A DNA stretch of 64,000 nt from IMG/VR virus record IMGVR_UViG_3300000117_000016, positions 15,779 through 79,778 of that record; one strand, written 5' to 3'. The position numbers and the translations under genes were made by a program. The notes under the pieces were generated by a model. It searched no databases and was not told the origin of the DNA. It worked only from the letters and a program-made list of their open reading frames with translations. Source of the stretch: a virus. Below are positions 1 to 64,000 of this stretch, piece by piece. Numbering within the stretch: position 1 is the first letter of the stretch; every line of letters begins with the position of its first letter.

Positions 1-294
1 CTCACTAAGGTTGTTCCAAGAATGGTGGATACCTAGTCCTATCTTACTTTTTTCTTCTGCTGTTCTTTGCTTTCCTTTTGTGGGGTGTTTATGAGTACCT
101 TTCTTAAGAGCATTGCTTTGAGCCTGACTTTTATCTCTAATAGGTATTTTAAACTTATTGGCGTCTCTTCTTATTTTATTAGCATAAGTATTTAGCTGCT
201 TGGCTATAGCTGCAAAACTTAATTTTTCTTTTGTGTACAGTTTTTCAATAATATTTTTTTGTTCTGTCTCAGACAGTTTGCTGTATTTGGACAT
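1..294 (-). CDS. Partial ORF running off the window edge: HTH-like N-terminus plus NUMOD3-like motif, possibly a homing-endonuclease-type protein
   Basis: Not in the ORF track. Manual translation from ATG at 294: MSKYSKLSETEQKNIIEKLYTKEKLSFAAIAKQLNTYANKIRR...HPTKGKQRTAEEKSKIGLG. KGKxRTxEEKxKI resembles NUMOD3. Confidence 0.6.
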   Translation of the reverse strand, partial: MSKYSKLSETEQKNIIEKLYTKEKLSFAAIAKQLNTYANKIRRDANKFKIPIRDKSQAQSNALKKGTHKHPTKGKQRTAEEKSKIGLGIHHSWNNLSE

Positions 295-676
295 AGTCTG
301 CATATTCCTTTTGATTTAAAATGTCTGTTAATAACTTGATACTGTCTTCTGTTTTGGTTAAATTTACGAACGGTTCTATGCTATAGTGAGATACATTGTT
401 AGCATTATGTCTACATGGGATATCTATACTTATGAATTTATTAGAAGGAAATATATGGGCTATATCATATACAGTATTGTCAGATAGTACCAGCTCTTTT
501 GCAGAACACAGGTGCCATGCATGAAAACTAGGAATTTCTGGGTTTATAAGTATTGTATTGTTATCATAGAATATTTTGGGTTCTGATATTAAATTAGCAT
601 CAATTAATGCTGAGTACATACTAAAAACATTACATCTGTTATGCAATATTGCTGAATATAGTGACAGATTATACAT
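269..676 (-). CDS. Hypothetical protein
   Basis: 135-aa ORF overlapping both neighbours in the operon. Confidence 0.6.
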   Translation of the reverse strand: MYNLSLYSAILHNRCNVFSMYSALIDANLISEPKIFYDNNTILINPEIPSFHAWHLCSAKELVLSDNTVYDIAHIFPSNKFISIDIPCRHNANNVSHYSIEPFVNLTKTEDSIKLLTDILNQKEYADYVQIQQTV

Positions 677-1352
677 AGCTCTCCCTTTTTTTATTAATTT
701 GATGATAGTCTTTCATATTGTTGATTAATGAAATACTGCTGTTTATGTCTTGATAATAAAATGGCTCGTATTTTGACAATGTATTAATTGTTTCAAATAA
801 ATACTTAGATTGCCAGCTATCGTGCCATTGTTGCAAAAAGTATTCTATATGATTATTTTGCAAAATATATAAATTTGTAATTTTATTTGGCAAACCAAAG
901 AATATATAATTGATTTTGTCGCTATTAATAGTAGCTCCTAAGCTTGAATTAAACCTTTTATTAGAATTTATAACAACTACAGATTTTTTAATTCTATATT
1001 TTATCTTTGACCAAAATGATTTACCTATAATACAATTTGTATTAAAAACTATACATTTCGTATTGGTACAGAAGTCTAACCCTTGTTTTAAGCTTTGCGT
1101 TTCATTAGAGTAACTATATATTTCATGGTGTGTAAATTTCACTGTTTTGTATTTATCTAGAATTTTTTGCATTTTTTTATTTTCAAATCCACCAACAACT
1201 ATAATTTCTGCAGTAGGAAATACTGACATGATGTTGATAACATGCTTTTCTATTATGGTTTGTTTTTTATTGGCTGCTAGTAAACTAACGTTACCTATAG
1301 ATTTCATTCCTTTTGTAGGTAAAGAGCTTACTAGTATAAATGATAGGTTCAT
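669..1352 (-). CDS. Sugar-phosphate nucleotidyltransferase-like protein (LicC/MobA-like fold, degenerate)
   Basis: ILVSSLPTKGMKSIGNVSLL...IIEKHV...EIIVVGGF...NETQSL follows the NTP-transferase pattern but lacks LAAGxGxR. Confidence 0.55.
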   Translation of the reverse strand: MNLSFILVSSLPTKGMKSIGNVSLLAANKKQTIIEKHVINIMSVFPTAEIIVVGGFENKKMQKILDKYKTVKFTHHEIYSYSNETQSLKQGLDFCTNTKCIVFNTNCIIGKSFWSKIKYRIKKSVVVINSNKRFNSSLGATINSDKINYIFFGLPNKITNLYILQNNHIEYFLQQWHDSWQSKYLFETINTLSKYEPFYYQDINSSISLINNMKDYHQINKKRESYV

Positions 1353-1765
1353 GCTGATTTACTACATATAAAAAGGTATTCAAATACGTTTACATATTTT
1401 TGTGTCATTACAATATAGTTGTTATGTTCTAGTATGTCTTTAATATTCTTTGCAGTGTGTAAAAACAGTCTGTTTTTGTAAAGAATGAGCTGTGCTATTT
1501 CTATTTTAATTTTATCGAACGTCATTGCAATTGCCAGTTGTTTTAAATCAGGGGCTTGTATATGTAGCATTCCATTTGGTTTTAATTTATTAAAGATCAC
1601 CTGTAGCATTTCTGAATGCTGGTCTATAATAATAAAGTCTAAACAGTCATGTAAATAGATATTATCTATAGAATTTTCTTCTATTTCCCTTACGTCTTGA
1701 AAGTATATATTCTGAGCGTTAGGTACTTCTATATTGTCTTTATGATATATGCTTATATTATTCAT
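1349..1765 (-). CDS. Class I SAM methyltransferase-like protein (truncated/degenerate)
   Basis: NSIDNIYLHDCLDFI...KLKPNGMLHIQAPD matches Methyltransf_11 motifs; no motif I GxG. Confidence 0.55.
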   Translation of the reverse strand: MNNISIYHKDNIEVPNAQNIYFQDVREIEENSIDNIYLHDCLDFIIIDQHSEMLQVIFNKLKPNGMLHIQAPDLKQLAIAMTFDKIKIEIAQLILYKNRLFLHTAKNIKDILEHNNYIVMTQKYVNVFEYLFICSKSA

Positions 1766-2204
1766 ATTTATATATTAATTTCTTCGTTGTGTCTATAAAG
1801 TCTTGCCAAGTGTTTTTATCAGAATCTTCATTTAAAATTAACTCATGAATATCCCCCCAAGATTGTTTAATTTGTTTAGAAAATGCAATTTGTTTTACTA
1901 TAGGAATATTGCTGATCTTTTCTTGAAATTTATTTGAATCTATCATATCAGATTTTGGCTCGTGATCAATCAATATTAATGGACATTGATGATATTTTGT
2001 AAGTTTAATAATTTTTTCTAAGTGTTTAGTCTTGTCGTTTGATATAATTAACTCTGGAGTAAAACTGCCCAAGTATATTTGATCTAAAGCAAATAGGCGC
2101 ACCCTTAGTGTTTTAAAAAACTCCTCAAACTCTCTGTTATCACTAGGTATCCATAGTATATTATTTATAGTATTTGTTTCTCTAGCCAGTAAACTAGAAA
2201 TCAT
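1758..2204 (-). CDS. Hypothetical protein (possible GT-B N-terminal-like domain)
   Basis: 148-aa ORF with a Rossmann-like pattern, inside a GT cluster. Confidence 0.5.
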   Translation of the reverse strand: MISSLLARETNTINNILWIPSDNREFEEFFKTLRVRLFALDQIYLGSFTPELIISNDKTKHLEKIIKLTKYHQCPLILIDHEPKSDMIDSNKFQEKISNIPIVKQIAFSKQIKQSWGDIHELILNEDSDKNTWQDFIDTTKKLIYKYE

Positions 2205-3265
2205 AATATATACCTGCTAAAATTCGTGTGGTCAAAAATACCTACATCTATCTTGCTTATTTTTTTTTGTTTTTCTGATGCAGATAGTGACAATGCTTTT
2301 CTCATTTGTGACTTAATAGATTGTATGTTTGGATTATTCCAAGTCTCATATATATTCGATATGTTGTGTGTAGAATATTTACATGCAGATAATATATTCT
2401 CTGTATTGCTATCTATTAGAAAACCGCTGTCTTTTGTTACATAAGAAGAGTTTGCTGTTCCATTTGTAACTATACATAGCTTTTTGTGTATCAGAGCTTC
2501 TATGCACGAAGCTGTGGTATACGAACCTTTTGAAACATCTATATAACAATCACAATTATTTAATAGTTCATGCATTTTATGTTCTTCTAAATCTCCCACA
2601 ACAACTATAGGTTCGTTGACAGTCTCACTGTTTTTCTTGGTTATGCGATAAGCGCTATTCATTAAATTTTTAATTTCTGTCTCATCATGTCCGTTTGTTT
2701 TTATTATCAGTCTAGTATTATCTTCTTTGTCAAATTCTGTCATGTATGCCACTAGAAGAGATATTAGACTGTCTTTATCATCACTAGATGACATTGTGTA
2801 AAAGTTAAATTCTCTATCTGTGTCTAATTTATTTTTGGTTTTTACATTTATATCAAAAGGTTCAGGCAACACTTTGACTGTTTTAATTACTCCAGACTCT
2901 CTCAATGATTTCTCTGCAAAATAAGAATTTACCCATACTTCGTCCATCATATTTATTTTTTCTATCCAGCCTGTATGATTTAAATTTCTGGATATTATTT
3001 TTGGAACACATATGTTGACGCCAAATCTAGCGTTGTATTCATAGTAATCAGGTAGAGTGTCTTGTATTACTGCGTCGTAGTAATCGCTTTTATTAAGCTC
3101 ATCTTCTAATGTTTTACCTTGTATATTAAAGGTTTTTGTTTGTAAGTATAAAGGTCTAACAGATAGTTTTATATTTTTTATATGTTGTAGTGCTGAGATA
3201 TATCTTCTAGAAGAGTATCCTAAAGCAGAATCCTCCCTATAATGACCTAGATATAAAATATTCAC
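2201..3265 (-). CDS. Glycosyltransferase family 4-like (GT-B)
   Basis: DEVWVNS, LIIKT, CDCYIDVSKG...IEAL...IVT; related to 52030..53103. Confidence 0.75.
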   Translation of the reverse strand: MNILYLGHYREDSALGYSSRRYISALQHIKNIKLSVRPLYLQTKTFNIQGKTLEDELNKSDYYDAVIQDTLPDYYEYNARFGVNICVPKIISRNLNHTGWIEKINMMDEVWVNSYFAEKSLRESGVIKTVKVLPEPFDINVKTKNKLDTDREFNFYTMSSSDDKDSLISLLVAYMTEFDKEDNTRLIIKTNGHDETEIKNLMNSAYRITKKNSETVNEPIVVVGDLEEHKMHELLNNCDCYIDVSKGSYTTASCIEALIHKKLCIVTNGTANSSYVTKDSGFLIDSNTENILSACKYSTHNISNIYETWNNPNIQSIKSQMRKALSLSASEKQKKISKIDVGIFDHTNFSRYIL

Positions 3266-4896
3266 GAGTAATTTACTATATAATTAAGAGATTCTGGAAG
3301 TGGTGTCCTGCCAGATCTGACTGATTCCCACAAAGTTTGATTATTCATATTGTCTTCTAAAATTTTCATGGCTTGCTGGAAATCAAATGGAGCAAGTTTT
3401 GTTCCGTCCTGCTGATATCCTAAATCTAAATTCCTAATTAATTGTTGAATAGCAGCAGTACTAATCATGTATGGGTTTTTAATTATATTTTTTACTATAA
3501 ATTGTACTACCCTTCTATTGCTTCCTAAAGGAGGCACCTTGATGTCAGGTCTAGGTACTATTTCTGCTGTTTCCCATTTGCCTTGTAATCCTGTAAGTTT
3601 TATATTATCAAAAATATCTTCAAAAGTTTTTGCTGTTTTGTCCCAGTCATATTTTTTGATGCTTTTTTCTCTAACGGATTCCGCTAGTTTCATGCGATTG
3701 ATGAAACTCATCTTACTTATTTCTTTGTATTTATCTATTAAAATATCACAACACTTTTTATCATCAGGATAAACTCTATCTGCACCTGTTTCTAATTCTC
3801 TAAAGCTACAGCTCAAAGGGACAATATCTGCACCTATGCCTCTACCTATTTCTGCCATAGCTCCATGGTCTATAGTAACTACAGGAACTCCACACGCAGC
3901 TGCTTCTACAGGAGGAATGCCAAACCCTTCGCAGATAGCGTATTGTATATACACATCAAAAGCATTAAATATATTAGCAAGCTCTGGTTCTGACAGTCCG
4001 TTCGCAACGCTACAGAATCCTGCTGAATTTTTTTTGCAATGTGGGCATGCAACTGGTGGTTCAGCATATGTTCCAGAAAAGTACTTGCCACAATTTGCAC
4101 ATTTGTAAGAAAAGTATACTAGATTTTCGGCATCATGTTCAATAAGTAAAGATGGTAGATCCCAACCGTTCATATCAGGATAACTGGTGTGTAAATAAAG
4201 TTTAGCGTTAGGTACAGTCTTAGCAACATTTTTAATAATTTTAATTAGATTGGGTATCAGTTTGCGTTTTTGATTACGCATTACAGAACCTATGATAAAA
4301 TCATTAGGGTTAAGTCCCAATTGTGATTTAATTGTATCTTTAGGCTGACTGCTCACTCTAAATATATCGGTGTTTACTGCATCATTTACTGGTTCTACTA
4401 AATTCATAGGGATCTTGGTAGATTTTAAATATTCTACACCCCATTGGGTGTGTCCAGAAACAGTGTCGGCATTAGAAAAAGTTTGCAGCCATTCTTTTTT
4501 TTGTGGATCAGAGTCTATTGTTGGAGCTATCATCCAATGAAAAAAGGGTCTATATGGAGAATTTTCTGGAAAATTTAACATCCAATAATCTCTTACATCA
4601 AAAACAATATCTGGCTTGAAGTCTTGTACTGCAGTTTCAAAAGCCCAAGCGCCAAATGCATGTTGTGGTTTACTAGAGTATGTCTGAAGCAATTCTTTAT
4701 CGCTTTGGGGTGGCACAACAGGATATGTTTTCCATGGAAACTTATTTTTCATCTCAGGGCTTCTATACGCAGACAGTTCAGCAATTTCGTACTTACCTGT
4801 TGCGTATAGTCTAGAAAGAATATTTCTAGTATAATTACCAAAACCTGAGTCAACATGACTAGATTCTGCACACATAAATATTCTTTTTTTGCCCAT
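3262..4896 (-). CDS. Glycosyltransferase family 4 with Zn-ribbon insertion
   Basis: SGFG N-terminal loop, RNQKRK, FDVY...CEGFGIPPVEAAACGVP (EX7E); CANC...CPHC insertion. Confidence 0.85.
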   Translation of the reverse strand: MGKKRIFMCAESSHVDSGFGNYTRNILSRLYATGKYEIAELSAYRSPEMKNKFPWKTYPVVPPQSDKELLQTYSSKPQHAFGAWAFETAVQDFKPDIVFDVRDYWMLNFPENSPYRPFFHWMIAPTIDSDPQKKEWLQTFSNADTVSGHTQWGVEYLKSTKIPMNLVEPVNDAVNTDIFRVSSQPKDTIKSQLGLNPNDFIIGSVMRNQKRKLIPNLIKIIKNVAKTVPNAKLYLHTSYPDMNGWDLPSLLIEHDAENLVYFSYKCANCGKYFSGTYAEPPVACPHCKKNSAGFCSVANGLSEPELANIFNAFDVYIQYAICEGFGIPPVEAAACGVPVVTIDHGAMAEIGRGIGADIVPLSCSFRELETGADRVYPDDKKCCDILIDKYKEISKMSFINRMKLAESVREKSIKKYDWDKTAKTFEDIFDNIKLTGLQGKWETAEIVPRPDIKVPPLGSNRRVVQFIVKNIIKNPYMISTAAIQQLIRNLDLGYQQDGTKLAPFDFQQAMKILEDNMNNQTLWESVRSGRTPLPESLNYIVNYS

Positions 4897-4924
4897 GATG
4901 ATTCCTGATGAGGTTACTTAAAAA

Positions 4925-5314
4925 TTAAAATGCCAGAGACTCTTTGTCAGCTTGACTCTTTTTGCTAGGACTTCTAGTGATCTTAGCAAAATTACTGACA
5001 CGAATCTTCATAGTAGATTGCTTGATCTTTTCTCCAGACTCTAGTTCTTTTTCCCAGCTGTCTTTCCTTAAAGATCCCTCAAGCATGACCAGATCTCCTT
5101 TACGGAACGATGATCCGATATTTTCTGCGCCAGTATCCCACGCTTCGCAAGGAACAAATGTTGTGACCTGATCGGTCTTACCGTCAGCCTTGGTATATTC
5201 CCTAGACACTGCTACGGTAAAATTCACTACAGATGTAGACTTGCCGTTAGAAGTGTTAATATTACGCAATTCTGGATCTCTAGCTAAATTTCCCTTCAAT
5301 AAAACTAAATTCAT
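4925..5314 (-). CDS. ssb: Single-stranded DNA-binding protein
   Basis: MNLVLLKGNLARDPELR...FTVAV...KGDLVMLEGSL; C-terminal aromatic residue; AGGAG RBS. Confidence 0.95.
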   Translation of the reverse strand: MNLVLLKGNLARDPELRNINTSNGKSTSVVNFTVAVSREYTKADGKTDQVTTFVPCEAWDTGAENIGSSFRKGDLVMLEGSLRKDSWEKELESGEKIKQSTMKIRVSNFAKITRSPSKKSQADKESLAF

Positions 5315-5354
5315 AGTTTCTCCTTTTTCAAAAAATAAAGTAACACAATAAGCT

Positions 5355-5382
5355 ATTATATCAAACGTAGATATAATGTCAA
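5355..5382 (-). promoter_or_regulatory. Sigma70-type promoter for ssb and the downstream GT cluster
   Basis: Minus strand TTGACA (5382-5377), 16-nt spacer, extended TGn-TATAAT (5360-5355), in an intergenic gap. Confidence 0.85.
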
Positions 5383-5383
5383 G

Positions 5384-6961
5384 CTATACCTGCCATACCT
5401 TTTTTATTATCATTCCGTCTTTCTTTTTAGACTGTTCTAGCTTCATCACAGTCGTATTGTCAATAGACAGAAGGTTTTTAAAGGTTTTGAATTCTTCTGG
5501 GAAAATCACAGCATCCAAAGAACCTGTGCTATCTGTAACTTTTACAAATGCCATTTCTTGTCCTGGATTTGCTCCTCTTTTTGTTTTAATAATATTAACG
5601 TCTTTTATTTCTATACCAATCATTATATTGTTAGATGATATTTTTGATTCTTTGAGTGTTCTACAGTCCGTATTAACAAAATTTAGATCACATTCGTCAA
5701 TCTTAGAGCAAGATACGGCGATTCCAAGCAGTTGATTTTCTGTATCTGCTATCCAGGGTATAGTATCCGACAGACTATATGCTGGGTTTTTAACGGAACT
5801 CAATATTGACTCTACTGTTTTTTTTCTTCTGGCATTCACTTTGGTAAGAACACCCTCAATACATTCAGTGATGTTTTTGTATCCTGCTATATTAGTGATT
5901 ACAAACTCTTTTTCTTTTTTTGTTAAGTTTGTTATTGCGTCGAAATCGAACAACATTCGTTTTCTGTCTACTTTAAAATAGTCAAAACATCCAACAGATA
6001 TCATATTCTTAGATGCTGTTTTGTTAATATTGTCTAATACAATAAACAATATTTGTAGATAAGAAGCTTTTTCAATGTCTATTTTTATTGTATCTAGTTT
6101 CTTAAATACTGAAGCACCAACTCCTTTAATATTGGTTAGTCCAAAATAAATACATTTGTCTTTTAGTACGAAGTCTTTATTTAATAATTTAAAGTTGGGA
6201 TTACAAACGTCAATAGCCATTTCTCTACAATTGCTTACTAATTCATATATTTCTTTTAGGGGATCTATTTTGTCTTTGGCAAACTTTAAATAAGATACAA
6301 AAAATCTAGAAGGGAAATGGGCCTTAACATAGGCAGATAGGTATGCGTTCATGGCATAACTAACGGCATGACTTTTATTAAAACTATATCTTTGGCTTTT
6401 TTCGATCCATCCAAAGATTTCTTCAGCTTCCTCTTCATTAACAACATTTGCTTCTTTAGCCCCATTAATAAACTGCCTCTTAACTTGAGCCATCAAGTCA
6501 GCTTTTTTCTTACCAATAGCTTTGCGAAGAACATCAGCATCCTGCAAATTAAAGCCCGCTATTTTTTGAGCGATTTGCATAGCTTGTTCTTGATAAATCA
6601 TTTCTCCATATGTAGATGACAGTATATCTTTTAAGCTGTCGTGATAATGGTCTACAGTTTCTAGACCATTCTTTTTATCTATATAATGATTAGAAACATT
6701 TTTGCCGTCTCGATAAGCCTCTAAACATCCTGGACGCAGGATAGAGATGAGAGCAGAAAGCTGTTCTATATTTTGTGGTTTAAGTTTTTTAGACATGGTC
6801 TGACCAAGTCTAGACTCTAGCTGAAAGCAACCTTTTGTGTTGCCTTCTCCAATTAAATGCCAAGTGGTTTTACAATCTAGGTTTAAATTTTCAAGAGTAA
6901 GGTCTAAATCTACCTTACCTTTGTGTTTTTTAAACTTACAATCACATCGTCTTTTATTCAT
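5384..6961 (-). CDS. dnaE: DNA polymerase III alpha subunit, C-terminal half (fingers, HhH, OB)
   Basis: GCFQLES, LRPG, TYGEMIYQEQ, LRKAIGKK, YSFNKSHAVSYA, FGLTNIKGVG, MAFVKVTDSTG; probable start MNKRR at 6961 overlaps the upstream stop. Confidence 0.93.
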   Translation of the reverse strand: MNKRRCDCKFKKHKGKVDLDLTLENLNLDCKTTWHLIGEGNTKGCFQLESRLGQTMSKKLKPQNIEQLSALISILRPGCLEAYRDGKNVSNHYIDKKNGLETVDHYHDSLKDILSSTYGEMIYQEQAMQIAQKIAGFNLQDADVLRKAIGKKKADLMAQVKRQFINGAKEANVVNEEEAEEIFGWIEKSQRYSFNKSHAVSYAMNAYLSAYVKAHFPSRFFVSYLKFAKDKIDPLKEIYELVSNCREMAIDVCNPNFKLLNKDFVLKDKCIYFGLTNIKGVGASVFKKLDTIKIDIEKASYLQILFIVLDNINKTASKNMISVGCFDYFKVDRKRMLFDFDAITNLTKKEKEFVITNIAGYKNITECIEGVLTKVNARRKKTVESILSSVKNPAYSLSDTIPWIADTENQLLGIAVSCSKIDECDLNFVNTDCRTLKESKISSNNIMIGIEIKDVNIIKTKRGANPGQEMAFVKVTDSTGSLDAVIFPEEFKTFKNLLSIDNTTVMKLEQSKKKDGMIIKKVWQV

Positions 6962-7697
6962 CTTTAAAACAATTCTTAAACTGTATCCTTTGTGCAAGGT
7001 TCTTGTGTAATTTCAAAAATCTTATTAGTATATTGGCGCAATCTGTAACGTCTTTGAATGCGTCGTGAGCATTAGAGGAATCTATTCCCATGTAAGTTCT
7101 AATAGAATCTAATGAAATGGATTTAATTTCTGGCACGTACATCAGCCATAATCCTATAACATACATTAGGTCAATTCTATCTCTAGGATGAAATATAGAC
7201 GAGCTTTTTTCTTTTGCATCAAAGTTGTCATACGTTTCACTCAACCTATCTACAATCTTCATATCAAATTTATTAATATTATATCCACAGGCTATAGGGG
7301 CAGTGAATTTACTTTTTTTACTTTTGCCAGATCCTACTAAGTGATAATTGTCTAGATATCCTACAAATTGTTGCCAAGAATGTTTCTGTTCTGGATATTC
7401 CAGCCACTCACTAAGGATTTGACTTTTGTCAACACCCTTAACCTTGCCATGCCAATCTAAGATATCAGAATCGGTATACGGATGATTATCTATTGTGACA
7501 GCCTTGGACTTCTCTTGTAATTCAAAATTAGCTAATTTAATAGGCTTAAGATTTATATTAAATTCAGAGTCCTTAACTATCTCTAACCTGTAGGGGTCAA
7601 CCATAACGGCAGCAAGTTGAACAGGACTGCATTCATTAGGATTGGCCCCATCGGTTTCAAAATCAAATACACATATCTTATTCTTGTTTATGTTCAT
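6954..7697 (-). CDS. DEDDh 3'-5' exonuclease (DnaQ/epsilon-like)
   Basis: VFDFETDG, GYNINKFD, AHDAFKD motifs. Confidence 0.9.
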   Translation of the reverse strand: MNINKNKICVFDFETDGANPNECSPVQLAAVMVDPYRLEIVKDSEFNINLKPIKLANFELQEKSKAVTIDNHPYTDSDILDWHGKVKGVDKSQILSEWLEYPEQKHSWQQFVGYLDNYHLVGSGKSKKSKFTAPIACGYNINKFDMKIVDRLSETYDNFDAKEKSSSIFHPRDRIDLMYVIGLWLMYVPEIKSISLDSIRTYMGIDSSNAHDAFKDVTDCANILIRFLKLHKNLAQRIQFKNCFKDE

Positions 7698-7872
7698 CTT
7701 CTATAGTTTCTACTTCCTTATTTCCGTCGATAATTAAATCCTTGTCACCATCAATAATTGCTGCATTTCTTTTTAGCTTACAGCAACTAATCTTTTGAGG
7801 CTGAACTTTTACACACTCTTTACCATCATGCAAGAACTTAGTACCAATACTCAATCTACCGAACTTAGTCAT
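7678..7872 (-). CDS. Small hypothetical protein between the DnaE halves
   Basis: ATG at 7872 just after the dnaE-N stop, preceded by AAGGAG; MTKFGRLSIGTKF...ISCCK. Confidence 0.7.
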   Translation of the reverse strand: MTKFGRLSIGTKFLHDGKECVKVQPQKISCCKLKRNAAIIDGDKDLIIDGNKEVETIEDEHKQE

Positions 7873-7873
7873 A

Positions 7874-9724
7874 TTATACTCCTTGTAATAGTGATTGTAC
7901 ACTCATCATTTTATCTAACAGGCCGATACCTAGTATATCAAACTTTACTACACCAATTGATTCTAAGTCATTCATCTCTAATCCTGCAATATTTTTTTTG
8001 GTTTTAGCGTCGTAGATCATTGGGCAGATTGAGGATAGACTGCTTTGTGATATCGCTATACCTGCTGCATGTTTTGACTGATTGCATTTAGTTCCTTCTA
8101 ATCTAATAGCTTGCTCAAATCTTTTTGCAAGTGGGCCGACTAATTTATCGTCTTTTAAATGACACCAATCTTTAAGTGGCTTTGGGTTGTTTTCTAAAGC
8201 CCACTTAATTATAGAGGCATCTTTCATTTCTTGTAATTCGTCTGCAATCTTAGCTTCATCTGGTATATGTTTTGTGATTTGATTCATTTCTTCAAAAGAA
8301 ATATTACTATAAACTCTCAATACTTCCTTTAGTGAACCTCTACCTTTTAGGGTATTATATGTAATCATTTGAGAGACTTTGTCTTGACCATATGTGTCTT
8401 TAATGTAATCAATAATATTTTCTCTTTGATCCATAGGTACGTCTACATCAATATCTGGCATCGACACTCTACCTCCTGTATTTCTACCAGCATTGTAAAA
8501 TCTTTCAAAAATTAAGTCATACTTGATAGGGTCTATGGCAGTAATTCCAATAAGATAGGAAACAAGGCATCCCGCAGCACTACCTCTTCCTGGTCCAGGT
8601 AGCCATTTCTGCCTACGGACATGATTGACAATGTCTTGTACAATTAAGAAGTAGCTAGACAAATCTGCTCCTTGTAGTACGTCTAACTCGTACTTAATCC
8701 TATCCACATATTGAGAATGTAATTCTTTGTCTACATCATTGGCGATCTTGTCTCTCCACCCATCTCTACAAAGCTGTCTCAAATATTCAGCTGGATCGTA
8801 TCCTTCTGGACATTTAAAGTCTGGAAGATTTGGTGTTTCTAAAATATCATAATCTTCACACAAATTGTCTACTAAATTAGTATTATCTATTTCGTCTTCT
8901 GTATTTACTTCATTGATTTCTTCATGAGATAAGAGATGATAACTATCGGACTTAAAGAAAGAATCTAATCCAAAATTTTCTCCGCTAGATAGTTTGCTGG
9001 CAACTTGTGGCAAAGTCATTTTAAGATTACTACATAATAAAATTCTTTGATCTACAGCATCGTATCGTTCACAATAATGAGAGTCTATACTAGATATTTT
9101 CGGTATCTTATTTAAGCTACAAATATCCCTTAATTTATTGCCGATAATTTGTTGGTATTCATTCTCTTGATCCATTAGTTGTACTTCGACAAAGAAGTTA
9201 TCTTTACCAAAAATTTCAGATAGCTCACCTATCTCTTTCTCTATTTGTGAATCTGAAATAAACTGGCCTTCTTTATGTATTTTATTAGCTAAGTAAGAAC
9301 CAGGATGTCCACTCATACCAATGATATTACCTTGGGATAGCTTATCTTTCAATTTTTCTATATCCAATCTAGGCTTGTAATAATAATTATCTGGCTTATT
9401 AGATTCTGACACTATCTCAATTAGGTTTTTCCACCCTTTAAGGTTTTTAGATAACAGAAGCATGTGTGATAGTTTTCTGTTCTCTTTAGACTGTATATTA
9501 CTGTCCTGATCTGATATATATAATTCAACACCAAGTATAGGCTTGATATTATTGTGTTTCATGGTTTGAAAAAAATTAATACAACCAGAAATTGATCCAT
9601 GATCAGTAATGGCACAGCTAGACATATTAAGCTTATGACATCTTGAAGCTACATCTTCTGGTTTAGAAAGACCATCCAATAAAGAGTAGTGTGTATGCAA
9701 ATGCAAAGGCGTATAGTTTTTCAT
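7874..9724 (-). CDS. dnaE: DNA polymerase III alpha subunit, N-terminal half (PHP, palm, thumb)
   Basis: HLHTHYSLLDG, AITDHG, GPGRGSAAG, MPDIDVD, HAAG, VKFDILG. Confidence 0.95.
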   Translation of the reverse strand: MKNYTPLHLHTHYSLLDGLSKPEDVASRCHKLNMSSCAITDHGSISGCINFFQTMKHNNIKPILGVELYISDQDSNIQSKENRKLSHMLLLSKNLKGWKNLIEIVSESNKPDNYYYKPRLDIEKLKDKLSQGNIIGMSGHPGSYLANKIHKEGQFISDSQIEKEIGELSEIFGKDNFFVEVQLMDQENEYQQIIGNKLRDICSLNKIPKISSIDSHYCERYDAVDQRILLCSNLKMTLPQVASKLSSGENFGLDSFFKSDSYHLLSHEEINEVNTEDEIDNTNLVDNLCEDYDILETPNLPDFKCPEGYDPAEYLRQLCRDGWRDKIANDVDKELHSQYVDRIKYELDVLQGADLSSYFLIVQDIVNHVRRQKWLPGPGRGSAAGCLVSYLIGITAIDPIKYDLIFERFYNAGRNTGGRVSMPDIDVDVPMDQRENIIDYIKDTYGQDKVSQMITYNTLKGRGSLKEVLRVYSNISFEEMNQITKHIPDEAKIADELQEMKDASIIKWALENNPKPLKDWCHLKDDKLVGPLAKRFEQAIRLEGTKCNQSKHAAGIAISQSSLSSICPMIYDAKTKKNIAGLEMNDLESIGVVKFDILGIGLLDKMMSVQSLLQGV

Positions 9725-10756
9725 TCAGTCTGTACTTCCAGGAGCTTGGTAATATCCTACATGATAGCCGGGTACAGTGTACTCGTCAACCACAGAATCT
9801 ATTCCATTCATTTCTATATCATGTTTTACTTGTTCACACATGGTCATAAATTCTCCTTGCTCACACAACTTACCTTCACGATATTCAATCATTGGGGTTA
9901 CGTTTGTGCCATTAAAAGAATTTTTACCATAATGACATAATTTTTTACATTTCCAACTTTTGCTTAACTGTGGTTTTTTACATTTTTTAATTTTTTCAAA
10001 TTTTGTCCTAAGCAAATTCTCTGTTGCTATAATATCTGACTTATCAAAAGTCATACTAAAAGGACCACCATCATTAATAAAATATATTGTTACAATACAG
10101 TGTTTAATTTCCGGATATAGTTTTTGTGCAGCATAGAAGTAGATCATAAGTTGGGGATCTTTTTCTAATTTTTCTTGGGTCTTTTCTTCTCCCGTTGCCC
10201 AATTTAACCTACGTCCAGTTTTCCAATCAATAATTTCCAATGTGTCATCATTAACTCTAGTAATTAAATCAATAGTACCCTTCATAGCTAGTGTGCCTTT
10301 TAAGTCACCATAATCATATTTAGCCCATGGTTTGTCTATAGTAATATCAAACTGCTGTTCAGGATAAAGAATGTCTCTGTTTCTAGGATCAAACATACCA
10401 TCAGCATATGTGATGGCTTTGTGGGCCCATTTAAAACAATCTTTTTTGTCTTTTTCAGACCATTCATGATGGTCAAAATTAGATGTATAGTAATCATATA
10501 CTTGTGTGCTTAATTCGGTCAGATCGTAATCGGTTACGTCCACTTCGCCCACAATATCGTCTATAAAAGTTTTTTCTCCTTTTTGTTTAGTAAACTGTAC
10601 AAAAGCTAATATTTCTAATATCTTGTGGACTATAGTGCCTTTGTCTGCTTTTTTATTAGAGGGAGACCTATAGCCTAAAACATAATCAAAAAAGTATTGT
10701 TGTTCACACATACAATGAGTATTATATGATGAGCTTCTAAAGTATGTAATTATAAT
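9725..10756 (-). CDS. PD-(D/E)XK exonuclease, Cas4/AddB-like with probable Fe-S Cys staple
   Basis: GTIVHKILE, GTIDLI, IIDWKTG, QLMIY, WKCKKLC...C; frame is open upstream of the ATG (10711) to ATT/ATA codons (see findings). Confidence 0.85.
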   Translation of the reverse strand: MIITYFRSSSYNTHCMCEQQYFFDYVLGYRSPSNKKADKGTIVHKILEILAFVQFTKQKGEKTFIDDIVGEVDVTDYDLTELSTQVYDYYTSNFDHHEWSEKDKKDCFKWAHKAITYADGMFDPRNRDILYPEQQFDITIDKPWAKYDYGDLKGTLAMKGTIDLITRVNDDTLEIIDWKTGRRLNWATGEEKTQEKLEKDPQLMIYFYAAQKLYPEIKHCIVTIYFINDGGPFSMTFDKSDIIATENLLRTKFEKIKKCKKPQLSKSWKCKKLCHYGKNSFNGTNVTPMIEYREGKLCEQGEFMTMCEQVKHDIEMNGIDSVVDEYTVPGYHVGYYQAPGSTD

Positions 10757-11328
10757 GTTAATATTCCTTTATGTGTGAGAAAGTTTTTAATTATATTATT
10801 TTTTTCTTCAATGCTTCCTTCAAGGTTAGCAATAACTAAATCAAAATTAGATTGGTCATAGTTACCGTCGTCTAACGCTGTTTCGCTTTCGTGTGTGGAT
10901 TCATACAGGTTTCTATTAAGTTTTATTACCATACCACCAGCTTTTTTAACAGCGTCAACCTCGTTAGGAAATCTACAATCTGCTATCATCGCTAGTTTTG
11001 GTTTTTCTTTTTCTATTAATCTGATTGTAGCTGATGACCAAACATGATTTTGCATTCTTCTAAAAACGTCTGTCCCAACATATTGCAGCACCTCTCTGGC
11101 TGTCATTTGTGCATCAGTGCCGGGCCAATAGCAATCCACAGTTTCATTTTTGTTTTCATCTGTACCATAACATTGTTCTTCTGTTAAGCCTAATATGTTT
11201 ATACACAGCTGTTTTAAAGGATCTGCAAAGTTATATATTTTGGTTTCTTGGTTTGGCAAAAGACTTTGAATAAATTCACATGAAGTAGTTTTCCCAGATT
11301 GTTTTCTGCCAGCAAACGCTATAATCAT
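10750..11328 (-). CDS. Deoxynucleoside monophosphate kinase (T4 gp1-like)
   Basis: GRKQSGKTT, FADPLK, REVLQYVGTD, DCRFPNE, HESE. Confidence 0.9.
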   Translation of the reverse strand: MIIAFAGRKQSGKTTSCEFIQSLLPNQETKIYNFADPLKQLCINILGLTEEQCYGTDENKNETVDCYWPGTDAQMTAREVLQYVGTDVFRRMQNHVWSSATIRLIEKEKPKLAMIADCRFPNEVDAVKKAGGMVIKLNRNLYESTHESETALDDGNYDQSNFDLVIANLEGSIEEKNNIIKNFLTHKGILTL

Positions 11329-12497
11329 AAATACTCCTGTATGGTTTTCTTGATTTCTGTGTCAATTTGATTAGAAGTCATATCGGCGATATCATTAGCA
11401 GATATTTCTATATTATATACATTATATGTACGATTGCAATTTTTGGAAATATTTTGAGCTGCCTTACGACCAGCATCATCATTGTCCATGATTGTAAATA
11501 TGCACATTGCTCCACTAGAATCTAGCAGTAGCTTTTGTTGATTGCTAAGATTAGTACCAAATATAGCAACACTGTTGTGTATGCCATTCTCTTCTAACTT
11601 CCACACATTACCAGGACTTTCTACTAGAATTACATACATACTTTTTTTAATATGTTCTTTAGCAAACCAAAAGTTATATAAGTATTCTTGTGTTTTAAAT
11701 CCACTGTTATGTTTCCACTTAGAACATTTCCATAAGTTTTCAGCAGAGGGGCATGCGTCGGATGGATCATGAAAGCCTCCACACTTATCACACTTTTCAT
11801 GTATACTTCTACCAGTACAACCTACCATCGTTTCATAATTCATGTCGTAAATAGGCACGACAACTCTGTTGTTCATTTCTCTTTTAGGATTAGAACATAG
11901 GCCAACATCATATTTGTCCATAATGTTTTGGCTATACCCTCTATCTATATAGTATTGAGAGGGAATAGAAAGACTACTTCTCACTGTGTTTCTAGTGACA
12001 ACAGGCTTGTCAGACTTTTGTGTTGTTTGCATAGATCTCATAGCGATATTAAATTTATGCTTACTTTGCTGAGTTCTGTTAATCCTAATATTTTGTAATT
12101 TGGTATTTGTAAATTCTTCACAGAATTGTAAGGTTTCTTTAAAGCTACAGGTTTCGTCACCCGGCTTAGACCAGTTGTATTTTTTGTTAGATAGTAAACC
12201 TCTGACAAAACCTATAATGGAAGGCTGAAAAACTTCTTCACAATTATGAGTTCTGCATTTCCAATTACCTCTATAAGATTCTCCTTCTGGATATATATTT
12301 ATCGCAGACGGATTGTCTCCACCGTGTATAGGGCAGCACATACTATAAAATCTACCATTGTCTTTATGATCAATTTCAAAATAATCAAATAAATCTTCTG
12401 CCTTGTCGCATAAATTGTCGCAGAGTATTTTTAATTTTTGTTGTTGATTTTTATTCGAATGGGATTGCTTCTTCACTGTCTTCATCAAACTCCTCAA
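11325..12497 (-). CDS. dnaG: DNA primase (CHC2 zinc finger plus TOPRIM)
   Basis: CPIH...WKCRTHNC, RVVVPI, LVESPGNV, MDNDDAG. Confidence 0.88.
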   Translation of the reverse strand: MRSLMKTVKKQSHSNKNQQQKLKILCDNLCDKAEDLFDYFEIDHKDNGRFYSMCCPIHGGDNPSAINIYPEGESYRGNWKCRTHNCEEVFQPSIIGFVRGLLSNKKYNWSKPGDETCSFKETLQFCEEFTNTKLQNIRINRTQQSKHKFNIAMRSMQTTQKSDKPVVTRNTVRSSLSIPSQYYIDRGYSQNIMDKYDVGLCSNPKREMNNRVVVPIYDMNYETMVGCTGRSIHEKCDKCGGFHDPSDACPSAENLWKCSKWKHNSGFKTQEYLYNFWFAKEHIKKSMYVILVESPGNVWKLEENGIHNSVAIFGTNLSNQQKLLLDSSGAMCIFTIMDNDDAGRKAAQNISKNCNRTYNVYNIEISANDIADMTSNQIDTEIKKTIQEYL

Positions 12498-13899
12498 TAC
12501 TATTGGGTTTCTGCATTAGTTCCAATCTGGTTTTACCTTCGCTAATCTTAGCACACCAACCCTTCATGTTACAATTAATATAATCATTGTCGTCTAATCC
12601 TCCTCCATGTCTACTGACCAGAGGTAATAATTTTCTATTTCCGTTATCTGGACCGTCTTCTGCTATTTCCTCATCTGTCTTACGTTTGAATATAGTGAAG
12701 TTGCTACAAAGCCAAATAATTCTATCTGATCCACTAGCGGTGTCTGTGCTCTCTTTGGTGATACCATCCCTGTTAAGCTGAACAAATGCTACTATAGGGA
12801 CCTTATACCTAGTAGCAAAGTTATGTAAGGCTGTCATCATGAATCCTAGAACTTGATATTCTTTCATGTCTTGACTCATGCCTTGGCTGTCCATGAGTTT
12901 TAAGTAGTCGTAAAATATTACGCAGTCCTTAGCTGATCCGTCTTCATTTAGTCCAACTTCTTTAATCAACCATCGTCGCATCAAGGAGATTTGATCTTCA
13001 AAAGGTTGTCCAGCAATAGACTTGTGATATATACCCATATCTTTGAGTTGCTCTGCTGCTTTTTGTATTTTGTTTTTCTTGTTTGGGGATTGAGCAAACT
13101 TACCAGTTTCGATACTACTAATATCCACTTCTGTCATCATGGCTAGTATCCTATTTATGTGATCCTCTTTCATCATTTCTGTATCTAAATTTAGGATTGG
13201 TACTTTTGATTTAGAAGCAATATTAAATCCAATATTATCTGACAATAAAGTTTTCCCTGTTTTGGGTCTAGCAGCAATTACATTTACTGTGCCTCTACGC
13301 AAACCGCCTCCAATAGCCTGATCATAGATAGGGAATCCTGTAGGTATACCTATTTGATCTATAGGATTATCAATTAATGACTGTATATATTCGTCAACAT
13401 CCTGACCAACGGTTGTGGGGTGGTTCTCTGTGTCATTAAGAAGAGAAGAAAAATTAAATATGACGTCTTCTGCAATACCGACAATACTGCCAACGGGTTC
13501 GGTTCCTTTTACTTCAGAAACTTTACCTTTAGCTTTGTCTAGCTGTTCTTCTAAAAGTCTAGCTATTTCTAGCTTTCTAACTTTTGCAGCAAATTTTCTA
13601 ACATTGTCTAATTCTACAGGGAAGTTTGTGATTGCCTGTAAGTGTTGAACTTCTTCTTTTTTAGTAACTACTGAAGATAGGTGTAATTCTTCAGCAGCTG
13701 AAAAAATAGTAGCTATGTCTAATTTAGTGTTTGGATTTTTCTCAAAAACATATTTAAAGCATTTGTATAAAACAATATTGCTATCTATGGTAAACGAGCT
13801 TTCTTGCAGCAGATCTGCTACATCATAGTAAGCATCTTCACCGTAGTTAAATATACCCGACAGAACTGCACGTTCTGCTGACGCATCTGATAATTTCAT
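12451..13899 (-). CDS. dnaB: Replicative DNA helicase
   Basis: AERAVL, IPTGF, AARPKTGKT, LDTEM, DYLKL, QLNR. Confidence 0.93.
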   Translation of the reverse strand: MKLSDASAERAVLSGIFNYGEDAYYDVADLLQESSFTIDSNIVLYKCFKYVFEKNPNTKLDIATIFSAAEELHLSSVVTKKEEVQHLQAITNFPVELDNVRKFAAKVRKLEIARLLEEQLDKAKGKVSEVKGTEPVGSIVGIAEDVIFNFSSLLNDTENHPTTVGQDVDEYIQSLIDNPIDQIGIPTGFPIYDQAIGGGLRRGTVNVIAARPKTGKTLLSDNIGFNIASKSKVPILNLDTEMMKEDHINRILAMMTEVDISSIETGKFAQSPNKKNKIQKAAEQLKDMGIYHKSIAGQPFEDQISLMRRWLIKEVGLNEDGSAKDCVIFYDYLKLMDSQGMSQDMKEYQVLGFMMTALHNFATRYKVPIVAFVQLNRDGITKESTDTASGSDRIIWLCSNFTIFKRKTDEEIAEDGPDNGNRKLLPLVSRHGGGLDDNDYINCNMKGWCAKISEGKTRLELMQKPNSIEEFDEDSEEAIPFE

Positions 13900-13900
13900 T

Positions 13901-14278
13901 TTACCCAGCCATTGTGGAACATTTATTACACTTATAACGATCTATAGATTCTATCACCCCTGCATTTACTTCTTCTTTTTTACCACAAACACGACAAGTG
14001 ACACTTACTGGAGTGTAGTTTCTTGTTCTAGGTACAGGAGGCTGTTTAGAAACCCTTTTGTCAAACTCAACATCTTCTTTATGCATTGTGAATTCAGCCA
14101 TTTGCTCAAACTTATTAACTCTTTGTGTTTTTCTGTCTATACTTTTAGACTTAATAACAGAGTTGTGAAATTCTGTCTGTGGCTCTGAGACCTCAGCTTC
14201 TTCCTCTTCTTTTGGAAGCATAGCAGCAAGCATATTGATCATTTGTTTAATTTGCTTGGGACTTAGGTTTTCATCCAT
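13901..14278 (-). CDS. Hypothetical protein with C-terminal Zn ribbon
   Basis: CRVC...CNKC. Confidence 0.7.
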   Translation of the reverse strand: MDENLSPKQIKQMINMLAAMLPKEEEEAEVSEPQTEFHNSVIKSKSIDRKTQRVNKFEQMAEFTMHKEDVEFDKRVSKQPPVPRTRNYTPVSVTCRVCGKKEEVNAGVIESIDRYKCNKCSTMAG

Positions 14279-14762
14279 TTTTAATCATCCCCTTTGCTCT
14301 TTGTGTAGAAATTAAAATATCTGATAAATTTTTAAGTGTGCTTGAAAGATAAGTCAACCTATCTGATCTTTGTTTAGCATATTTTTTTATTTGGTTTAGC
14401 TTGATTGCTCTTTCGTTGTGCTTGATTGCCTGTAAGGATTTTTCTACATATCCGTAACCCTTATAATTATTAATTTCGTCAGCTATGGTTTCTTTAATGG
14501 TCTCATCAGCCCAATTGTATCTAGCCATTTCTCTATTTAAACTTCTCTGTATATGAAAACCAAATTGACCAATCCTATATGCAATCTCAGCACATTCTGT
14601 AACAGTAAGTTTTTCTAGAACGTCCCTATTCATAGTAAGATATTCTTGAAGTTCCGCTTCTGGTAAGCTGTCTCCAGCATAGGCTGGAATACCAATACCT
14701 TTTTCGTATTCGTCTAATATATTGTCCCAATGCGTTATTTCTTCTTTAGCTGTTCTGGTCAT
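14271..14762 (-). CDS. Helical hypothetical protein (possibly a UvsY-like recombination mediator)
   Basis: Coiled-coil character and position near recA; the function is an inference. Confidence 0.5.
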   Translation of the reverse strand: MTRTAKEEITHWDNILDEYEKGIGIPAYAGDSLPEAELQEYLTMNRDVLEKLTVTECAEIAYRIGQFGFHIQRSLNREMARYNWADETIKETIADEINNYKGYGYVEKSLQAIKHNERAIKLNQIKKYAKQRSDRLTYLSSTLKNLSDILISTQRAKGMIKNG

Positions 14763-15156
14763 TTATTATATCTTTCCATTCCGATATTTTATTATAAGGC
14801 AATTCTATAAAACCAATCTCATTTGTCTCACACCAGTTTTTCTTTTCTCTATCTCTTTTTTTATGTTTTAAAAAATTTAGTTTGTTCTGATGAAAAAACG
14901 GAACATACTTATAGTGCTGTTCACCATGAACCTCTATACAAATTTTAGCAAGCGGGAGGTAAAAGTCAAGGTACAAAATTTCAGTTCTTCTCAAAGGTAT
15001 TGGAACTTCCTCTAAAATCTGATAAGTAGGGAAAATATTTTTTATGACTTCCCTAGCTTGTAAATGTAGTTCAGATTTATTCTGTCTACTACCTTTGGCT
15101 ATGTGTCCTGTTAATTGCCATTTTTGTAATTTGCCATCTAAATCAATAATATCCAT
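14746..15156 (-). CDS. Restriction-endonuclease-fold nuclease (DUF559/Vsr-like)
   Basis: SELH...EEV...LDFYLP...IEVHGEQHY...RDREKKNWC...IELPY. Confidence 0.8.
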   Translation of the reverse strand: MDIIDLDGKLQKWQLTGHIAKGSRQNKSELHLQAREVIKNIFPTYQILEEVPIPLRRTEILYLDFYLPLAKICIEVHGEQHYKYVPFFHQNKLNFLKHKKRDREKKNWCETNEIGFIELPYNKISEWKDIINDQNS

Positions 15157-15160
15157 ACCA

Positions 15161-16207
15161 TCACATGCCCATCGTATCTTTCACTTGATTCCAAAGAGTG
15201 TTATATACTTCTGGATTAGAAGCAATATAATTTCTAGCTTTTTCTTCACCCTGAAATTTAGGGGTATCTTCTATACAAGAAATAGTATACCAAGCGCCAG
15301 CCTGATCCACCAATCCAATATCTTTAGCCAAATTAAATACTTCCATCGCTCTGTCTATACCTTCACCATACCGTAAGAAGCTTGTAATCTTACCGCCAGG
15401 AGGACCTAAAGCCGAACAATTTACCATCCAGTGTATTTTTTGTCCAATCTGAGTATCTTCTTTGCCTACTTTCCATGGCTCAAAATAAGTAGCTCTTAGT
15501 TTAACATCGGTTTGATAAGCAATAGCTTGTCCAGATTTTTCCTTAAACTCTACATTACCATGACCTGGATTACCCATTAAGTGAGTAATGCCAATAACAA
15601 CATTTTTATTAACAGGAATTACATTTGCCACTTTTCTGCAAAATTTAGCCAATAGCTTTGCTCCATCTGCTCTTTGCATTTTACCCATGTCAGCAGTAAT
15701 TTCAGCTTCTGTGCATAGTGCTGAATAAGAATCTATAATTAGTACAGATCCTGGTTCTTCATTAATGATTCTTTCTCCGATAGATAAATACTCTTCAGCA
15801 TGTAGTATCTTACCTTGCTGAGATCCTATGACATGAAACTTATCTAAATTCAAACCTGGAATACCTTCTAAATCCCTCTTCTTCAATCTACCTTCTATGT
15901 TTAGATAATACACATCTCTACCATCCGCAAACGAACTGTGTGCATATTCTTTTCTTTGTGCTGTAGCAGCGAAGTCTAAGGATGTTGTTGTCTTGCCACA
16001 CTTAGGATGTCCGGTGAAAATCATAAAGCTACCTTCTGGGACACCACCGTTCAACACAAGGTCTAGACAAGGAGAGACAGGAATAGTTATCAAGTTTTGA
16101 TCTACCACAGAATTAGCGGACAACATAATCCCATCACCAAATTGTTTTTTTACTCCATCTTGGATTTTGTTTTTTGTTGCTGGAGTTTTACTTTTGGTTT
16201 TGCTCAT
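15161..16207 (-). CDS. recA: RecA/UvsX recombinase
   Basis: LDLVLNGGVPEG, GHPKCGKTT, IIDSYSAL, YGEGID, AGAWY. Confidence 0.92.
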   Translation of the reverse strand: MSKTKSKTPATKNKIQDGVKKQFGDGIMLSANSVVDQNLITIPVSPCLDLVLNGGVPEGSFMIFTGHPKCGKTTTSLDFAATAQRKEYAHSSFADGRDVYYLNIEGRLKKRDLEGIPGLNLDKFHVIGSQQGKILHAEEYLSIGERIINEEPGSVLIIDSYSALCTEAEITADMGKMQRADGAKLLAKFCRKVANVIPVNKNVVIGITHLMGNPGHGNVEFKEKSGQAIAYQTDVKLRATYFEPWKVGKEDTQIGQKIHWMVNCSALGPPGGKITSFLRYGEGIDRAMEVFNLAKDIGLVDQAGAWYTISCIEDTPKFQGEEKARNYIASNPEVYNTLWNQVKDTMGM

Positions 16208-16613
16208 CGTCTAAATCCTTCAGTTTTGATAAAATGTTTTTAGTAGTTTTGTGTTTCTTGTAAGTGGACTTATCTCTATCTAAGTCTATTGTAACATCTT
16301 TGTTCTGTTTAGACAAGATCTTTTCATGTTTCTGTATTACTGGTGTCAAAAATTTAGATCTTAGAGAGTAGGTTCTATAGCACTTTCTATCCTTGATAGC
16401 TGCTATAATTGCCTTGGCACTATATTTTTTCAAAAGTCTGTGTGCTGTAAAAATCTGACTTTTATAAAATGACGACCATTCCTTGTTATTCCAAAATCTG
16501 TAATGTAAATCTTTTTGTTCAATTCTTGCTTTATTCTCACAAATTAATTCCGTAATATATTGAGCAGCAGACACTTCCTTGCCGTTCGAATATTTAGAAA
16601 TGTATTTATTCAC
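16188..16613 (-). CDS. Hypothetical basic protein
   Basis: 141-aa ORF, translationally coupled to neighbours. Confidence 0.7.
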   Translation of the reverse strand: MNKYISKYSNGKEVSAAQYITELICENKARIEQKDLHYRFWNNKEWSSFYKSQIFTAHRLLKKYSAKAIIAAIKDRKCYRTYSLRSKFLTPVIQKHEKILSKQNKDVTIDLDRDKSTYKKHKTTKNILSKLKDLDDEQNQK

Positions 16614-16920
16614 GAGCTTTGTTAATAGCGTTCTTGTACTTGGAGTTGATATTGCTTTGTCTATCGTCAGTCAGTTGAGATGCTGCCTGTGTCATTATAG
16701 TAACACTTTTTGTTCTTTTGCCAGAAGTTTCTTGGATAAAAGAATCAGCCTTACTAGATACCGTTTTAATGTTTGCATTATTGGGACTTTCTACACCAAC
16801 AATATCTACTACTGTTTGTTCAGACAGATTTAATTCTTTAGCGATTTGCTTATCTTCCATTTGAATAACTTCCTTCAAATATCGAACAGCATATTCTTTA
16901 GTCTTGGATATTTTTGCCAT
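16606..16920 (-). CDS. Hypothetical protein with N-terminal HTH
   Basis: DKQIAKELNLSEQTV; start MAKISK via TAATG overlap. Confidence 0.65.
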   Translation of the reverse strand: MAKISKTKEYAVRYLKEVIQMEDKQIAKELNLSEQTVVDIVGVESPNNANIKTVSSKADSFIQETSGKRTKSVTIMTQAASQLTDDRQSNINSKYKNAINKARE

Positions 16921-17291
16921 TATTCCATCTCTCTTTCCGCATTTCTTAACCATGCAATATTCTTGGTTTTTAAAAAGTTTGTATATAACTCAAATACTCT
17001 AGGGGATACCGATTTAAACTCCCATGCTTTCTTGCCAATTTTAGACAAGAACTTATTTGATGTTCCTTCTGAATACATGCCGATAGGATTGTATATTTTG
17101 CCGTGTGATCCTAGTTTTAAAAAATATCTAGTATTACTACCTAAAGTAACACTTTTGGCTAGGACATCTCCAGTACCATCCTCTAGCCTTGGAAAATTTT
17201 TATTGTCTAAATAATCATGCTGTCCGAATACTGTGTAGTATTCATATATCTTGCTATCAGGTTCATGATCATTAATCTGTCTTGTACTCAT
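16920..17291 (-). CDS. Hypothetical protein
   Basis: 123-aa ORF in operon. Confidence 0.7.
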   Translation of the reverse strand: MSTRQINDHEPDSKIYEYYTVFGQHDYLDNKNFPRLEDGTGDVLAKSVTLGSNTRYFLKLGSHGKIYNPIGMYSEGTSNKFLSKIGKKAWEFKSVSPRVFELYTNFLKTKNIAWLRNAEREME

Positions 17292-17292
17292 A

Positions 17293-17640
17293 TTATTTGG
17301 GCCAAATCGTTTTTGGCTTCCTTTCTATTCTAGACATTCCATCAGGCAAAACAGTGTTAGGGTCTTCCTTACCTCTATTGGAATAGTGTTTTCTTTGTAG
17401 TTCAGCTTTATAATCGTCACTAAATTTTTCTGTGTTTCTCTGAGCCAAGTCTCCTAAGGTTTTTAGTTCAGAGTCACTTTTCTTTACAGAGCTGTTTAAA
17501 GTAAGCATATCTTCTTGATAGTCCCTACCACACATTTCCTTACAGCTATCACACTTTACCCTATCTTTGTAGTCATTGATATTAGCAAAGAGATCAAATG
17601 ATTTATTACAGGATTCACAAAAATATGTATATGTTGGCAT
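17293..17640 (-). CDS. FmdB-family zinc-ribbon protein
   Basis: MPTYTYFCESC...F...CDSC. Confidence 0.85.
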   Translation of the reverse strand: MPTYTYFCESCNKSFDLFANINDYKDRVKCDSCKEMCGRDYQEDMLTLNSSVKKSDSELKTLGDLAQRNTEKFSDDYKAELQRKHYSNRGKEDPNTVLPDGMSRIERKPKTIWPK

Positions 17641-17641
17641 A

Positions 17642-18208
17642 TTAATTTATAAAATTAGAAACGTATTCCATCCACTCTTCTGGTATGTCTTTTATTGTAA
17701 GTAAGTGCTGTGCTATTGGCAAGTATTTTTCACTCTTAGATGGAATATATGGTTTTTTTATTAGAGGCATCTTAGCCTGTTGTGGGGTTTTGTCTCCTTT
17801 TTTTAAATTACAGCTTAAACATGCGGTGGTTATATTATGCCACCCTGTTGCTTTTAAAGAACTATTAGCTGGCCATTTAGACTTGGGTATTACATGGTCA
17901 TAAGTTAGCTTTCTTGATTTCTTGCCACAATACTGGCATGTATAATTATCTCTAATGAATATATTCTTTCTGCAGAATTTTATTTCTTCTTTAAAGAAAT
18001 TATAAAACTTAGTTAATTTAATTACAGAGGGTATATATATTTCTTTAGACACAGACTTGACACTATCTTTGTAGTAAGATACAACCTCCACATTGCTTTT
18101 GTATCCTTTAGAGCTACCATACCATAGCACCATAGCCTTTTGCCAAGATATGGTGCATAGTGGTGTGTAGTTACAGTTTATAATTAAACAGTCTTTGTGC
18201 TTAGACAT
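17642..18208 (-). CDS. HNH endonuclease
   Basis: RKNIFIRDNYTCQYCG...TYDHVIPKS...WHNITTACLSCNLKKG. Confidence 0.92.
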   Translation of the reverse strand: MSKHKDCLIINCNYTPLCTISWQKAMVLWYGSSKGYKSNVEVVSYYKDSVKSVSKEIYIPSVIKLTKFYNFFKEEIKFCRKNIFIRDNYTCQYCGKKSRKLTYDHVIPKSKWPANSSLKATGWHNITTACLSCNLKKGDKTPQQAKMPLIKKPYIPSKSEKYLPIAQHLLTIKDIPEEWMEYVSNFIN

Positions 18209-18209
18209 T

Positions 18210-18896
18210 TTAAAGCCTATGGACTATCTCTGCTATGATTGGATTTCTAACAATGTCGGAAATTTCTAAATGAGAAAAACCCACGCCGCTGGCTCCTTGC
18301 AACCTGTCTATAATAGATCCAAAACCACCCTTTTGAGTGGCGTGTAGATCTGATTGGTCTAGATCACCCGTAAGAACCATTTTACTGTTCATACCAATTC
18401 TAGTTAATAGCATTTTTAATTGATCATAAGAGGCATTCTGACATTCATCTGCTACAATGAAAGCATCATGGAAACTTCTACCTCTCATCAAACCCAAAGG
18501 CACGATTTCTATTGCCCTGCCAGATTTCAATTTATGAAAGTGTTCCATTTTAAGAAAATGATTAACTTCATCAAATAATGGCAATAAGTATGGATGTAGT
18601 TTTTCTTCAGCACTACCCGGCAAAAAGCCTAGCTTTTCTCCTGCTTCGACAACAGGTCTAGTGATAACTATCTTTTGTACCTTATAATCTAACAGATATT
18701 CTAGAGCCATACCAACAGCAATATGTGTTTTACCACTACCAGGAACACCCTGACAGAAGGTAATAGTGCTTTCTGCTACAGTTCTAATATAATCTTTTTG
18801 ATTTATAGACCTTGGTTTAAGTCTATTTTTAAATCCAACAATATGTTCTTCAGGGGCTAACTTATCAGCAGCCTTTTTAATTTTGCGTTTTCTCAA
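18210..18896 (-). CDS. phoH: PhoH-like ATPase
   Basis: GVPGSGKT, TRPVVEAGEKLGFLPG, MRGRSF, DECQN, TGDLDQSD. Confidence 0.95.
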   Translation of the reverse strand: MRKRKIKKAADKLAPEEHIVGFKNRLKPRSINQKDYIRTVAESTITFCQGVPGSGKTHIAVGMALEYLLDYKVQKIVITRPVVEAGEKLGFLPGSAEEKLHPYLLPLFDEVNHFLKMEHFHKLKSGRAIEIVPLGLMRGRSFHDAFIVADECQNASYDQLKMLLTRIGMNSKMVLTGDLDQSDLHATQKGGFGSIIDRLQGASGVGFSHLEISDIVRNPIIAEIVHRL

Positions 18897-18920
18897 GGTT
18901 GTACCTCTCTAGGAGTAGAA

Positions 18921-21116
18921 CTAAATCAGACATGCGCCGCCAGCACAGCTAATTTCCTCTATCCCTGTGGTATTGTCCTCTGTCTCCAAAAGCTGTGTAT
19001 AATCAACTTTACTGAAGCTGTTAAACAAATCTGTATACCTTTTCCAATTATATACGTCCTTCATACAGTATGTTAAACGCTTTAAATCTTCGTCAAAATA
19101 TTTTTTAGCAAATCTTTGCATCTTAATGGCGAATAACTTCTTATCTTCACTGTCTGTATCAGATGCTTGCTCTAAAGTCATATAGTCACATGCAGCCCAT
19201 AGATTATTATCAAAAGCATTTAGGCCTAACTCAATTAAACCAGAGCACCATAGCGAAGCGTCACCATATTCTTTAGCTATTTCTTTAGGAGTATATACTG
19301 TTGTGAATGGCGCTTGAGGATAATCTTTATCACCGCTTTGTGGTATAAGACTGATACCTGCAAAAAACTTTCTATTATTATAAATAAATTTTGTTACATC
19401 TTCCCACTCTTCAGGTTTTACAGTAACTGTATTACTTACATTATGGCTTAAAAATTCTTGAGTACATAAGGATCTGTTTTTACCTGAATGAACCCAGTTT
19501 TTTTGAGCGTCTTTAACGACACCTAACATTTCTACAGCAGGTAGCTGGTTTTTTAATTTCGACCCATCAGGCACTTCAATAGGGAATTTTACGACTTCAT
19601 CGGTATCATTAGCAGACCATGAAGATTTTTCACAAGCTAACGGGTTATAGCTTTTAAAGTGTAGATATGGAGCTTCTAGAATATTAGCTTGAACATGTCT
19701 AATGTACCTCTTAGCGTGATGAGGATGGATTCCAGAACTTGTTCCAAGCATACTACTGCTTGTACCTTCTGGTTTTAAACACGTTACTCTAGCGGCTTGA
19801 TTGATATTGATTTTTTTAGACAATTCTTTATTAGTATCAACAGCAATTTTTGCTCCTTTCTTCAGCACCTTCTCTGTGAGTACAAGATCATGTTTTTCCA
19901 TAATGCCTGTAAGCGACACTCCAAGAAGTGCTTCACGTTCAAAAATAGCGTTTGTAATATCTCCTAGATATTCTAGGTTAGTAAACCCTGCTTGCAAAGT
20001 ACCAATGATTGCAGCAGCTCTACATCTTTCATAAAAATCTTCTTCGTCTACAACAGATGAGCAGTTAATTGTAGAAAGATTACATCCTTGCCAACCAGAC
20101 TTACCAGTTTTTTCATCTACAGGCCACATACCTACTTCTACACAAGGATTAAAAGTCATTTCCGTAGAGTCACTCCAAATAAAACCTGGCTCACCAAATT
20201 CTTTGACAGAATCCATGAGTGTTTCAAACTGTTCGTATGTAGTCTCGTCTTTTAATAATAGGGCTGAGTTATTACTTCTTGCTCTTTGCGGATTGTCTAC
20301 ATACCAGTTACCAGTTTTAGCTTTTGCCATCTCTTCATCATCTGGACTAAATAACGCTAATGAGGCACTTCTACGAACACCACCAGATAATACAGCATCA
20401 CTGCTGTGCATAATAATATCATAAGCATCGATTGGTCGAAGTTTTTTTTGTTTGTTTTCAAGACATTTCTCCAATAATTCTCTAATTTTTTCTAAACCAT
20501 TTTGTAATGGCTCAAAGCCAGGAGCTTTACCAACACCAGAAGATAGGGTGGACCCTTTTTCTCTGATGCTAGAATAATCAAAAACAATATACTGGTCTTT
20601 ATATTCTTTAAATTTATCATCAGAAGGTTTGGTAAAGTATGAACTAAGTAATACTCCAAGAGCATCTGCCCAGCCTTCAATACTATCTTCTATAACATAT
20701 TTACACCCTTTTTTAGGTTTTTCTTTTTGTGACAGTGATGGCAATTTTGCAACGTGATGTTTTTGTACACTAAATCCTGTACCGCTACCACATAATAATA
20801 GCCAAAAACATTCTTGAAAAAATCTTAAACGATCACAATAAGAACTAGTACAGTTATAGATCTTAGCGTGACGCTTTAGAATAGGTTCTCCACCAAACTG
20901 TAATGCTCTCTGACTACCTAACACCTTCTTCTTGAGCATTAAGTCGTAGGCCCAATTAATGTCTTCTGTGACATTTTCATCATCATAGTGAGTATGCATC
21001 ATGCCTTGCACTCGCTCAACAGCTTCTTTCCAAGTCTCTCTACGATTCTTGTCCTCCAACCATCTAGCGTACTTAGAAACGAAAGTATAGTTTTGAAGTT
21101 CTTGAAGCGCAGACAT
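18921..21116 (-). CDS. nrdJ: Class II (adenosylcobalamin-dependent) ribonucleotide reductase
   Basis: SKYAR...RRETW, YNC, GGVRRSA, NPCVE, CNL, KPEGT, C-terminal CAGGAC. Confidence 0.93.
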   Translation of the reverse strand: MSALQELQNYTFVSKYARWLEDKNRRETWKEAVERVQGMMHTHYDDENVTEDINWAYDLMLKKKVLGSQRALQFGGEPILKRHAKIYNCTSSYCDRLRFFQECFWLLLCGSGTGFSVQKHHVAKLPSLSQKEKPKKGCKYVIEDSIEGWADALGVLLSSYFTKPSDDKFKEYKDQYIVFDYSSIREKGSTLSSGVGKAPGFEPLQNGLEKIRELLEKCLENKQKKLRPIDAYDIIMHSSDAVLSGGVRRSASLALFSPDDEEMAKAKTGNWYVDNPQRARSNNSALLLKDETTYEQFETLMDSVKEFGEPGFIWSDSTEMTFNPCVEVGMWPVDEKTGKSGWQGCNLSTINCSSVVDEEDFYERCRAAAIIGTLQAGFTNLEYLGDITNAIFEREALLGVSLTGIMEKHDLVLTEKVLKKGAKIAVDTNKELSKKININQAARVTCLKPEGTSSSMLGTSSGIHPHHAKRYIRHVQANILEAPYLHFKSYNPLACEKSSWSANDTDEVVKFPIEVPDGSKLKNQLPAVEMLGVVKDAQKNWVHSGKNRSLCTQEFLSHNVSNTVTVKPEEWEDVTKFIYNNRKFFAGISLIPQSGDKDYPQAPFTTVYTPKEIAKEYGDASLWCSGLIELGLNAFDNNLWAACDYMTLEQASDTDSEDKKLFAIKMQRFAKKYFDEDLKRLTYCMKDVYNWKRYTDLFNSFSKVDYTQLLETEDNTTGIEEISCAGGACLI

Positions 21117-21135
21117 ATCTTCTCCTTAAAATAAT

Positions 21136-21210
21136 TCAGAGTACAGCGACGGCGAAAGAAATAACATAAAGGCCATCAGCTGGGTAAGTGTTAATAAAAT
21201 TTACAGTCAT
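21136..21210 (-). CDS. Putative 24-aa leaderless uORF (MTVNFINTYPADGLYVISFAVAVL)
   Basis: Fills the dCMP deaminase-nrdJ gap; its ATG sits at the predicted +1 of the promoter. Confidence 0.4.
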   Translation of the reverse strand: MTVNFINTYPADGLYVISFAVAVL

Positions 21211-21216
21211 GATAGT

Positions 21217-21244
21217 ATTATAGTACACCGGATAGATCTTGCAA
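21217..21244 (-). promoter_or_regulatory. Sigma70-type promoter upstream of nrdJ
   Basis: TTGCAA (21244-21239), 16-nt spacer, TATAAT (21222-21217). Confidence 0.65.
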
Positions 21245-21685
21245 CCACGAAACATTCGGTTTTATTTTTATAATCTCTATCTTACTTTGTTTAACAAAAA
21301 GGTCGAATTTTTTTTGTTCTTTTTCGTTGAATAATTTTGTTCCGTGGCTGTCCCACATTATTACTTTTTTTATTCCTTCTTGGTGTAGGGCGAGAATACA
21401 GTCGTTGCAACACTGACCTGTAATGTATGCAATGCCGTTGTCTGGGCGTACAACACAATTAGACAAAGCATTGCGTTCTGCATGAATCATCCAATCATAT
21501 TTTTCTGGACGAGTTTTTGGTAACGATTCATCATCCATACCTTTAGGAAAACCATTGTATCCAACACCCAGTATTCTGTTGTGCTGATCTGTAATTACAC
21601 AGCCGTGTTGTGTATGAATATCATGACTGCGTTGCGATGCAACTTTTGCAATTCCTAAAAAATAGTCTGTCCAGTTTGGTCTCAT
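21218..21685 (-). CDS. dCMP deaminase
   Basis: RPNWTDYF, RS.D...HGCVI, GYNGFP, HAERNA, CCNDC. Confidence 0.93.
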   Translation of the reverse strand: MRPNWTDYFLGIAKVASQRSHDIHTQHGCVITDQHNRILGVGYNGFPKGMDDESLPKTRPEKYDWMIHAERNALSNCVVRPDNGIAYITGQCCNDCILALHQEGIKKVIMWDSHGTKLFNEKEQKKFDLFVKQSKIEIIKIKPNVSWLQDLSGVL

Positions 21686-21688
21686 CTT

Positions 21689-22648
21689 TTATCCTATGGG
21701 TATCTCAGTTTGGATGTTGGGAAAATCTTTTAAAAACTCTTCAGGGTTGTTGAAGTTATCTTCTAATGGTTGTTCTTTAGATTGCTTAATTGTTACGTGA
21801 TCTATTTCTTCTGGTTTTATTGTTATATTTATGCCATTTTGATCATAGATGTCTTGAAGGTACTGCAGTTTATTTTTCTGTGCGTGTAATGCTTCGTAAT
21901 TTATTATGCACTTAGGTCTGTCAAAGTTGTTATATATTTCAGTAATTTTTTCTTGAGCATTTTTTATTTGATTAAATTTACCTAAATATGCTTCTTTATT
22001 CCACGTAATCTTTAGCTTTTTGCATTCTTCTATTCTGTTCATATTTTTTTCGTTAGTATCAACATACCATATATTATTTAGGTTTCCTTTAACTTCGCTA
22101 ATATGCGTCAATAAAGCACTTTTCCTGTGTGGTACTATTAAAGCATTGCAGTGTTTTAGTACTTTGTTTATGTCTATATTATTGTTAAGTTTGTCTGTTT
22201 CTTCTAAAGCTGTTTGACTTAAGAAAATTTTTACTATTGTATTTTTATTCACAGCTTTGTTTAAAAACTTTAAACTTACTGTATACAATTCTTCGTTAGA
22301 TGGTTCGATAAATCTTTCCATCTCTTCAATAAGTTCCTTCATAGGTTTTGAGTGATATTCACGAACTAAGCCTGATAAATTTCTAAGTAAAAACTGCTGA
22401 TGTGCATCAAGCCATCCTGCATACTTATATATATAATTGCTTTTGTGTGCAGCCATTAATTGTACAATTTTTGTTTTTATGTACATATTCCAGAAAATAT
22501 GATTGAAAAATTCACCCAAACAAAACCATTCTTTAAAATTTGAACGAATTGTTGATAGTATGAAATTTGTACCAACTCTACCACAAGCCGACAGCATAAC
22601 AGCGTTTGTTTTGTTACAGCTTGGAGAAGTGTTCTTTGATTTCATCAA
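21689..22648 (-). CDS. Sulfotransferase-like protein (Stf0-type)
   Basis: GRVGTNFI (5'-PSB loop), LGEFF, HRKS...HIS, INYEAL, KQ. Confidence 0.65.
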   Translation of the reverse strand: MMKSKNTSPSCNKTNAVMLSACGRVGTNFILSTIRSNFKEWFCLGEFFNHIFWNMYIKTKIVQLMAAHKSNYIYKYAGWLDAHQQFLLRNLSGLVREYHSKPMKELIEEMERFIEPSNEELYTVSLKFLNKAVNKNTIVKIFLSQTALEETDKLNNNIDINKVLKHCNALIVPHRKSALLTHISEVKGNLNNIWYVDTNEKNMNRIEECKKLKITWNKEAYLGKFNQIKNAQEKITEIYNNFDRPKCIINYEALHAQKNKLQYLQDIYDQNGINITIKPEEIDHVTIKQSKEQPLEDNFNNPEEFLKDFPNIQTEIPIG

Positions 22649-23465
22649 ATTTACCTTTATTGTTTAGTTTATATAGTCCGTTGCTATCAATTTCCAGATC
22701 TTTAATATTAAAATCATGAGTAAGTATTTTTTCTCTAGAATTATATCCTCTATATTTGTAGTCTCCGTGATATAAATGCTCTATGACACCTTTGCAATAG
22801 CCAACATCTACGCCAGAAGATTTGTCTAGATTTTGATAATAATTTAAAAAATCTTGTATCAAATTATTAGGCATTGCGAATATCTTGTAATTAACAATAT
22901 CACCTAACCAAGCATATAATTGCAAGCCGTCATTACTACCCATAATATGTTTATCATAAAAGCCATTTGGTAAAAGTGATCTGCGACATCCCCAGGATAG
23001 TCCAACAGCCAAGCTGCGTCCTATAGGTTCATTATGATGTATGTAAGAGTGTAGTAGCTTGGCATAAGAAAAGCAGTTGAGATTATGATTAAAATGATTG
23101 TCTAGTTCTACCACTCTTTCAAACGGTTGACCAAAACACTTCTCATCTAATAATTTATCTAATTCTGTAAGCCAATCATCATTATGAAATACTACATCTG
23201 TATCTACCCATACAATCTTATCTACATTGTCAGACAAAGTTTCTAAAGCTATATTGAAACATCTTTCCTTTTGCCATAAAAAATTTTCAGGCTTAGCTAC
23301 AATTTGTATAGCGTCATCTATAAAAAATTGAGATGCGTCTGTAGCTAATTCTACTGTAATTAGATCATGAGCAAAGTTTTTTCTAAATTTCTCATAGTTA
23401 GATTTTCTAACAGGATTATTATTATAATTAAAATATGAGCATATTGCTTTAATCATTGAAGTCAT
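22614..23465 (-). CDS. GT-A glycosyltransferase-like protein (paralog 1 of 3)
   Basis: LWQKERCFN, WVDTD (DxD), HLYHG; homologous to 34446..35291 and 35288..36103. Confidence 0.7.
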   Translation of the reverse strand: MTSMIKAICSYFNYNNNPVRKSNYEKFRKNFAHDLITVELATDASQFFIDDAIQIVAKPENFLWQKERCFNIALETLSDNVDKIVWVDTDVVFHNDDWLTELDKLLDEKCFGQPFERVVELDNHFNHNLNCFSYAKLLHSYIHHNEPIGRSLAVGLSWGCRRSLLPNGFYDKHIMGSNDGLQLYAWLGDIVNYKIFAMPNNLIQDFLNYYQNLDKSSGVDVGYCKGVIEHLYHGDYKYRGYNSREKILTHDFNIKDLEIDSNGLYKLNNKGKFDEIKEHFSKL

Positions 23466-23877
23466 GTTCCTGTATACGTTTTTCTATATCAAGATTAAAT
23501 GCAACCGACTTAACTAAGTTAATATTGAAGTCTCCATCTTCGTTAGAATCACACACATGCGGATTGTATGTAGTAGTCCTAATAAAATTTACGATCATTT
23601 TTAGTAGCCTTTCTTTTTGTTGATGTGCATAGGCTATCTCTTCAAAAAGGAAAGCTAAAAATTTGTGTATGTCTGCTGTTTTGCATGGTAGCATACCCAT
23701 ATTTATACCATAGCAGACCCAATGAAAATACAGTCTTTCTTTTTCTGTCACGCTATGTTCTTTACAATAAGGTTGATAAAATTCAGAAACCTCAGGGTAT
23801 TGTTCTGAGTATGTAACTTCATCAAAAAATTGATTACATTTATTCTTTTTATAAAAATCTTTTAGTGTTATTTCCAT
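23449..23877 (-). CDS. Hypothetical protein with FD..Y...YP...H...YG motif of the type seen in GT-associated repeats
   Basis: FDEVTYSEQYPEV...FHWVCYG. Confidence 0.5.
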   Translation of the reverse strand: MEITLKDFYKKNKCNQFFDEVTYSEQYPEVSEFYQPYCKEHSVTEKERLYFHWVCYGINMGMLPCKTADIHKFLAFLFEEIAYAHQQKERLLKMIVNFIRTTTYNPHVCDSNEDGDFNINLVKSVAFNLDIEKRIQEHDFND

Positions 23878-23880
23878 AAT

Positions 23881-24519
23881 TTAATTTTTGTAAGCAAAAA
23901 ACCTATGAAAAGGACAGTCCATAATACCAATAATTCTATCCATCAATAACTGTTCAGTAATATCTACCAAAACATTATTATCACATACATCGACAACGCC
24001 TTGATATACGTCTTGGTTTCCAGGTATGTCATCAATAACAACTACGGTGTCAGTATGAGCGAATTTTTTACAATCATGGACATCTTGGATTAAATCGTCT
24101 GTACTATGACCCCCATCAATATGAATTAAATCATATTTTTGTGTCGGAATATGTTTTTTTATAGTGGTATGACTATTGCCAGCAGTAAATATGCAGTCAT
24201 AATTCTGTGCTAAATAATCGCAACTACCCTTGGTATAAGGATGGCTAAATAAATCAAAACCTAGTACTTTTAATTTTGGATTAGCGTACAAACACAAGCC
24301 TACAGAATGTCCTCCATTAATTCCTACTTGAACTAAACTTTCAGAAACTCTAGACAAATTGTATAAGTTGTTTCTTAGTGAATACTTCTCTGTATCTAAA
24401 ACAAAATGGCTGGCATGATTGTATAGGCAATTTCCCTCAAAGTCAGGCAAATATGGTTTTACAGATTTATTTAAGTTTTTGACTATTTCAGAATCAAGAA
24501 ATTCGTTGTCATTAAGCAT
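23881..24519 (-). CDS. Class I SAM-dependent methyltransferase (Methyltransf_24-like)
   Basis: QVGINGGHS, GFD, GNS, YDLIHIDGGH, VVIDD. Confidence 0.85.
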   Translation of the reverse strand: MLNDNEFLDSEIVKNLNKSVKPYLPDFEGNCLYNHASHFVLDTEKYSLRNNLYNLSRVSESLVQVGINGGHSVGLCLYANPKLKVLGFDLFSHPYTKGSCDYLAQNYDCIFTAGNSHTTIKKHIPTQKYDLIHIDGGHSTDDLIQDVHDCKKFAHTDTVVVIDDIPGNQDVYQGVVDVCDNNVLVDITEQLLMDRIIGIMDCPFHRFFAYKN

Positions 24520-25267
24520 TAATTATTTCCTTTGCCATTTCTAATCTATATTGATTAATTTGATTGTGTGTGTAACCAAGCCTCTCTGCTCTTTTCCACG
24601 ATGTGCCGTGACCTAAATGATATACTTCCATATTAGGAAAACCTGTTTCTTCCGGATCGTAGTGCCTGCAAATCTTGGTATGATGTCTTGAAATATTAAA
24701 TACTTTCATTATATCAGAAAATGTGTTTTGATGATATACAGCTTCAAGGAAGTCTTGATCCCCAAAACATCTTCTATTTCTTTCTTCATAATGTTTTTTG
24801 CACCAATTAACAATATTATTTTTTTGTTTGATTAAGAATAAAATATATTTTTCCCAACCATGACTGTCTCCAGAGGCAAAGCATGAACAACATTCGTCTC
24901 TCCAATGTACTTTACTACTTATCTTGTGATCAAATCTAAAGCTTTTATTTATTACATCATAATCAGATATAAAAGAAGGCTCTTGTATTGTGTGGAAAGC
25001 AGCTATTTCTCTTTGTGTAGCCAACCAATATCTATGAACTGGATTTTTTTGTTTTAGTCCTGCACCTCCCCTAACTTCTATATGTACTTCTTGCACTAAG
25101 TCCATATATTGATTAAATAGTGATGATTTTTTGGCATCATCAATAGACAAAATGATAGGATCAAAACCTTGCTTTTTCCAGCTCTCTTCCCACACACCTA
25201 GCAAGCTCTCATGCATTTCTTGATCTGGATCATTTAGATTTTCATAATATGTATATATTTTTGTCAT
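24512..25267 (-). CDS. Putative GT-A glycosyltransferase
   Basis: WEESWKKQGF, ISDYDVIN (DxD), GDQDFL. Confidence 0.6.
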   Translation of the reverse strand: MTKIYTYYENLNDPDQEMHESLLGVWEESWKKQGFDPIILSIDDAKKSSLFNQYMDLVQEVHIEVRGGAGLKQKNPVHRYWLATQREIAAFHTIQEPSFISDYDVINKSFRFDHKISSKVHWRDECCSCFASGDSHGWEKYILFLIKQKNNIVNWCKKHYEERNRRCFGDQDFLEAVYHQNTFSDIMKVFNISRHHTKICRHYDPEETGFPNMEVYHLGHGTSWKRAERLGYTHNQINQYRLEMAKEIINA

Positions 25268-26457
25268 AGCGTATTGATTTCACAAGGGACATCAAAAATT
25301 TTACTAATCCAATAAACAAAACCAGACCCCCAATCATACACACTGTAAGATATATTGCTTTTGCTTTCAGAAAGAATCTTTACATCTAAAGCTGTGTGTA
25401 ATAATTTTTCATCTTCTATGTCTTGATTTTGAAAATCAGTAAAAGTAAGGGTAGAAGGAGCATAGGATGTATGAGTGCTCTTTTCGTGTATAATGTGTAT
25501 CTTTTTGCTCTTGTTGACCTTCTTAAAGTATGCTTTTAAATCATTGCAGTCCGACATAATGATTAGATTTTTACACTTACTATCTTTCAAATATTTTTTT
25601 GCCATTTTGTAGTATTCACTATAGTCATGATCAAAAGATTTGTAATTAGGATTTTCTTTAATATACTCTGGCAAATCAGATATTTGCTCGTCTAAGTGAG
25701 ATACGCTTTTTCTGTCGCCTAGCCTAAAGTGTAAAACATGATAGTCTTTTATATTAAGTGTTTGATAAAGATTTTCTACATCTTTATGAAAGTAAATATG
25801 AAATTTAAAATATCTTTTGCATTTATCTGTTAGGTCGTAGTTTTGTAAGAAACATCTAGCATTTCTGTCATAGTGCGGCACAATTAGAACATCATGATAA
25901 AATGAAGATATTGCTAGATCTTTTGAACTACTTATGGTCTCGTTAAGTATCTTTTTCATGTGCATAGACCAATTTTGGGAACCTCTATTGGATTCTGCTT
26001 CTACTTCTAAATCTATGGGCTCTGATTGCGTTTCAGGGGCTGTGGTTAAAATAAACTTACCGATAGGGTGCTGTTTAAAATCAAGGGTTACAGAGGTTTG
26101 TGTGTGATGACACAAGTTTTCAAATAGATGGACAGAACCTCTGAGAAAATCCCCTATACCACCACTAAATCTCTTGGTGTAGCAATTAGTTACACTTTTT
26201 AAATTTGATACATTTACAGGATATATACTAGACAGCTCAAAATGAGATAAGTCATAATCATCTCTATATAGTTGTAAAATAAAATTATACAAGATATCCA
26301 TATGGTGTCTTTGTGTAATCACCAATATGGATTTTACCAACCATTCATCTAACTGAGACTTATCTTTGCAATAGTCATACTGTAAAAAGTATTCAGCAAA
26401 AGATACTAGGTCTCCAGTATTAACAAAGTCATGAAGTATCTCTTTAGGTTCGGTCAT
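25264..26457 (-). CDS. Fucosyltransferase-like glycosyltransferase (GT11/GT23/O-FucT fold)
   Basis: GGIGDFLRG, LHFRLGD, IMSDC, LDVKILS, SGF. Confidence 0.7.
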   Translation of the reverse strand: MTEPKEILHDFVNTGDLVSFAEYFLQYDYCKDKSQLDEWLVKSILVITQRHHMDILYNFILQLYRDDYDLSHFELSSIYPVNVSNLKSVTNCYTKRFSGGIGDFLRGSVHLFENLCHHTQTSVTLDFKQHPIGKFILTTAPETQSEPIDLEVEAESNRGSQNWSMHMKKILNETISSSKDLAISSFYHDVLIVPHYDRNARCFLQNYDLTDKCKRYFKFHIYFHKDVENLYQTLNIKDYHVLHFRLGDRKSVSHLDEQISDLPEYIKENPNYKSFDHDYSEYYKMAKKYLKDSKCKNLIIMSDCNDLKAYFKKVNKSKKIHIIHEKSTHTSYAPSTLTFTDFQNQDIEDEKLLHTALDVKILSESKSNISYSVYDWGSGFVYWISKIFDVPCEINTL

Positions 26458-27418
26458 TTTGTTCCTGTATCCATTTATATGTCTTCTCTAATCCATTATA
26501 AAGTGTCATAGAGGGCTGCCAACCTAATTCTTTTTGTAAAAGTCTATTATCAGAATTTCTACCATTAACGCCTACAGGACCGTCTATATTTTTATACTTA
26601 ACGTTTTTACCAGAAAGTTTGATAATCATTTCTGCAAACTGATTGATGCTCACCATTTCTTCACTGCCAATGTTAACTGGCCCAGTAAAGTTTGATCGTG
26701 TTAATCTTAATGTACCTTCTATACATTCATCAATATATAGGAATGATCGTGTTTGATTACCTGTTCCCCAAATTTCAATAGTACCACCTTCTTCTGCCCT
26801 AATAACTTTTCTACACAATGCAGCAGGAGCTTTCTCTCTACCTCCATCCCAAGTGCCTTCTGGACCAAATATATTATGATACCTAGCTATGCTTACGTCT
26901 AATCCATGATTTCTTTGTAATGCTAAATAAAATCTTTCACTAAATAGTTTTTCCCATCCATATTCACTATCTGGTGCGGCTGGATATGCAGAATCTTCGC
27001 TACATTTTGGGTTGTCTGGATCTTCTTGATTATATGCTGGATACATGCAGGCACTACTGCTATAGAATAGTTTACCTATTTTTTTGTTGACAGCTATTGA
27101 GCCTATGTTAAGATTAATTTGTGCAGAATTATGCATGATACCCGCATCGTTCTCTCCAGTGAAAATATATCCTGCTCCACCCATATCTGCTGCTAGTTGA
27201 TAAACTTCGTCAAACACTTCTCCATTAGGTAAAGACATTACTCTTTCAGCATTTCTAAAATTACACAAATCTCCTAATGCAAAATCATCAGCTTCTGTTG
27301 TAGAGAAATCTGGTATCTTTAAATCTGCACCTCTTACCCAATATCCATCTGCCTTTAATCTTTTAACAAGGTGCGACCCTATGAATCCACCGGCTCCACA
27401 CACTAATGCTGTTTTCAT
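26444..27418 (-). CDS. GDP-mannose 3,5-epimerase-like NAD-dependent epimerase
   Basis: GAGGFIG, LAADMGGAGYI, SSACMYP, YGWEK, RYHNIFGP, GGREKAPAALCRK, GRNSDN. Confidence 0.9.
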   Translation of the reverse strand: MKTALVCGAGGFIGSHLVKRLKADGYWVRGADLKIPDFSTTEADDFALGDLCNFRNAERVMSLPNGEVFDEVYQLAADMGGAGYIFTGENDAGIMHNSAQINLNIGSIAVNKKIGKLFYSSSACMYPAYNQEDPDNPKCSEDSAYPAAPDSEYGWEKLFSERFYLALQRNHGLDVSIARYHNIFGPEGTWDGGREKAPAALCRKVIRAEEGGTIEIWGTGNQTRSFLYIDECIEGTLRLTRSNFTGPVNIGSEEMVSINQFAEMIIKLSGKNVKYKNIDGPVGVNGRNSDNRLLQKELGWQPSMTLYNGLEKTYKWIQEQNDRT

Positions 27419-27457
27419 TTTTATTTACTTTCTATAGCTTGTTATATTTTCTGTTAT

Positions 27458-27844
27458 TTAGTTAAAAATATTAATTATTTCAGGCCAGTTATTTTCAAAA
27501 CGAATAGCTTTATCATCAATATACGCCATAGCTCTAGGCTTTTCACTTGTTACATATTTTATATATTTGAGTATTCCGTATTTGTCAAGCCATTCCTCTA
27601 CTAATTCTTTGCCTGTTTTATTATTTACTAAGGGTCTGTCTGGTTTAGCTTTAGCTGTAAATATAACTATATCATAGTGTTTTGACAAAGTTTTTATAGC
27701 TTCAATTGATCCTTCTATCGGATCGTCATATATTGTCCCATCGTGGAAGCCTTTAGAATTTTTGTGTATTACATCATCAAAATCAATAGCTATTTGTTTT
27801 GAATGATCTTCTATTGCAAGCTTCTCGTATTCTTTTTTATTCAT
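27458..27844 (-). CDS. HAD-superfamily phosphatase
   Basis: IDFDDVI, FTA, KP, YIDDKA. Confidence 0.85.
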   Translation of the reverse strand: MNKKEYEKLAIEDHSKQIAIDFDDVIHKNSKGFHDGTIYDDPIEGSIEAIKTLSKHYDIVIFTAKAKPDRPLVNNKTGKELVEEWLDKYGILKYIKYVTSEKPRAMAYIDDKAIRFENNWPEIINIFN

Positions 27845-28496
27845 CTAAATTCCTTATGTCAAAATAAGAATCTTTACTTTTACTAAAACATAAATCTATA
27901 TTATTATAAATTTTGTAAGCGCATTCTTCAGGGGTTGGTAGTTTTGGATACATGTCTTGAAACTTTTTAACGGAAGGCACTTGTTTAAAATCTATTGTCT
28001 TTATATAGTCTTGCATTTTGGTTTTTATAACACCAGGAGCCAAAGATAAAAACTCAATATCTGTACACTCTTGGTTATAACACGAAAGCATTTGCTTAAA
28101 GGCAGCTTTACTAGAACAATACAAAGACCAACCAAAATATGTTTTTATGGCAGCACCTGACGATATGCCTATCACTTTTTTAGCTTTGTTATTTTGTATT
28201 AAGTAATCAATAATAATTTTGTTTGACCATACATTAACATCAAATATTTTTTTATATTCCTTAATGTCTATTTCATTAATTTTTTTAAGATCACCTAACA
28301 TACCAGCATTTAAAAAAACATATTCAAAATGATCGATATTTTTGCACACTGTTTTGACATAGGAACTGACTTGAGACAGGTCACTCAGGTCACAGTCTTT
28401 TCTATTGATAGTGTATACAGAATGGTTGTTTGAATATATTTTATATAGTGATTTTCCGAGTCCGGACGTAGTACCTGTGATAAGTATTTTTTTCAT
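27837..28496 (-). CDS. Short-chain dehydrogenase/reductase
   Basis: TGTTSGLG, LNAG, SSGAA, YCSSK, PGVIKT. Confidence 0.9.
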   Translation of the reverse strand: MKKILITGTTSGLGKSLYKIYSNNHSVYTINRKDCDLSDLSQVSSYVKTVCKNIDHFEYVFLNAGMLGDLKKINEIDIKEYKKIFDVNVWSNKIIIDYLIQNNKAKKVIGISSGAAIKTYFGWSLYCSSKAAFKQMLSCYNQECTDIEFLSLAPGVIKTKMQDYIKTIDFKQVPSVKKFQDMYPKLPTPEECAYKIYNNIDLCFSKSKDSYFDIRNLDE

Positions 28497-29437
28497 ACTT
28501 TAAAAACCTCAGGGTTAAAATTGTCTTTATCATGTCCTGTAATTTGTGAGCATATAGTATCAAATTTGTCTATAGATAAATTCAATTCATTGGCTGTTTT
28601 AGCATAGTTATCTGTTAGTCCGTAGGAAGAAGTGATAAGTTCATGTACTAAAGGTTGGATACTTAATATATTTTTATGTCTAAATATTAAGTCAGATAAT
28701 TTGGATATGTCAGACTTCTGTATTATATGCTCAAGTTTAAGGTTACCAGAACCTTTGCCCATTCCACGCACTGATGTGTCTGTGCTATCTATTTTGTTTT
28801 TTAATAATTCTTTATAGTTTGTAACAGCTAGTCCCATATGATCGTGTAAATGGAATCCCACCTTTTTGCCTCTAGATTTTAATACATCAAATGCTGGCGT
28901 AAATCTTGATAAATCTTTGGTTAAATCTAATGACCCATGAGTATCAGCAAAATATACATAATCAAATGGGAAGTCTATAACTTTGTGGGCTACTTCAATT
29001 GCTTCTTCTTGAGTATAGTTTGACGCATTAAAAACATTAAAGCTAATATTAATTTTACAAAACTCTTTTAGAGCTTTACCAAACGACAGGGCGTTACAGA
29101 TATCTTCTTTTCTAGAACACAATCTGATCATAGATATTTCTGATTGATTTACGCTAGGATATTTTTTAACATCATGGCTACAATAATGATAATCTATCAT
29201 TACGGAAATGTTATTCTTGTTTTGTTTTTGTGATACTTCACAGACCTTGTCGTAGTCTAGATTATAGAAAAAATTTTTACTTTTTGAAGTTTGTCCCCAA
29301 TATCCTAATTCAATTGTTTTTACTTGAGTTAAGCTGCACATCAAATTGTAGTATTCTCTAGCAAATTCTATAGGCCAATCGAAATCTACAGCATGACCAC
29401 CATCTCGTAATGTAACATCTATAATATCAATCACCAT
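28493..29437 (-). CDS. DRE-TIM (HMGL-like) pyruvate aldolase, 4-hydroxy-2-oxovalerate-aldolase-like
   Basis: DVTLRDGG, IELGY, ADTHG, GFHLHDHMGLA, GMGKGSGN. Confidence 0.88.
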   Translation of the reverse strand: MVIDIIDVTLRDGGHAVDFDWPIEFAREYYNLMCSLTQVKTIELGYWGQTSKSKNFFYNLDYDKVCEVSQKQNKNNISVMIDYHYCSHDVKKYPSVNQSEISMIRLCSRKEDICNALSFGKALKEFCKINISFNVFNASNYTQEEAIEVAHKVIDFPFDYVYFADTHGSLDLTKDLSRFTPAFDVLKSRGKKVGFHLHDHMGLAVTNYKELLKNKIDSTDTSVRGMGKGSGNLKLEHIIQKSDISKLSDLIFRHKNILSIQPLVHELITSSYGLTDNYAKTANELNLSIDKFDTICSQITGHDKDNFNPEVFKV

Positions 29438-30065
29438 ACCACCTTCTTGCTAGCTCTAAGTCTTCATGGGTATCTATTTCAATAGACTCTTCAAATGATA
29501 GTGGATAAAAGTATGGGTTAGATCCTGTCCTGTTTTTATGTTCTTTGAATGTTTGTTTGGTAAATATAAAAAAGGCACCATTGCCTAATATTATAGGTTC
29601 TAAGTTCTGCGTTTTTTGAATATGTTTCGGATCAAAATTAATTGGCTTATTTCTAAAATATGCAAATTCCTTATGCTCTGTGCATGCCTGAACAGTGTCA
29701 TAGCCCTCACTTAATTTTTTACTAGCTTCCTTCATTGTAGAAAGCTTTATAAATGGTGATGTTACATGTGGCGTCACAATAATTTCTTTATCATCTACAA
29801 CATGTTCATCTAAAAATCTATCAATCATTAATAATACAGGACTGACACCAAATGTAGCATCTGTTTCCAAAGCAATATGTTCTGGTAATCGCTGATAGGC
29901 ATTTCTGCATGATCTCAGTATTCTTGGGCTATCTGTATCAACAAACACCTCTTCATTTGTAAGTTTGTCTAATAGGTGTAACCACAAAGGCTTGCCTTTT
30001 AAAATTACAAAATTTTTATCTGTAACCCTCTCAGACTTGTCTTTTACAATTACAAAAAACTTCAT
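29427..30065 (-). CDS. Acylneuraminate/ulosonate cytidylyltransferase (NeuA/KdsB family)
   Basis: KSERVTDKN...GKPL, VDTDS, HVTSPF, TQNL, EIDTHEDL. Confidence 0.88.
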   Translation of the reverse strand: MKFFVIVKDKSERVTDKNFVILKGKPLWLHLLDKLTNEEVFVDTDSPRILRSCRNAYQRLPEHIALETDATFGVSPVLLMIDRFLDEHVVDDKEIIVTPHVTSPFIKLSTMKEASKKLSEGYDTVQACTEHKEFAYFRNKPINFDPKHIQKTQNLEPIILGNGAFFIFTKQTFKEHKNRTGSNPYFYPLSFEESIEIDTHEDLELARRWYGD

Positions 30066-30066
30066 A

Positions 30067-30516
30067 TTATTCAGCTATAAAAGTGCAAATGATTTTTCTA
30101 TCTCTAATAGGATCTAGTTCCACAGCAAATATACTTTTCCATTTGCCTAGTATTAATTCACCATTATCAACAGGTACTGTTTGAGATGAGTCAAAAAACA
30201 AATATCTAATATGAGAATGTCCATTAATTCTTTCGTCTGGCGGGGTGTCGTTCCTCAATGATATCATATCATGCAAATATTTAGTATTTTTTTGCACACC
30301 TTCCGGTTGTTTAGCTATTGGTGCATATGCGTCTAAGAAAAATCTAATATCAGCATGGTGCAGAATTTCGTTTTCCGTCATCCAAATAGCTAAGGTGGTA
30401 TGTGGAGAAAATACATGGATAATACCAGACTTATTCCAATCTTTTGCAAATTCTTTGATCTGTGGAGTAAGGTTGGTGAATAATTTATCGGTATTTAAAG
30501 TGATGTATTTCTTCAT
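30067..30516 (-). CDS. yjbQ: YjbQ (UPF0047) family protein
   Basis: HTT....ENE, Y.HD, NGHSHI, LGKWKSIFAVELD..R.R. Confidence 0.88.
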   Translation of the reverse strand: MKKYITLNTDKLFTNLTPQIKEFAKDWNKSGIIHVFSPHTTLAIWMTENEILHHADIRFFLDAYAPIAKQPEGVQKNTKYLHDMISLRNDTPPDERINGHSHIRYLFFDSSQTVPVDNGELILGKWKSIFAVELDPIRDRKIICTFIAE

Positions 30517-31193
30517 AGTATCTTACAATTTTGTAATATTTTTATTGCCTCTTCTGTTGGCTCTAAATCATTTGATAGTCTTGATGGCTGTTGATCCAAC
30601 AGCAAACAAAATGTAGCATCTATGAAGCCTTTGTCGTGTAGCCATCTTATAATATTGATTTCTGAGTTTTTGTCATGGCAAGATTTATTATTTTCTTCAT
30701 TTTGAAATATTTTATCTTGTACATAAAATGATTGTCTAACTTCATTATTTACAGAAAAACCAAACACATATAATTTGTCCTTAGGGAATTTTAGTATATG
30801 ATTACAAATTGCAGCAATACCTGTTCTGGGCTGTTTTTTAAAAAGATAAGGACACTTATTCTCCCGTAAAAAACTATTATAGGGACCAGCACGATCTATA
30901 CTATGTATAATTGTATATTCGTCAATATTAAAATTATCTGTAAAATTTTTAATATATTCTTCTTTATAGACGGTTTTGTAGTCTTTCATTAAAGACGATC
31001 CGCTTTTCTTTCTTTGTACGATATTGGTATATAAATGAGAACACAAAACTATAGAGTCTTTTATAGATCCATTATTTCCAGAAGGAATACCCATATTGCA
31101 TCTAATATTTCTATCAAATATATCAATTAGGCTATTGGCGTTTAAATTATTGTAAGTCTTGTTGCCTAATATTAAAATTGATTGATTGTTCAT
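30513..31193 (-). CDS. GT29 sialyltransferase-like protein
   Basis: L-like motif ILGN...IDIFDRNIRCN...G; S-like motif PRTG...LYVFGF; VS motif HxxxxE (HDKNSE) followed by LH. Confidence 0.72.
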   Translation of the reverse strand: MNNQSILILGNKTYNNLNANSLIDIFDRNIRCNMGIPSGNNGSIKDSIVLCSHLYTNIVQRKKSGSSLMKDYKTVYKEEYIKNFTDNFNIDEYTIIHSIDRAGPYNSFLRENKCPYLFKKQPRTGIAAICNHILKFPKDKLYVFGFSVNNEVRQSFYVQDKIFQNEENNKSCHDKNSEINIIRWLHDKGFIDATFCLLLDQQPSRLSNDLEPTEEAIKILQNCKIL

Positions 31194-31200
31194 AACAATA

Positions 31201-31791
31201 TTATTTTCTTATAAAACTATATATATTTCTACCATTAGAATAAAAGATATCATAATTATGGCTAGTGAAAAAATTGATTAATGCAACATCTCTTTGATTA
31301 TCTCTATTAGTGTTGTAGTCGTGTGTTTCCATGCATATTTGTTGAACACCCAAACAGTCTTTATAAATATCATATTCAGCACCCTCTATGTCTAGCTTAA
31401 TTAATGAAGGTTGATATTTTCTAATTAATCCTTTAAGGGAAATCGTTTTAACTGTATAGGTTTCTGAACCTACGCTTTTCATATCAGGGTTAATACTATC
31501 TGACACATGATTGGGGTTATTGTTTTTATATAAAACTAAATCTTTATCATCTAATGTATAAACAGCCTTATTGATGAAAGTAACATAGTTTAGTTTCTTG
31601 TCCTGATTATATCTCAAGGCTTTTATTGTAGGATCGACAGCAATAACTTTGACATCTCTATACAAATGTAAAAATTCACTAAAGCTATAGTCTTCACCTA
31701 CGCCTAAGTCTAAGATTGTATCATTAGTATTTATAGAGTCTAAATCTACATAATAACCCCCATAGTGATTGCCTGCTCTTAGTATATTCAT
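31201..31791 (-). CDS. FkbM-family methyltransferase
   Basis: LDLGVGED, VDP, LIKLDIEGAE, QICMETH. Confidence 0.88.
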   Translation of the reverse strand: MNILRAGNHYGGYYVDLDSINTNDTILDLGVGEDYSFSEFLHLYRDVKVIAVDPTIKALRYNQDKKLNYVTFINKAVYTLDDKDLVLYKNNNPNHVSDSINPDMKSVGSETYTVKTISLKGLIRKYQPSLIKLDIEGAEYDIYKDCLGVQQICMETHDYNTNRDNQRDVALINFFTSHNYDIFYSNGRNIYSFIRK

Positions 31792-32669
31792 TTAATAGCA
31801 CCTATCTTTGCAACAAATTCTTGCCATTCTCTCTTCCATTTGTCAAACGGTATAGTCTCTTGTAGCCATCCAATTGGATCATACATATCATAATTATTAT
31901 AAATTTTTTCTAATTTTTCTTTGATTAATTTAGTATTGGACCTATCTTTCCAAGAAATAATTTCACCTATTCTTGGGTCATAATCTCCATCAAACAATCC
32001 GGCTTCTGTAGACAAAACCGGAAGTCCACAAGCTATAGCATCCATTACTGCATAAGCATTGCCTTCGTGATAAGAAATACACATGTAAATATTATGATTT
32101 TGATAGCCGGTTTGTTTATTGTGTTGTCCACATTCTAAATTGTTGAATGTAAAATTTAAACATTCTGAACGGATATTATTTATAATTTTAGATCCTTTAG
32201 ACTCCGTTCTCCAATCCCCAACTACAGATCGGCCTTTAGTAACAGCCTTATCAGCTTTTGTCTCTACTCCATGCAGTATAACAGTGTCGTCAGTAACTCC
32301 ATGATGTTCTTTGGCTGCTCTTTCTGTAAATTTAGAAATACCCACAAACCAAGTGTTGGGTCTTTTTCCCATACCTTCTTGTTGTTGAACGAATACATCT
32401 CCGTCCCAAATAACATTCCTCTTTTTGTGTTCGGCAGCCATACCGTGGTGTACTGCGATTACCTTAAGCGGTTGAGGTATTTCGTTAATAAAACTATGAT
32501 CAGTTATTATTAATGTTTCATTTATATTTAGTGTAAACCAAGGAATGTTTGACTGTCTAATTACAGACCGTATACCAGGAAAAGCTTTACGCAGCTCATA
32601 ATCGAATCTAGCGACACCACCGAAAGATCCTGTTTCATAATTGGTGGGGGTATAATGTATAATATTCAT
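31788..32669 (-). CDS. Glycosyltransferase family 4
   Basis: GGVARF, HG, KG, SYHEGNAYAVMDAIACGLPV. Confidence 0.82.
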   Translation of the reverse strand: MNIIHYTPTNYETGSFGGVARFDYELRKAFPGIRSVIRQSNIPWFTLNINETLIITDHSFINEIPQPLKVIAVHHGMAAEHKKRNVIWDGDVFVQQQEGMGKRPNTWFVGISKFTERAAKEHHGVTDDTVILHGVETKADKAVTKGRSVVGDWRTESKGSKIINNIRSECLNFTFNNLECGQHNKQTGYQNHNIYMCISYHEGNAYAVMDAIACGLPVLSTEAGLFDGDYDPRIGEIISWKDRSNTKLIKEKLEKIYNNYDMYDPIGWLQETIPFDKWKREWQEFVAKIGAIK

Positions 32670-33556
32670 TTTAAAAATTTAGATTTGCATAATGTCCTAA
32701 TTTTTTCTTTTACGCTATCGTCCCACAAAAATTCCTTTACCATTTTATTATATGGCTTATAGTTTTTCCAATTTTGTGCATAGTGGTCTGCGTTGCTATG
32801 CTCTCCCCATTCTCCAATATACTGTGCATTCATAGTAAAGGTGGATATTTTAATAAAATTATTTAAGGCTAGAAACCCACTCATAACACTGTCTTGACTA
32901 GTTACTACCTTACTTGGGTCCATGTCGTATTGATCACAGTACTCCAATATTTGTTGATGCGGCCTACCCCTATAGTCATCTGGTAGCATAGCATAGTAAG
33001 CTTCCATAAAAGGAGCCACAACATCATATGCTCTTTTAAAAAACCCATATCCCCAAATATGCTCCATTTGCATAAATTTGTTATTATTTCTCTCTTGCTG
33101 TTTATCCCAATCGTCGTATCTTGTAAGATAGTCACAATACTTAAAAACATCTGTGTGTCTATGAATTTCACCAAAACAACTCACCATACTAATATCTTTA
33201 TCATCCTGGAATTTATCCATTAATAAATTCAACTGTTCTAGATAATAGTCATTTAATACTATGTCGTCTTCTATGAATATAGCAGAATCTGCTCTATCAA
33301 AAATAAATTCTCTTGCTCTTTTTTGATTAAAAGCAACGCCTAAGTTGCATTCACTAGCAAAGACTTTGGATTTAGGAAAATGCTTACTAAAAACATCTAC
33401 ACTGTTTTTTACTTTGGGCTTATCATCCGTTAGTATTCTTGCACCATCTTGAAACAAAAAAACCTCAGCGTCCTTGACTTGAGGCTTTAATGCTTGCAAT
33501 ACTTTATCTAAATAATCTGGACGATTATATGCATATACTATTATTGGTCTTGACAT
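32666..33556 (-). CDS. GT-A glycosyltransferase (GT2/GT13-like)
   Basis: YNRPDYL, FQDG, IFIEDD, WG. Confidence 0.8.
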   Translation of the reverse strand: MSRPIIVYAYNRPDYLDKVLQALKPQVKDAEVFLFQDGARILTDDKPKVKNSVDVFSKHFPKSKVFASECNLGVAFNQKRAREFIFDRADSAIFIEDDIVLNDYYLEQLNLLMDKFQDDKDISMVSCFGEIHRHTDVFKYCDYLTRYDDWDKQQERNNNKFMQMEHIWGYGFFKRAYDVVAPFMEAYYAMLPDDYRGRPHQQILEYCDQYDMDPSKVVTSQDSVMSGFLALNNFIKISTFTMNAQYIGEWGEHSNADHYAQNWKNYKPYNKMVKEFLWDDSVKEKIRTLCKSKFLK

Positions 33557-33581
33557 TATAATCCTAGATACTGTAGTGGAG

Positions 33582-33830
33582 TTAACTCTTGGTTAGTTTA
33601 TTATAAACCAAAAGAGCAACCACGCCACCACCAATTCCCATAAAAATTCCCGCAGGCTCTAACGCACTATAAAACCCTAATAAATAAGATACTGCTCCAC
33701 CGCAATACGATCCAGCAACACCAAGGGCTACAGTTTGGAAAAACCCTAATTTTTCTTCGCCGGGGACTATACTCTTAGCAATAGACCCTACAAAAATACC
33801 GTATACACACCATATTAATAAACTAAACAT
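33582..33830 (-). CDS. GlsB/YeaQ/YmgE (transglycosylase-associated) membrane protein
   Basis: G...G.IAK.IVPG...LGVAGSYCGG; three TM segments. Confidence 0.85.
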   Translation of the reverse strand: MFSLLIWCVYGIFVGSIAKSIVPGEEKLGFFQTVALGVAGSYCGGAVSYLLGFYSALEPAGIFMGIGGGVVALLVYNKLTKS

Positions 33831-34209
33831 TACTTACCTCTATTAAAGAATGAACTTGTTCGTGACTCAAATCGCTTGCAGCGTCCAATATTTTCTCACA
33901 CAAAACACTTCCATGTTTTTTATATTCTTCCCTTGGCATATTTTGTCGTAATATTTTTTTAAGACGCATTTTGGTATACCATCCACGCCTTACACTTAAT
34001 GTTTTAATATGACTAGCATAAGCAGTACATTTTTGTTCAGTACTAGTCAGCATTTTGAGTTCTGTTTTATTACAATCTTGTATAACTCTGATTAAAGTAA
34101 GAAATACCCCAATCAGCATAATAACAGCTATGACACTACCAAAGTTAGCCTTCGGATCTATGTCAGAATCTATAGCAATTTTTTCTGCAATTGTTTCTAA
34201 TTCATTCAT
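33823..34209 (-). CDS. Hypothetical membrane-anchored protein
   Basis: One hydrophobic segment (VIAVIMLIGVFLTLI). Confidence 0.7.
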   Translation of the reverse strand: MNELETIAEKIAIDSDIDPKANFGSVIAVIMLIGVFLTLIRVIQDCNKTELKMLTSTEQKCTAYASHIKTLSVRRGWYTKMRLKKILRQNMPREEYKKHGSVLCEKILDAASDLSHEQVHSLIEVSNV

Positions 34210-34213
34210 GATA

Positions 34214-34453
34214 TTACTTCGGCCTTATGTTAATATAAAATTTACCATCCCTGGCTCCAGTTTTTAAAATACCATCCGATGATACTTGCACTTTAGCTTC
34301 AACTGGCGGACCTCCACCTATGACTGTAGGAGCATATCCAGCAGTATTAGTTCCAGCAATTGGATTATACCCTGCAGTATTATACACTATATTGTCGTCA
34401 ATATTATTAATAGTCGTTTTTAAAATTTTGTTGAATAGTTCTCTATTACTCAT
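34214..34453 (-). CDS. 79-aa protein with conserved leader and two TAGYxP motifs
   Basis: N-terminus matches 47597..49093 and 49519..51213. Confidence 0.75.
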   Translation of the reverse strand: MSNRELFNKILKTTINNIDDNIVYNTAGYNPIAGTNTAGYAPTVIGGGPPVEAKVQVSSDGILKTGARDGKFYINIRPK

Positions 34454-35291
34454 CGTCTTTTCTGTCTATAAAATATTGAGCTATATCTTGTTTGAATTTT
34501 GGTTTATTGGGCAGTAACTCTATCAGACCTTCCGTAATTTTTATGTCTGTATCTGGGTCATAGTTGTGGTTGTGTAGTATTTCGTTTTTTTCCCAATACT
34601 GTCTGTTGGCAGTATTTCCATGATACAAATGCTCTATACTACCTTTAATACACCCAATTTGGCCGTTGACGTTCTCATTATTTTTGAGGGCCCATAATAG
34701 GTATTTACGCCTCATTCTTGGGGGTAGGATTAATACTTGCTGATGATCCCATAACCCTAGCCAAGCTATTAATTGTAAAGCGTCATTATTCCCTAAAACA
34801 TCACAATCAAACAATCCGTCATCTATTATATTTCTCCTCATTGCCCAACTAAAACCTATGGCTGGCCAATCTTGCTTTTCTTCATTAAGATGATCTTGTG
34901 CAAAGGATATCTTATTGTGTGTAGAATTAGTAGACTTCTCGTATACTTGATCGAAACATTGTGCTACAGGATATTGATTTAAAACTTTATCTATGTCTTT
35001 TAATATGTTGTTATTATTAAAAATAATATCACAATCTACCCAAACAATGATGTCTATATTATTGGGTAGGGTATCTATCAAAACATTTAACAGTCTCTCT
35101 TTTTGCCAAACTATATTAGAGGTTGTTCCTTTTAGCTTTATACTGTCTTCTATAAAAAAATCCTGATCATCAATGGCGAGTTCTGCTGTATAAATTTTGT
35201 GTGGAAAACGTCTACGAAACTCTATATAGTTATTCTTAATCCTATTAGAGTTTGTAAAATTGAAGTACGAAGTTATAAATGCTGTACTCAC
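34446..35291 (-). CDS. GT-A glycosyltransferase-like protein (paralog 2 of 3)
   Basis: WQKERLLN, WVDCD, HLYHG. Confidence 0.7.
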   Translation of the reverse strand: MSTAFITSYFNFTNSNRIKNNYIEFRRRFPHKIYTAELAIDDQDFFIEDSIKLKGTTSNIVWQKERLLNVLIDTLPNNIDIIVWVDCDIIFNNNNILKDIDKVLNQYPVAQCFDQVYEKSTNSTHNKISFAQDHLNEEKQDWPAIGFSWAMRRNIIDDGLFDCDVLGNNDALQLIAWLGLWDHQQVLILPPRMRRKYLLWALKNNENVNGQIGCIKGSIEHLYHGNTANRQYWEKNEILHNHNYDPDTDIKITEGLIELLPNKPKFKQDIAQYFIDRKDDE

Positions 35292-36103
35292 AAAATATCT
35301 TTAATTTCGTTGTGCAATTCTGCCTTATCGCTAGCCCATTGCCATAAACCATTACTACCTAATTCAATATCCTCATTAATATCAAACAGATGTTTGTTTA
35401 ATATATGTGTATAAATTGGGCGTTGACTACTAGTGGTGGTAATTTTAATGTCATTTAAATGATTTAATTTATTTTGCACAACCATAAAGTCATTGATAGC
35501 TTTGGTTAATAGGGGTAGACTAATATCTTGATGGAAATCACGACAAAAACTGTTATTCCAAGCTCCTTGCCAAGTAACAATTTGATGTAATTCATTATTG
35601 CCTACAATAGAAAAATCATACAAGCCCTTAGGTAAAACATCTCTTCTTACAGCCCAAGCCAAATCATACCTACCTATATTAGATATGACAGGATTATTCT
35701 TTAGACTATATTCCTCACCTGCCTGTTTGATTTTTGCTAGATACCCCAACTGATCATTAACATGGCTAAAAAGTTGGCATATAGGATATTCGTCTAATGC
35801 AACTGTTGCCTTTTTGTACCATGACAAATCTTCAAAAATAATATTGGGATCTAACCAAGCTATTTGGTCAACAGAAGACTTTAGTGATTCTATACCTATG
35901 TTAATTAATCTTTGTGGTTGCCAAAGCATATTAGATTCGTCGGCAGATATCCTAATAGAATCATCAATCCAAAAATATTGATCGGCAAAAGCAACCTCTA
36001 CTACAGTCAGAGGAGCGTTAAAGTTATTTTTAAACTCTTGGAAATCCTGTCTAACTTTGTCAGAATTATTAGGATTAAAATAGTAGGTTATACATCGTAG
36101 CAT
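35288..36103 (-). CDS. GT-A glycosyltransferase-like protein (paralog 3 of 3, degenerate)
   Basis: LWQPQRLIN, WLDPN in place of DxD, no HLYHG. Confidence 0.62.
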   Translation of the reverse strand: MLRCITYYFNPNNSDKVRQDFQEFKNNFNAPLTVVEVAFADQYFWIDDSIRISADESNMLWQPQRLINIGIESLKSSVDQIAWLDPNIIFEDLSWYKKATVALDEYPICQLFSHVNDQLGYLAKIKQAGEEYSLKNNPVISNIGRYDLAWAVRRDVLPKGLYDFSIVGNNELHQIVTWQGAWNNSFCRDFHQDISLPLLTKAINDFMVVQNKLNHLNDIKITTTSSQRPIYTHILNKHLFDINEDIELGSNGLWQWASDKAELHNEIKDIL

Positions 36104-36105
36104 GG

Positions 36106-36378
36106 TTATCTATAAATTATATTACTTTTTTGTTTTGATCCATCTTCTGGCTCGCAATAATTGCAATCAATTTTCTTAATTCCGTCACCACTAATATACC
36201 ATCCTTTACCTTTGCAAACAGGACAGTCTTTACGTTTTGGCTTTTTGATAACTGTATCATTACCGGCAGCAGCTTTTAAAACTGCTCCAGCTAAAGTTAC
36301 TACAGAAGTGGTGCTGTATTTAGGTGTTGCAGCAAAAGCCACAGTCATCATTAATACTACGCAAAATAATTTATTCAT
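36106..36378 (-). CDS. Small exported protein with CxxCxGxG zinc-finger-like motif
   Basis: Signal-peptide-like N-terminus; CPVCKGKG...GDG...CNYC. Confidence 0.7.
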   Translation of the reverse strand: MNKLFCVVLMMTVAFAATPKYSTTSVVTLAGAVLKAAAGNDTVIKKPKRKDCPVCKGKGWYISGDGIKKIDCNYCEPEDGSKQKSNIIYR

Positions 36379-36557
36379 TTCTTAAGCCACCTATCTAATA
36401 AATCTTTTAATGGCCTTTTGGGTTTTGTAATATGTTTGTCTGTACTAAATAACTTCATAATACCCAATATAAAATCTGTTAAAATTCTAATTAATTGATT
36501 CATAAGAAGCTGATCTATCCAGCCACCCTTATGTTCATCTTTTTGTTCATCTGTCAT
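36375..36557 (-). CDS. Small hypothetical amphipathic protein
   Basis: 60-aa ORF with ATGA overlaps on both sides. Confidence 0.6.
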   Translation of the reverse strand: MTDEQKDEHKGGWIDQLLMNQLIRILTDFILGIMKLFSTDKHITKPKRPLKDLLDRWLKK

Positions 36558-37480
36558 AGATAACTCTCAAATCCATAGTCAGGAAGTTTTTGTGGTGGAA
36601 ATCCATTAAAATCACTAAAGGCGTAAGCTCCGTTTTGCCTTAACATACCAGCCGCTACGTCTGCGTGTATTAAAAAAGAACCATCAGGAATAGGACCCCA
36701 ATCTGGATGGCCCCCAGAGTTCCATTTACCCCAGCTATTTTGTACAAGAAAGGCCGGTTCATCGCCCGTATCATCACAGGCTGTCCATGCCATTGCGTGA
36801 GCCCATGACCCACTTTTACGAGCGAATCCCTTAGAGCTACGTTTGTTAGAAAATCCATAACCACTACAGACACTTAAGCCATACCCATTAGCCAGTGCAT
36901 CTCTGGCTTCTTCTACTGTTCGGATTAATGACACTGTTCTAATTTGATGATCGTCTGCTTTTGCTAAAACCTTATCCGGCACTCCACGACCGCCCCAGTT
37001 TGTGCCTATCTTACTATTATACTTGCTAAAGTCGCCTACCCCAGGATAATTCTTACGCACAAGAACACCGCCTGTTTGACTCACAAACGTAGCAGCACGA
37101 CTACAACTCATACCCTGTCCAGTATGACCTCTAGCTCCGTATATTGCTTCTGTAGCACCTCTAGCAAGCCAGCTTTCTTTATCTCCCTTTATATCTATTT
37201 CTACAGCTCTAGTTACATCACATCCGTTTCGTGTAGCATGTGAAACGCAATCGCCTGTAGTCTGTCGTTCTGTGTAGGCATTTTTGTCAAATTTCAACAC
37301 AGACTTATATGGTGTTGACAGTTTACCCTTACCGCTATTTTTTATTTTCTTAGCACCGTCTGTAAAGTAGGCATATTTAGATGTAGCAATTAAGTCATCA
37401 TAGACATGCTGTTCCCAAAGGCACCCACTAAAGCCTTTTTTGTATTCATTGTATAATTGTTCTGGTGTCATTCTTGCCAT
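36554..37480 (-). CDS. Papain-like cysteine peptidase (C1 family)
   Basis: Q..GDCVSH (Gln/Cys), HAM (His), QNSWG (Asn). Confidence 0.88.
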   Translation of the reverse strand: MARMTPEQLYNEYKKGFSGCLWEQHVYDDLIATSKYAYFTDGAKKIKNSGKGKLSTPYKSVLKFDKNAYTERQTTGDCVSHATRNGCDVTRAVEIDIKGDKESWLARGATEAIYGARGHTGQGMSCSRAATFVSQTGGVLVRKNYPGVGDFSKYNSKIGTNWGGRGVPDKVLAKADDHQIRTVSLIRTVEEARDALANGYGLSVCSGYGFSNKRSSKGFARKSGSWAHAMAWTACDDTGDEPAFLVQNSWGKWNSGGHPDWGPIPDGSFLIHADVAAGMLRQNGAYAFSDFNGFPPQKLPDYGFESYL

Positions 37481-37980
37481 TATTTACTACCTTGATAGAA
37501 TGCCCAGCTTAAAGCCCTGAAAGCTTCAGCAGACTTGGATCTTAAATCATCACTTAACGATACATCATCATCCCCAATAGCAGTAACCACCAAAGACCTA
37601 GAGGCTTCTGCAAGGTTAGGGTACTTATCTTTGATATCTAATCTCAGCATATTGCCAGCAATAGAATTAACTTGCCTAATAGCATTAGTGTCTTTAACTA
37701 CTTGATCTTCTCCATCTAGCTCTATTAGTGTTGCTATGTCTGCATATAAAGAAGATAATTTTAAGGCATCTGATTTTCTAGTAGAATCTTCAGATGATTG
37801 CAGTATTTCTTTGATTTCTCTTGCTTTTTCTAGTAGATCGGTGTCTGAAGGAGCATCTACAACATATGATTCAACAACAGACACATTATCTGAAGGCGTA
37901 AAAATATTACCCAAATCTGGCTTAACTAAACCAAACAATACTAGAATTGCACCTATCGCTAATAATACTTTATTCTGCAT
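37480..37980 (-). CDS. Membrane-anchored or exported hypothetical protein
   Basis: N-terminal hydrophobic segment; probable start MQNKVL. Confidence 0.7.
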   Translation of the reverse strand: MQNKVLLAIGAILVLFGLVKPDLGNIFTPSDNVSVVESYVVDAPSDTDLLEKAREIKEILQSSEDSTRKSDALKLSSLYADIATLIELDGEDQVVKDTNAIRQVNSIAGNMLRLDIKDKYPNLAEASRSLVVTAIGDDDVSLSDDLRSKSAEAFRALSWAFYQGSK

Positions 37981-38338
37981 CGTCTTGATCTCCACACACT
38001 GTTGGGCTTAAATAAGGAAACATAGTATCGGCTACTTCAACAGCTCTTTTGCATCCACTTTTTTCTGCTAAATCTCTGGTCTGCTTCCAAGAAACAACCA
38101 GATCGAAAAACAGATTTTCAGTCTTAGCATTTTTCACAACAGATGGTACTTTGACAACTACTGTTGATGAGCCTGTTTTACTTTTAATCTTATCTACCAA
38201 ATCCATAATAAATTTTTGTACAGGGCTTAGCTGATCCTTAAATAGCACCCATATAATTATACCAGCACCAGCATATAAAGCCAAATCCATTGTGCTTAAT
38301 TTAGAACTAAATTCATTAAAACTTTCTGTAAAATTCAT
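37970..38338 (-). CDS. Membrane-anchored hypothetical protein
   Basis: TM segment LALYAGAGIIIWVLF. Confidence 0.7.
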   Translation of the reverse strand: MNFTESFNEFSSKLSTMDLALYAGAGIIIWVLFKDQLSPVQKFIMDLVDKIKSKTGSSTVVVKVPSVVKNAKTENLFFDLVVSWKQTRDLAEKSGCKRAVEVADTMFPYLSPTVCGDQDDAE

Positions 38339-38339
38339 A

Positions 38340-38732
38340 TCACCCCTCTACTTTTTTCTTTATAAATATTCCGGTTTCCCTAAACGTGGTAACTAACGCA
38401 TCAATGGTTGATCCAACCAATATCATTAAAAATGCTTTTACTGATTGATGGAATAAAGGTTCTAAAAAATTAGGAATCATAGGTATGTCTACTGATTTAA
38501 AAACCTTATCATAAAAATTAGATATAGCATCTAGCGCTACTTTCTTCTTTTCTGGACCACTTAGATCTGTGCCAATTTTTTCAATTATCCGGATAATACT
38601 AGCTGTAGCTAGTTGTAAAATTTTCCAAGCCTCACCAACAGCAATCCTTTTGGCGTCATTTAAGGCTTCTTTTATATTCTTTGTTAACTCATCTACTTCA
38701 CCATAAATTAATTCTTTTTTTTCTTCGCTCAT
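38340..38732 (-). CDS. Hypothetical helical protein
   Basis: SGPEKKK motif; amphipathic helices. Confidence 0.7.
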   Translation of the reverse strand: MSEEKKELIYGEVDELTKNIKEALNDAKRIAVGEAWKILQLATASIIRIIEKIGTDLSGPEKKKVALDAISNFYDKVFKSVDIPMIPNFLEPLFHQSVKAFLMILVGSTIDALVTTFRETGIFIKKKVEG

Positions 38733-38742
38733 TATTATTACC

Positions 38743-39204
38743 TTAATGTAGTGTTATGTAGGGTTGTATATCTTTATATGTGGAGCCACCAATACCATTT
38801 ATATCTATCAGCTGTTCAACGTAATCAAATCCGTCATTTTGTTCTCTGTATTGCAGAATTTTTTCAGCAGTAGAAGGGCCTATGTGTGGAAGTTGTATTA
38901 ATTCACCTAGGTTTGCTGTATTTATATTAATTTGATTATATTCTTTGTCAACTCCTACATAGTCTTCTAGTTCTCTACGGTGTTGTTCCGAAGCCTTTTG
39001 TTTATTCCTGCCCTGTATATATCTGTAGAATATAGCAGTCTGTCCGCCAATTAGTATGACTGACTCTACAGCATGAGTAACAACCGTAATCAGTGTGTCT
39101 TTTGTATCACTTTCTGTAATGATACCAGCTAAGAACAAACCGCTAAATATAAAGCTTACTAAAGTAAACCAAAATTCACTGGTCTGATATCCTTTAGTTT
39201 TCAT
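38743..39204 (-). CDS. Holin-like two-TM domain fused to ComEA-type HhH DNA-binding domain
   Basis: GYQTSEFW plus two hydrophobic segments; ININTA...L.QLPHIGPSTAEKI..YREQNDGF...L..INGIG. Confidence 0.82.
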   Translation of the reverse strand: MKTKGYQTSEFWFTLVSFIFSGLFLAGIITESDTKDTLITVVTHAVESVILIGGQTAIFYRYIQGRNKQKASEQHRRELEDYVGVDKEYNQININTANLGELIQLPHIGPSTAEKILQYREQNDGFDYVEQLIDINGIGGSTYKDIQPYITLH

Positions 39205-39213
39205 TTATTTACC

Positions 39214-39423
39214 TTATGAGGCTGTGTCCCCAGAATAGTAACGAGTATCATCAAATCTATTAGTATATTTTGTTTCTATTTCAGTAGCAACAGGTTGGGT
39301 GAGGGGATAGTCGTTACGAGTTCTGTTTGCTTTTACATTAGCAAAAGTATCTGATCTACTAGGTTGAGTAACAATAGAGCCCTGACGAGCCGTGTTGTCT
39401 TGTAATACGTCGGAAGTTGCCAT
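39214..39423 (-). CDS. Small hypothetical (possibly virion) protein
   Basis: 69 aa; GAGG RBS. Confidence 0.65.
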   Translation of the reverse strand: MATSDVLQDNTARQGSIVTQPSRSDTFANVKANRTRNDYPLTQPVATEIETKYTNRFDDTRYYSGDTAS

Positions 39424-39464
39424 GATAATGCCTCACTGGTTAATATTTAAAAGCTAGTATAATA

Positions 39465-39470
39465 TACACC
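39465..39470 (-). promoter_or_regulatory. GGTGTA candidate phage late-promoter element
   Basis: 42 nt upstream of ATG 39423; recurs at similar distance before five other genes. Confidence 0.55.
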
Positions 39471-39471
39471 A

Positions 39472-40083
39472 CTATGTCTGTATGAAATCCCATCTAGCCA
39501 TATCTATCGCATAATATTCTTGAATTTGATCAATTTGAGATTTAGTTAATACTGGTTTTTCTGCTGTTTTTGATGGGTTGATTCTTTTTAACGGAAAGTC
39601 TAAATCCAATAATTCTGCTGCTTTTTCTAGCTGATCATGCATTCTAAAATAATGTAGATTTTTAGCATGGAACCTCTCCTGAATTAAAAAGTGTATATTT
39701 TTATATATTGGCGTGCAAAAACGGTGATACATTATTCTTTTGTTGGTGTGTTTTGCTATTTTAAGCACTTTGTCTGTTTCGTTGATCAGGTCTTCTATGA
39801 TTTCTTCCACTGTAACTATTTGTAGTAATTCTAAAAAAGCTACGGATGATTTAAATTTTTCTACGGGATCACGAAATATTTGTATTACCGGCCTGTCAGG
39901 ATGGAACCTTTTGGGCACTTTGTTATGGTACGCTAGTTGATCTGTAGCTAGTCTTTGGGGATTAATCTTCTTCAGAAATTCTGGGTAATATCTTTTGAGT
40001 ATTGCATAAGCAAAGCTATTGCTGGCACACTTAGGATTAAAAGCAAGCAGCCAGCTTTCGTTACATATAAAGTATTTACTCAT
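39472..40083 (-). CDS. Sulfotransferase family 2-like protein
   Basis: NPKCASNS (5'-PSB), FRDPVEKFKS (3'-PB), HF..Q, YY..D. Confidence 0.8.
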   Translation of the reverse strand: MSKYFICNESWLLAFNPKCASNSFAYAILKRYYPEFLKKINPQRLATDQLAYHNKVPKRFHPDRPVIQIFRDPVEKFKSSVAFLELLQIVTVEEIIEDLINETDKVLKIAKHTNKRIMYHRFCTPIYKNIHFLIQERFHAKNLHYFRMHDQLEKAAELLDLDFPLKRINPSKTAEKPVLTKSQIDQIQEYYAIDMARWDFIQT

Positions 40084-40097
40084 TTATGTTTTGAGAT

Positions 40098-40415
40098 TTA
40101 ATTCTCTAGTGCTTCAATAGCTTTAGCCAGTGTAGCTATCTGTATTTTAAGATCATTCATGACCTCTGTATTCTTTTCCAATGCTCTAAACAAGATATTG
40201 CTATCTTCTTTATGCGTATTTAATCTTTCCATAATAAACTGCCTATCTTTAGAATACTGACTTGCTTCTGACTGTGCTGCCAACATTGCTTCTACATCCT
40301 TGCGATTCACTAAACCTTTAATGAAAGTTGTCCAGAATCCTACCAATGCTATAATAATACTAAGCATAGACATTGTTAGGTTTTCAAAGAAATGACCCAC
40401 GGTTGGTTCTGCCAT
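40098..40415 (-). CDS. Membrane protein with C-terminal coiled coil
   Basis: Start MAEPT at 40415 with GGAG RBS; TM segment MLSIIIALVGFW. Confidence 0.7.
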   Translation of the reverse strand: MAEPTVGHFFENLTMSMLSIIIALVGFWTTFIKGLVNRKDVEAMLAAQSEASQYSKDRQFIMERLNTHKEDSNILFRALEKNTEVMNDLKIQIATLAKAIEALEN

Positions 40416-40435
40416 TTTTATCTCCAAGTAAATAT

Positions 40436-40471
40436 AAAAAATAGACCAATAGTTTTTACACCATTGGCCTA
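40436..40471 (-). terminator. Rho-independent terminator after 40497..41021
   Basis: UAGGCCAAUGGU / GUAAAA loop / ACUAUUGGUCUA (12-bp stem with 2 G-U pairs) followed by UUUUUU. Confidence 0.8.
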
Positions 40472-40496
40472 ATTTAAAACTCAAAAAGCACAAAAA

Positions 40497-41021
40497 TTAA
40501 GTAGTCTTAGCTTCGTAATCTACGCTTGATGGATTCTTAGCACCAGTTCTGAATGTGAGTTCACCAGCACCACCAGCACCACCATTAACAGCTTGGTCAA
40601 TAGGTGTGTCGCCAACAGTTGTAGGATTGTATGCTGTAGTCACTCCACTAGGAACTGTGCTGAAGTTACTTGTTTGACCGGATATGCCAAACATATTAAA
40701 ATCACCAGCACGAATACGGGTTGTGGTATCAGCTACCTTTTGACTAACTAGTTTATGAACAGATACTGTAGAAGGTCTAACTGGTGTTTCATAAAGTTCA
40801 CCAATACTTACCACAGTATTAAGTGTAGCCCCGCCTAACCCCAGTGCTCTTACGTCATCAGAAACTGTAGATACTGTTGATCCATGTACATCTACCGTAT
40901 CATCAGATGATTTTAAGCTTTTAGTTATAGGGCTGTCGCTAGATGTAGTTCCGGTATTAATAGCAGAACCACCATTATTCACCGTTGTGGTGATTGAGCT
41001 ATGTGCTTTTCTTGTACTCAT
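40497..41021 (-). CDS. Ser/Thr/Gly-rich hypothetical (probable virion) protein
   Basis: Composition; GGAG RBS; own terminator. Confidence 0.7.
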   Translation of the reverse strand: MSTRKAHSSITTTVNNGGSAINTGTTSSDSPITKSLKSSDDTVDVHGSTVSTVSDDVRALGLGGATLNTVVSIGELYETPVRPSTVSVHKLVSQKVADTTTRIRAGDFNMFGISGQTSNFSTVPSGVTTAYNPTTVGDTPIDQAVNGGAGGAGELTFRTGAKNPSSVDYEAKTT

Positions 41022-41094
41022 TATTAATCTCCATGGTTAAATAGGCATATATGCAATAGTGCTATACCCCAAAATGGTTGATATTGGCTTAATT

Positions 41095-41622
41095 TTATGA
41101 AGGGTATTTATAGCTGGCATTAGAGCCAAAATACCCATCATAAGGATTAGCTGTTGTAAACCAAGCTGCTTCTTGTCCAGAAGGAAGCGTGGCCGCATGA
41201 AGTATACATTCTGTTTGGTTCTTAATGAATGGCAAAGCTACATATATCGCGTCAGGAGCTACGTCTGCAGCACCATTAGGTGAGGTGCAGCCATCATCTG
41301 GACAGGCAGCTTCATACTCAGCATATGTTTTCCAGATTGCTGGACCATACCAATGGGCAGTATATTCAGATTCAGGATCACTAGGATCTCTACCACTGAC
41401 AATCCATCCTGGACCTTGATAATCTAAATAATCATCACCAGTAAGCGAGCCACCAATCTCTCCTGCAGCTCTCCACATTTTTTGTCTACATTCTCCACAA
41501 ACGCCGCAGTGTTTAGGTTCGCATGTAGCTGAACCACTGACAGCGATATCAAAAATTCCCCCAATAGTATCTATGGTTTTTGTTTTAGGTGTTGCTAAGA
41601 ACGATAAATTTGGTAAAGCCAT
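41095..41622 (-). CDS. Cys-rich hypothetical protein
   Basis: 7 Cys including CGVCGEC. Confidence 0.7.
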   Translation of the reverse strand: MALPNLSFLATPKTKTIDTIGGIFDIAVSGSATCEPKHCGVCGECRQKMWRAAGEIGGSLTGDDYLDYQGPGWIVSGRDPSDPESEYTAHWYGPAIWKTYAEYEAACPDDGCTSPNGAADVAPDAIYVALPFIKNQTECILHAATLPSGQEAAWFTTANPYDGYFGSNASYKYPS

Positions 41623-41641
41623 TTTTTATTTAAACCTTTTT

Positions 41642-43318
41642 TCAAGAGGATTCGCCATCACAGAATGTTAAGGTTGTACCTGTACAACCATCTAAACCAT
41701 CCAAAATAGAATCTTGTGCTTCTTTAGTAAGATCTTTTAATCCTGGCATATTACGGGCTTGTTTCTTTGCATTATCAGGCAGCACTATTTTGAGATTTGC
41801 TGTTACAACAACAGGCTTTGACCAACTTCCTCCTGTTTTGCCTGTAGCAGGGCAGCACTCTTGTTCTGGGTTTGTTACCTGTGCTAGTTTGCTTCTAGAT
41901 ATAATAGCTTGTCCACTCGTGCTATCAAATTCTACCCATCCGGTTTTAGCAAATTCTCCTTCTGCTTTTGGAAATCTGCTTATTATGTCTGTTGCCCCAT
42001 CGCAGCTTTTGTAATTTACCGTCACATTTTCTACTAAATTATTTTTTATTAAATTAAATACACTTGTTCTGATATCTATTAAAGCTTGGTTTTCAGAAAA
42101 CAATCCTGTTTTTAAGTCTGCTAGTTTATTTTCTGCCTTCTTTTTTGATTGATCTATAGCATATATGGTCTGCAATATTGCCAACCCTCGTGCTTTACTG
42201 TTTTCATATAGAGTAAAATATCCTGAATAAATTTCAGCGAATGCTTTGTCTGCAGATCTTTTAAACATGCCTGCTAATTTGTCCATCTTACTTCCAACAC
42301 GACGACTTGAATCAAACGTTTCTCTAGGTCTTCCTGTAGTAAATTCTATATCTACTTTTCCTTTGTTACCTTCTCCGGCGGAGTCTTTGGCAAAAAGGAA
42401 GTGTGACGCTGGTGCTCCCAGAGCTTTTCTGACTGTCTTAGTAAATCCTTCTCTATAATTTTCGATCAATTGCTTTTCTTCATCAGTATAGCAATTGAAA
42501 TTCAATGCAGGAATTGTAGTATTTCCACTACATTCTATTTTTTGAGAAAAATCAGGTAATGGGTCTGTACTACCAGCACTAGCTGGTACTGAGGGCAAAG
42601 TAACACCTAACACCTTCACTATGGTATCAGGACTTGTTGCAAGCTCATTAAACTTTGTCATTGCCTCTTCGATTTTGCTGGCATCTATGCGCAGAAACGC
42701 CACGCTTTTCTTGCTATCTCCAACAATCTGCTCGCTCTTCTCCTCTGCGGCTCCATATACTGCGTCTTCTAAAGCTTTTGCAAAAGGTCCGTATATTTTA
42801 TTGTTTATTTCAAATTTCTTATCAGTTCCTTCTTTCCAGCCAGTAGATGCCGCAAGTACAGAATTAGTTTGTTGCAATCTACTTGCTGTACAGCTGTCAA
42901 TTTGTGCTTTACGATTATTGGCAGCGGTAAACAAATTGCCTAAGTATTCAATTCTTTCTTCTAACTCACAACAAACCTTAGCCAGTGTCTTGTGATTGCT
43001 ACAATCTACACTATCTGGCAGAGTCACACAACCTAATAAACTTTTGCCTCCATTAGCACAATTCTGTCCTTGATCGCAAGCATTGTCTCTAAATTGAATT
43101 CGTAAATTTTTCTTTGTTTTTACTAGTTGTTTTATAGTCGCTTCAGCCGCTTGTACAGCTGCCCTTTCCTCCTCACACTGAGTAAAAAAACTACCCACAT
43201 AGCTTACATTTTTCTTACAAGTTTCAAGTGCAGTCGCTGCTTGAGCCAACGCTACTTGCGCATTGCCTAGATTTGTTTCATTATTAATAATACTATTTTT
43301 AATATCTTCGCAGGACAT
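41642..43318 (-). CDS. Cys-rich coiled-coil protein (probable virion fibre or structural protein)
   Basis: Heptad-like helices and 17 Cys. Confidence 0.7.
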   Translation of the reverse strand: MSCEDIKNSIINNETNLGNAQVALAQAATALETCKKNVSYVGSFFTQCEEERAAVQAAEATIKQLVKTKKNLRIQFRDNACDQGQNCANGGKSLLGCVTLPDSVDCSNHKTLAKVCCELEERIEYLGNLFTAANNRKAQIDSCTASRLQQTNSVLAASTGWKEGTDKKFEINNKIYGPFAKALEDAVYGAAEEKSEQIVGDSKKSVAFLRIDASKIEEAMTKFNELATSPDTIVKVLGVTLPSVPASAGSTDPLPDFSQKIECSGNTTIPALNFNCYTDEEKQLIENYREGFTKTVRKALGAPASHFLFAKDSAGEGNKGKVDIEFTTGRPRETFDSSRRVGSKMDKLAGMFKRSADKAFAEIYSGYFTLYENSKARGLAILQTIYAIDQSKKKAENKLADLKTGLFSENQALIDIRTSVFNLIKNNLVENVTVNYKSCDGATDIISRFPKAEGEFAKTGWVEFDSTSGQAIISRSKLAQVTNPEQECCPATGKTGGSWSKPVVVTANLKIVLPDNAKKQARNMPGLKDLTKEAQDSILDGLDGCTGTTLTFCDGESS

Positions 43319-43336
43319 ATTATTTTACCTTAAGTT

Positions 43337-43795
43337 TTATTGTTGTGGAAAATATGTAATAAAGCCGCTAAAGTTACGGGCAGGTATATACTGAGTAGTA
43401 TCCTCTATTCCAAATGCAGAAAACCCAGGATAATTGTTGTCCGTTACAGGGGACGACATAGTTTTTGTTTGACTTTGTCCCTTTACTGCAACATCTCTAA
43501 CTATACTGCCACCACAAATTATAGTGGTACGAGCAGATTTGTCAGAAGCTCTTGAGTCTCTACCAACTGTAGGGCTAAGGTTTCCTCCAGTAAAATCAAA
43601 TCCACTAGGCGATGCGGTAAAGTTGGATACCACTACTTCTGGATTGCCGCCATCACTAAAAGTGCCACTACCTACATTGATGGTAGCCTCGCTTACTACA
43701 GCTTTATTTACATCAGTATTTGCAGAATGTGCTGTAGTTAATTTAGTAAACTGCTGCAGCGTATAATTGTTAAATCCTAAAGAAAATGTTGCCAT
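43337..43795 (-). CDS. Hypothetical (probable virion) protein
   Basis: S/T/G-rich, beta-like composition. Confidence 0.65.
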   Translation of the reverse strand: MATFSLGFNNYTLQQFTKLTTAHSANTDVNKAVVSEATINVGSGTFSDGGNPEVVVSNFTASPSGFDFTGGNLSPTVGRDSRASDKSARTTIICGGSIVRDVAVKGQSQTKTMSSPVTDNNYPGFSAFGIEDTTQYIPARNFSGFITYFPQQ

Positions 43796-43835
43796 CTTGA
43801 AACCCTTAAGTAGAATTGTGTAAGCTTACATCAAT

Positions 43836-44492
43836 TTATACACAATTAATACTTAAAGTCTGTAAAGTAAGAATATTATTAGTTTTATAGCCATATATAT
43901 CTGTTTTTTGAATAAGACTGATCTGCTTCTCATTCCAAGCATTTCCATTTACAACAACATTAATATAAGGTACTTTCTTTGCGATCATCATAGAAGCTAT
44001 CAAATTATCTACTATATTATCTAACATATAGTTATTGGAAGGATAAATAGTATCAATCTGATGTGCTGCAACCATTGTAGTAATTTTGTAAAGCATATAT
44101 TCTGTATATGTTCTATAATCTATAATATATCTAAGCTCAGCATTATGTCTATCACAAAGAGCTTTTTGTTCGTTAATATCTTTTCTAAATTTATCGTACT
44201 TTTTATTACACAAGGCGTGATTAGGTGCTACAAGTTCTATTATTTTAGCACCGGACTTTAAAGCGTTTTCTGTCTCTACCCTTCTTGATTCTATAGAAGA
44301 TAGGCCAAAAGGATAGTCTATAACAGTAGAAAGAATAGTCTGAGAGTCTTTTAGGAGATTCTTGATAGCTCTAAGATAAGACGGCAATACAGACACCACA
44401 TCGACAGACAGCTTAACTGCCTTGGCAATATTTTGTTTTACTTCTATATCGTTGGCTGCTACGTCGTAGTATCCATACTCTAAAATATTCAT
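43836..44492 (-). CDS. Deoxyribose-phosphate aldolase (DeoC)-fold protein, catalytic lysines apparently lost
   Basis: STVIDYPFG...E...ALKSGA.IIELV match DeoC; DTIYPSN replaces FVKTST. Confidence 0.72.
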   Translation of the reverse strand: MNILEYGYYDVAANDIEVKQNIAKAVKLSVDVVSVLPSYLRAIKNLLKDSQTILSTVIDYPFGLSSIESRRVETENALKSGAKIIELVAPNHALCNKKYDKFRKDINEQKALCDRHNAELRYIIDYRTYTEYMLYKITTMVAAHQIDTIYPSNNYMLDNIVDNLIASMMIAKKVPYINVVVNGNAWNEKQISLIQKTDIYGYKTNNILTLQTLSINCV

Positions 44493-45163
44493 AGTGCTAT
44501 ATCTTTAATTGATTTAATATCAGGATGTTTTCTATCTCCTAATACACCATCAGCAAACCCATAGTTGACGGCTTCTTCTGCATTAATATACCAATCTCCT
44601 TGTTTGAGTTTTGTATTTAAAAAGTTTTTAACTTTAGTTGCTGTTATTTTATCGCCATACTTATCTTTGAAGAATTGTCCATTTGCACATTGACCAGCAT
44701 ATACGTCTAACATAACGCTACATATATGCTTTTCATAAGCTACCCAGTTTTGCACGCTAAGGTATTCGCCGCCAGCATCGGTTGATCCATAATGACTCAT
44801 AAAATAAGCGTTAGGCATCATTATCCTAGTATCAGCAGCTTGTAGAATAATACTACTCATGCTTTCTGCTTGACCATAAACCAAAACACTTACATAAGAC
44901 TTGCAATTAATGATAGCGTCATATATAGCCATACCATCTGACCATTCTCCTCCAACACTTTGCATGTGTATTAAAATATGGTTGTGGTTGGTATAGTCCA
45001 ATGCTCTTATATTTTTAATAAAAGTATTAGCCATTCTATATTCTACGCCAGGATTTCCATCATCAGCTACAAAATGATTGTGCAAAAATATCTCTCTTGT
45101 TTTCATACTAGATGAATAGTTATGTAGATCAAAAAGTAGATCGTTTTGCTCGTTGTTATTCAT
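44489..45163 (-). CDS. clpP: ClpP-family serine protease
   Basis: SVGG...GMAIYD, GQAESM (Ser), FMSH (His), DWYINAEEAVNYGFAD (Asp). Confidence 0.88.
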   Translation of the reverse strand: MNNNEQNDLLFDLHNYSSSMKTREIFLHNHFVADDGNPGVEYRMANTFIKNIRALDYTNHNHILIHMQSVGGEWSDGMAIYDAIINCKSYVSVLVYGQAESMSSIILQAADTRIMMPNAYFMSHYGSTDAGGEYLSVQNWVAYEKHICSVMLDVYAGQCANGQFFKDKYGDKITATKVKNFLNTKLKQGDWYINAEEAVNYGFADGVLGDRKHPDIKSIKDIAL

Positions 45164-45560
45164 GTAGATATATCCCTACTAGTTTATTGACAGTATTCAT
45201 TACATTTCTATCTACAAAGTTTTTACCTATCGCTATTCTAAAACGATATCTAGTGAATATATCTAAAATTTCAATACCATCAGTTTGTTCTATGATATTA
45301 GATACTTGATTAGTAATATTAAAGTTGGTGTGACCTACCCAAAAATTAAATACTTTACTAGGTGCGCTATATTCATTATAAGGAATTATGCCCATAGGAG
45401 AAGATATTGCATACATTAAATGCTTTTGCACTTCTGCATCTTGAGATTCCTCATCTTCATCTAAATGATTTTCTTCATTTGCATTTTCTGGCCATACTGG
45501 TTCTTCGTAATTTGGCAAATAGGGGTCTGTCCATTTTTCCCATATAATTTTATTCTTCAT
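45156..45560 (-). CDS. Hypothetical protein
   Basis: Probable start MKNKIIWEKW; FWVGHTNF, TRYRFRIAIGK. Confidence 0.7.
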   Translation of the reverse strand: MKNKIIWEKWTDPYLPNYEEPVWPENANEENHLDEDEESQDAEVQKHLMYAISSPMGIIPYNEYSAPSKVFNFWVGHTNFNITNQVSNIIEQTDGIEILDIFTRYRFRIAIGKNFVDRNVMNTVNKLVGIYLHE

Positions 45561-45903
45561 TTTTATTAATACTATAACTAAAGTCAGAAGGTCTGACAAC
45601 AGGTATTTCTTTAGATGTTTGTAGTTTGGTTATTGCTTTTAAGTTGAATAGTGTTTGTCTTATAAATTTTTCAGAATCTTTATCTTCTTGCATGGCATTG
45701 GACAATATATCTATAATAGAATCACTATAGCTACCATTATTTATATTATATAAAAGTGTAGCCAGCATTACGCCAATAGAGTCTTCATCACTAATCCAGT
45801 CTATAGTAACGTCAACTTCATTAAAAGGATCTACCTTAAATGTGACGGTTACTACAGATTGGTCTTCTAGTTCTAGATTTCTTTTTTTAAAAAAATTAAA
45901 CAT
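45550..45903 (-). CDS. Hypothetical protein
   Basis: 117-aa ORF in operon. Confidence 0.65.
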   Translation of the reverse strand: MFNFFKKRNLELEDQSVVTVTFKVDPFNEVDVTIDWISDEDSIGVMLATLLYNINNGSYSDSIIDILSNAMQEDKDSEKFIRQTLFNLKAITKLQTSKEIPVVRPSDFSYSINKNEE

Positions 45904-46479
45904 TTATACTAGATTTTTGATATTTTTTAACGCTTTATGTATATTTTGCCTAACGGCCTCTCTAGTTATATTAAAGCGTTGTCCTACTTTTTCAAGCGTA
46001 TACCCTTCAAAGTAATACAACTTGATGAACTCTCTTTGGTTCTCTGTCACTAAATTAGAGTTTAATATATTATATATATCATTATTAAGAATATCTTCCG
46101 ATTCTTTTTCTATAGCGATAGCACAAGGGTCCTTTTCCTTAGAGGGTATAGTATCCTTAATATTGGAAGAATCTTCATCTTTAGCAAAGTCTAATGAGGA
46201 CTTCTTAGGTGCTTTATATTTTTTGGTAGCATAGGTCTGGATTGCCCAAATAGCACATTGGTTTCTATACGAATACCTAGTCTTTTTTTGACCGGTTTTA
46301 CCAGTTCTGTTTGCATCCCACTTCCAATCTCCTTGCATAATTGCACTAGCAACATCAGAGATAGCATCTTCACTCTTCAGCATTTCTTTAGCTAAAGAGC
46401 CTCCGAACTTATTGATTGTTTTCTTAGCCAAGTTTAGATATATCTTCAGATCATCAAATTCAACATTTTCCATTATCAA
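45904..46479 (-). CDS. Phage sigma70-family sigma factor (regions 2 and 4)
   Basis: YTLEKVGQRFNITREAVRQNIHKAL matches region 4.2; region 2-like WD...YSY....IWAI. Confidence 0.85.
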   Translation of the reverse strand: MIMENVEFDDLKIYLNLAKKTINKFGGSLAKEMLKSEDAISDVASAIMQGDWKWDANRTGKTGQKKTRYSYRNQCAIWAIQTYATKKYKAPKKSSLDFAKDEDSSNIKDTIPSKEKDPCAIAIEKESEDILNNDIYNILNSNLVTENQREFIKLYYFEGYTLEKVGQRFNITREAVRQNIHKALKNIKNLV

Positions 46480-46500
46480 GGTCCTTTGGTTCTAAATTAA

Positions 46501-46920
46501 TTATTTACTTTTCTTCTGAGCCCTTTTCAAAGCTTCTGGTGATGGTCTGTCCTTATCTCCAGGTTTGGCTGGTCTATAATTTTTACCTTCACGAAGCTTT
46601 TTCTTTCTAATGTTCTCCCACAGACTTGCAGGAGTCATATCTTCTTTATCGTCATCAGAAGGACTAAACTTTACAAAATCATGAATAGTTGTCATGTAGT
46701 CTTCTGTTATAGCAATTTTACCCTGTAACCAACTCTCTGTCAAGTTGTTTTTAATTTTTTCGTCTTCAAGTGACATAAGTATTGATTGGGCATTTCTCAT
46801 AATAGAATTTAATGAACCCACACTCATTTCTAAAAAGTCTTTCTTGTATTCATTTATATCGTCTTCTGCCTTACTTTTTAATTCTTTCTCAACGCCAGAT
46901 AAAATATCTTTATAACTCAT
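46501..46920 (-). CDS. Hypothetical protein with basic C-terminal module (possible head-internal protein)
   Basis: Acidic body followed by SLWENIRKKK...PGDKDRPSPEALKRAQ. Confidence 0.7.
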   Translation of the reverse strand: MSYKDILSGVEKELKSKAEDDINEYKKDFLEMSVGSLNSIMRNAQSILMSLEDEKIKNNLTESWLQGKIAITEDYMTTIHDFVKFSPSDDDKEDMTPASLWENIRKKKLREGKNYRPAKPGDKDRPSPEALKRAQKKSK

Positions 46921-47596
46921 GACCTACTCCTATATAGTATTTTTTAATTTCAGGGTAAATAGTGTTAATAATTGTTTTAGCTACAGTATTATCTGAAGGA
47001 TAATGTACTCCTTGCAATTCTCTAGCCTTACCACAAAGATCAACCAAGTTAGTAAATTCTTTGGTGTATTGTGGATATTTATCAGATAAGATTTCTGATA
47101 TTAAAGCGGCATACATTGTGTGTCCGCTGGGATATGCTGGCGTCTTGTGTGTTTTAGTAATAATTCTATTGATTGAAATATTATAGTGTTCTGCAAGCTG
47201 ATAGGGTCTGGGTCTATTATAGTAAAATTTTAAATGATCTACAATAGCTATGACAGATGTGTAATATACTGTTGTAAAAAATCTTACAGGAAAATCTAGC
47301 TCGTATTTACTTATCACTTTTTTAAATATATGCATAGGATCGTCATCTATACTATAGATTAGATCTAAATCAGCGTTACTTCTGTTCTTTGTAATACTTT
47401 GTAGATATTCAAGCTCTTTTTTAGTCTCCTCACTAGAGTTTTTGCTTGGCCCTGATACTATCTTAAATAAGTCTATATTACCTACCTCTGGAAAATCCAT
47501 AGAGGTATAGCGAGAGTTTTTATATTCAAAATTATCAACGTATATAATTTTGTCTATATTTATCTGGTCGTTTACTTTTTTAATCAGTTTAGTCAT
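46910..47596 (-). CDS. PAP2 / class A acid phosphatase
   Basis: KFYYNRPRP, YPSGH, R...GVHYPSD. Confidence 0.9.
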   Translation of the reverse strand: MTKLIKKVNDQINIDKIIYVDNFEYKNSRYTSMDFPEVGNIDLFKIVSGPSKNSSEETKKELEYLQSITKNRSNADLDLIYSIDDDPMHIFKKVISKYELDFPVRFFTTVYYTSVIAIVDHLKFYYNRPRPYQLAEHYNISINRIITKTHKTPAYPSGHTMYAALISEILSDKYPQYTKEFTNLVDLCGKARELQGVHYPSDNTVAKTIINTIYPEIKKYYIGVGHEL

Positions 47597-49093
47597 TTAA
47601 GCTGTAAAAGCAGGAGTTATTTTAATTGTAAGATTTTCAATAGCTATAGGTGTAACCATAGCAGAGAATACATAAGGAAACTCTAAAAGTGGGTATGAAG
47701 CCCATTCTCCACCATCTAAGGGTTCGGCAGATGTGTAAGTGATACCTATAGATTTACTATAGTATTTGAATCCATGTTTAACCTGATCGCTGTCTGTAGT
47801 TATAGGCATATTGAACTTATTAGGTGGTGCAATTCTTGTAGCTACAACTATTGTTTGATTATCAGTAGCCCTTTCTACTCTAACAATCAAATTTCCAGTA
47901 ACACGAATTTGAGGTTGGGCTGGCCCCCAAGTTAATTCTGATCTAGATGGATGTACAAGCAACTCTTTGTGAGCAACCGCTCTGTGGTCACTACTAAATA
48001 ATGTTCTGTGAACCAGAATACTCCATGTTTGGTCCAGCCTAGATAGCGGCAGCCAATTTACTTGTAATATAGAATTTGGTGTGCCTAATCCTGTGCAAGT
48101 ATACCCATCAAAAAAATCGTTATCCGCTAATGGAGAGTCTTTGTAATAAAATGTGTTGCCTCTATTTGTTTTGTACATGTTAGGATTTTGGCTAAAATAT
48201 GAATTTTCTGGAAAAGACTTAGTCTGTTTTTTGTAGAAAGGATCTATATCATTTAATGCACCAAGTCCAGCAACACACCTTCCTTTTTCTAAATTTCTAA
48301 TAAAAGCAGGAGGAAACTTTTTTATCAAACCAGGGCTATCATAAGAATATGTGCCTGCCTTAATCCAACCGTTCCACATTTTGTTAGCTGCACCTGTACC
48401 TGTTATTCCGCCATCAATGATTTGGTAGAAATCTGTAGTTAAACTTATAGGGTTTGTATTTATCGCGCCTGTAGGTGGTGGGTCAGGAGGTACTTTGGGT
48501 GGTGGAACAAAAGTGTCGGTAGGAGGATCTGCTTGAGGCGGAGGACCCGGCGGTTTGTTTGGAGGAAGACTAGGATCTGGTGCTTGCGGTGGTACTGGTT
48601 TAAATTGTGGAGGGCCTGGGTTTTGTGGAGGTTTAGGGTTTCTAGGTATCGTAGGTGTCGGGATTCTGGGTGTAGGTGGTACATGTGGTGGTTGTGGCAG
48701 AGGAAAGTCTGGGAAATCTTCATCAAAATTATTTTGTATTCCTGTGGGAACAGGACTTGGGAACTCAAATACTCCTCCGCAACCCAACTTTATAACTTCA
48801 ATGGTTGGGACTGTTGGTGTCCAATTTGTAGGAAGAGTGCCAGTTGGGAACCCTAGGGTCACGACGGGGTCAAGTTCTGAAAAAAAACAATTTATTACTC
48901 CTGGTTCCTGGAGTTTTTTTCGACATTCATCGATATCAGAAGGAGTCTGTGGCGCATATGCCGCAGTTTTATATTTTTCATACAACGCCCTTCGTTCACT
49001 TTCAGAAAGAGGCAAACCTTGAAAACTTAACGACATCGCAGAGAACGTATGCTCTGAGTTCAGTATTTTATTGAATAGTTTTTTATTAGTCAT
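47597..49093 (-). CDS. Proline-rich protein, paralog A
   Basis: ~100-aa Pro/Thr-rich tract; C-terminal domain homologous to 49519..51213. Confidence 0.8.
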   Translation of the reverse strand: MTNKKLFNKILNSEHTFSAMSLSFQGLPLSESERRALYEKYKTAAYAPQTPSDIDECRKKLQEPGVINCFFSELDPVVTLGFPTGTLPTNWTPTVPTIEVIKLGCGGVFEFPSPVPTGIQNNFDEDFPDFPLPQPPHVPPTPRIPTPTIPRNPKPPQNPGPPQFKPVPPQAPDPSLPPNKPPGPPPQADPPTDTFVPPPKVPPDPPPTGAINTNPISLTTDFYQIIDGGITGTGAANKMWNGWIKAGTYSYDSPGLIKKFPPAFIRNLEKGRCVAGLGALNDIDPFYKKQTKSFPENSYFSQNPNMYKTNRGNTFYYKDSPLADNDFFDGYTCTGLGTPNSILQVNWLPLSRLDQTWSILVHRTLFSSDHRAVAHKELLVHPSRSELTWGPAQPQIRVTGNLIVRVERATDNQTIVVATRIAPPNKFNMPITTDSDQVKHGFKYYSKSIGITYTSAEPLDGGEWASYPLLEFPYVFSAMVTPIAIENLTIKITPAFTA

Positions 49094-49105
49094 AGTGTTG
49101 TATCT

Positions 49106-49504
49106 TTAAAAATTAGTTACATATACTGGAGCAGTGAAGTTGCCGCTACCATGAATAGCATAATAGAATTCAGGGAATGTGGTACGAAGACCTATGTTAT
49201 TAAACTGAGGAAAATATAGTTGAGCATCAGTTAACGTATTAACTAAAAAGGTTGTGTTAAGTATCGTAGGATGGAAAGCTTTAGGCAAACCAATATTTGG
49301 TGTGGGGCTCAATGTGCTGCTTGCTTCTATTCCTTCAATGTCTGTACCAGTCTTGGCAGAGCGAACGTCTTCTGTTTTTACAATCACAGACCCTGCGTGT
49401 ACACCCTGTTTTTTTGTTCGCTGCTTAATATGTAGGCCATATTTAATTCTTTCACGATTTAAACCGATAAAAAGATTTTTGTCAGGAATTGCTTTGTATA
49501 TCAT
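49106..49504 (-). CDS. Small partner protein A
   Basis: Paralog of 51220..51618 (GLNRERIKYGLH...GSGNFT.P.Y.TNF); probable start MIYKA. Confidence 0.8.
   Translation of the reverse strand: MIYKAIPDKNLFIGLNRERIKYGLHIKQRTKKQGVHAGSVIVKTEDVRSAKTGTDIEGIEASSTLSPTPNIGLPKAFHPTILNTTFLVNTLTDAQLYFPQFNNIGLRTTFPEFYYAIHGSGNFTAPVYVTNF
49431..49465. repeat. 35-nt near-identical repeat, copy 1 (copy 2 at 51545-51579)
   Basis: 33/35 identical; relic of the module duplication. Confidence 0.85.
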
Positions 49505-49518
49505 TGTTTTTTCTTTTA

Positions 49519-51213
49519 CTAGGAATACCAAGTCGGGACAGCGTATGTATTATATCTATTAATTGCGATTGGCAGTATATTATCTGTATTGAACTCTAAT
49601 ACTTTCATCTCCGTACCTATTGGACGGGTTTGGCTTTGAGGAAAATTACTATCATTTAGAATTTCGATTGTTCTAGAATATTTGAAGTAAGCTGTTTTAA
49701 TTTCTGCATTAGAAAGTGTTTTATCCTTGCTGGTGTAACCTATGAGTTCTGAGGTTCTATAGTGATCTTTTTGGTAATGAGCAATTTTAATTCTTCTACT
49801 AGCATCAATCTTTGGGAGCACATAATAGAAAAGAGTGCCTTCAAAATATACTTTTAGTCGTAATAATCCTTTTTGAAAGTCACCATTAGATTGTCTTAGG
49901 GACCTACGACTATAGCCAAATACATGTGTCATCACACGCTGCGTAAATGCCCGACTATAGTGCTTTCGTTGGGTAAATGACAAAGGTATATAGTTTACAT
50001 TAAGCTGGGCAATGGATGTGCCCAAACCAATAACGTTATATCCATTAGAAAGGTTCCCATCTCTTAATGGAGATCCAACTACATCGCCCCAACTTCCTTC
50101 CTCACGAGTGGGGAAAAGAAGTTTTCCAGCACCGGGTACACGATATTCATTTATACTATTTCCGGCAAGGTACATGTTGTCTACAGCCGTAGTATAATTA
50201 ACTTCATTATGAGCATTAAATCCATTAATACATCTTGCTGTTCTTAAATTTGCTCCATCATCTAATATTGAGCTCTCACCCCTCGTTGGCTCAATTAAAT
50301 AATCTCCTGGTGCAATCCAACCATGATACATATTGGGTGGCCTCTTGGAGTCTCTTATACCTATGCTTCTAATACTACTGTAAAAACCACCTGATAATGT
50401 TAAAGGGTCTGTAATAGGATCAGGTAGAGTCACAGCAAGACTAGTTACTGCATAAACTACGCTTGGAGGCGCAGGCTGATCTGGATCTTGGGGTCTGTCT
50501 GGTGATGTTGGTGGATCAAAAGTACCAGTAGGAGGGTCTGCAGGAGCCGGTGGTGGAGGCGGTTTGTTTGGGGGAAGTTCAGGGTCTGGTTCTGGTGCTG
50601 GAGGCTTTGGCTCTGGTGGAGGATCTGGAATTTGTGGAACATCTGGTGCTGTAGGCCGTTTTGGGAATGGTGGGTCAACAGGTGGCCGAGGGGTTGGAGC
50701 AGGAAAATTTGGACCAAAATCGGTCTCAGGAACAAAAATATCTGTAGGAGGCCATCCGCTTAAACCTACACCACATACACCACCTTTATAATCCAACATG
50801 TCGTCTACAGTAGGTCTGAACCATTTATCTATTGATGGTCTACCAGCCGCTTCCCATGCTAGTCTTCTTGCTTTATCGACAGGATCTTCTGAAACACCTG
50901 AAGGATTGTTTTCTGTACCAAAGGTACTTGGGTTTTTTTCAATCCAGTAATCTGGTATACTACCTGCTGGACTACCATAAGTAAAATCAGGGTGACCTGA
51001 CGCCGCAACACATCCTCCATTTTCAACAGCATCAAGCCTTTCTTCTTTATTAGGGAAAAGACGGTCTTCAGGAGTTTCTTTAGGTCTCAATCCTGGACCA
51101 TATGATGCCGTGTTATAATCTCTCCCACGCGGCAATTCTGTCCGCAAACTTGTAAATACAATATTGTCATCTATACCATTAAATATTTTGTTAAATATAT
51201 CTTTGTTGGTCAT
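49519..51213 (-). CDS. Proline-rich protein, paralog B
   Basis: LPPNKPP...ADPPT shared with paralog A, plus homologous C-terminal domain. Confidence 0.8.
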   Translation of the reverse strand: MTNKDIFNKIFNGIDDNIVFTSLRTELPRGRDYNTASYGPGLRPKETPEDRLFPNKEERLDAVENGGCVAASGHPDFTYGSPAGSIPDYWIEKNPSTFGTENNPSGVSEDPVDKARRLAWEAAGRPSIDKWFRPTVDDMLDYKGGVCGVGLSGWPPTDIFVPETDFGPNFPAPTPRPPVDPPFPKRPTAPDVPQIPDPPPEPKPPAPEPDPELPPNKPPPPPAPADPPTGTFDPPTSPDRPQDPDQPAPPSVVYAVTSLAVTLPDPITDPLTLSGGFYSSIRSIGIRDSKRPPNMYHGWIAPGDYLIEPTRGESSILDDGANLRTARCINGFNAHNEVNYTTAVDNMYLAGNSINEYRVPGAGKLLFPTREEGSWGDVVGSPLRDGNLSNGYNVIGLGTSIAQLNVNYIPLSFTQRKHYSRAFTQRVMTHVFGYSRRSLRQSNGDFQKGLLRLKVYFEGTLFYYVLPKIDASRRIKIAHYQKDHYRTSELIGYTSKDKTLSNAEIKTAYFKYSRTIEILNDSNFPQSQTRPIGTEMKVLEFNTDNILPIAINRYNTYAVPTWYS

Positions 51214-51219
51214 GATATT

Positions 51220-51618
51220 CTAAAAATTCGTTATATATATTGGGGGTGTGAAATTACCACTGCCATGAACTACATCGTAGATTTCTGCAAATGTCGTTTG
51301 GTATCCTACATTACCTAAGAGAGGTAAATATAAACCTTCCTTCATCAATCTATTGACTATGAAGGTTGTATTTACAGAGGCTGGATGATATGCATTTGGT
51401 CGTAATGTATTTAGCGGTGGTCTAATAGTGCCTGAAGATTCTATTTCTGGAATTTCAATGCTATCATCTGCCCTTCTTACGTCTTGGGTCTCTACGACAA
51501 CAGAACCAGCATTTACACCTTGCTCTTTGGTAAGCTGCTTCATGTGTAGGCCGTATTTAATTCTTTCACGGTTTAAACCTAAATAAAAACCGGTACTAGA
51601 TCTAGCTTTATTGATCAT
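51220..51618 (-). CDS. Small partner protein B
   Basis: Paralog of 49106..49504. Confidence 0.8.
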   Translation of the reverse strand: MINKARSSTGFYLGLNRERIKYGLHMKQLTKEQGVNAGSVVVETQDVRRADDSIEIPEIESSGTIRPPLNTLRPNAYHPASVNTTFIVNRLMKEGLYLPLLGNVGYQTTFAEIYDVVHGSGNFTPPIYITNF

Positions 51619-51990
51619 CTACCACGCTTTACAAGACCAATATCTTGCCTTCCATTTAGGACCTGGGTTAGAACAATTATGTCTAGCACGAAAACTTTTA
51701 CGTCTTGCTGGATCAGACTTCTTGATCTTCATATTAGGATCACCAAAATTTACTTTGACAACATTGCCTTTTTCGTTTTTTACATATACACTACGTTTTT
51801 TTGGTCCGTCAGGAGTTAAGAAGGGTTTATTTAGTTGAACTTTTCTACCCTGATATTCTGCACCAAGAACTTTACCTTCTTCGTCATATATTTCAGAGGC
51901 TTCAATTTCTGAAACATACTCATCCCACTCTTCGTCCCAATGGCATTTAGTAGAAAGCAAATTTGCTTTTATTTTTTCTATTAATGACAT
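51619..51990 (-). CDS. Conserved phage protein with basic C-terminal domain (DUF6321-like)
   Basis: AEYQGRKV.LNKP...KK..VYVKN.KGNVVKVNFGDPNM...RRKSFRARHNC...ARYWSC. Confidence 0.75.
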   Translation of the reverse strand: MSLIEKIKANLLSTKCHWDEEWDEYVSEIEASEIYDEEGKVLGAEYQGRKVQLNKPFLTPDGPKKRSVYVKNEKGNVVKVNFGDPNMKIKKSDPARRKSFRARHNCSNPGPKWKARYWSCKAW

Positions 51991-52029
51991 TATACATATT
52001 CCTTTACTGGGTAGGAGTTATATAGTAAC

Positions 52030-53103
52030 TTACACCAATAATAGCTCATCATGTACAATTTTAGAGGTATTATTCCACGTTAATGCTGCTGCTGTGTCTA
52101 AACCAGCTTTATTTGAACGTACATTATGCTTGTACACATATCTCATATGTTCAACAATTTGCTCCATTTGCTTAACCCCTAGCTTTGCCCACTTTCCAGA
52201 GCCATCAAACCAGATGCCATCCACAGCAGGCTCTAATTCATCTACATCCACCAAAAAACTATTGTCTTGATTACAATATGCTGTGTGAGCAGAATAATTA
52301 GTAGCAATCACAGGCTTGTCCATAGCCATAGTTTCAGGTATCTCATTGTTCCAGCCTTCTGCTCTAGAGATATAAAGTCCACAGTCAGCTTCATAAATTA
52401 CAGAAGCTAACTCAGAATGAGTTTTGAGTCTATCGAAGCATTTAATCTTATCTCCTAGTTTACTTCCCATGTATAACTCTTGCCATTGCTGTATTTGTGC
52501 AGGCTGTAGGAAGGGATTGTGATTGACCATCCATAGCTCCACATCATCATCCTTTGTGAAGGCTTCGTTAAATAGATGTACAAGGATGTCGTGACCTTTC
52601 CTGACTTCCCATTTGCCTATATTAATAAAACGATATGTAGAACTCTCACTCTTAGGAGGCTTTGTACCGATGTTAAATATACTATGGTCTACGCCCAATG
52701 GACATATTTTGATTTTAGATTCGTCAATACCATGATTAGTAATAATTTTTTTAGACCATTCACAAGTCGTAAATACAACATCAGCATGTTTTAGTCCTGC
52801 TACTTCTACTTCTTTTAATTTATCTATTTCAAAAAACGGAAAGACACCATATTTACCATTACCAACCCTACTAAAAAGATCGTGCATATGCCATATCTTT
52901 AGACACGGATCACTTCTAGTATCTCCAGACATAGTGTTGTTCATGTCTTCCTGCAAAAGTTTTGCGTCATTAGGATTTTCTAGAGATATATCACCTACGG
53001 GATAAATAGAAATGTCTGTTTTTTTTCTAATGTTTTTCCAAATATTAGTAGAAGTAATACCATATCCAGTTGTATTGTTTATAGGCGCTAAAAAATTAAT
53101 CAT
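52030..53103 (-). CDS. Glycosyltransferase family 4
   Basis: TGYG, PLGVD, IGKWEVRKG, SRAEGWNNEIPE. Confidence 0.88.
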   Translation of the reverse strand: MINFLAPINNTTGYGITSTNIWKNIRKKTDISIYPVGDISLENPNDAKLLQEDMNNTMSGDTRSDPCLKIWHMHDLFSRVGNGKYGVFPFFEIDKLKEVEVAGLKHADVVFTTCEWSKKIITNHGIDESKIKICPLGVDHSIFNIGTKPPKSESSTYRFINIGKWEVRKGHDILVHLFNEAFTKDDDVELWMVNHNPFLQPAQIQQWQELYMGSKLGDKIKCFDRLKTHSELASVIYEADCGLYISRAEGWNNEIPETMAMDKPVIATNYSAHTAYCNQDNSFLVDVDELEPAVDGIWFDGSGKWAKLGVKQMEQIVEHMRYVYKHNVRSNKAGLDTAAALTWNNTSKIVHDELLLV

Positions 53104-54134
53104 GAATATATCCTATTGTGAGTATTGTTTACTTTAATAAATGTTGTATTCTTCCCCATGTCTTTTAAGTTTTTAGCACCAATGTATGTGCAACAACTTC
53201 TCAAACCTCCTAAAATATCTTGAATAGTATGTGAGGTTTTACCCTTATATGGTATTGTAACACATTTGCCCTCACTAGTTCTATAATCAGCAACTCCACC
53301 ACTGTGTTTATCCATAGCCCGTTTGCTGCTCATACCATAAAACTGTAATGATTCTTTTTCTTTACCCTTATTATATGTCCAATCTCCTTCACAGCAATCT
53401 GTTCCTGCCAACATTCCTCCAAGCATAACAAAGTCTGCATTACCACAAAAAGCCTTACATACATCTGCGGGAGTTGTACAGCCTCCATCACTACAAACAT
53501 GACCACCTACGCTGTGAGCAGCATCAGCACATTCTATAATAGCAGAAAGTTGAGGGTATCCTATGCCAGTTTTTAATCTAGTGGTACAAACACTTCCTGA
53601 CCCTATACCTATCTTGACTATATCTACTCCACCATGAAAAATTAATTCTTCTGTCATTTCAGGAGTAACAACATTGCCTGCCATAATAATAATATCAGGA
53701 TACCATTCCCTAATTTTTTTGATTGTAGATACAAATTTTTCGTTATATCCGTTAGCTACATCAATACATAAATTAGGTTTCTTTTGTAGATTATCGTATA
53801 CAGTACTTAGTTTTTCTATATCTGATTCAGATATACCCATAGAATAAAAAGCATACTGTCTGGGAAATTCAAAATGATCTCGTAGCTTTTTGGATTTATA
53901 ATGTTTGTGTAAACAAGTTATGCAGTCGTAACCTGACAAAACTTTGTTCATGCTAATAGAACCTGTCGTGTCCATATTTGCTGCCATAATAGGAACACAA
54001 TTTAATTCTCTATTAGAATGAGGAAATTTAAATACTCTGTTTAATTCTACCTGTGATCTACTGGATATATTAGATCTTTTAGGTCTGATTAAAACATCAC
54101 TAAAATCTAATTTTGTGTCTTCAGATATTTTCAC
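53100..54134 (-). CDS. guaC: GMP reductase
   Basis: LDFSDVLIRPKRS, AANMD, IDVANGY, GIGSGSVCTTR, GYPQLSA, FYGMSS, YRTSEGK. Confidence 0.95.
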   Translation of the reverse strand: MKISEDTKLDFSDVLIRPKRSNISSRSQVELNRVFKFPHSNRELNCVPIMAANMDTTGSISMNKVLSGYDCITCLHKHYKSKKLRDHFEFPRQYAFYSMGISESDIEKLSTVYDNLQKKPNLCIDVANGYNEKFVSTIKKIREWYPDIIIMAGNVVTPEMTEELIFHGGVDIVKIGIGSGSVCTTRLKTGIGYPQLSAIIECADAAHSVGGHVCSDGGCTTPADVCKAFCGNADFVMLGGMLAGTDCCEGDWTYNKGKEKESLQFYGMSSKRAMDKHSGGVADYRTSEGKCVTIPYKGKTSHTIQDILGGLRSCCTYIGAKNLKDMGKNTTFIKVNNTHNRIYS

Positions 54135-55081
54135 AACTGAACCCCAACATACATAACCATAGATGGGTTTGCAAACATATTGAAGTCATTGTTGTTCTTT
54201 ACAAGAATATCAGCATGAAAAGTTACATGCTCACAATTAGATCCATTATACCTACCTGATAAATATTTGTCAGCTTTATATATACAGCAACCCCCAAAGG
54301 CACTATTAACTTTAATCGGTGGAGAACCAGGAAGGGGTAGCCACCATTGGAACCAATACATAAGTCCTCTTGACTGAACATCTGCCCAATGGTTAAGTCT
54401 AAACGCCCAAGAGTCGTACCCTGTCAATAATATATCTTTAGACTTATATCCTTCAGTAAAATCTACACGTTTAAACAAAAAAGAGAATCCTGCAATAGCA
54501 TCTACTTTGTTATTAGAAGCCAACCAGCCCATACTGTTTAATATGCCATCAACTGATAAATCCATAAAGTCTGTATCAATTACAATAACATAATCAACTT
54601 TATCTTGTAGAGATTTTACATAGTCCTGACATTTATTTCTGGCATGAGCCATATTTTCTGTTCTAACTGTGGACATAGATAAAGGTAAATACGGAGCACC
54701 TCTTTCTTCAGACTCTATTGTTGCATTGTCTTTGCCTTCTGCCCATTGGTTTAAAACCTCTACAGTATTATCTTCTGAATCGTTTTCATATGTATAGAAA
54801 TATACCTTTTTAAATAAGGGCTCTACATTGTCTGAAAGCATTTTTAGATTTCTACTCAAAGCATCTGCTGAATTTCTAGATATACTAACAATAGCGACAG
54901 TACTATCGTTCGCTAGCTTTTTACCAGATTCAATCATACTTAAATACTGAGCATGAAATTCAGTAAGAATATTGTCAATGTGCATCTTTTCAAAAAAAGC
55001 CTCGGCACTTTTTTCTTTCGTCAACTTGTGAGCTTGATCTAAATCTCTGAGTTTCTGTTTATCGGTTATAAAATCAGACAT
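54131..55081 (-). CDS. Glycosyltransferase, GT69/CAP59 (cryptococcal mannosyltransferase)-like
   Basis: YENDSED.T, R...MA.ARN, IDTD, YDSWA, V.SAFGG, CEH, NP. Confidence 0.72.
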   Translation of the reverse strand: MSDFITDKQKLRDLDQAHKLTKEKSAEAFFEKMHIDNILTEFHAQYLSMIESGKKLANDSTVAIVSISRNSADALSRNLKMLSDNVEPLFKKVYFYTYENDSEDNTVEVLNQWAEGKDNATIESEERGAPYLPLSMSTVRTENMAHARNKCQDYVKSLQDKVDYVIVIDTDFMDLSVDGILNSMGWLASNNKVDAIAGFSFLFKRVDFTEGYKSKDILLTGYDSWAFRLNHWADVQSRGLMYWFQWWLPLPGSPPIKVNSAFGGCCIYKADKYLSGRYNGSNCEHVTFHADILVKNNNDFNMFANPSMVMYVGVQL

Positions 55082-55610
55082 AATTAAAAAAGCACCATCT
55101 TTCCGTAAGCTCTAAAGACATATTGTTATTTATATCTGTCAGATATTCTTGTACCTCTGACCATTCACTGAAAATCATATTGTGAGGAATTGTACCAAAT
55201 AACCAATCAGGAGTTTTGTTCTTACCTTGAGCGACATGTATAATAATAGGCTTCTTTTGTCTATTAGCCCAAAAGATTTCTTCCAGAGTTCCGCATGGAT
55301 GAGTATCAATATCTAAATTTACTATTAAAAAATCACTGACATCTACCATTCTTAGGTCTACACTTCTGATGCCTCTCATTAACTCTGAAAGTTCATCATA
55401 CTTTCCTGCTTTCTTTAGCTCTCTTTTGTGCCTAACAACAGAATCGTCTTCTACACCTAAATTAGTGGGTTTTTTAAGAGGATTAAAAACTTCTACACCT
55501 AAAGATTCCAAGAAAGGTGTGACGAAATCTCTCCACTGACTACCTCTGTCCGGTACTCTGTCTATAGCACCAGCCAAATAACATCTTTGCTTATAAAGTC
55601 TTTTCATCAC
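55074..55610 (-). CDS. Nucleoside 2-deoxyribosyltransferase-like protein
   Basis: YLAGAI, WR, VFNP, DLRMVD.SD, GT.EE. Confidence 0.8.
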   Translation of the reverse strand: MMKRLYKQRCYLAGAIDRVPDRGSQWRDFVTPFLESLGVEVFNPLKKPTNLGVEDDSVVRHKRELKKAGKYDELSELMRGIRSVDLRMVDVSDFLIVNLDIDTHPCGTLEEIFWANRQKKPIIIHVAQGKNKTPDWLFGTIPHNMIFSEWSEVQEYLTDINNNMSLELTERWCFFNYV

Positions 55611-55759
55611 TAGTCCATATACAGAAAAACTATATTGTCTTTAGATGGCTCTGCGGCTGGCAGCTTGCCATCTCTTGTCATCTTAATATTATTCCTACCC
55701 TGTTGTATTCCACACCAAGAGCAATACAAAACAACCAATATAAAACTTATTTCAAACAT
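55610..55759 (-). CDS. Small membrane protein
   Basis: Probable start MFEISF; hydrophobic N-terminus. Confidence 0.55.
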   Translation of the reverse strand: MFEISFILVVLYCSWCGIQQGRNNIKMTRDGKLPAAEPSKDNIVFLYMD

Positions 55760-56279
55760 TTGTTGGCTCATAAATAAAACACGAGAAATCTCTTGCCCAG
55801 ATATCATTAATTAAATTACCGATAGTCTTCCAATCCCCTCCTGCAAATCCCGTTCCGAATTTTGGTGCATGGATTTGTATTTTCTTATCTGTGTTATTAG
55901 CTAAAATTTTTGCTTGCGTTCTAATTTGTAGCATACAGGCAGCTAATGCTCCATAATCTAACATCCTATTATACTTACTTCCGCTGTGTTTGCAATACAT
56001 ATTTGCACAAATAATTTGATTTTTATTCTTATTGATACTCACTGGTATGCATTGAATATTTCCTAACTTATTCTTTGTAGAAATATCTATATTATCTTTT
56101 ACTATAGGGAATTTTTTATATAAAATATTAGAAAATTTAGAGTTGTTCTTTGTTGTAACACCTATAGCATTTGGTATAATTACCGTAATATCATTAGTGT
56201 TATTTACATTTTGTTCAATAACATAAAATATATCTTTTTTAGACATAAAATACTTATTTTCACTGTGTCTTAACTTCAT
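55752..56279 (-). CDS. Macrodomain-like protein (Poa1p/DarG-like)
   Basis: LG..Q, ANMY, LDYGAL..C, APKFGTGFAGGDW. Confidence 0.75.
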   Translation of the reverse strand: MKLRHSENKYFMSKKDIFYVIEQNVNNTNDITVIIPNAIGVTTKNNSKFSNILYKKFPIVKDNIDISTKNKLGNIQCIPVSINKNKNQIICANMYCKHSGSKYNRMLDYGALAACMLQIRTQAKILANNTDKKIQIHAPKFGTGFAGGDWKTIGNLINDIWARDFSCFIYEPTNV

Positions 56280-56280
56280 C

Positions 56281-56529
56281 TTACCACTTTCCTAACGGAC
56301 ATTTCTGATCTTGCCACGCCAGCTTATTCATAAATTCTTTTTTCTTAGATATGTTACATCCACACTCAGAGCATTCCATAATGGGTAAATTTTTAGTGTC
56401 AAAAGAATCACAATCGTAACATATCTCAAACCTAGTATTGATAGTAAACTGGCTGGCTTTAGGCATACCTTTTGTAGTATGCTTAAATAGAGACACAGCA
56501 AAGTTTTTTATCTTTTTAAATATTGTCAT
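56281..56529 (-). CDS. Small Cys-rich protein
   Basis: R..IC..C...C..CGC...K...CPLGKW; start MTIFKK via ATGA overlap. Confidence 0.75.
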   Translation of the reverse strand: MTIFKKIKNFAVSLFKHTTKGMPKASQFTINTRFEICYDCDSFDTKNLPIMECSECGCNISKKKEFMNKLAWQDQKCPLGKW

Positions 56530-56705
56530 TTGTAATATTGCTGCCACTCTTCCCACAATTCATCTTGCTGTATATCTATCTTCCTATGTCTAAAATCATG
56601 CTTTTGATGTCTAATATTTTTAGACTCAATAACATCTATATTCTTCTTCTTGATTCTGACAACCTCTTGTTTTCTTACATTCTTATTTTCTTCGATTTCT
56701 TTCAT
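56526..56705 (-). CDS. 59-aa hypothetical protein (below ORF-track cutoff)
   Basis: MKEIEENKNVRKQ...DELWEEWQQYYK; GAGG RBS; own promoter; ATGA coupling to next gene. Confidence 0.7.
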   Translation of the reverse strand: MKEIEENKNVRKQEVVRIKKKNIDVIESKNIRHQKHDFRHRKIDIQQDELWEEWQQYYK

Positions 56706-56723
56706 TTCATCCCTCAGTACTTT

Positions 56724-56752
56724 ATTCTATATCCTTCAGCACCAAAAGTCAA
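56724..56752 (-). promoter_or_regulatory. Sigma70-type promoter
   Basis: TTGACT (56752-56747), 17-nt spacer, TAGAAT (56729-56724). Confidence 0.8.
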
Positions 56753-56796
56753 GTTCAGTTTAAAATTTATTTGCTTGACAATCGTATGTCTGAGTC

Positions 56797-57711
56797 TTAT
56801 ATATTATGCAGGTGGTGAGGTTTAATAGGGTATAGGATTCCATAGCCCTCATATTTCTTTTGTCCTGAATACATTGGATTGGTTAAACTTTTGCAAGTTT
56901 GTTTAAAGGCATCAACTAACTCAAATCTATTCAATCTTCTGCCTGCACAAGACATAGCCAAGGCTGCACAACCAACTGCGAATGGATTACTCATACTTGT
57001 ACCACTTAGTTTAGCGTATCTGTTATTAGGAACACAACTAAGTATGTCTTTTCCGGGTGCTAAAAAGTCTAAAGTATTACCGCTGCAACTAAAGTTAGTT
57101 CTTTTAAAATCTATATCTATAGCTGCTATACTTATTGTAGATGAATATTTAGCAGGATACATAATGTCTGTTGCTGGGCCACTATTTCCTGCTGCACAGA
57201 ATATAACACAGCCTTTAGAAGAAGCATAACTTACTGCTCTCTCTAAGTATAAAGAATTTACAGGACTACCTAAACTCATTGTAATTATATCGGCTCCATT
57301 ATCAGCAGCCCAAATTAATCCTTTACATATACCCTTGAGGCTACCGGAACCATCATCACCCAATCCTTTTATGGGCATAATTTTAGCTTTTGGTGCTACC
57401 CCTACCATGCCTAAATTGTTGTCACTTGCTGCTATTGTACCGGCTACATGAGTACCATGACAGTTGCGGTCTATAGGTGCTTGTCCTTCTTCTATAAAGT
57501 TATAGCCGTCTATTAAATTTCTTTTTAAATCATCGTGGTTAAGATCACATCCGGTGTCAATGACAGCAATCTTGACACCTTCTCCCATACTATATTTCCA
57601 ATATTTTTGTATTTCAAATTTCTGAATTTCCCAACCATAAAATTGACCTGTCTTTGAGTCTAGACCGAAAACATCTTCTCTAATATATGGAAATAATTTA
57701 ACTTTTCGCAT
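56797..57711 (-). CDS. Subtilisin-like serine protease (S8)
   Basis: IDTG, HGTHVAG, AAGN, GTSM. Confidence 0.95.
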   Translation of the reverse strand: MRKVKLFPYIREDVFGLDSKTGQFYGWEIQKFEIQKYWKYSMGEGVKIAVIDTGCDLNHDDLKRNLIDGYNFIEEGQAPIDRNCHGTHVAGTIAASDNNLGMVGVAPKAKIMPIKGLGDDGSGSLKGICKGLIWAADNGADIITMSLGSPVNSLYLERAVSYASSKGCVIFCAAGNSGPATDIMYPAKYSSTISIAAIDIDFKRTNFSCSGNTLDFLAPGKDILSCVPNNRYAKLSGTSMSNPFAVGCAALAMSCAGRRLNRFELVDAFKQTCKSLTNPMYSGQKKYEGYGILYPIKPHHLHNI

Positions 57712-58474
57712 CTTTTATAATCTCTTCTAAAAGTTTTTGTGTTTTAGTTATCCATTCAGCATAATCACTTATTCTTGTACTACACCCAACATCACCAAAA
57801 TCAGAATCACTTTTACCATCAGTTGCATATACATAAGAATTTATGCCTGCAATTTTTTTATCTATAAATAAACCACCACCACTATCTCCTGGTGATATTA
57901 AAAACTCTAATGTTGTTTTGGGTTCTGTATGAACAGAATATGTTAAACAATTATCATTAATAGCATCGATAACATTAGACCCTGCTCGTCTTTTGTTGTC
58001 AAAAGTACCTGTAGTATAGCCACTATTAAAGTCACCATGATAACCATATCCAGCTAGTCCACAAACTTTACCTTTTTCATTAGTATCAGTATAGAGTTCT
58101 GGATAATAATCTAACTTTAAAGGTCTTTGTAATCTAGCTATAGCGATATCGTTTTTACCCATAACTTTACTATCGTAATCAATATGAACTGCCACTATTG
58201 AACAGGGATATGCTTTACCCTCATATAAAACGTGTTGGCTGATAGAGCCTGTGACTACATGAGCAGCGGTTAATATGTAATATTCATTTATAACTACACA
58301 GGAGGCTCTGAATTGAGTGTTTAGCTTATCTCCTAGAATACCAACAATAGGTAATACACACTCATATTTTTCGCCATATTCTACATATTTTGAGTCTGGT
58401 GTTGCTGGGTCAATAGTTCCGCAATAAGCCTGAATAGGCATCAGCAATAACAGAGCCAAGACAAGGTATTTCAT
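57698..58474 (-). CDS. Exported trypsin-like serine protease (S1)
   Basis: Signal peptide; LTAAHV, DIA, GDSGG. Confidence 0.92.
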   Translation of the reverse strand: MKYLVLALLLLMPIQAYCGTIDPATPDSKYVEYGEKYECVLPIVGILGDKLNTQFRASCVVINEYYILTAAHVVTGSISQHVLYEGKAYPCSIVAVHIDYDSKVMGKNDIAIARLQRPLKLDYYPELYTDTNEKGKVCGLAGYGYHGDFNSGYTTGTFDNKRRAGSNVIDAINDNCLTYSVHTEPKTTLEFLISPGDSGGGLFIDKKIAGINSYVYATDGKSDSDFGDVGCSTRISDYAEWITKTQKLLEEIIKDAKS

Positions 58475-58486
58475 ACAATACCCCTT

Positions 58487-58798
58487 TCATTTAAAGGGTT
58501 TTCTCTTTACCTTATGATAATACACCTTAGAATCTTCTATTACATTTACATTCCAACTTTTATAATTCATAAGATGACCAAAAAGAAAATGGCAATATTT
58601 ATCGCATAATGTGATAAGATTATCTGGATCAAGTTCTTTTGACGGGTCTAAATGTACCGGAACTATGTGATGTACTTCAGGCTTTTTACATGAACCACAT
58701 GCTTGGCAACAAGGTTGCTTTGCTATATGTTGCTTTCTAAGTGCTGACCAGCCGGGACTCCTGACAGCATATCTGACTTCTTTTTTAAACGGCCACAT
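58487..58798 (-). CDS. Small HNH endonuclease
   Basis: CQAC...VHHIVP...NLITLC...CH. Confidence 0.88.
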   Translation of the reverse strand: MWPFKKEVRYAVRSPGWSALRKQHIAKQPCCQACGSCKKPEVHHIVPVHLDPSKELDPDNLITLCDKYCHFLFGHLMNYKSWNVNVIEDSKVYYHKVKRKPFK

Positions 58799-58799
58799 T

Positions 58800-59438
58800 T
58801 TACCAACCTAATGCTTGAGATATAATTGGGAATTGCTCCACAAAAATATCTTTACACCGATTGGCTATATCCATGTGTTCTTTTTGGGTTCCGTTTGCTG
58901 TTCTAAGTTGCATGTAATGCATCCACGACCTCACACTACCACTCATATATAAACGGGTGGGGGTAGCTAAGGGTAAAACAAAACGAGCGCATTCTTTGGC
59001 TACTCCATCTCTTAGCATATCGTCATATATAGCTTTAGATTTTGCAAAATGTTGTCTCATCAAAGTATTATATTTAATAATTAATTCTTGAGGTAGATCG
59101 TCAATACTATTCTGTCTATTTTTATTATCTTGTGTTCTTAGTTTAGGTATAGGAATTTCTTCTGTTAAATAACTAGCATCCGCATACCTCTGACTAAACT
59201 CTTGGAAAGTAAAACTCCTATGTCTTAATACTTGTGCAGCGATACCTCTGCTAGTATTAATCTCAAGAGTCATAAATGCCATTTCAAATATAGACCAGTG
59301 TTGATGATCTATACAATACTTTAGTAATTTAGAAATATTCTCATTGTCTTGATTATTAGGATTGGACACTCTTGCACAATATGCTATATTCTTTTCTGCA
59401 TCTGGAGTGACACTGACTAGCTTAACTGTTTGATTCAT
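58800..59438 (-). CDS. thyX: Flavin-dependent thymidylate synthase
   Basis: ARVS, HWSIFE, RHRSFTFQEFSQRY, ARFVLP. Confidence 0.96.
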   Translation of the reverse strand: MNQTVKLVSVTPDAEKNIAYCARVSNPNNQDNENISKLLKYCIDHQHWSIFEMAFMTLEINTSRGIAAQVLRHRSFTFQEFSQRYADASYLTEEIPIPKLRTQDNKNRQNSIDDLPQELIIKYNTLMRQHFAKSKAIYDDMLRDGVAKECARFVLPLATPTRLYMSGSVRSWMHYMQLRTANGTQKEHMDIANRCKDIFVEQFPIISQALGW

Positions 59439-59595
59439 TATTGCCTTTCCACCATTTAACTATTCTTTCCCATACAGGTTTAAAAAACCACAGAGCAATA
59501 TACGCGACAACTGCTTCTATAGCTTTCCCAAATACTGTAGTCATTGTTATTGACTGTTTTTTAATTGGTTTGTCTTTACCATGCTGATCGTTCAT
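59422..59595 (-). CDS. Small membrane-associated protein
   Basis: Probable start MNDQH; hydrophobic, Trp-rich segment. Confidence 0.55.
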   Translation of the reverse strand: MNDQHGKDKPIKKQSITMTTVFGKAIEAVVAYIALWFFKPVWERIVKWWKGNNESNS

Positions 59596-59839
59596 ATTCA
59601 ATTTCTTTCTGTAACTGCTCTTGAGCATATCTTTTTTGATGTTCTATATGCTTGTTATCAGTTATATCATTGTAAATGTTCATAGCTATTTTACTCAAGC
59701 TATTTGTAGTACCATGTCTTGCAGGATCATCTAGTAATTTCCACTCATAATTATAAGGATTAGCTTCATCACCAGATTTCTCTCTGTCAATTTTATAACC
59801 CTTATCCTTAGCCCATTTTTTTATATTAGTCCAATTCAT
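59576..59839 (-). CDS. Hypothetical protein
   Basis: 87-aa ORF in operon. Confidence 0.65.
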   Translation of the reverse strand: MNWTNIKKWAKDKGYKIDREKSGDEANPYNYEWKLLDDPARHGTTNSLSKIAMNIYNDITDNKHIEHQKRYAQEQLQKEIEYERSAW

Positions 59840-60135
59840 TTTTTATAACTCCTAGTTTCAGGATCATACTCTCGCATATCCTTATCATATCTTTTCCATG
59901 CTTCCATGTGTTTAACCGCAATCATTTGCTTTTCTTGTCTCATTTGTTGCAGCATTTGATGTTCTATTAATTTATAAAGATCATCTATATGTCCTCTAAC
60001 CTCATGGCAATTACCTATACCGTCAAGAACTTGAGATATGTGTTGCCTAACTTCCGGCTGAAAACAAGAATACTTTAAAGGCAGCTTGTCCTTCTTGCTC
60101 ATCTGTTTATATTCGTCAGGTTGTTTGGAGGTCAT
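59836..60135 (-). CDS. Hypothetical protein
   Basis: 99-aa ORF in operon. Confidence 0.6.
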   Translation of the reverse strand: MTSKQPDEYKQMSKKDKLPLKYSCFQPEVRQHISQVLDGIGNCHEVRGHIDDLYKLIEHQMLQQMRQEKQMIAVKHMEAWKRYDKDMREYDPETRSYKK

Positions 60136-60355
60136 TCTTTAATCTTTCATAAGACTCTAAGGCATCCTGCAAGCATGTTATGAGTTTAAACAATTCCATG
60201 CTTTGTGTATTAGTAATATCTTCAATAGTATCAAATTGATCTAACATATGTTTAATAATATTATTATAGCCTACTTGACTTGCAAAATCTTTAATCTGAT
60301 TCTTAACATTAAGGTATTCCAATTCTTTTCTATCATTATCGGATAATTTAGACAT
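60116..60355 (-). CDS. Hypothetical protein
   Basis: Probable start MSKLS. Confidence 0.6.
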   Translation of the reverse strand: MSKLSDNDRKELEYLNVKNQIKDFASQVGYNNIIKHMLDQFDTIEDITNTQSMELFKLITCLQDALESYERLKNDLQTT

Positions 60356-60686
60356 GAACCTTCTTTCCTTTATATAAATAACCACCATTAGATTGGCACA
60401 CTTCTAGTATCTTGTTAAAATCTCTTTCCAAATTGTATCTAGCATCTTTAGCTGGAGCATTCCAAGTTGCTGCTTTGTAAATATCCAGCGTATCATTTTC
60501 AAGAAATGCGTGAACACTATCACTACCGCTGGTGGTTTTAATAATCTTAGTGTACTTCTTATTAATCTTAAACCAGAAGTATGTAGTCTTTTGCTCTTTA
60601 GACCATTTCCCATGCTCTTTAGCAAACGCCTTATGCTCTAATACTTCGCACCATTCTTCTACAAAATTTAAATACTCATGAATCAT
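60348..60686 (-). CDS. Conserved phage hypothetical protein
   Basis: KKY.KI...SVHAF...IYKAATWNAPAK..RYN, a motif I recall from large phages. Confidence 0.7.
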   Translation of the reverse strand: MIHEYLNFVEEWCEVLEHKAFAKEHGKWSKEQKTTYFWFKINKKYTKIIKTTSGSDSVHAFLENDTLDIYKAATWNAPAKDARYNLERDFNKILEVCQSNGGYLYKGKKVHV

Positions 60687-60690
60687 AATA

Positions 60691-61584
60691 CTATACACCG
60701 TTTACCTTTCCTAATACTCTACCTCTTTGTGTTCTTCTAACGTAACCTTTTCTTATCATATATGGCTCAATACTATTCTCAATAGTTTCCATAGCGATAC
60801 CTGTAAGACTTGACATAGCTTTTAGACCAAGAGGATTACCTCTGTTTGACTGTAAAACATTTAAATATTTCTTATCATTTTCATCAAAGCCGTGTTCGTC
60901 AATACCCTGCATACCATATATCTTTTCTAGATTTTTTTCTTGAGGATAAAAAGATGTATAGCTTTTATACCATTGAAGTCTAGCATTTAAAATTCTAGGA
61001 GTACCTTTGCTTCTCTGAGCAATATCCAATAAGTCTTGATCAGATATGTCAATATTCATATTATCACAATTCGACCTTGCTAGTTTTGCTAGGACATCTG
61101 GAGTATAAAAAGAAAGATGTTCTTTAATTGTAAAACGATCATAGAAAGGTTGGCTTAAACTGCCGCCACTTGTTGTAGCACCTACCATTGTAAAACTGGG
61201 AATGTCAATAGTTTCTGGATCGCCTTCAATCACTAAATCCATTTTAAAATCTTCCATTACAGGATACAAAAACTCTTCTACTAATTTAGGCAGTCTGTGG
61301 ATTTCGTCAATAAACAATACTGAATTTAATGTCATGGTCATAAGATATGGCAAAATACCTTTTATGTTCCTGACATTTGCGGCATTGACTGTATACATAT
61401 TGACACCTAACTCTGACGCAATCGCACTTGCTATGGTGGTCTTGCCGAGGCCGGGAGGCCCGTCTATTAAAACATGAGGCATTGAAGTCTGCGGATTTTT
61501 ACAACCACATACAGAAATCTTTAGGCGTTCTACTACAGCATCTTGACCAATAATATCATCAAACTTCTGTGGTCTTAGATTCAT
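60691..61584 (-). CDS. ruvB: Holliday junction branch-migration helicase RuvB
   Basis: LRP..F...IGQ, GPPGLGKTT, FIDEIHRL, GATT, GTPR, IEPY, RT.RGR. Confidence 0.95.
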   Translation of the reverse strand: MNLRPQKFDDIIGQDAVVERLKISVCGCKNPQTSMPHVLIDGPPGLGKTTIASAIASELGVNMYTVNAANVRNIKGILPYLMTMTLNSVLFIDEIHRLPKLVEEFLYPVMEDFKMDLVIEGDPETIDIPSFTMVGATTSGGSLSQPFYDRFTIKEHLSFYTPDVLAKLARSNCDNMNIDISDQDLLDIAQRSKGTPRILNARLQWYKSYTSFYPQEKNLEKIYGMQGIDEHGFDENDKKYLNVLQSNRGNPLGLKAMSSLTGIAMETIENSIEPYMIRKGYVRRTQRGRVLGKVNGV

Positions 61585-61993
61585 CTATCGCTCCAAAATC
61601 AAAAACAATCTTCTTAACCAATTCAGACACGCTATCTGTATTATACTTGATGTGAGTCTTTTCTGCAAGAGTCCTCGCCTCTTCTTTTTCAAATCCGTAA
61701 GAAACTAATGTAATGGCGCATCTTTGGATTATGTCTAAACTACTATCGTCTTTTTTAGGTTGTGTCTTAACCTTTTTTGTTTTCTTTGTTTTATTGTCCT
61801 TAACAAATTTAAAGTTTATACTATCTATTCTTTTAGGCATAATAATAACGTCACAAGAATAGCAAACTATTTTATATTTAGGGGTCTGGTTTTCTTTCAG
61901 ACTAATCCAATGCTCTGAACCACAATCATGACAAATATATTTTAAATGAATATCTGCCTCTTTTGGCTTGTCATTTTTTTGAGTTTTTATCAT
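61559..61993 (-). CDS. Zn-ribbon protein with C-terminal RuvA domain III-like helices
   Basis: CHDC...CYSC, Lys-rich linker, AITLVSYGFEKEEA...SELVKK; immediately upstream of ruvB. Confidence 0.65.
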   Translation of the reverse strand: MIKTQKNDKPKEADIHLKYICHDCGSEHWISLKENQTPKYKIVCYSCDVIIMPKRIDSINFKFVKDNKTKKTKKVKTQPKKDDSSLDIIQRCAITLVSYGFEKEEARTLAEKTHIKYNTDSVSELVKKIVFDFGAIDESKTTEV

Positions 61994-62391
61994 TGGTCTT
62001 TTACCCAAAATACAAAGTCATTTTTATCATTATCAAATGCAGATTCCACTAAACCTTTAGCAACTAAGCCCTTAACGATATTGGATACCATTCTGCGATT
62101 CATTTGAATAAGTATTTCATCGTAGTCGTCTTCTTTTATTTTATAATAAAGATCATCTTTACTAAGAACCCTAACAAGGAATGGCTTAAAGATTGCTCTG
62201 CATTCTCCAAAAGGTAATAAAGATTCTATCTCTTTTTCGTCTTCTTGGTCTGTAGAAGCATCAACCTTTTGCAAGAACTCTGTATCCGTTAAATCATCAT
62301 TATCTTCATCAAAGTTGTGATAAATAATCTTTCTGCTAAATTTGATTAACTTATCTACATTGACTACTTCTAACCATCCGTCTTCTTTCAT
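61990..62391 (-). CDS. Hypothetical acidic protein
   Basis: 133-aa ORF; LVAKGLVESAFD. Confidence 0.7.
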   Translation of the reverse strand: MKEDGWLEVVNVDKLIKFSRKIIYHNFDEDNDDLTDTEFLQKVDASTDQEDEKEIESLLPFGECRAIFKPFLVRVLSKDDLYYKIKEDDYDEILIQMNRRMVSNIVKGLVAKGLVESAFDNDKNDFVFWVKDQ

Positions 62392-62399
62392 AATAAACC

Positions 62400-62786
62400 T
62401 CAGTTTAATATACTGTGCAAGTCTTTATAATAACTTGGCTGTTTTAAATAGTGTGCTGCGTTTGATGATATATGTGCTTTCCACATTGCATTGATTTTAT
62501 CGCAAACAAAATATTCTTTCTTCCAGATAGCTTCCTCGTAATGATTGCTCCCCAGATACATAAAGTATGTTTGCTTTGATGTATCTTGGGGAGTCGAATC
62601 ACTCACAGGAAATTTTTTAGGTTTAACGACCCAAGTATTTTCGTCTTCTTGTATAATATCTTCTATAGCTTTTTTAAGCCATTTCTCCCAAGCCTTCATG
62701 TCAAACTTATAGTCCCATCCATAGCTTTCGTCAGGATAGTAATTATATTCGTCGTCATCATAATCGTCATGTTCAGGGTCTTGCAT
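62400..62786 (-). CDS. Hypothetical protein
   Basis: 128-aa ORF; GAGG RBS. Confidence 0.7.
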   Translation of the reverse strand: MQDPEHDDYDDDEYNYYPDESYGWDYKFDMKAWEKWLKKAIEDIIQEDENTWVVKPKKFPVSDSTPQDTSKQTYFMYLGSNHYEEAIWKKEYFVCDKINAMWKAHISSNAAHYLKQPSYYKDLHSILN

Positions 62787-62798
62787 TTTTTACCTCAA

Positions 62799-62833
62799 GG
62801 GCCACGGGACAGGAGACAGTTGCCCCGTGACCC
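62799..62833 (-). other. Strong GC-rich RNA hairpin (13-bp stem, 9-nt loop) after rIIB-like gene
   Basis: GGGUCACGGGGCA / UGUCCCGUGGCCC; its two mismatches are G-U pairs only on the minus-strand transcript. Confidence 0.8.
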
Positions 62834-62840
62834 CACTCCA

Positions 62841-63713
62841 TTAATAGTCAGTAAACCGATCAATCAAATCATCCATAGGATCGTTGTCGTCGTCATCTTC
62901 AAACTGATCCCAGTAATCATCATCATACTCATCATACACTGTTGAGGCTTCATCTTCATCAACATAAGAGTCTGCCTCAAATTCAGCCTTATAAAGAGGC
63001 TTTGGCAACTCACCCTGATAAAGACCAACTACTTCATATTTGCAAGTACGAAGTTTTTCACAGTTGCAATCACTAGGGACACTGACAACATCTTCAGGAT
63101 TGATTTTAACAATCACAATATTATCACCAGCATCAACGCTGCCATAATTTGCAACATAGTTCAATGCTCCAGCATGAAGTCCAGCAGAACATCCGGCCTT
63201 ACGATTGTCGTCCACTTTTGCTCTACGCATAGTGCAGACCTGACCAACTCTATTGTCAAATGTTCCTCTCCACTTATCCTTGAAGTCGCTACGGACTGCT
63301 TTATATGCAAGGAAACATCCGTCCTCAGTCACAGGCAGGTTCTCATGCTCCAAGAAATCATACAGTTCTTGCTGACTCTGCATACTTGGGTTTTGCATAA
63401 GGTTCTCTAAGAAATTTACAAGAGGCTGAAAAGGCAAGCCTTTACTCATAAATTCTATAATTCTCTTACTGATACTCCCATGAACTTCTTCTCCCTCAAA
63501 CATTACTTTACCATTTACGATTGATACTTGTCCTTGACTAAAAGTAGCAATAGCTTTCTCAATATCTACCAGTTCTAGCAACTCATCTTCTGTTGCTGTT
63601 GGTAGTGCTTCCAGAATCAACTTGTAATTAGTATGATCTGGAATTACTTGGTGAGCCTTGTTTTTTAAGATCACCGTTAAGTTACCGTCAACCCACATAA
63701 AAGGAACGCTCAT
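62841..63713 (-). CDS. rIIB: RIIB-like protein
   Basis: FLENL.QNPS...ELY.FL...TEDG.FLAYKAV...M.R..VDD....CS.GLH...VKINPEDVVSVP.D....K.R.C.YEV. Confidence 0.88.
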   Translation of the reverse strand: MSVPFMWVDGNLTVILKNKAHQVIPDHTNYKLILEALPTATEDELLELVDIEKAIATFSQGQVSIVNGKVMFEGEEVHGSISKRIIEFMSKGLPFQPLVNFLENLMQNPSMQSQQELYDFLEHENLPVTEDGCFLAYKAVRSDFKDKWRGTFDNRVGQVCTMRRAKVDDNRKAGCSAGLHAGALNYVANYGSVDAGDNIVIVKINPEDVVSVPSDCNCEKLRTCKYEVVGLYQGELPKPLYKAEFEADSYVDEDEASTVYDEYDDDYWDQFEDDDDNDPMDDLIDRFTDY

Positions 63714-63737
63714 TGTCAATCTCCTGTGAAATAAAAC

Positions 63738-64000
63738 CTAAACCAAATTTCCTACTGCTGTTCTCAGTTCGCTGAGTTCAACATTGTCAAACCATTTGTC
63801 TCGACCATAGTAACCATTATTGTGAATATCTGTCGGAGCAGCATTTTTGATCTTCTCAATATCCAACTCATCGTTACCACTAACAATATACTTTAGTATC
63901 GGTGAACTGTCAATAGCACCTTTAAGAATTTCTCTAAGATCACTCATTTTAGGCAGGGTCTTGATAATTGCCTGACTATGTGATTTCTTACCAGATGGCA
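63738..64000 (-). CDS. C-terminus of a gene running off the window (probably RIIA-like, by position only)
   Basis: Frame of the 63738..63947 ORF stays open to 64000; directly upstream of rIIB. Confidence 0.5.
   Translation of the reverse strand, partial: PSGKKSHSQAIIKTLPKMSDLREILKGAIDSSPILKYIVSGNDELDIEKIKNAAPTDIHNNGYYGRDKWFDNVELSELRTAVGNLV

Follow-up and report, generated by a model that had tools for sequence, protein, structure and literature searches.

The window analysed here, a 64,000-nt stretch of DNA, derives from an uncultured marine phage that is probably lytic, with a genome of about 135 kb. The phage backbone carries a split DnaE-type polymerase and belongs to a lineage whose genes largely defy annotation; the terminase alone was recognisable among the structural genes tested, and most structural proteins were not identified. 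A preliminary description had placed a 14-kb glycan island at 21689-36103, and this island proved to be real, its enzyme set being confirmed by profile, structure and family comparisons. Its genes form a tightly coupled block, entirely on the minus strand, with a membrane/peptidase cassette on one flank and dCMP deaminase and RNR genes on the other. The features of the island, followed by related features outside it, are as follows.

21689-22648, minus: probable PAPS-type sulfotransferase-fold protein, 319 aa (Atlas features, structure, motifs)
22614-23465, minus: GT-A paralog 1 of a dark family, DTD motif (paralog alignment, family model)
23449-23877, minus: 142-aa protein, function not assigned (no profile matches; syntenic 40% homolog in the relative L117)
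23881-24519, minus: SAM methyltransferase, Methyltransf_24 (Pfam E 7e-9)
24512-25267, minus: possible GT-A enzyme, GT8/Nucleotid_trans-like, a lead only (nearest named Atlas clusters 0.94, few shared features)
25264-26457, minus: fucosyltransferase-superfamily GT-B enzyme (HxRxGD, AF2 model, Foldseek, VIA)
26444-27418, minus: GDP-mannose 3,5-epimerase, GME (2c59 match, catalytic residues, cyanophage homologs)
27458-27844, minus: HAD-IIIA-like phosphatase, beginning the strain-variable cassette (phrog_1238 E 1e-13; HAD-IIIA weak)
27837-28496, minus: short-chain dehydrogenase/reductase, SDR (adh_short E 2e-21; syntenic in marine bacteria)
28493-29437, minus: DRE-TIM (HMGL-like) pyruvate-aldolase-type enzyme (PF00682 E 2e-16)
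29427-30065, minus: CMP-ulosonate-type cytidylyltransferase, CTP_transf_3, nearest PseF (profile match, synteny)
30067-30516, minus: YjbQ/UPF0047 protein, fixed module member (PF01894 E 2e-23)
30513-31193, minus: GT29-like (sialyltransferase-like) CMP-sugar transferase (PF00777 E 0.01)
31201-31791, minus: FkbM-family methyltransferase (TIGR01444 47.5 bits; PF05050)
31788-32669, minus: GT4-like glycosyltransferase, sub-threshold (PF00534 E 2e-4; PHROG glycosyltransferase E 2e-6)
32666-33556, minus: GT2-like glycosyltransferase, sub-threshold, conserved flank (PF00535 E 2e-4)
33582-34209, minus: pair of small membrane proteins present throughout the lineage, one GlsB/YeaQ-like with 2 TM segments, the other with 1
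34214-34453, minus: 79-aa ORF, candidate acceptor (N-terminal leader, then NTAGY-type repeats)
34446-35291, minus: GT-A paralog 2 of the dark family, DCD motif (protein modelled)
35288-36103, minus: GT-A paralog 3 of the dark family, degenerate metal motif, DPN replacing DxD (paralog alignment)
2201-4896, minus: two GT4-type genes (2201, weak; 3262, above cut-off, Zn-ribbon insert)
39472-40083, minus: possible second sulfotransferase, weak (Sulfotransfer_3 13 bits)
47597-51213, minus: pair of accessory Pro-rich proteins of 498 and 564 aa, both accompanied by a small partner gene; candidate acceptors
52030-55081, minus: GT4 (above cut-off), IMPDH/GMP-reductase-family enzyme, CAP59-like GT (54131, sub-threshold)

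The gene at 26444-27418 is, judged by its sequence, a true GDP-mannose 3,5-epimerase. It matched the plant enzyme 2c59 with an E-value of 2.7e-88 (next SDR class, about 1e-26), the catalytic Cys, Tyr, Lys and Lys were aligned, and homologs of 59-64% identity were present in 37 cyanophage records. It overlaps the gene at 25264-26457 by 14 nt. The product of the latter had no Pfam match, and its AF2 model (pLDDT 93.6) comprised a catalytic part (about residues 84-397) and an extra N-terminal helical domain. The best 35 Foldseek matches of this model were all fucosyltransferases, VIA Z scores ran from 12.5 to 9 (AtFUT1 12.5, NodZ 12.2, FUT8 10.7, POFUT2 10.4), and HxRxGD was invariant in the family. 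The proposed pairing of an epimerase with an overlapping fucosyltransferase-fold gene was thus borne out.

The three GT-A paralogs (22614, 34446 and 35288) were 34-38% identical in alignment and belong to a family with no Pfam domain and no name. The model of the 34446 product (pLDDT 94.1) has a GT-A fold, with 233 GT-A matches, and TarP was among the best ones. The family had 217 matches on viral contigs and a structural twin in the giant virus Yasminevirus (TM 0.89), and among the genomes sampled it was found in 0 of 151 Pelagibacteraceae and in 1 of 151 from a cyanobacterial family; it is almost virus-restricted. In the family of the GT29-like enzyme at 30513, PF00777 was matched by 9 of 42 members, no other family recurred, and H173-x4-E178 was invariant. 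The product of 24512 had no Pfam match and is the one lead beside seven supported glycosyltransferase genes, in agreement with the "about eight" first reported. Further glycosyltransferases had been placed elsewhere in the window; this held for the GT4 genes at 52030 and 3262, but less so for the genes at 54131 and 2201. In L117, the 142-aa protein and the genes next to it are conserved together.

A CMP-sugar cassette (aldolase, SDR, HAD, cytidylyltransferase and YjbQ) occupies 27458-31193; it was not mentioned in the preliminary description. The closest model to the DRE-TIM enzyme was 4-hydroxy-2-oxovalerate aldolase, and more than 485 marine homologs were found, with DVTLRDGG and HxH invariant. 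Strict synteny of the module was shared with SAR11, Cytophagales, SAR116 and marine Gammaproteobacteria, in which YjbQ was 55-70% identical. The module is a bacterial borrowing; in bacteria it presumably serves cell-surface glycans. A literature search found no paper on a DRE-TIM/SDR/YjbQ CMP-sugar module. In common with canonical nonulosonic/Kdo pathways (NeuB/PseI/KdsA synthase, NeuA/PseF/KdsB, sialyltransferase), the island has a CTP_transf_3 enzyme nearest PseF, a HAD phosphatase and a sialyltransferase-like transferase, but the PEP-dependent synthase is absent and a DRE-TIM aldolase-type enzyme, an SDR and YjbQ are present instead.

Both methyltransferases of the island scored above cut-off, as expected from the earlier annotation. 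The 21689 product had no match in an HMM/Pfam search but resembled Sulfotransfer_3/Stf0 clusters (Atlas features 0.97, structural TM 0.57-0.67), and its family invariants were G23, R24, G26 and N28 in the P-loop and R175...S184 in the R...S motif. From sequence and model, it is a probable sulfotransferase. The Sulfotransfer_3 signal of 39472 was the sole one in the genome (genome-wise E 0.004), a PF03567 search returned nothing, and no PAPS supply encoded by the phage was found. The sulfation originally proposed has one probable sulfotransferase (21689) and one weak one (39472) in its favour, and the evidence for it is only moderate.

The stretch that separates the epimerase from the GT2-like gene (27419-32665; its last gene is the GT4-like one) is strain-variable. 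In three phages that are 92-98% identical (G001, G002 and G003) it was swapped for other genes, exactly at gene boundaries, and the incoming genes were always sugar-tailoring; cassette C of G003 included a radical-SAM/SPASM enzyme. The flanking GT2-like gene was 97% identical in G001 and G003. Across the wider lineage, the slot ranged from a single GT-A gene up to 14.4 kb. The island is best explained as an accessory locus for glycan building, situated at a plasticity hotspot.

No membrane span was predicted in any island enzyme, consistent with the soluble glycosyltransferases anticipated. In a 123.6-kb relative (89% complete), no ORF with at least 4 TM segments was found, and neither a flippase, a polymerase, an initiating transferase (Bac_transf) nor an integrase was detected. 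The same held for export, polymerisation, integrase, multi-TM and Gtr-type genes in the window, so the island is not a classical serotype-conversion cassette, as previously suggested. It has phage-borne glycan-modifying genes and strain-level variation in common with serotype-converting prophage cassettes (Gtr, Oac, Wzy-type), but is far more complex and lacks an integrase, GtrA/GtrB-type proteins and polytopic proteins.

The most likely role of the island is assembly of a decorated sugar chain, with a phage protein or the host surface as acceptor. All steps, predicted from family chemistry, would take place in the cytoplasm of the infected cell. The swappable cassette may yield a CMP-activated 3-deoxy-2-ulosonic (sialic/Kdo-like) acid, built by the pyruvate-type aldolase, SDR, YjbQ and phosphatase and activated by the cytidylyltransferase, which the GT29-like enzyme would move onto the acceptor. 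Further sugars might be added by the GT4-like enzyme, the GT2-like enzyme and the paralogs of the virus-restricted GT-A family, and the chain could be tailored by the two methyltransferases and probably a PAPS-dependent sulfotransferase. Cassette exchange between strains would alter the terminal glycan chemistry in a serotype-like manner.

A phage-encoded protein is tentatively the most likely acceptor, at a little under an even chance. Only three ORFs carry a common N-terminal leader, one of 79 aa in the island and the two that encode the Pro-rich proteins; all three are candidate acceptors. The 79-aa ORF had not been listed in the preliminary description. The Pro-rich modules were accessory and observed solely in the sub-lineage that bears the large island; one was missing in G001 and both in L105 and L106. 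Distant relatives keep a GT-A gene without the leader ORF and the Pro-rich proteins, so these cannot be the universal acceptor. Two observations speak against the glycosylated virion proposed at first: the structural module lies more than 20 kb from the island on the opposite strand, and no Ser/Thr-rich (acceptor-like) tail was seen in the probable capsid protein. The bacterial source of the CMP-sugar module and the published interpretation of similar cyanophage islands as modifying the host surface also count against a phage protein as the acceptor. No support was found for an algal origin or for mimicry of algal sulfated polysaccharides.

Remodelling of the host envelope is possible, with perhaps one chance in three. 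The soluble enzymes would act on undecaprenyl-linked LPS, capsule or S-layer precursors at the cytoplasmic face, the host supplying the initiating transferase, flippase and ligase, and the altered surface would block superinfection or keep progeny from adhering to debris. O-antigen glycosyltransferases are as a rule soluble, so the missing TM helices are compatible with action on such precursors. TarP is a prophage-encoded wall teichoic acid glycosyltransferase, the CMP-sugar module is syntenic with bacterial ones, and the island adjoins early/middle-type genes rather than structural ones. This is the standard reading of comparable cyanophage islands (PMC9602691, PMC12801897), and S-SSM7 bears a similar island beside its GME. 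Against it are the failure to find an integrase or any component of a lipid-linked pathway in a relative's genome that is 89% complete, the near absence of the constant GT-A family from sampled marine bacterial genomes, the little time that a lytic phage has for surface renewal, and a leader-sharing candidate acceptor gene inside the island.

It is unlikely that the glycan is built on a protein of the host (pilin, flagellin or S-layer), on a lipid or on a small secreted molecule, and nothing specific favoured this reading. The radical-SAM/SPASM enzyme of cassette C is of a type often linked to peptide modification, and the two small membrane proteins are constant neighbours, but radical-SAM dehydrogenase and aminotransferase pairs also tailor sugars. 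Glycosylation of modified bases of the phage genome against restriction is very improbable: although phage glycosyltransferases can place diverse glycans on DNA (Pyle et al. 2024, as relayed in PMC12619734) and the island adjoins dCMP deaminase and RNR genes, no ThyA-type hydroxymethylase was found in the four records searched and no pyrimidine hydroxymethylase in the 89%-complete relative, ThyX with dCMP deaminase indicates ordinary thymidine synthesis, and eight glycosyltransferases with GDP-L-sugar, CMP-sugar, methyl and sulfate tailoring go far beyond known DNA glycans.

Annotated marine cyanophage genomes already contain comparable islands, so the kind of island was previously known; what is new is the strain-level cassette exchange, the range of the lineage slot, the virus-restricted GT-A family and the leader-sharing 79-aa ORF. 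The cell-wall/LPS auxiliary islands of T4-like cyanophages (S-SSM7, S-SCSM1, S-SCSM2R, P-TIM68, S-SM2) share the GME, which in them is grouped with epimerases, methyltransferases, UDP-glucose dehydrogenase and numerous glycosyltransferases, fucosyltransferases among them; functions are predicted in both. The present phage backbone is of a different lineage, and its island adds the dark GT-A paralogs, the sulfotransferase-fold gene and documented cassette exchange, with an aldolase-based CMP-sugar route rather than KdsA/KdsB. For a phage protein as the acceptor, virion glycosylation in mycobacteriophages provides a precedent (Freeman et al. 2023, Cell Host Microbe, as relayed in PMC12619734 and PMC12801897): according to these accounts, soluble cytoplasmic glycosyltransferases are phage-encoded, work without lipid carriers and vary in presence among related phages, and one to few of them, located by structural genes, modify C-terminal tails of capsid and tail-tube proteins. 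In the present phage, a much larger island lies well away from the structural genes, and tails of this kind were not seen. Giant viruses (chloroviruses, mimiviruses) glycosylate autonomously: they encode pathways for nucleotide sugars as well as soluble glycosyltransferases and methyltransferases that act on sugars. The same kinds of genes are found in the island, and its dark GT-A family has the structural twin in Yasminevirus, but the virus here is a tailed phage of a bacterium, with a glycan that is predicted. The "eukaryote/alga-like toolkit" of the preliminary description fits the family names only, since marine phages and marine bacteria abound in these families.

The island of sugar-enzyme genes (window 21689-36103) can be regarded with high confidence as a real, cytoplasmic glycan-building system. 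The preliminary description is borne out in its observations and in part of its interpretation. No membrane span was predicted in any of the island's enzymes, the glycosyltransferases included. Judged from its alignment, the gene at 26444-27418 encodes a genuine GDP-mannose 3,5-epimerase (GME) of the extended SDR type. The protein matched the Arabidopsis GME 2c59 over its full length (E 2.7e-88, against about 1e-26 to 5e-26 for UDP-glucuronate decarboxylase and other SDR classes). The N-terminal GxxGxxG, the Tyr/Lys pair, and the Cys and Lys which, from the 2c59 work, we take to be the acid/base residues were all aligned and conserved. The predicted product is GDP-L-galactose or GDP-L-gulose. 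The GME gene overlaps its neighbour, at 25264-26457, by 14 nt. Neither the 25264 protein nor any of the 30 homologs found had a Pfam domain or a name, and no NCBIfam match was obtained for 25264 itself; H243, R245, G247 and D248, forming an HxRxGD-type GDP-binding motif, were invariant in 30 sequences of the family. The top 35 Foldseek matches of its predicted model (pLDDT 93.6) were all fucosyltransferases (FucTs). VIA-align scored AtFUT1 (Z 12.5), NodZ (12.2), FUT8 (10.7) and POFUT2 (10.4) highly, with Z falling from 12.5 to 9 across the top 43 matches and reaching at most 8.8 for unrelated GT-B enzymes. The model therefore points to a GT-B fold like that of the GT23/GT37/GT65/GT68 superfamily, placed in no named GT family. 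The preliminary description had proposed a GME-like gene overlapping a fucosyltransferase-fold gene, and these results bear it out. Outside the island, an IMPDH/GMP-reductase-family gene located between a GT4 gene and a CAP59-like GT (52030-55081) may have a part in providing the guanine nucleotides of GDP-sugars.

The genes at 22614, 34446 and 35288 are paralogs (34-38% identity) belonging to a family without a name. The family model (pLDDT 94.1) had the GT-A glycosyltransferase fold, with 233 matches, and the DxD motif was lost in the third paralog (35288). Viral contigs gave 217 matches to the family, and a giant virus has a structural twin of it. It was present in 0/151 sampled Pelagibacteraceae genomes and in one of 151 sampled from the family of a Prochlorococcus SAG; it is thus almost virus-restricted in the genomes sampled, a sampling that does not prove absence. 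The genes at 31788 (GT4-like) and 32666 (GT2-like) both scored below threshold, and 24512 is a lead only, as a possible glycosyltransferase. Both of the methyltransferases recognised earlier scored above the cut-off. Nothing of significance came out of PDB sequence and profile searches with 25264, 30513 and 39472 or with the GT-A and 21689 families. In 21 of 72 distant viral loci, the GT-A family was accompanied by a 308-aa protein (36554-37480) that is among the most conserved of the lineage (75-89% identity).

The island also includes a set of genes that the preliminary description did not mention:

CMP-sugar cassette, between the GME and the GT2-like gene, minus strand: HAD phosphatase, SDR, DRE-TIM (HMGL-like) aldolase, PseF-like cytidylyltransferase, YjbQ and GT29-like transferase

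These genes are followed by an FkbM methyltransferase and then by the GT4-like gene. The unit YjbQ-cytidylyltransferase-aldolase-SDR was found in strict synteny, at 35-70% identity, in SAR11, Cytophagales, SAR116 and marine Gammaproteobacteria; what the phage carries is therefore a module conserved in bacteria. To our knowledge, 2-keto-3-deoxy acids are the only substrates activated by this family of cytidylyltransferases. A CMP-ulosonic acid is therefore the most likely product of the cassette, formed with no PEP-dependent synthase. No paper on an aldolase plus cytidylyltransferase route was found in the literature. The GT29-like protein (30513) scored 15.7 bits against PF00777 (cut-off 23). 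This model was matched by 9 of 42 relatives, all sub-threshold (best E 7e-5), with no other family recurring, and the PDB profile search was empty. H173-x4-E178 was invariant in the 42 sequences of the family; this agrees with sialyl motif VS of GT29, a His and a Glu four residues apart. The sequences thus suggest a moderate link of 30513 to GT29 sialyltransferases. The GT29-like, YjbQ, cytidylyltransferase, aldolase and SDR genes also occur, 47-69% identical to those of the phage, on a 9.4-kb contig labelled as a Promethearchaeota MAG (JABXKB010000183.1); this contig is probably not archaeal but phage or bacterial DNA that was mis-binned.

The two sulfotransferases that had been claimed fared differently. 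The 21689 protein had no match to a curated sulfotransferase model. Its family has an invariant G-R-x-G-T/S-N (P-loop, 5'-PSB) and R175...S184 (3'-PB), with a spacing that is near canonical, not identical, and the structural neighbours of its Atlas model were sulfotransferase-annotated clusters (TM 0.57-0.67; language-model features 0.97). Language-model features, predicted-structure neighbours and the P-loop and Arg...Ser motifs together indicate that 21689 is a probable sulfotransferase. For 39472, the signal was limited to 13 bits against a sulfotransferase model (cut-off 27), with nothing against PF03567, and it is a weak candidate. No APS kinase is encoded by the phage. Sulfation of the glycan is probable but not secure. 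Close to 39472 lies a small Ser/Thr-rich protein (40497-41021), whose homolog in G001, a near-identical relative, has a 30-aa stretch that is 50% S/T.

The source virus is a tailed phage. The window corresponds to bases 15779-79778 of a 79.8-kb IMG/VR viral contig (58% complete by CheckV), and all window genes are on the minus strand. The phage encodes RNR, a split DnaE-type polymerase, DnaB, primase, UvsX, ThyX and dCMP deaminase; the terminase and very large structural proteins lie upstream of the window on the opposite strand. PHROGs recognised the terminase alone in the structural module, no Pfam match was obtained for the giant structural proteins, the Pro-rich proteins or the leader ORF, and no tRNAs were found in the phage sequence. 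A megablast search (25 kb query) gave no DNA match to cultured phages. Three uncultured relatives were collinear and 91-98% identical, among them G001 (123.6 kb, 89% complete). By its gene relationships, the setting is marine: all relatives of the GME were from marine cyanophages, the relatives of the aldolase included Tara Oceans records, and the nearest cellular homologs were from SAR11, SAR116, Cytophagales and marine Gammaproteobacteria. The host signals conflict: the GME has its affinities in the gene pool of cyanophages, the CMP module in SAR11 and Cytophagales. The gene relationships proposed as a guide to the host thus indicate no single one. As guides to expression timing, sequence signals gave nothing: a scan for sigma-70 promoters and terminators was at chance level, and the GGTGTA motif was not enriched (29 found, 21 ± 4.6 expected) and preceded no island gene. 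A subtilase adjoins a trypsin-like protease with an N-terminal hydrophobic segment at 56797-58474, with ThyX beside them (58800-59438).

Comparison with the near-identical genomes showed that the region between the GME start and the GT2-like stop (27419-32665) was swapped cleanly at gene boundaries in G001, G002 and G003, between flanks that were 92-98% identical to the window. Three distinct sugar-tailoring cassettes occupied this one slot (window 27419-32665; related loci L008:7164-12785 and L009:7208-11756). The cassette of G001 and G002 contained a UDP-glucose/GDP-mannose dehydrogenase, a class I/II aminotransferase and unknowns. That of G003 encoded a class III aminotransferase together with a SAM methyltransferase and a radical-SAM/SPASM enzyme, and it included a gene related to the GT29-like one at 29% identity. 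In more distant lineage members (RNR 83-90% identical), the slot was bounded by two small membrane proteins and dCMP deaminase and ranged from a single GT-A gene up to several kb in other combinations, some with the FucT-like gene, some with the GME or with the 24512-21689 block. One GT-A gene is thus the sole constant of the island, which is an expandable hotspot. On a smaller scale, G001 has an extra 213-aa ORF (L008:15434-16075) between its homologs of GT-A paralogs 34446 and 35288. Elsewhere, 41539-43424 was one of only three spots where G000/G001 DNA similarity drops; it includes a 558-aa Cys-rich protein (ORF 41642-43318) that may be a fast-evolving host-interaction protein.

An apparent intergenic gap within the island (34209-34446) was found to contain a further conserved gene:

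34214-34453, minus strand: 79-aa leader ORF, translationally coupled

At its N-terminus it matches the leader of the two Pro-rich proteins (47597 and 49519), and no other ORF in the genome shares this leader. The 79-aa ORF carries NTAGY-type repeats, in 2-3 copies in the window phage and G003 and in 4 in G001. The tandem Pro-rich modules (47597-51618) are accessory: the 47597/49106 module was absent from G001, and both were absent from two related loci (L105 and L106), where the homologs of 51619 and 46910 are adjacent. The shared leader makes the 79-aa protein and the Pro-rich proteins a lead towards candidate protein acceptors.

The preliminary description had placed the glycans on phage proteins. 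For this proposal, the soluble enzymes and the leader-sharing candidates stand in favour; against it, the island lies between a membrane/peptidase cassette and dCMP deaminase/RNR, with the structural genes on the other strand and >20 kb away, the probable capsid protein has no Ser/Thr-rich tail (most structural proteins are without annotation), and parts of the lineage lack the leader proteins. We tentatively give a phage protein a little short of an even chance of being the acceptor. The reading in full is unlikely: leader-marked phage proteins (the 79-aa repeat protein and Pro-rich stalk proteins) would receive, in the cytoplasm, a glycan that contains L-galactose or L-gulose and an aldolase-derived ulosonic acid and is both methylated and sulfated, the virus-restricted GT-A family seeding an expandable, strain-variable phage serotype locus in which cassette exchange among phages that are otherwise identical alters the chemistry of the particle surface.

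Host envelope glycans are a possible, if doubtful, acceptor. Host O-antigen assembly, too, normally relies on soluble glycosyltransferases. As had been noted for the window, there was no flippase, polymerase, initiating transferase or multi-TM GT; this now extends to the 89%-complete G001, both sequences lacking ORFs with at least 4 TM segments, and no Bac_transf (controls positive) or tyrosine integrase was found. Lacking lipid-linked O-antigen or Gtr-type polytopic proteins and an integrase, the island does not represent a serotype-conversion cassette. An acceptor other than phage protein, host envelope glycan or DNA is distinctly improbable. Glycosylation of phage DNA was rejected as very improbable, because the ThyA-type pyrimidine hydroxymethylase (PF00303) was absent in four records (controls positive) and ThyX with dCMP deaminase indicates an ordinary thymidylate route. 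An algal origin or mimicry, suggested by the seemingly alga-like toolkit, was unsupported and was also rejected.

Marine phages carry large sugar-chemistry gene blocks, and nobody has shown their acceptors. This locus is a tractable case: its small conserved core is a single virus-restricted GT-A gene, near-identical genomes supply natural cassette variants, proteins with a common leader are candidate acceptors, and two enzyme pairs are open to assay (the GME with the fucosyltransferase-fold enzyme, and the aldolase route with the GT29-like enzyme). If the glycans are on phage proteins, the particles would show serotype-like surface variation, which would matter in the ocean for recognition of the host, for grazing and for how sticky the particles are. 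Glycans on the host would instead mean that lytic phages remodel cell surfaces with a toolkit devoid of export machinery.

Virion glycosylation is established for mycobacteriophages, according to the citing passages in PMC12619734 and PMC12801897. In that type of system, the GT genes are in or next to the structural operon and the acceptor tails are on capsid or tail-tube proteins, unlike the arrangement here; the probable capsid protein of the present phage shows no such tail. T4-like cyanophage islands with GME, fucosyltransferases, epimerases and many glycosyltransferases have been read as host cell-wall modification (PMC9602691, PMC12801897), and S-SCSM2R has 13 glycosyltransferases plus KdsA/KdsB. 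The present island resembles these in its GME, its fucosyltransferase-type gene and its many glycosyltransferases, but differs in its phage backbone, its unnamed GT families, its sulfotransferase-fold gene, its aldolase-based CMP route, its strain-level cassette exchange and its leader-sharing candidate acceptors.

What the first reader, a model, noticed from the sequence alone, without database searches (positions are those of the whole stretch)
27458..31193. Phage-encoded pathway for a sialic-acid-like (3-deoxy-ulosonic acid) sugar: aldolase, SDR, HAD, CMP-synthetase, YjbQ and GT29
Seen: six abutting or overlapping genes in the order GT29-like transferase (sialylmotif L/S/VS-like segments), YjbQ, NeuA/KdsB-family cytidylyltransferase, DRE-TIM pyruvate aldolase, SDR, HAD phosphatase. 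Established: GT29 enzymes use CMP-activated ulosonates and are mainly eukaryotic; NeuA/KdsB enzymes make those donors; canonical ulosonate synthesis uses PEP-dependent NeuB or KdsA, and neither is in this window. Inference: the metal-dependent aldolase condenses pyruvate with an aldose or aldehyde, perhaps prepared by the SDR, HAD or YjbQ. The 2-keto-3-deoxy acid is then CMP-activated and transferred by GT29. This would be a non-canonical, NeuB-independent sialylation-like system in a bacteriophage.
Basis: partly seen in the sequence, partly recalled or inferred. Interest (0 to 1): 0.9.

Follow-up and report, generated by a model that had tools for sequence, protein, structure and literature searches.

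The report
Phage aldolase-route sialic-like sugar cassette
An uncultured marine phage carries a six-gene block, shared with SAR11, SAR116 and other ocean bacteria, that probably builds a sialic-acid-like sugar with a pyruvate aldolase instead of the usual synthase, activates it with CMP and attaches it with a small sialyltransferase-type enzyme; I found no paper describing this route.

Summary
Six coupled minus-strand genes at 27458-31193 encode a GT29-like transferase, YjbQ, a CTP_transf_3 cytidylyltransferase, a DRE-TIM (HMGL-like) aldolase, an SDR and a small HAD-like protein.

**Transferase.** It has no Pfam hit above threshold. A pLDDT 96.6 model matches GT29 sialyltransferases first (VIA Z 10.7) and GT42 next. 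PF00777 is the only family recurring among its relatives (23 of 108).

**Aldolase.** It keeps all five DmpG catalytic residues.

**Synteny.**
- YjbQ-cytidylyltransferase-aldolase-SDR keeps one order in viral contigs and in SAR11, SAR116, Bacteroidota and Gammaproteobacteria.
- In 8 of 9 other distinct viral loci, the gene before YjbQ is GT29-like or Maf/MptE-like.
- The HAD-like gene recurs after the SDR in two viral loci.
- Four bacterial loci have a true KdsC-type phosphatase before YjbQ.

**Reading.** This is most likely a NeuB/KdsA-independent route to a CMP-activated 2-keto-3-deoxy sugar acid. The sugar, the acceptor and the roles of YjbQ and the SDR are unknown, and no biochemistry exists.

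- The cassette is not phage-specific.
- Bacterial GT29 is already published.
- The phosphatase probably acts after the aldolase.

This scan has already found the same cassette on other DNA (e1-5737463, a 163-kb phage, and others).

The parts
30513..31193 (-). Minimal soluble GT29-like (sialyltransferase-fold) glycosyltransferase, 226 aa
   Evidence: AF2 model from a 108-sequence alignment has pLDDT 96.6 and pTM 0.92. VIA-align: ST6GalNAc2 Z 10.7 (rmsd 3.1-3.4 over 163-167 aa), ST3Gal1 10.1, ST8Sia3 9.7, ST6Gal1 8.6, CstII 8.1. The top 35 Foldseek ranks (the listed rows) are all sialyltransferases. PF00777 matches 23 of 108 relatives, best E 7e-6. Atlas neighbours are viral GT29 clusters. Invariant residues are G125, H173, H186 and D192; H173-x4-E178 resembles sialylmotif VS.
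30067..30516 (-). YjbQ/UPF0047 protein, 149 aa, role unknown (possibly tailoring of a phosphorylated 2-keto acid)
   Evidence: PF01894 82.9 bits. TIGR00149 66.6 bits, just under the 67.75 cut-off. It is 53-70% identical and always first in the cassette in viral and bacterial loci.
29427..30065 (-). CTP_transf_3 cytidylyltransferase (NeuA/PseF/KdsB superfamily), 212 aa
   Evidence: PF02348 42.3 bits. PseF is the best NCBIfam model at 45 bits, far below its cut-off. Best PDB hit is murine CMP-Neu5Ac synthetase 1qwj, E 1e-5. It lies directly upstream of the aldolase in every locus.
28493..29437 (-). DRE-TIM class II (metal-dependent) pyruvate aldolase, 314 aa
   Evidence: PF00682 60.4 bits. Best PDB hits are 3dxi (putative aldolase, E 6.5e-18) and DmpG 1nvm. 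DmpG R17, D18, H21, H200 and H202 align to R11, D12, H15, H196 and H198, all invariant in 20 homologues.
27837..28496 (-). Classical SDR oxidoreductase, 219 aa, probably NADP(H)-dependent
   Evidence: PF00106 77 bits. The translation shows TGTTSGLG, NAG, Ser and YxxxK, with Arg-Lys after strand 2. It is the fourth cassette gene in most loci.
27458..27844 (-). Small capless HAD-like phosphatase, 128 aa
   Evidence: Weak HAD-IIIA and GmhB hits, E 2e-3. HAD motifs I-IV are readable. 59%-identical genes lie directly after the SDR in viral loci L093 and L096. Other HAD types take a neighbouring slot in bacteria: KdsC type in L021, L022, L023 and L025; HAD_2 in L011 and L012.
31201..33556 (-). Context upstream: FkbM methyltransferase (31201-31791), GT4-like (31788-32669) and GT2-like (32666-33556)
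   Evidence: the FkbM match passes the cut-offs (Pfam 34.2 bits, TIGR01444 47.5 bits); the GT4 and GT2 Pfam matches are below them. All three are co-directional and overlap by 4 nt.
26444..27418 (-). Context downstream: NDP-sugar epimerase/reductase (GDP-fucose-synthase-like), 324 aa
   Evidence: PF01370 124.8 bits; the Fcl-like NCBIfam hit is below its cut-off. Related epimerases or Gmd lie near the cassette in many loci.

Best explanation
The six genes form one biosynthetic module for a CMP-activated 2-keto-3-deoxy (ulosonic, sialic-like) sugar acid and its transfer. Every step below is inferred; none has been shown biochemically. (1) The metal-dependent DRE-TIM aldolase condenses pyruvate with an aldose, most likely one carrying a terminal phosphate, doing the job of PEP-dependent NeuB or KdsA. 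(2) YjbQ and the NADP(H)-type SDR tailor the intermediate; their exact reactions are unknown. (3) The HAD-type phosphatase removes the terminal phosphate, as KdsC does for Kdo-8-P. (4) The CTP_transf_3 enzyme makes the CMP-sugar. (5) The minimal, soluble GT29-like enzyme transfers it to an acceptor built by the neighbouring GT2, GT4 and FkbM genes. That acceptor could be on the infected host's surface glycan or on virion proteins. The module was exchanged between marine bacteria and their viruses.
For: Family assignments. The aldolase active site is intact and of the aldolase type (RDGxH plus HxH). All characterised CTP_transf_3 members that I know of act on 2-keto-3-deoxy sugar acids (my knowledge), and the aldolase product class fits that substrate class. 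The GT29-type fold and family are supported. Synteny: YjbQ-cytidylyltransferase-aldolase-SDR keeps one order in viral contigs and in SAR11, SAR116, Bacteroidota and Gammaproteobacteria. The cytidylyltransferase-aldolase pair is adjacent in every locus. In viruses the gene before YjbQ is GT29-like in the window, L003/L004, L010, L096, L097 and L098/L099, and MptE/Maf-like in L001/L002 and L094/L095. In Prochlorococcus L017 the GT29-like gene sits divergently next to the pair. Phosphatase: a true KdsC/YrbI-family enzyme (138.5 bits against a cut-off of 107) lies directly before YjbQ in L021, with homologues in L022, L023 and L025; SAR11 has HAD_2 there; the window's HAD-like gene recurs in L093 and L096. 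Independence from NeuB: in SAR11 L011 the cassette lies beside a complete legionaminic-type cluster that has its own NeuB and its own CTP_transf_3. Two of five cassette-bearing genomes show no NeuB hit. Analogous logic elsewhere: in L009 a CTP_transf_3 gene and a DHDPS/NanA-class pyruvate aldolase lie upstream of a GT29-like-PhyH fusion, and in L008 a true KdsB lies next to a GT29-like gene. YjbQ: overexpression in E. coli bypasses a pdxB block through a route inferred to form a phosphorylated 2-oxo-hydroxy acid (PMC3010111).
Against: There is no biochemical evidence for any step. The aldehyde substrate is unknown. The cytidylyltransferase scores far below every equivalog cut-off, so its substrate cannot be read from homology. 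Most bacterial cassettes have no GT29-like gene within 8 kb, so the transferase link is mainly viral. The window's HAD assignment rests on a weak hit and motif reading, and three different HAD types fill the role in different lineages. SDR and YjbQ have no assigned reaction. Class II pyruvate aldolases are reversible, so a pull from downstream steps must be assumed. The virus record is only 58% complete, so the absence of NeuB or KdsA is not proven, and the host surely has KdsA.
Confidence: 0.6

Rival explanations
1. Same module, different chemistry. The aldolase condenses pyruvate with a free 6-deoxy-hexose released from a GDP-sugar, following legionaminic-acid logic without amino groups. This would give a 3,9-dideoxy-nonulosonic-type acid. 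The HAD and YjbQ would then do something other than dephosphorylating a terminal phosphate.
For: An NDP-sugar epimerase or reductase, or GDP-mannose 4,6-dehydratase, lies beside the cassette in the window and in L001, L003, L010, L021 and L096-L099. The cytidylyltransferase resembles PseF and NeuA more than KdsB.
Against: Gmd and epimerase genes are common in any glycan locus. No NDP-sugar hydrolase (NeuC, LegG or PseG type) is in the cassette. A true KdsC-type phosphatase abuts the cassette in four loci. The window holds no Gmd or ManC relative.
Confidence: 0.15
2. The cassette does not make the sugar backbone. The aldolase and SDR make a small hydroxy or keto acid that decorates a host-made nonulosonic acid, and the cytidylyltransferase activates that host-made sugar.
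For: In SAR11 L011 and L012 the cassette lies beside legionaminic-type genes. In SAR116 L027 it lies between two flagellin genes, a setting typical of decorated nonulosonic acids.
Against: The SAR11 Leg cluster has its own CTP_transf_3. The cassette holds no acyl ligase or acyltransferase. The cassette occurs in loci and genomes without NeuB. The cytidylyltransferase-aldolase pair stands alone in L018, L020 and L028.
Confidence: 0.12
3. The GT29-like enzyme is not the cognate transferase of the cassette product. It uses host CMP-Kdo or a host CMP-nonulosonate and lies next to the cassette only as part of a general glycan island.
For: In L008 a relative lies beside a true KdsB rather than beside this cassette. 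L005 shows a relative with no cassette gene on the DNA held, and most bacterial cassettes lack a GT29-like neighbour.
Against: In 8 of 9 other distinct viral cassette loci the gene directly before YjbQ is GT29-like or Maf/MptE-like, often with overlapping or abutting coding ends. Prochlorococcus L017 pairs it with the cytidylyltransferase-aldolase pair alone.
Confidence: 0.1
4. The six genes are unrelated auxiliary genes that happen to be adjacent.
For: None beyond the lack of experiments.
Against: The order and orientation are conserved at 33-70% protein identity across at least four bacterial phyla and about ten distinct viral loci.
Confidence: 0.02

Closest known systems
Kdo and Kdn pathways (KdsA or Kdn-9-P synthase, KdsC-type phosphatase, KdsB or CMP-Kdn synthetase, Kdo/Kdn transferase)
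   Same: The inferred logic is the same: a three-carbon keto acid unit plus an aldose phosphate gives an ulosonate phosphate. A HAD phosphatase then acts, followed by CMP activation by a CTP_transf_3 enzyme and transfer. A true KdsC-family phosphatase abuts the cassette in SAR116.
   Different: The synthase is a DRE-TIM class II pyruvate aldolase, not a PEP-dependent KdsA or NeuB enzyme. YjbQ and an SDR are obligate members. The cytidylyltransferase fails every equivalog cut-off.
Nonulosonic acid systems (NeuB/LegI/PseI, NeuA/LegF/PseF, with GT29, GT42 or Maf transferases)
   Same: The cytidylyltransferase is nearest to PseF and NeuA. The transferase has the sialyltransferase fold, and Maf/MptE-like proteins replace it in some viral loci. 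One SAR116 locus has flagellin genes on both sides.
   Different: The cassette has no NeuB-family synthase and none of the dehydratase, aminotransferase, acetyltransferase or NeuC-type hydrolase genes. It coexists with a separate complete Leg cluster in SAR11.
GT29 sialyltransferases, including the bacterial GT29-like sequences of Petit et al. 2018 (PMC5811610) and plant GT29-like candidate RG-II Kdo/Dha transferases
   Same: GT-A variant 2 fold. L-, S-, III- and VS-like motifs occur in the right order, with an invariant His-x4-Glu. Like the published bacterial GT29, it has no membrane anchor and no L/S disulfide cysteines.
   Different: It is only 226 aa, below the PF00777 gathering score, and belongs to a mostly viral clade. 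Some relatives are fused to a PhyH dioxygenase. The donor is unknown.
DmpG/BphI 4-hydroxy-2-oxovalerate aldolases
   Same: HMGL-like fold and identical catalytic residues.
   Different: 58 bits against the TIGR03217 cut-off of 286. No DmpF-type dehydrogenase partner was seen among the neighbouring genes. The context is glycan biosynthesis rather than aromatic degradation. The nearest structure is the uncharacterised 3dxi.
Aldolase-based CMP-sugar-acid cassettes noted earlier in this scan (HpcH-type: e1-2027027, e1-804946, e1-353795)
   Same: The proposed logic is the same: a pyruvate aldolase together with a KdsB-like cytidylyltransferase, SDRs and a phosphatase.
   Different: Those use HpcH/HpaI-family aldolases and different accessory genes. 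I did not test them here.

Membership tests
GT29 (Glyco_transf_29, PF00777) | Pfam PF00777 match above the gathering score | tested here: not met
   15.7 bits against a cut-off of 23, E 0.01, covering only the S-to-VS region. Among 108 relatives, 23 match at E<=0.1, best 7e-6; the next family has 4 matches.
GT29 (Glyco_transf_29, PF00777) | GT-A variant 2 sialyltransferase fold | tested here: met
   Model pLDDT 96.6. The VIA top ten are all GT29, Z 8.2-10.7; GT42 scores 7.2-8.1; the next fold (thiamin pyrophosphokinase) scores 7.1. The top 35 Foldseek ranks are sialyltransferases with probability 0.75-1.00, but TM is only 0.40-0.48.
GT29 (Glyco_transf_29, PF00777) | Sialylmotifs L, S, III and VS, with the catalytic His of VS | tested here: inconclusive
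   By inspection: GN..D.F..R.N (L-like), PRxG...GFS (S-like), Y157 (III-like) and H173-x4-E178 (VS-like), with H173 invariant. I could not make a residue-level structural superposition on a solved GT29.
GT29 (Glyco_transf_29, PF00777) | Type II membrane topology and the L-S disulfide of eukaryotic members | tested here: not met
   No N-terminal extension or hydrophobic anchor is present, and no conserved Cys occupies those motif positions. The same holds for the published bacterial GT29 (PMC5811610).
GT29 (Glyco_transf_29, PF00777) | Uses a CMP-activated ulosonic acid donor | not testable with these tools
   Only context is available: relatives lie next to CTP_transf_3 genes of three kinds (this cassette, KdsB in L008, PseF-like in L009).
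CTP_transf_3 cytidylyltransferases (NeuA/KdsB/PseF) | Pfam PF02348 above the cut-off, with the N-terminal CTP-binding motif | tested here: met
   42.3 bits against 22.6. A K-x-x-S-x-R-x-x-x-K-N stretch is present at residues 8-18. It is not a member of any equivalog: PseF scores 45 against 205.7 and KdsB 18 against 193.
DRE-TIM class II pyruvate aldolase (DmpG/BphI type) | HMGL-like fold with the Arg-Asp metal/enolate pair, the catalytic His and the HxH metal ligands | tested here: met
   PF00682 60.4 bits against 29. R11, D12, H15, H196 and H198 align to DmpG R17, D18, H21, H200 and H202 and are invariant.
DRE-TIM class II pyruvate aldolase (DmpG/BphI type) | Orthology to 4-hydroxy-2-oxovalerate aldolase (TIGR03217) | tested here: not met
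   58.1 bits against a cut-off of 286.
YjbQ/UPF0047 | PF01894 or TIGR00149 match | tested here: met
   PF01894 82.9 bits against 27. TIGR00149 66.6 against 67.75, marginally below.
HAD phosphatase superfamily | Profile match above the cut-off and the four HAD motifs | tested here: inconclusive
   TIGR01662 18 bits against 44.6; no Pfam hit. The motifs DxDxV, Thr, Lys and DD are readable. Both structure-prediction jobs went to the transferase, so no model was made.
Canonical ulosonate synthases (NeuB PF03102, KdsA PF00793) | Presence in the virus record | tested here: not met
   No match in the 79.8-kb record. The record is about 58% complete, so absence from the whole virus is not proven.

The most novel reading that the evidence does not exclude
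A widespread, so far undescribed marine route to a CMP-activated sialic-like sugar. A DRE-TIM pyruvate aldolase replaces the PEP-dependent NeuB or KdsA synthase. YjbQ/UPF0047 gets its first physiological role. Phages carry the whole route together with a minimal GT29-type transferase, to decorate either the infected cell's surface or their own virions.
Probability: 0.55. Interest if true: 0.85.

Novelty: new variant of a known kind. Interest (0 to 1): 0.7.

Why it matters
- It would add a third, non-homologous way to make ulosonic (sialic-like) acids, in some of the most abundant ocean bacteria (SAR11, SAR116, Prochlorococcus) and their viruses.
- It would give YjbQ/UPF0047 a testable pathway context; that widespread family has no known native function.
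- It would show that tailed phages carry minimal soluble GT29-type transferases, which bears on the proposed bacterial origin of eukaryotic sialyltransferases.
- Surface sugar acids govern phage adsorption and grazing. A phage-borne route could therefore change host susceptibility or virion properties.
- The enzymes are small and soluble, so they could be useful for chemoenzymatic synthesis of unusual CMP-sugars.

Tried and rejected
- **Isolated phages:** megablast of window 1-25000 against 50,697 phage records found nothing. Blastn of 27000-32000 matched only the neighbouring epimerase gene in cyanophages. The helicase is at most 27% identical to any isolated phage, so no host could be assigned.
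- **tRNAs:** none found in the window.
- **PDB by sequence:** a profile of the transferase family found no sialyltransferase.
- **First structure model:** the 17-sequence model (pLDDT 75) gave only middling scores, Z 6.2-7.3. I replaced it with the 108-sequence model.
- **Literature:** searches for the gene combination (aldolase, cytidylyltransferase, YjbQ, DRE-TIM, ulosonic acid) found no description. ElaABC of Acinetobacter was considered and set aside because it contains no aldolase. Phosphonate pathways (HMGL-like synthase plus a cytidylyltransferase) were set aside because the aldolase carries the aldolase-type RDGxH signature. Absence of PEP mutase was not tested.
- **Fusions:** no fused long forms of the aldolase were found; this is weak evidence.
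- **Other pathway genes in the window:** no Gmd, ManC, KdsC, GmhA, NeuB or MptE relatives.
- **Tool closure:** The contexts of the roughly 485 aldolase clusters and 262 transferase clusters could not be surveyed.

Full report
**1. What is in the sequence**

The window is AT-rich (about 28-41% G+C in 2-kb windows, mostly 32-36%). Almost all ORFs of 90 aa or more lie on the minus strand. It is part of a 79.8-kb IMG/VR virus record that CheckV rates 58% complete. PHROG matches identify a DnaB-type helicase, a primase and a UvsX-like recombinase; a weak, below-cut-off Pfam match suggests a ribonucleotide reductase. No isolated phage is close: megablast found nothing, and the helicase is at most 27% identical to any.

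Six minus-strand ORFs lie at 27458-31193, overlapping or abutting. In order of transcription they are:

| Coordinates | Length | Assignment | Evidence |
|---|---|---|---|
| 30513-31193 | 226 aa | No Pfam family above threshold | |
| 30067-30516 | 149 aa | YjbQ/UPF0047 | PF01894, 82.9 bits |
| 29427-30065 | 212 aa | CTP_transf_3 cytidylyltransferase | 42.3 bits; nearest model PseF; nearest structure murine CMP-Neu5Ac synthetase |
| 28493-29437 | 314 aa | HMGL-like DRE-TIM protein | 60.4 bits; nearest models are 4-hydroxy-2-oxovalerate aldolases |
| 27837-28496 | 219 aa | Classical SDR | 77 bits |
| 27458-27844 | 128 aa | Weak HAD-IIIA hit only | E 2e-3 |

The block continues upstream into an FkbM methyltransferase, a GT4-like gene and a GT2-like gene. 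Downstream it continues into an NDP-sugar epimerase/reductase.

**2. The transferase**

It does.

- A profile search of 1.84 billion representatives found 262 clusters at E<=1e-3.
- With a 108-sequence alignment, AlphaFold gave pLDDT 96.6 and pTM 0.92.
- The top 35 Foldseek ranks (the listed rows) against the PDB are all sialyltransferases, at E about 2e-4 to 4e-2 and probability 0.75-1.00. TM is only 0.40-0.48.
- VIA-align ranks GT29 enzymes first: ST6GalNAc2 Z 10.7 (rmsd 3.1-3.4 A over 163-167 residues), ST3Gal1 10.1, ST8Sia3 9.7 and ST6Gal1 8.6. GT42 follows (CstII 8.1, CstI 7.9), and only then an unrelated fold at 7.1.
- At the sequence level the protein gets a sub-threshold PF00777 match over the S-to-VS region. 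PF00777 is the only family that recurs among the 108 relatives: 23 members, best E 7e-6.
- The ESM Atlas places it among clusters of 215-260-aa proteins that are more than 90% viral and mostly carry PF00777.
- Four residues are invariant in the family: G125 (in a PRxG...GFS stretch), H173, H186 and D192. H173-x4-E178 has the form of sialylmotif VS.

I therefore call it GT29-like: it has the fold and motifs, but it sits below the curated family threshold. It is a minimal soluble form without a membrane anchor or the L/S cysteines. Bacterial GT29-like sequences with these same traits were already reported (PMC5811610).

**3. The aldolase and the other enzymes**

- **Aldolase.** Its alignment to DmpG (1nvm) puts R11, D12, H15, H196 and H198 on DmpG R17, D18, H21, H200 and H202. 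All five are invariant among 20 homologues that are 48-72% identical. From my own knowledge of the superfamily, the RDGxH signature marks the aldolase branch, whereas the Claisen-type and lyase branches carry RDGxQ. The protein is not an orthologue of the catabolic enzymes (58 bits against a cut-off of 286).
- **SDR.** It keeps the TGxxxGxG, NAG, Ser and YxxxK motifs. It has Arg-Lys after the second strand, which suggests NADP(H) use.
- **HAD-like protein.** The 128-aa protein shows the four HAD motifs by eye.
- **YjbQ.** It has no known native function. One published hint is that overexpressing it in E. coli bypasses a pdxB block, through a route inferred to form 2-oxo-3-hydroxy-4-phosphobutanoate, a phosphorylated 2-keto acid (PMC3010111).

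**4. Co-conservation**

- YjbQ-cytidylyltransferase-aldolase-SDR occurs in the same order and orientation in viral contigs L001-L004 and L093-L099. It also occurs in single-cell or metagenome genomes of SAR11 (L011-L013), SAR116 (L021, L022, L025, L027), Bacteroidota (L014, L015, L024) and Gammaproteobacteria (L026). Protein identities to the window range from 33% to 70%.
- The cytidylyltransferase-aldolase pair is adjacent in every locus. It stands alone in L018, L020 and L028.
- Among the nine other distinct viral loci, the gene directly before YjbQ is GT29-like in L003/L004, L010, L096, L097 and L098/L099. The last two groups are divergent members, at E 8e-9 to 1e-7 against the family HMM. 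It is MptE/Maf-like in L001/L002 and L094/L095, and unidentified in L093. Maf proteins are the flagellin nonulosonic-acid transferases, and they also appeared in the fold search.
- L096, a 123-kb viral contig, has all six genes in the window's order, with one extra 239-aa gene. L093 and L096 carry a 59%-identical HAD-like gene right after the SDR.
- In Prochlorococcus L017 a GT29-like gene lies divergently next to the pair.
- In an aldolase tree, the window groups with L003 and L010 (support 99/99), next to the SAR11/Bacteroidota group. The viral sequences need at least two origins.

**5. Context that bears on the mechanism**

- A true KdsC/YrbI-family phosphatase (138.5 bits against a cut-off of 107, and also similar to Kdn-9-P phosphatase) lies directly before YjbQ in SAR116 L021. 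Homologues take the same place in L022, L023 and L025. SAR11 has a HAD_2 phosphatase there. A phosphatase is thus a recurrent member filled by different HAD types. This is expected if the aldol product carries a terminal phosphate, as Kdo-8-P and Kdn-9-P do.
- In SAR11 L011 the cassette lies beside a complete legionaminic-type cluster. That cluster has a nucleotidyltransferase, a DegT aminotransferase, a PglD-like acetyltransferase, NeuB, a NeuC-type epimerase, a dehydratase and its own CTP_transf_3. The cassette therefore serves a different sugar.
- In Cyclobacteriaceae L015 the cassette sits in an ABC-transporter O-antigen or capsule locus with sulfotransferases, with no NeuB among the neighbouring ORFs scanned.
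- Two of five cassette-bearing genomes gave no NeuB hit, although those genomes are incomplete.
- In SAR116 L027 the cassette lies between two flagellin genes.
- Relatives of the transferase lie next to other CTP_transf_3 genes. L008 has a true KdsB. In L009 a PseF-like enzyme and a DHDPS/NanA-class pyruvate aldolase lie upstream, and there the transferase is fused to a PhyH dioxygenase. A second, unrelated class of pyruvate aldolase in the same company supports the idea that aldolases feed these transferases.

**6. Most likely mechanism (all steps inferred)**

1. Pyruvate plus an aldose, probably one with a terminal phosphate, is condensed by the metal-dependent aldolase into a 2-keto-3-deoxy acid.
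2. YjbQ and the SDR tailor it.
3. The HAD phosphatase removes the phosphate.
4. The cytidylyltransferase makes the CMP-sugar.
5. The GT29-like enzyme transfers it to a glycan built with the adjacent GT2, GT4 and FkbM genes.

I put 0.9 on the genes forming one module and about 0.6 on this chemistry. The target cannot be decided here. It could be the host surface, for example to block superinfection, or virion proteins.

The rivals are listed separately. They are a route from free 6-deoxy-hexoses, decoration of a host-made nonulosonic acid, and a non-cognate transferase.

**7. Novelty**

Eight literature searches found no description of a DRE-TIM aldolase, or of YjbQ, in ulosonic-acid synthesis. 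No NCBIfam equivalog covers any cassette member. The overall logic matches the Kdo, Kdn and sialic acid pathways, so I class this as a new variant of a known kind.

This scan has already met the same cassette on other DNA: e1-5737463 (a 163-kb marine phage, with a follow-up reaching a similar conclusion), e1-5927860, e1-5804180 and e1-5833233. Those notes are not independent evidence.

- the high-confidence GT29 model;
- the KdsC-type phosphatase adjacency;
- the recurrence of the window's own HAD-like gene;
- the divergent GT29-like genes before YjbQ in further viral loci;
- the KdsB and DHDPS-aldolase contexts of the transferase family.

**8. Limits**

Many bacterial loci come from single-cell or metagenome assemblies. 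Two cassette-bearing contigs are filed under archaeal bins (L010, L016) and may be mis-binned.

Noticed in passing
L009:7908-9284, L006:1797-3098, L007:6984-8285: Relatives of the GT29-like protein are fused to a C-terminal PhyH-type Fe/2-oxoglutarate dioxygenase domain (433-458 aa). Two of the three lie in contigs labelled as giant-virus MAGs. In L009 the fusion lies near a DHDPS/NanA-class aldolase and a PseF-like cytidylyltransferase.
   Followed up: partly
L008:7177-12400: A viral contig carries GT47 exostosin-like, GT29-like, a true KdsB, radical SAM/SPASM, methyltransferase and class III aminotransferase genes in a row. This may be a route to a modified Kdo.
   Followed up: partly
L027:6882-11905 and upstream: In one SAR116 single-cell genome the cassette lies between two flagellin genes (761 and 663 aa). 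This suggests flagellin glycosylation with the cassette product.
   Followed up: partly
L011:4991-6163, L012:1759-2937, L014 (392-aa ORF): A 390-aa protein of the LA_1612 putative O-antigen family (69 bits, below the cut-off) recurs just upstream of the cassette in SAR11 and Flammeovirgaceae. In L012 a GmhA-like sedoheptulose-7-P isomerase precedes it.
   Followed up: partly
L010 and L016: Two cassette-bearing contigs are deposited under Promethearchaeota and Pacearchaeota MAGs. L010 matches the viral contig L003 almost gene for gene, so these are probably mis-binned viral or bacterial DNA.
   Followed up: no
window 2201-4896 and 52030-54134: Three more glycosyltransferases (phrog_2170) and a dehydrogenase (phrog_9582, E 1e-108) lie far from the island. 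The virus invests heavily in glycan genes.
   Followed up: no
window 21689-26457 and 33823-36103: Most genes flanking the island have no Pfam family at E<=0.01 (319, 283, 142, 251, 397, 128, 281 and 271 aa). One is a Methyltransf_24 enzyme at 23881-24519.
   Followed up: no
L096:4077-5000 region and L094/L095: Some viral versions carry an extra gene between YjbQ and the cytidylyltransferase: 239 aa in L096 and 121 aa in L094/L095. Their families were not determined.
   Followed up: no
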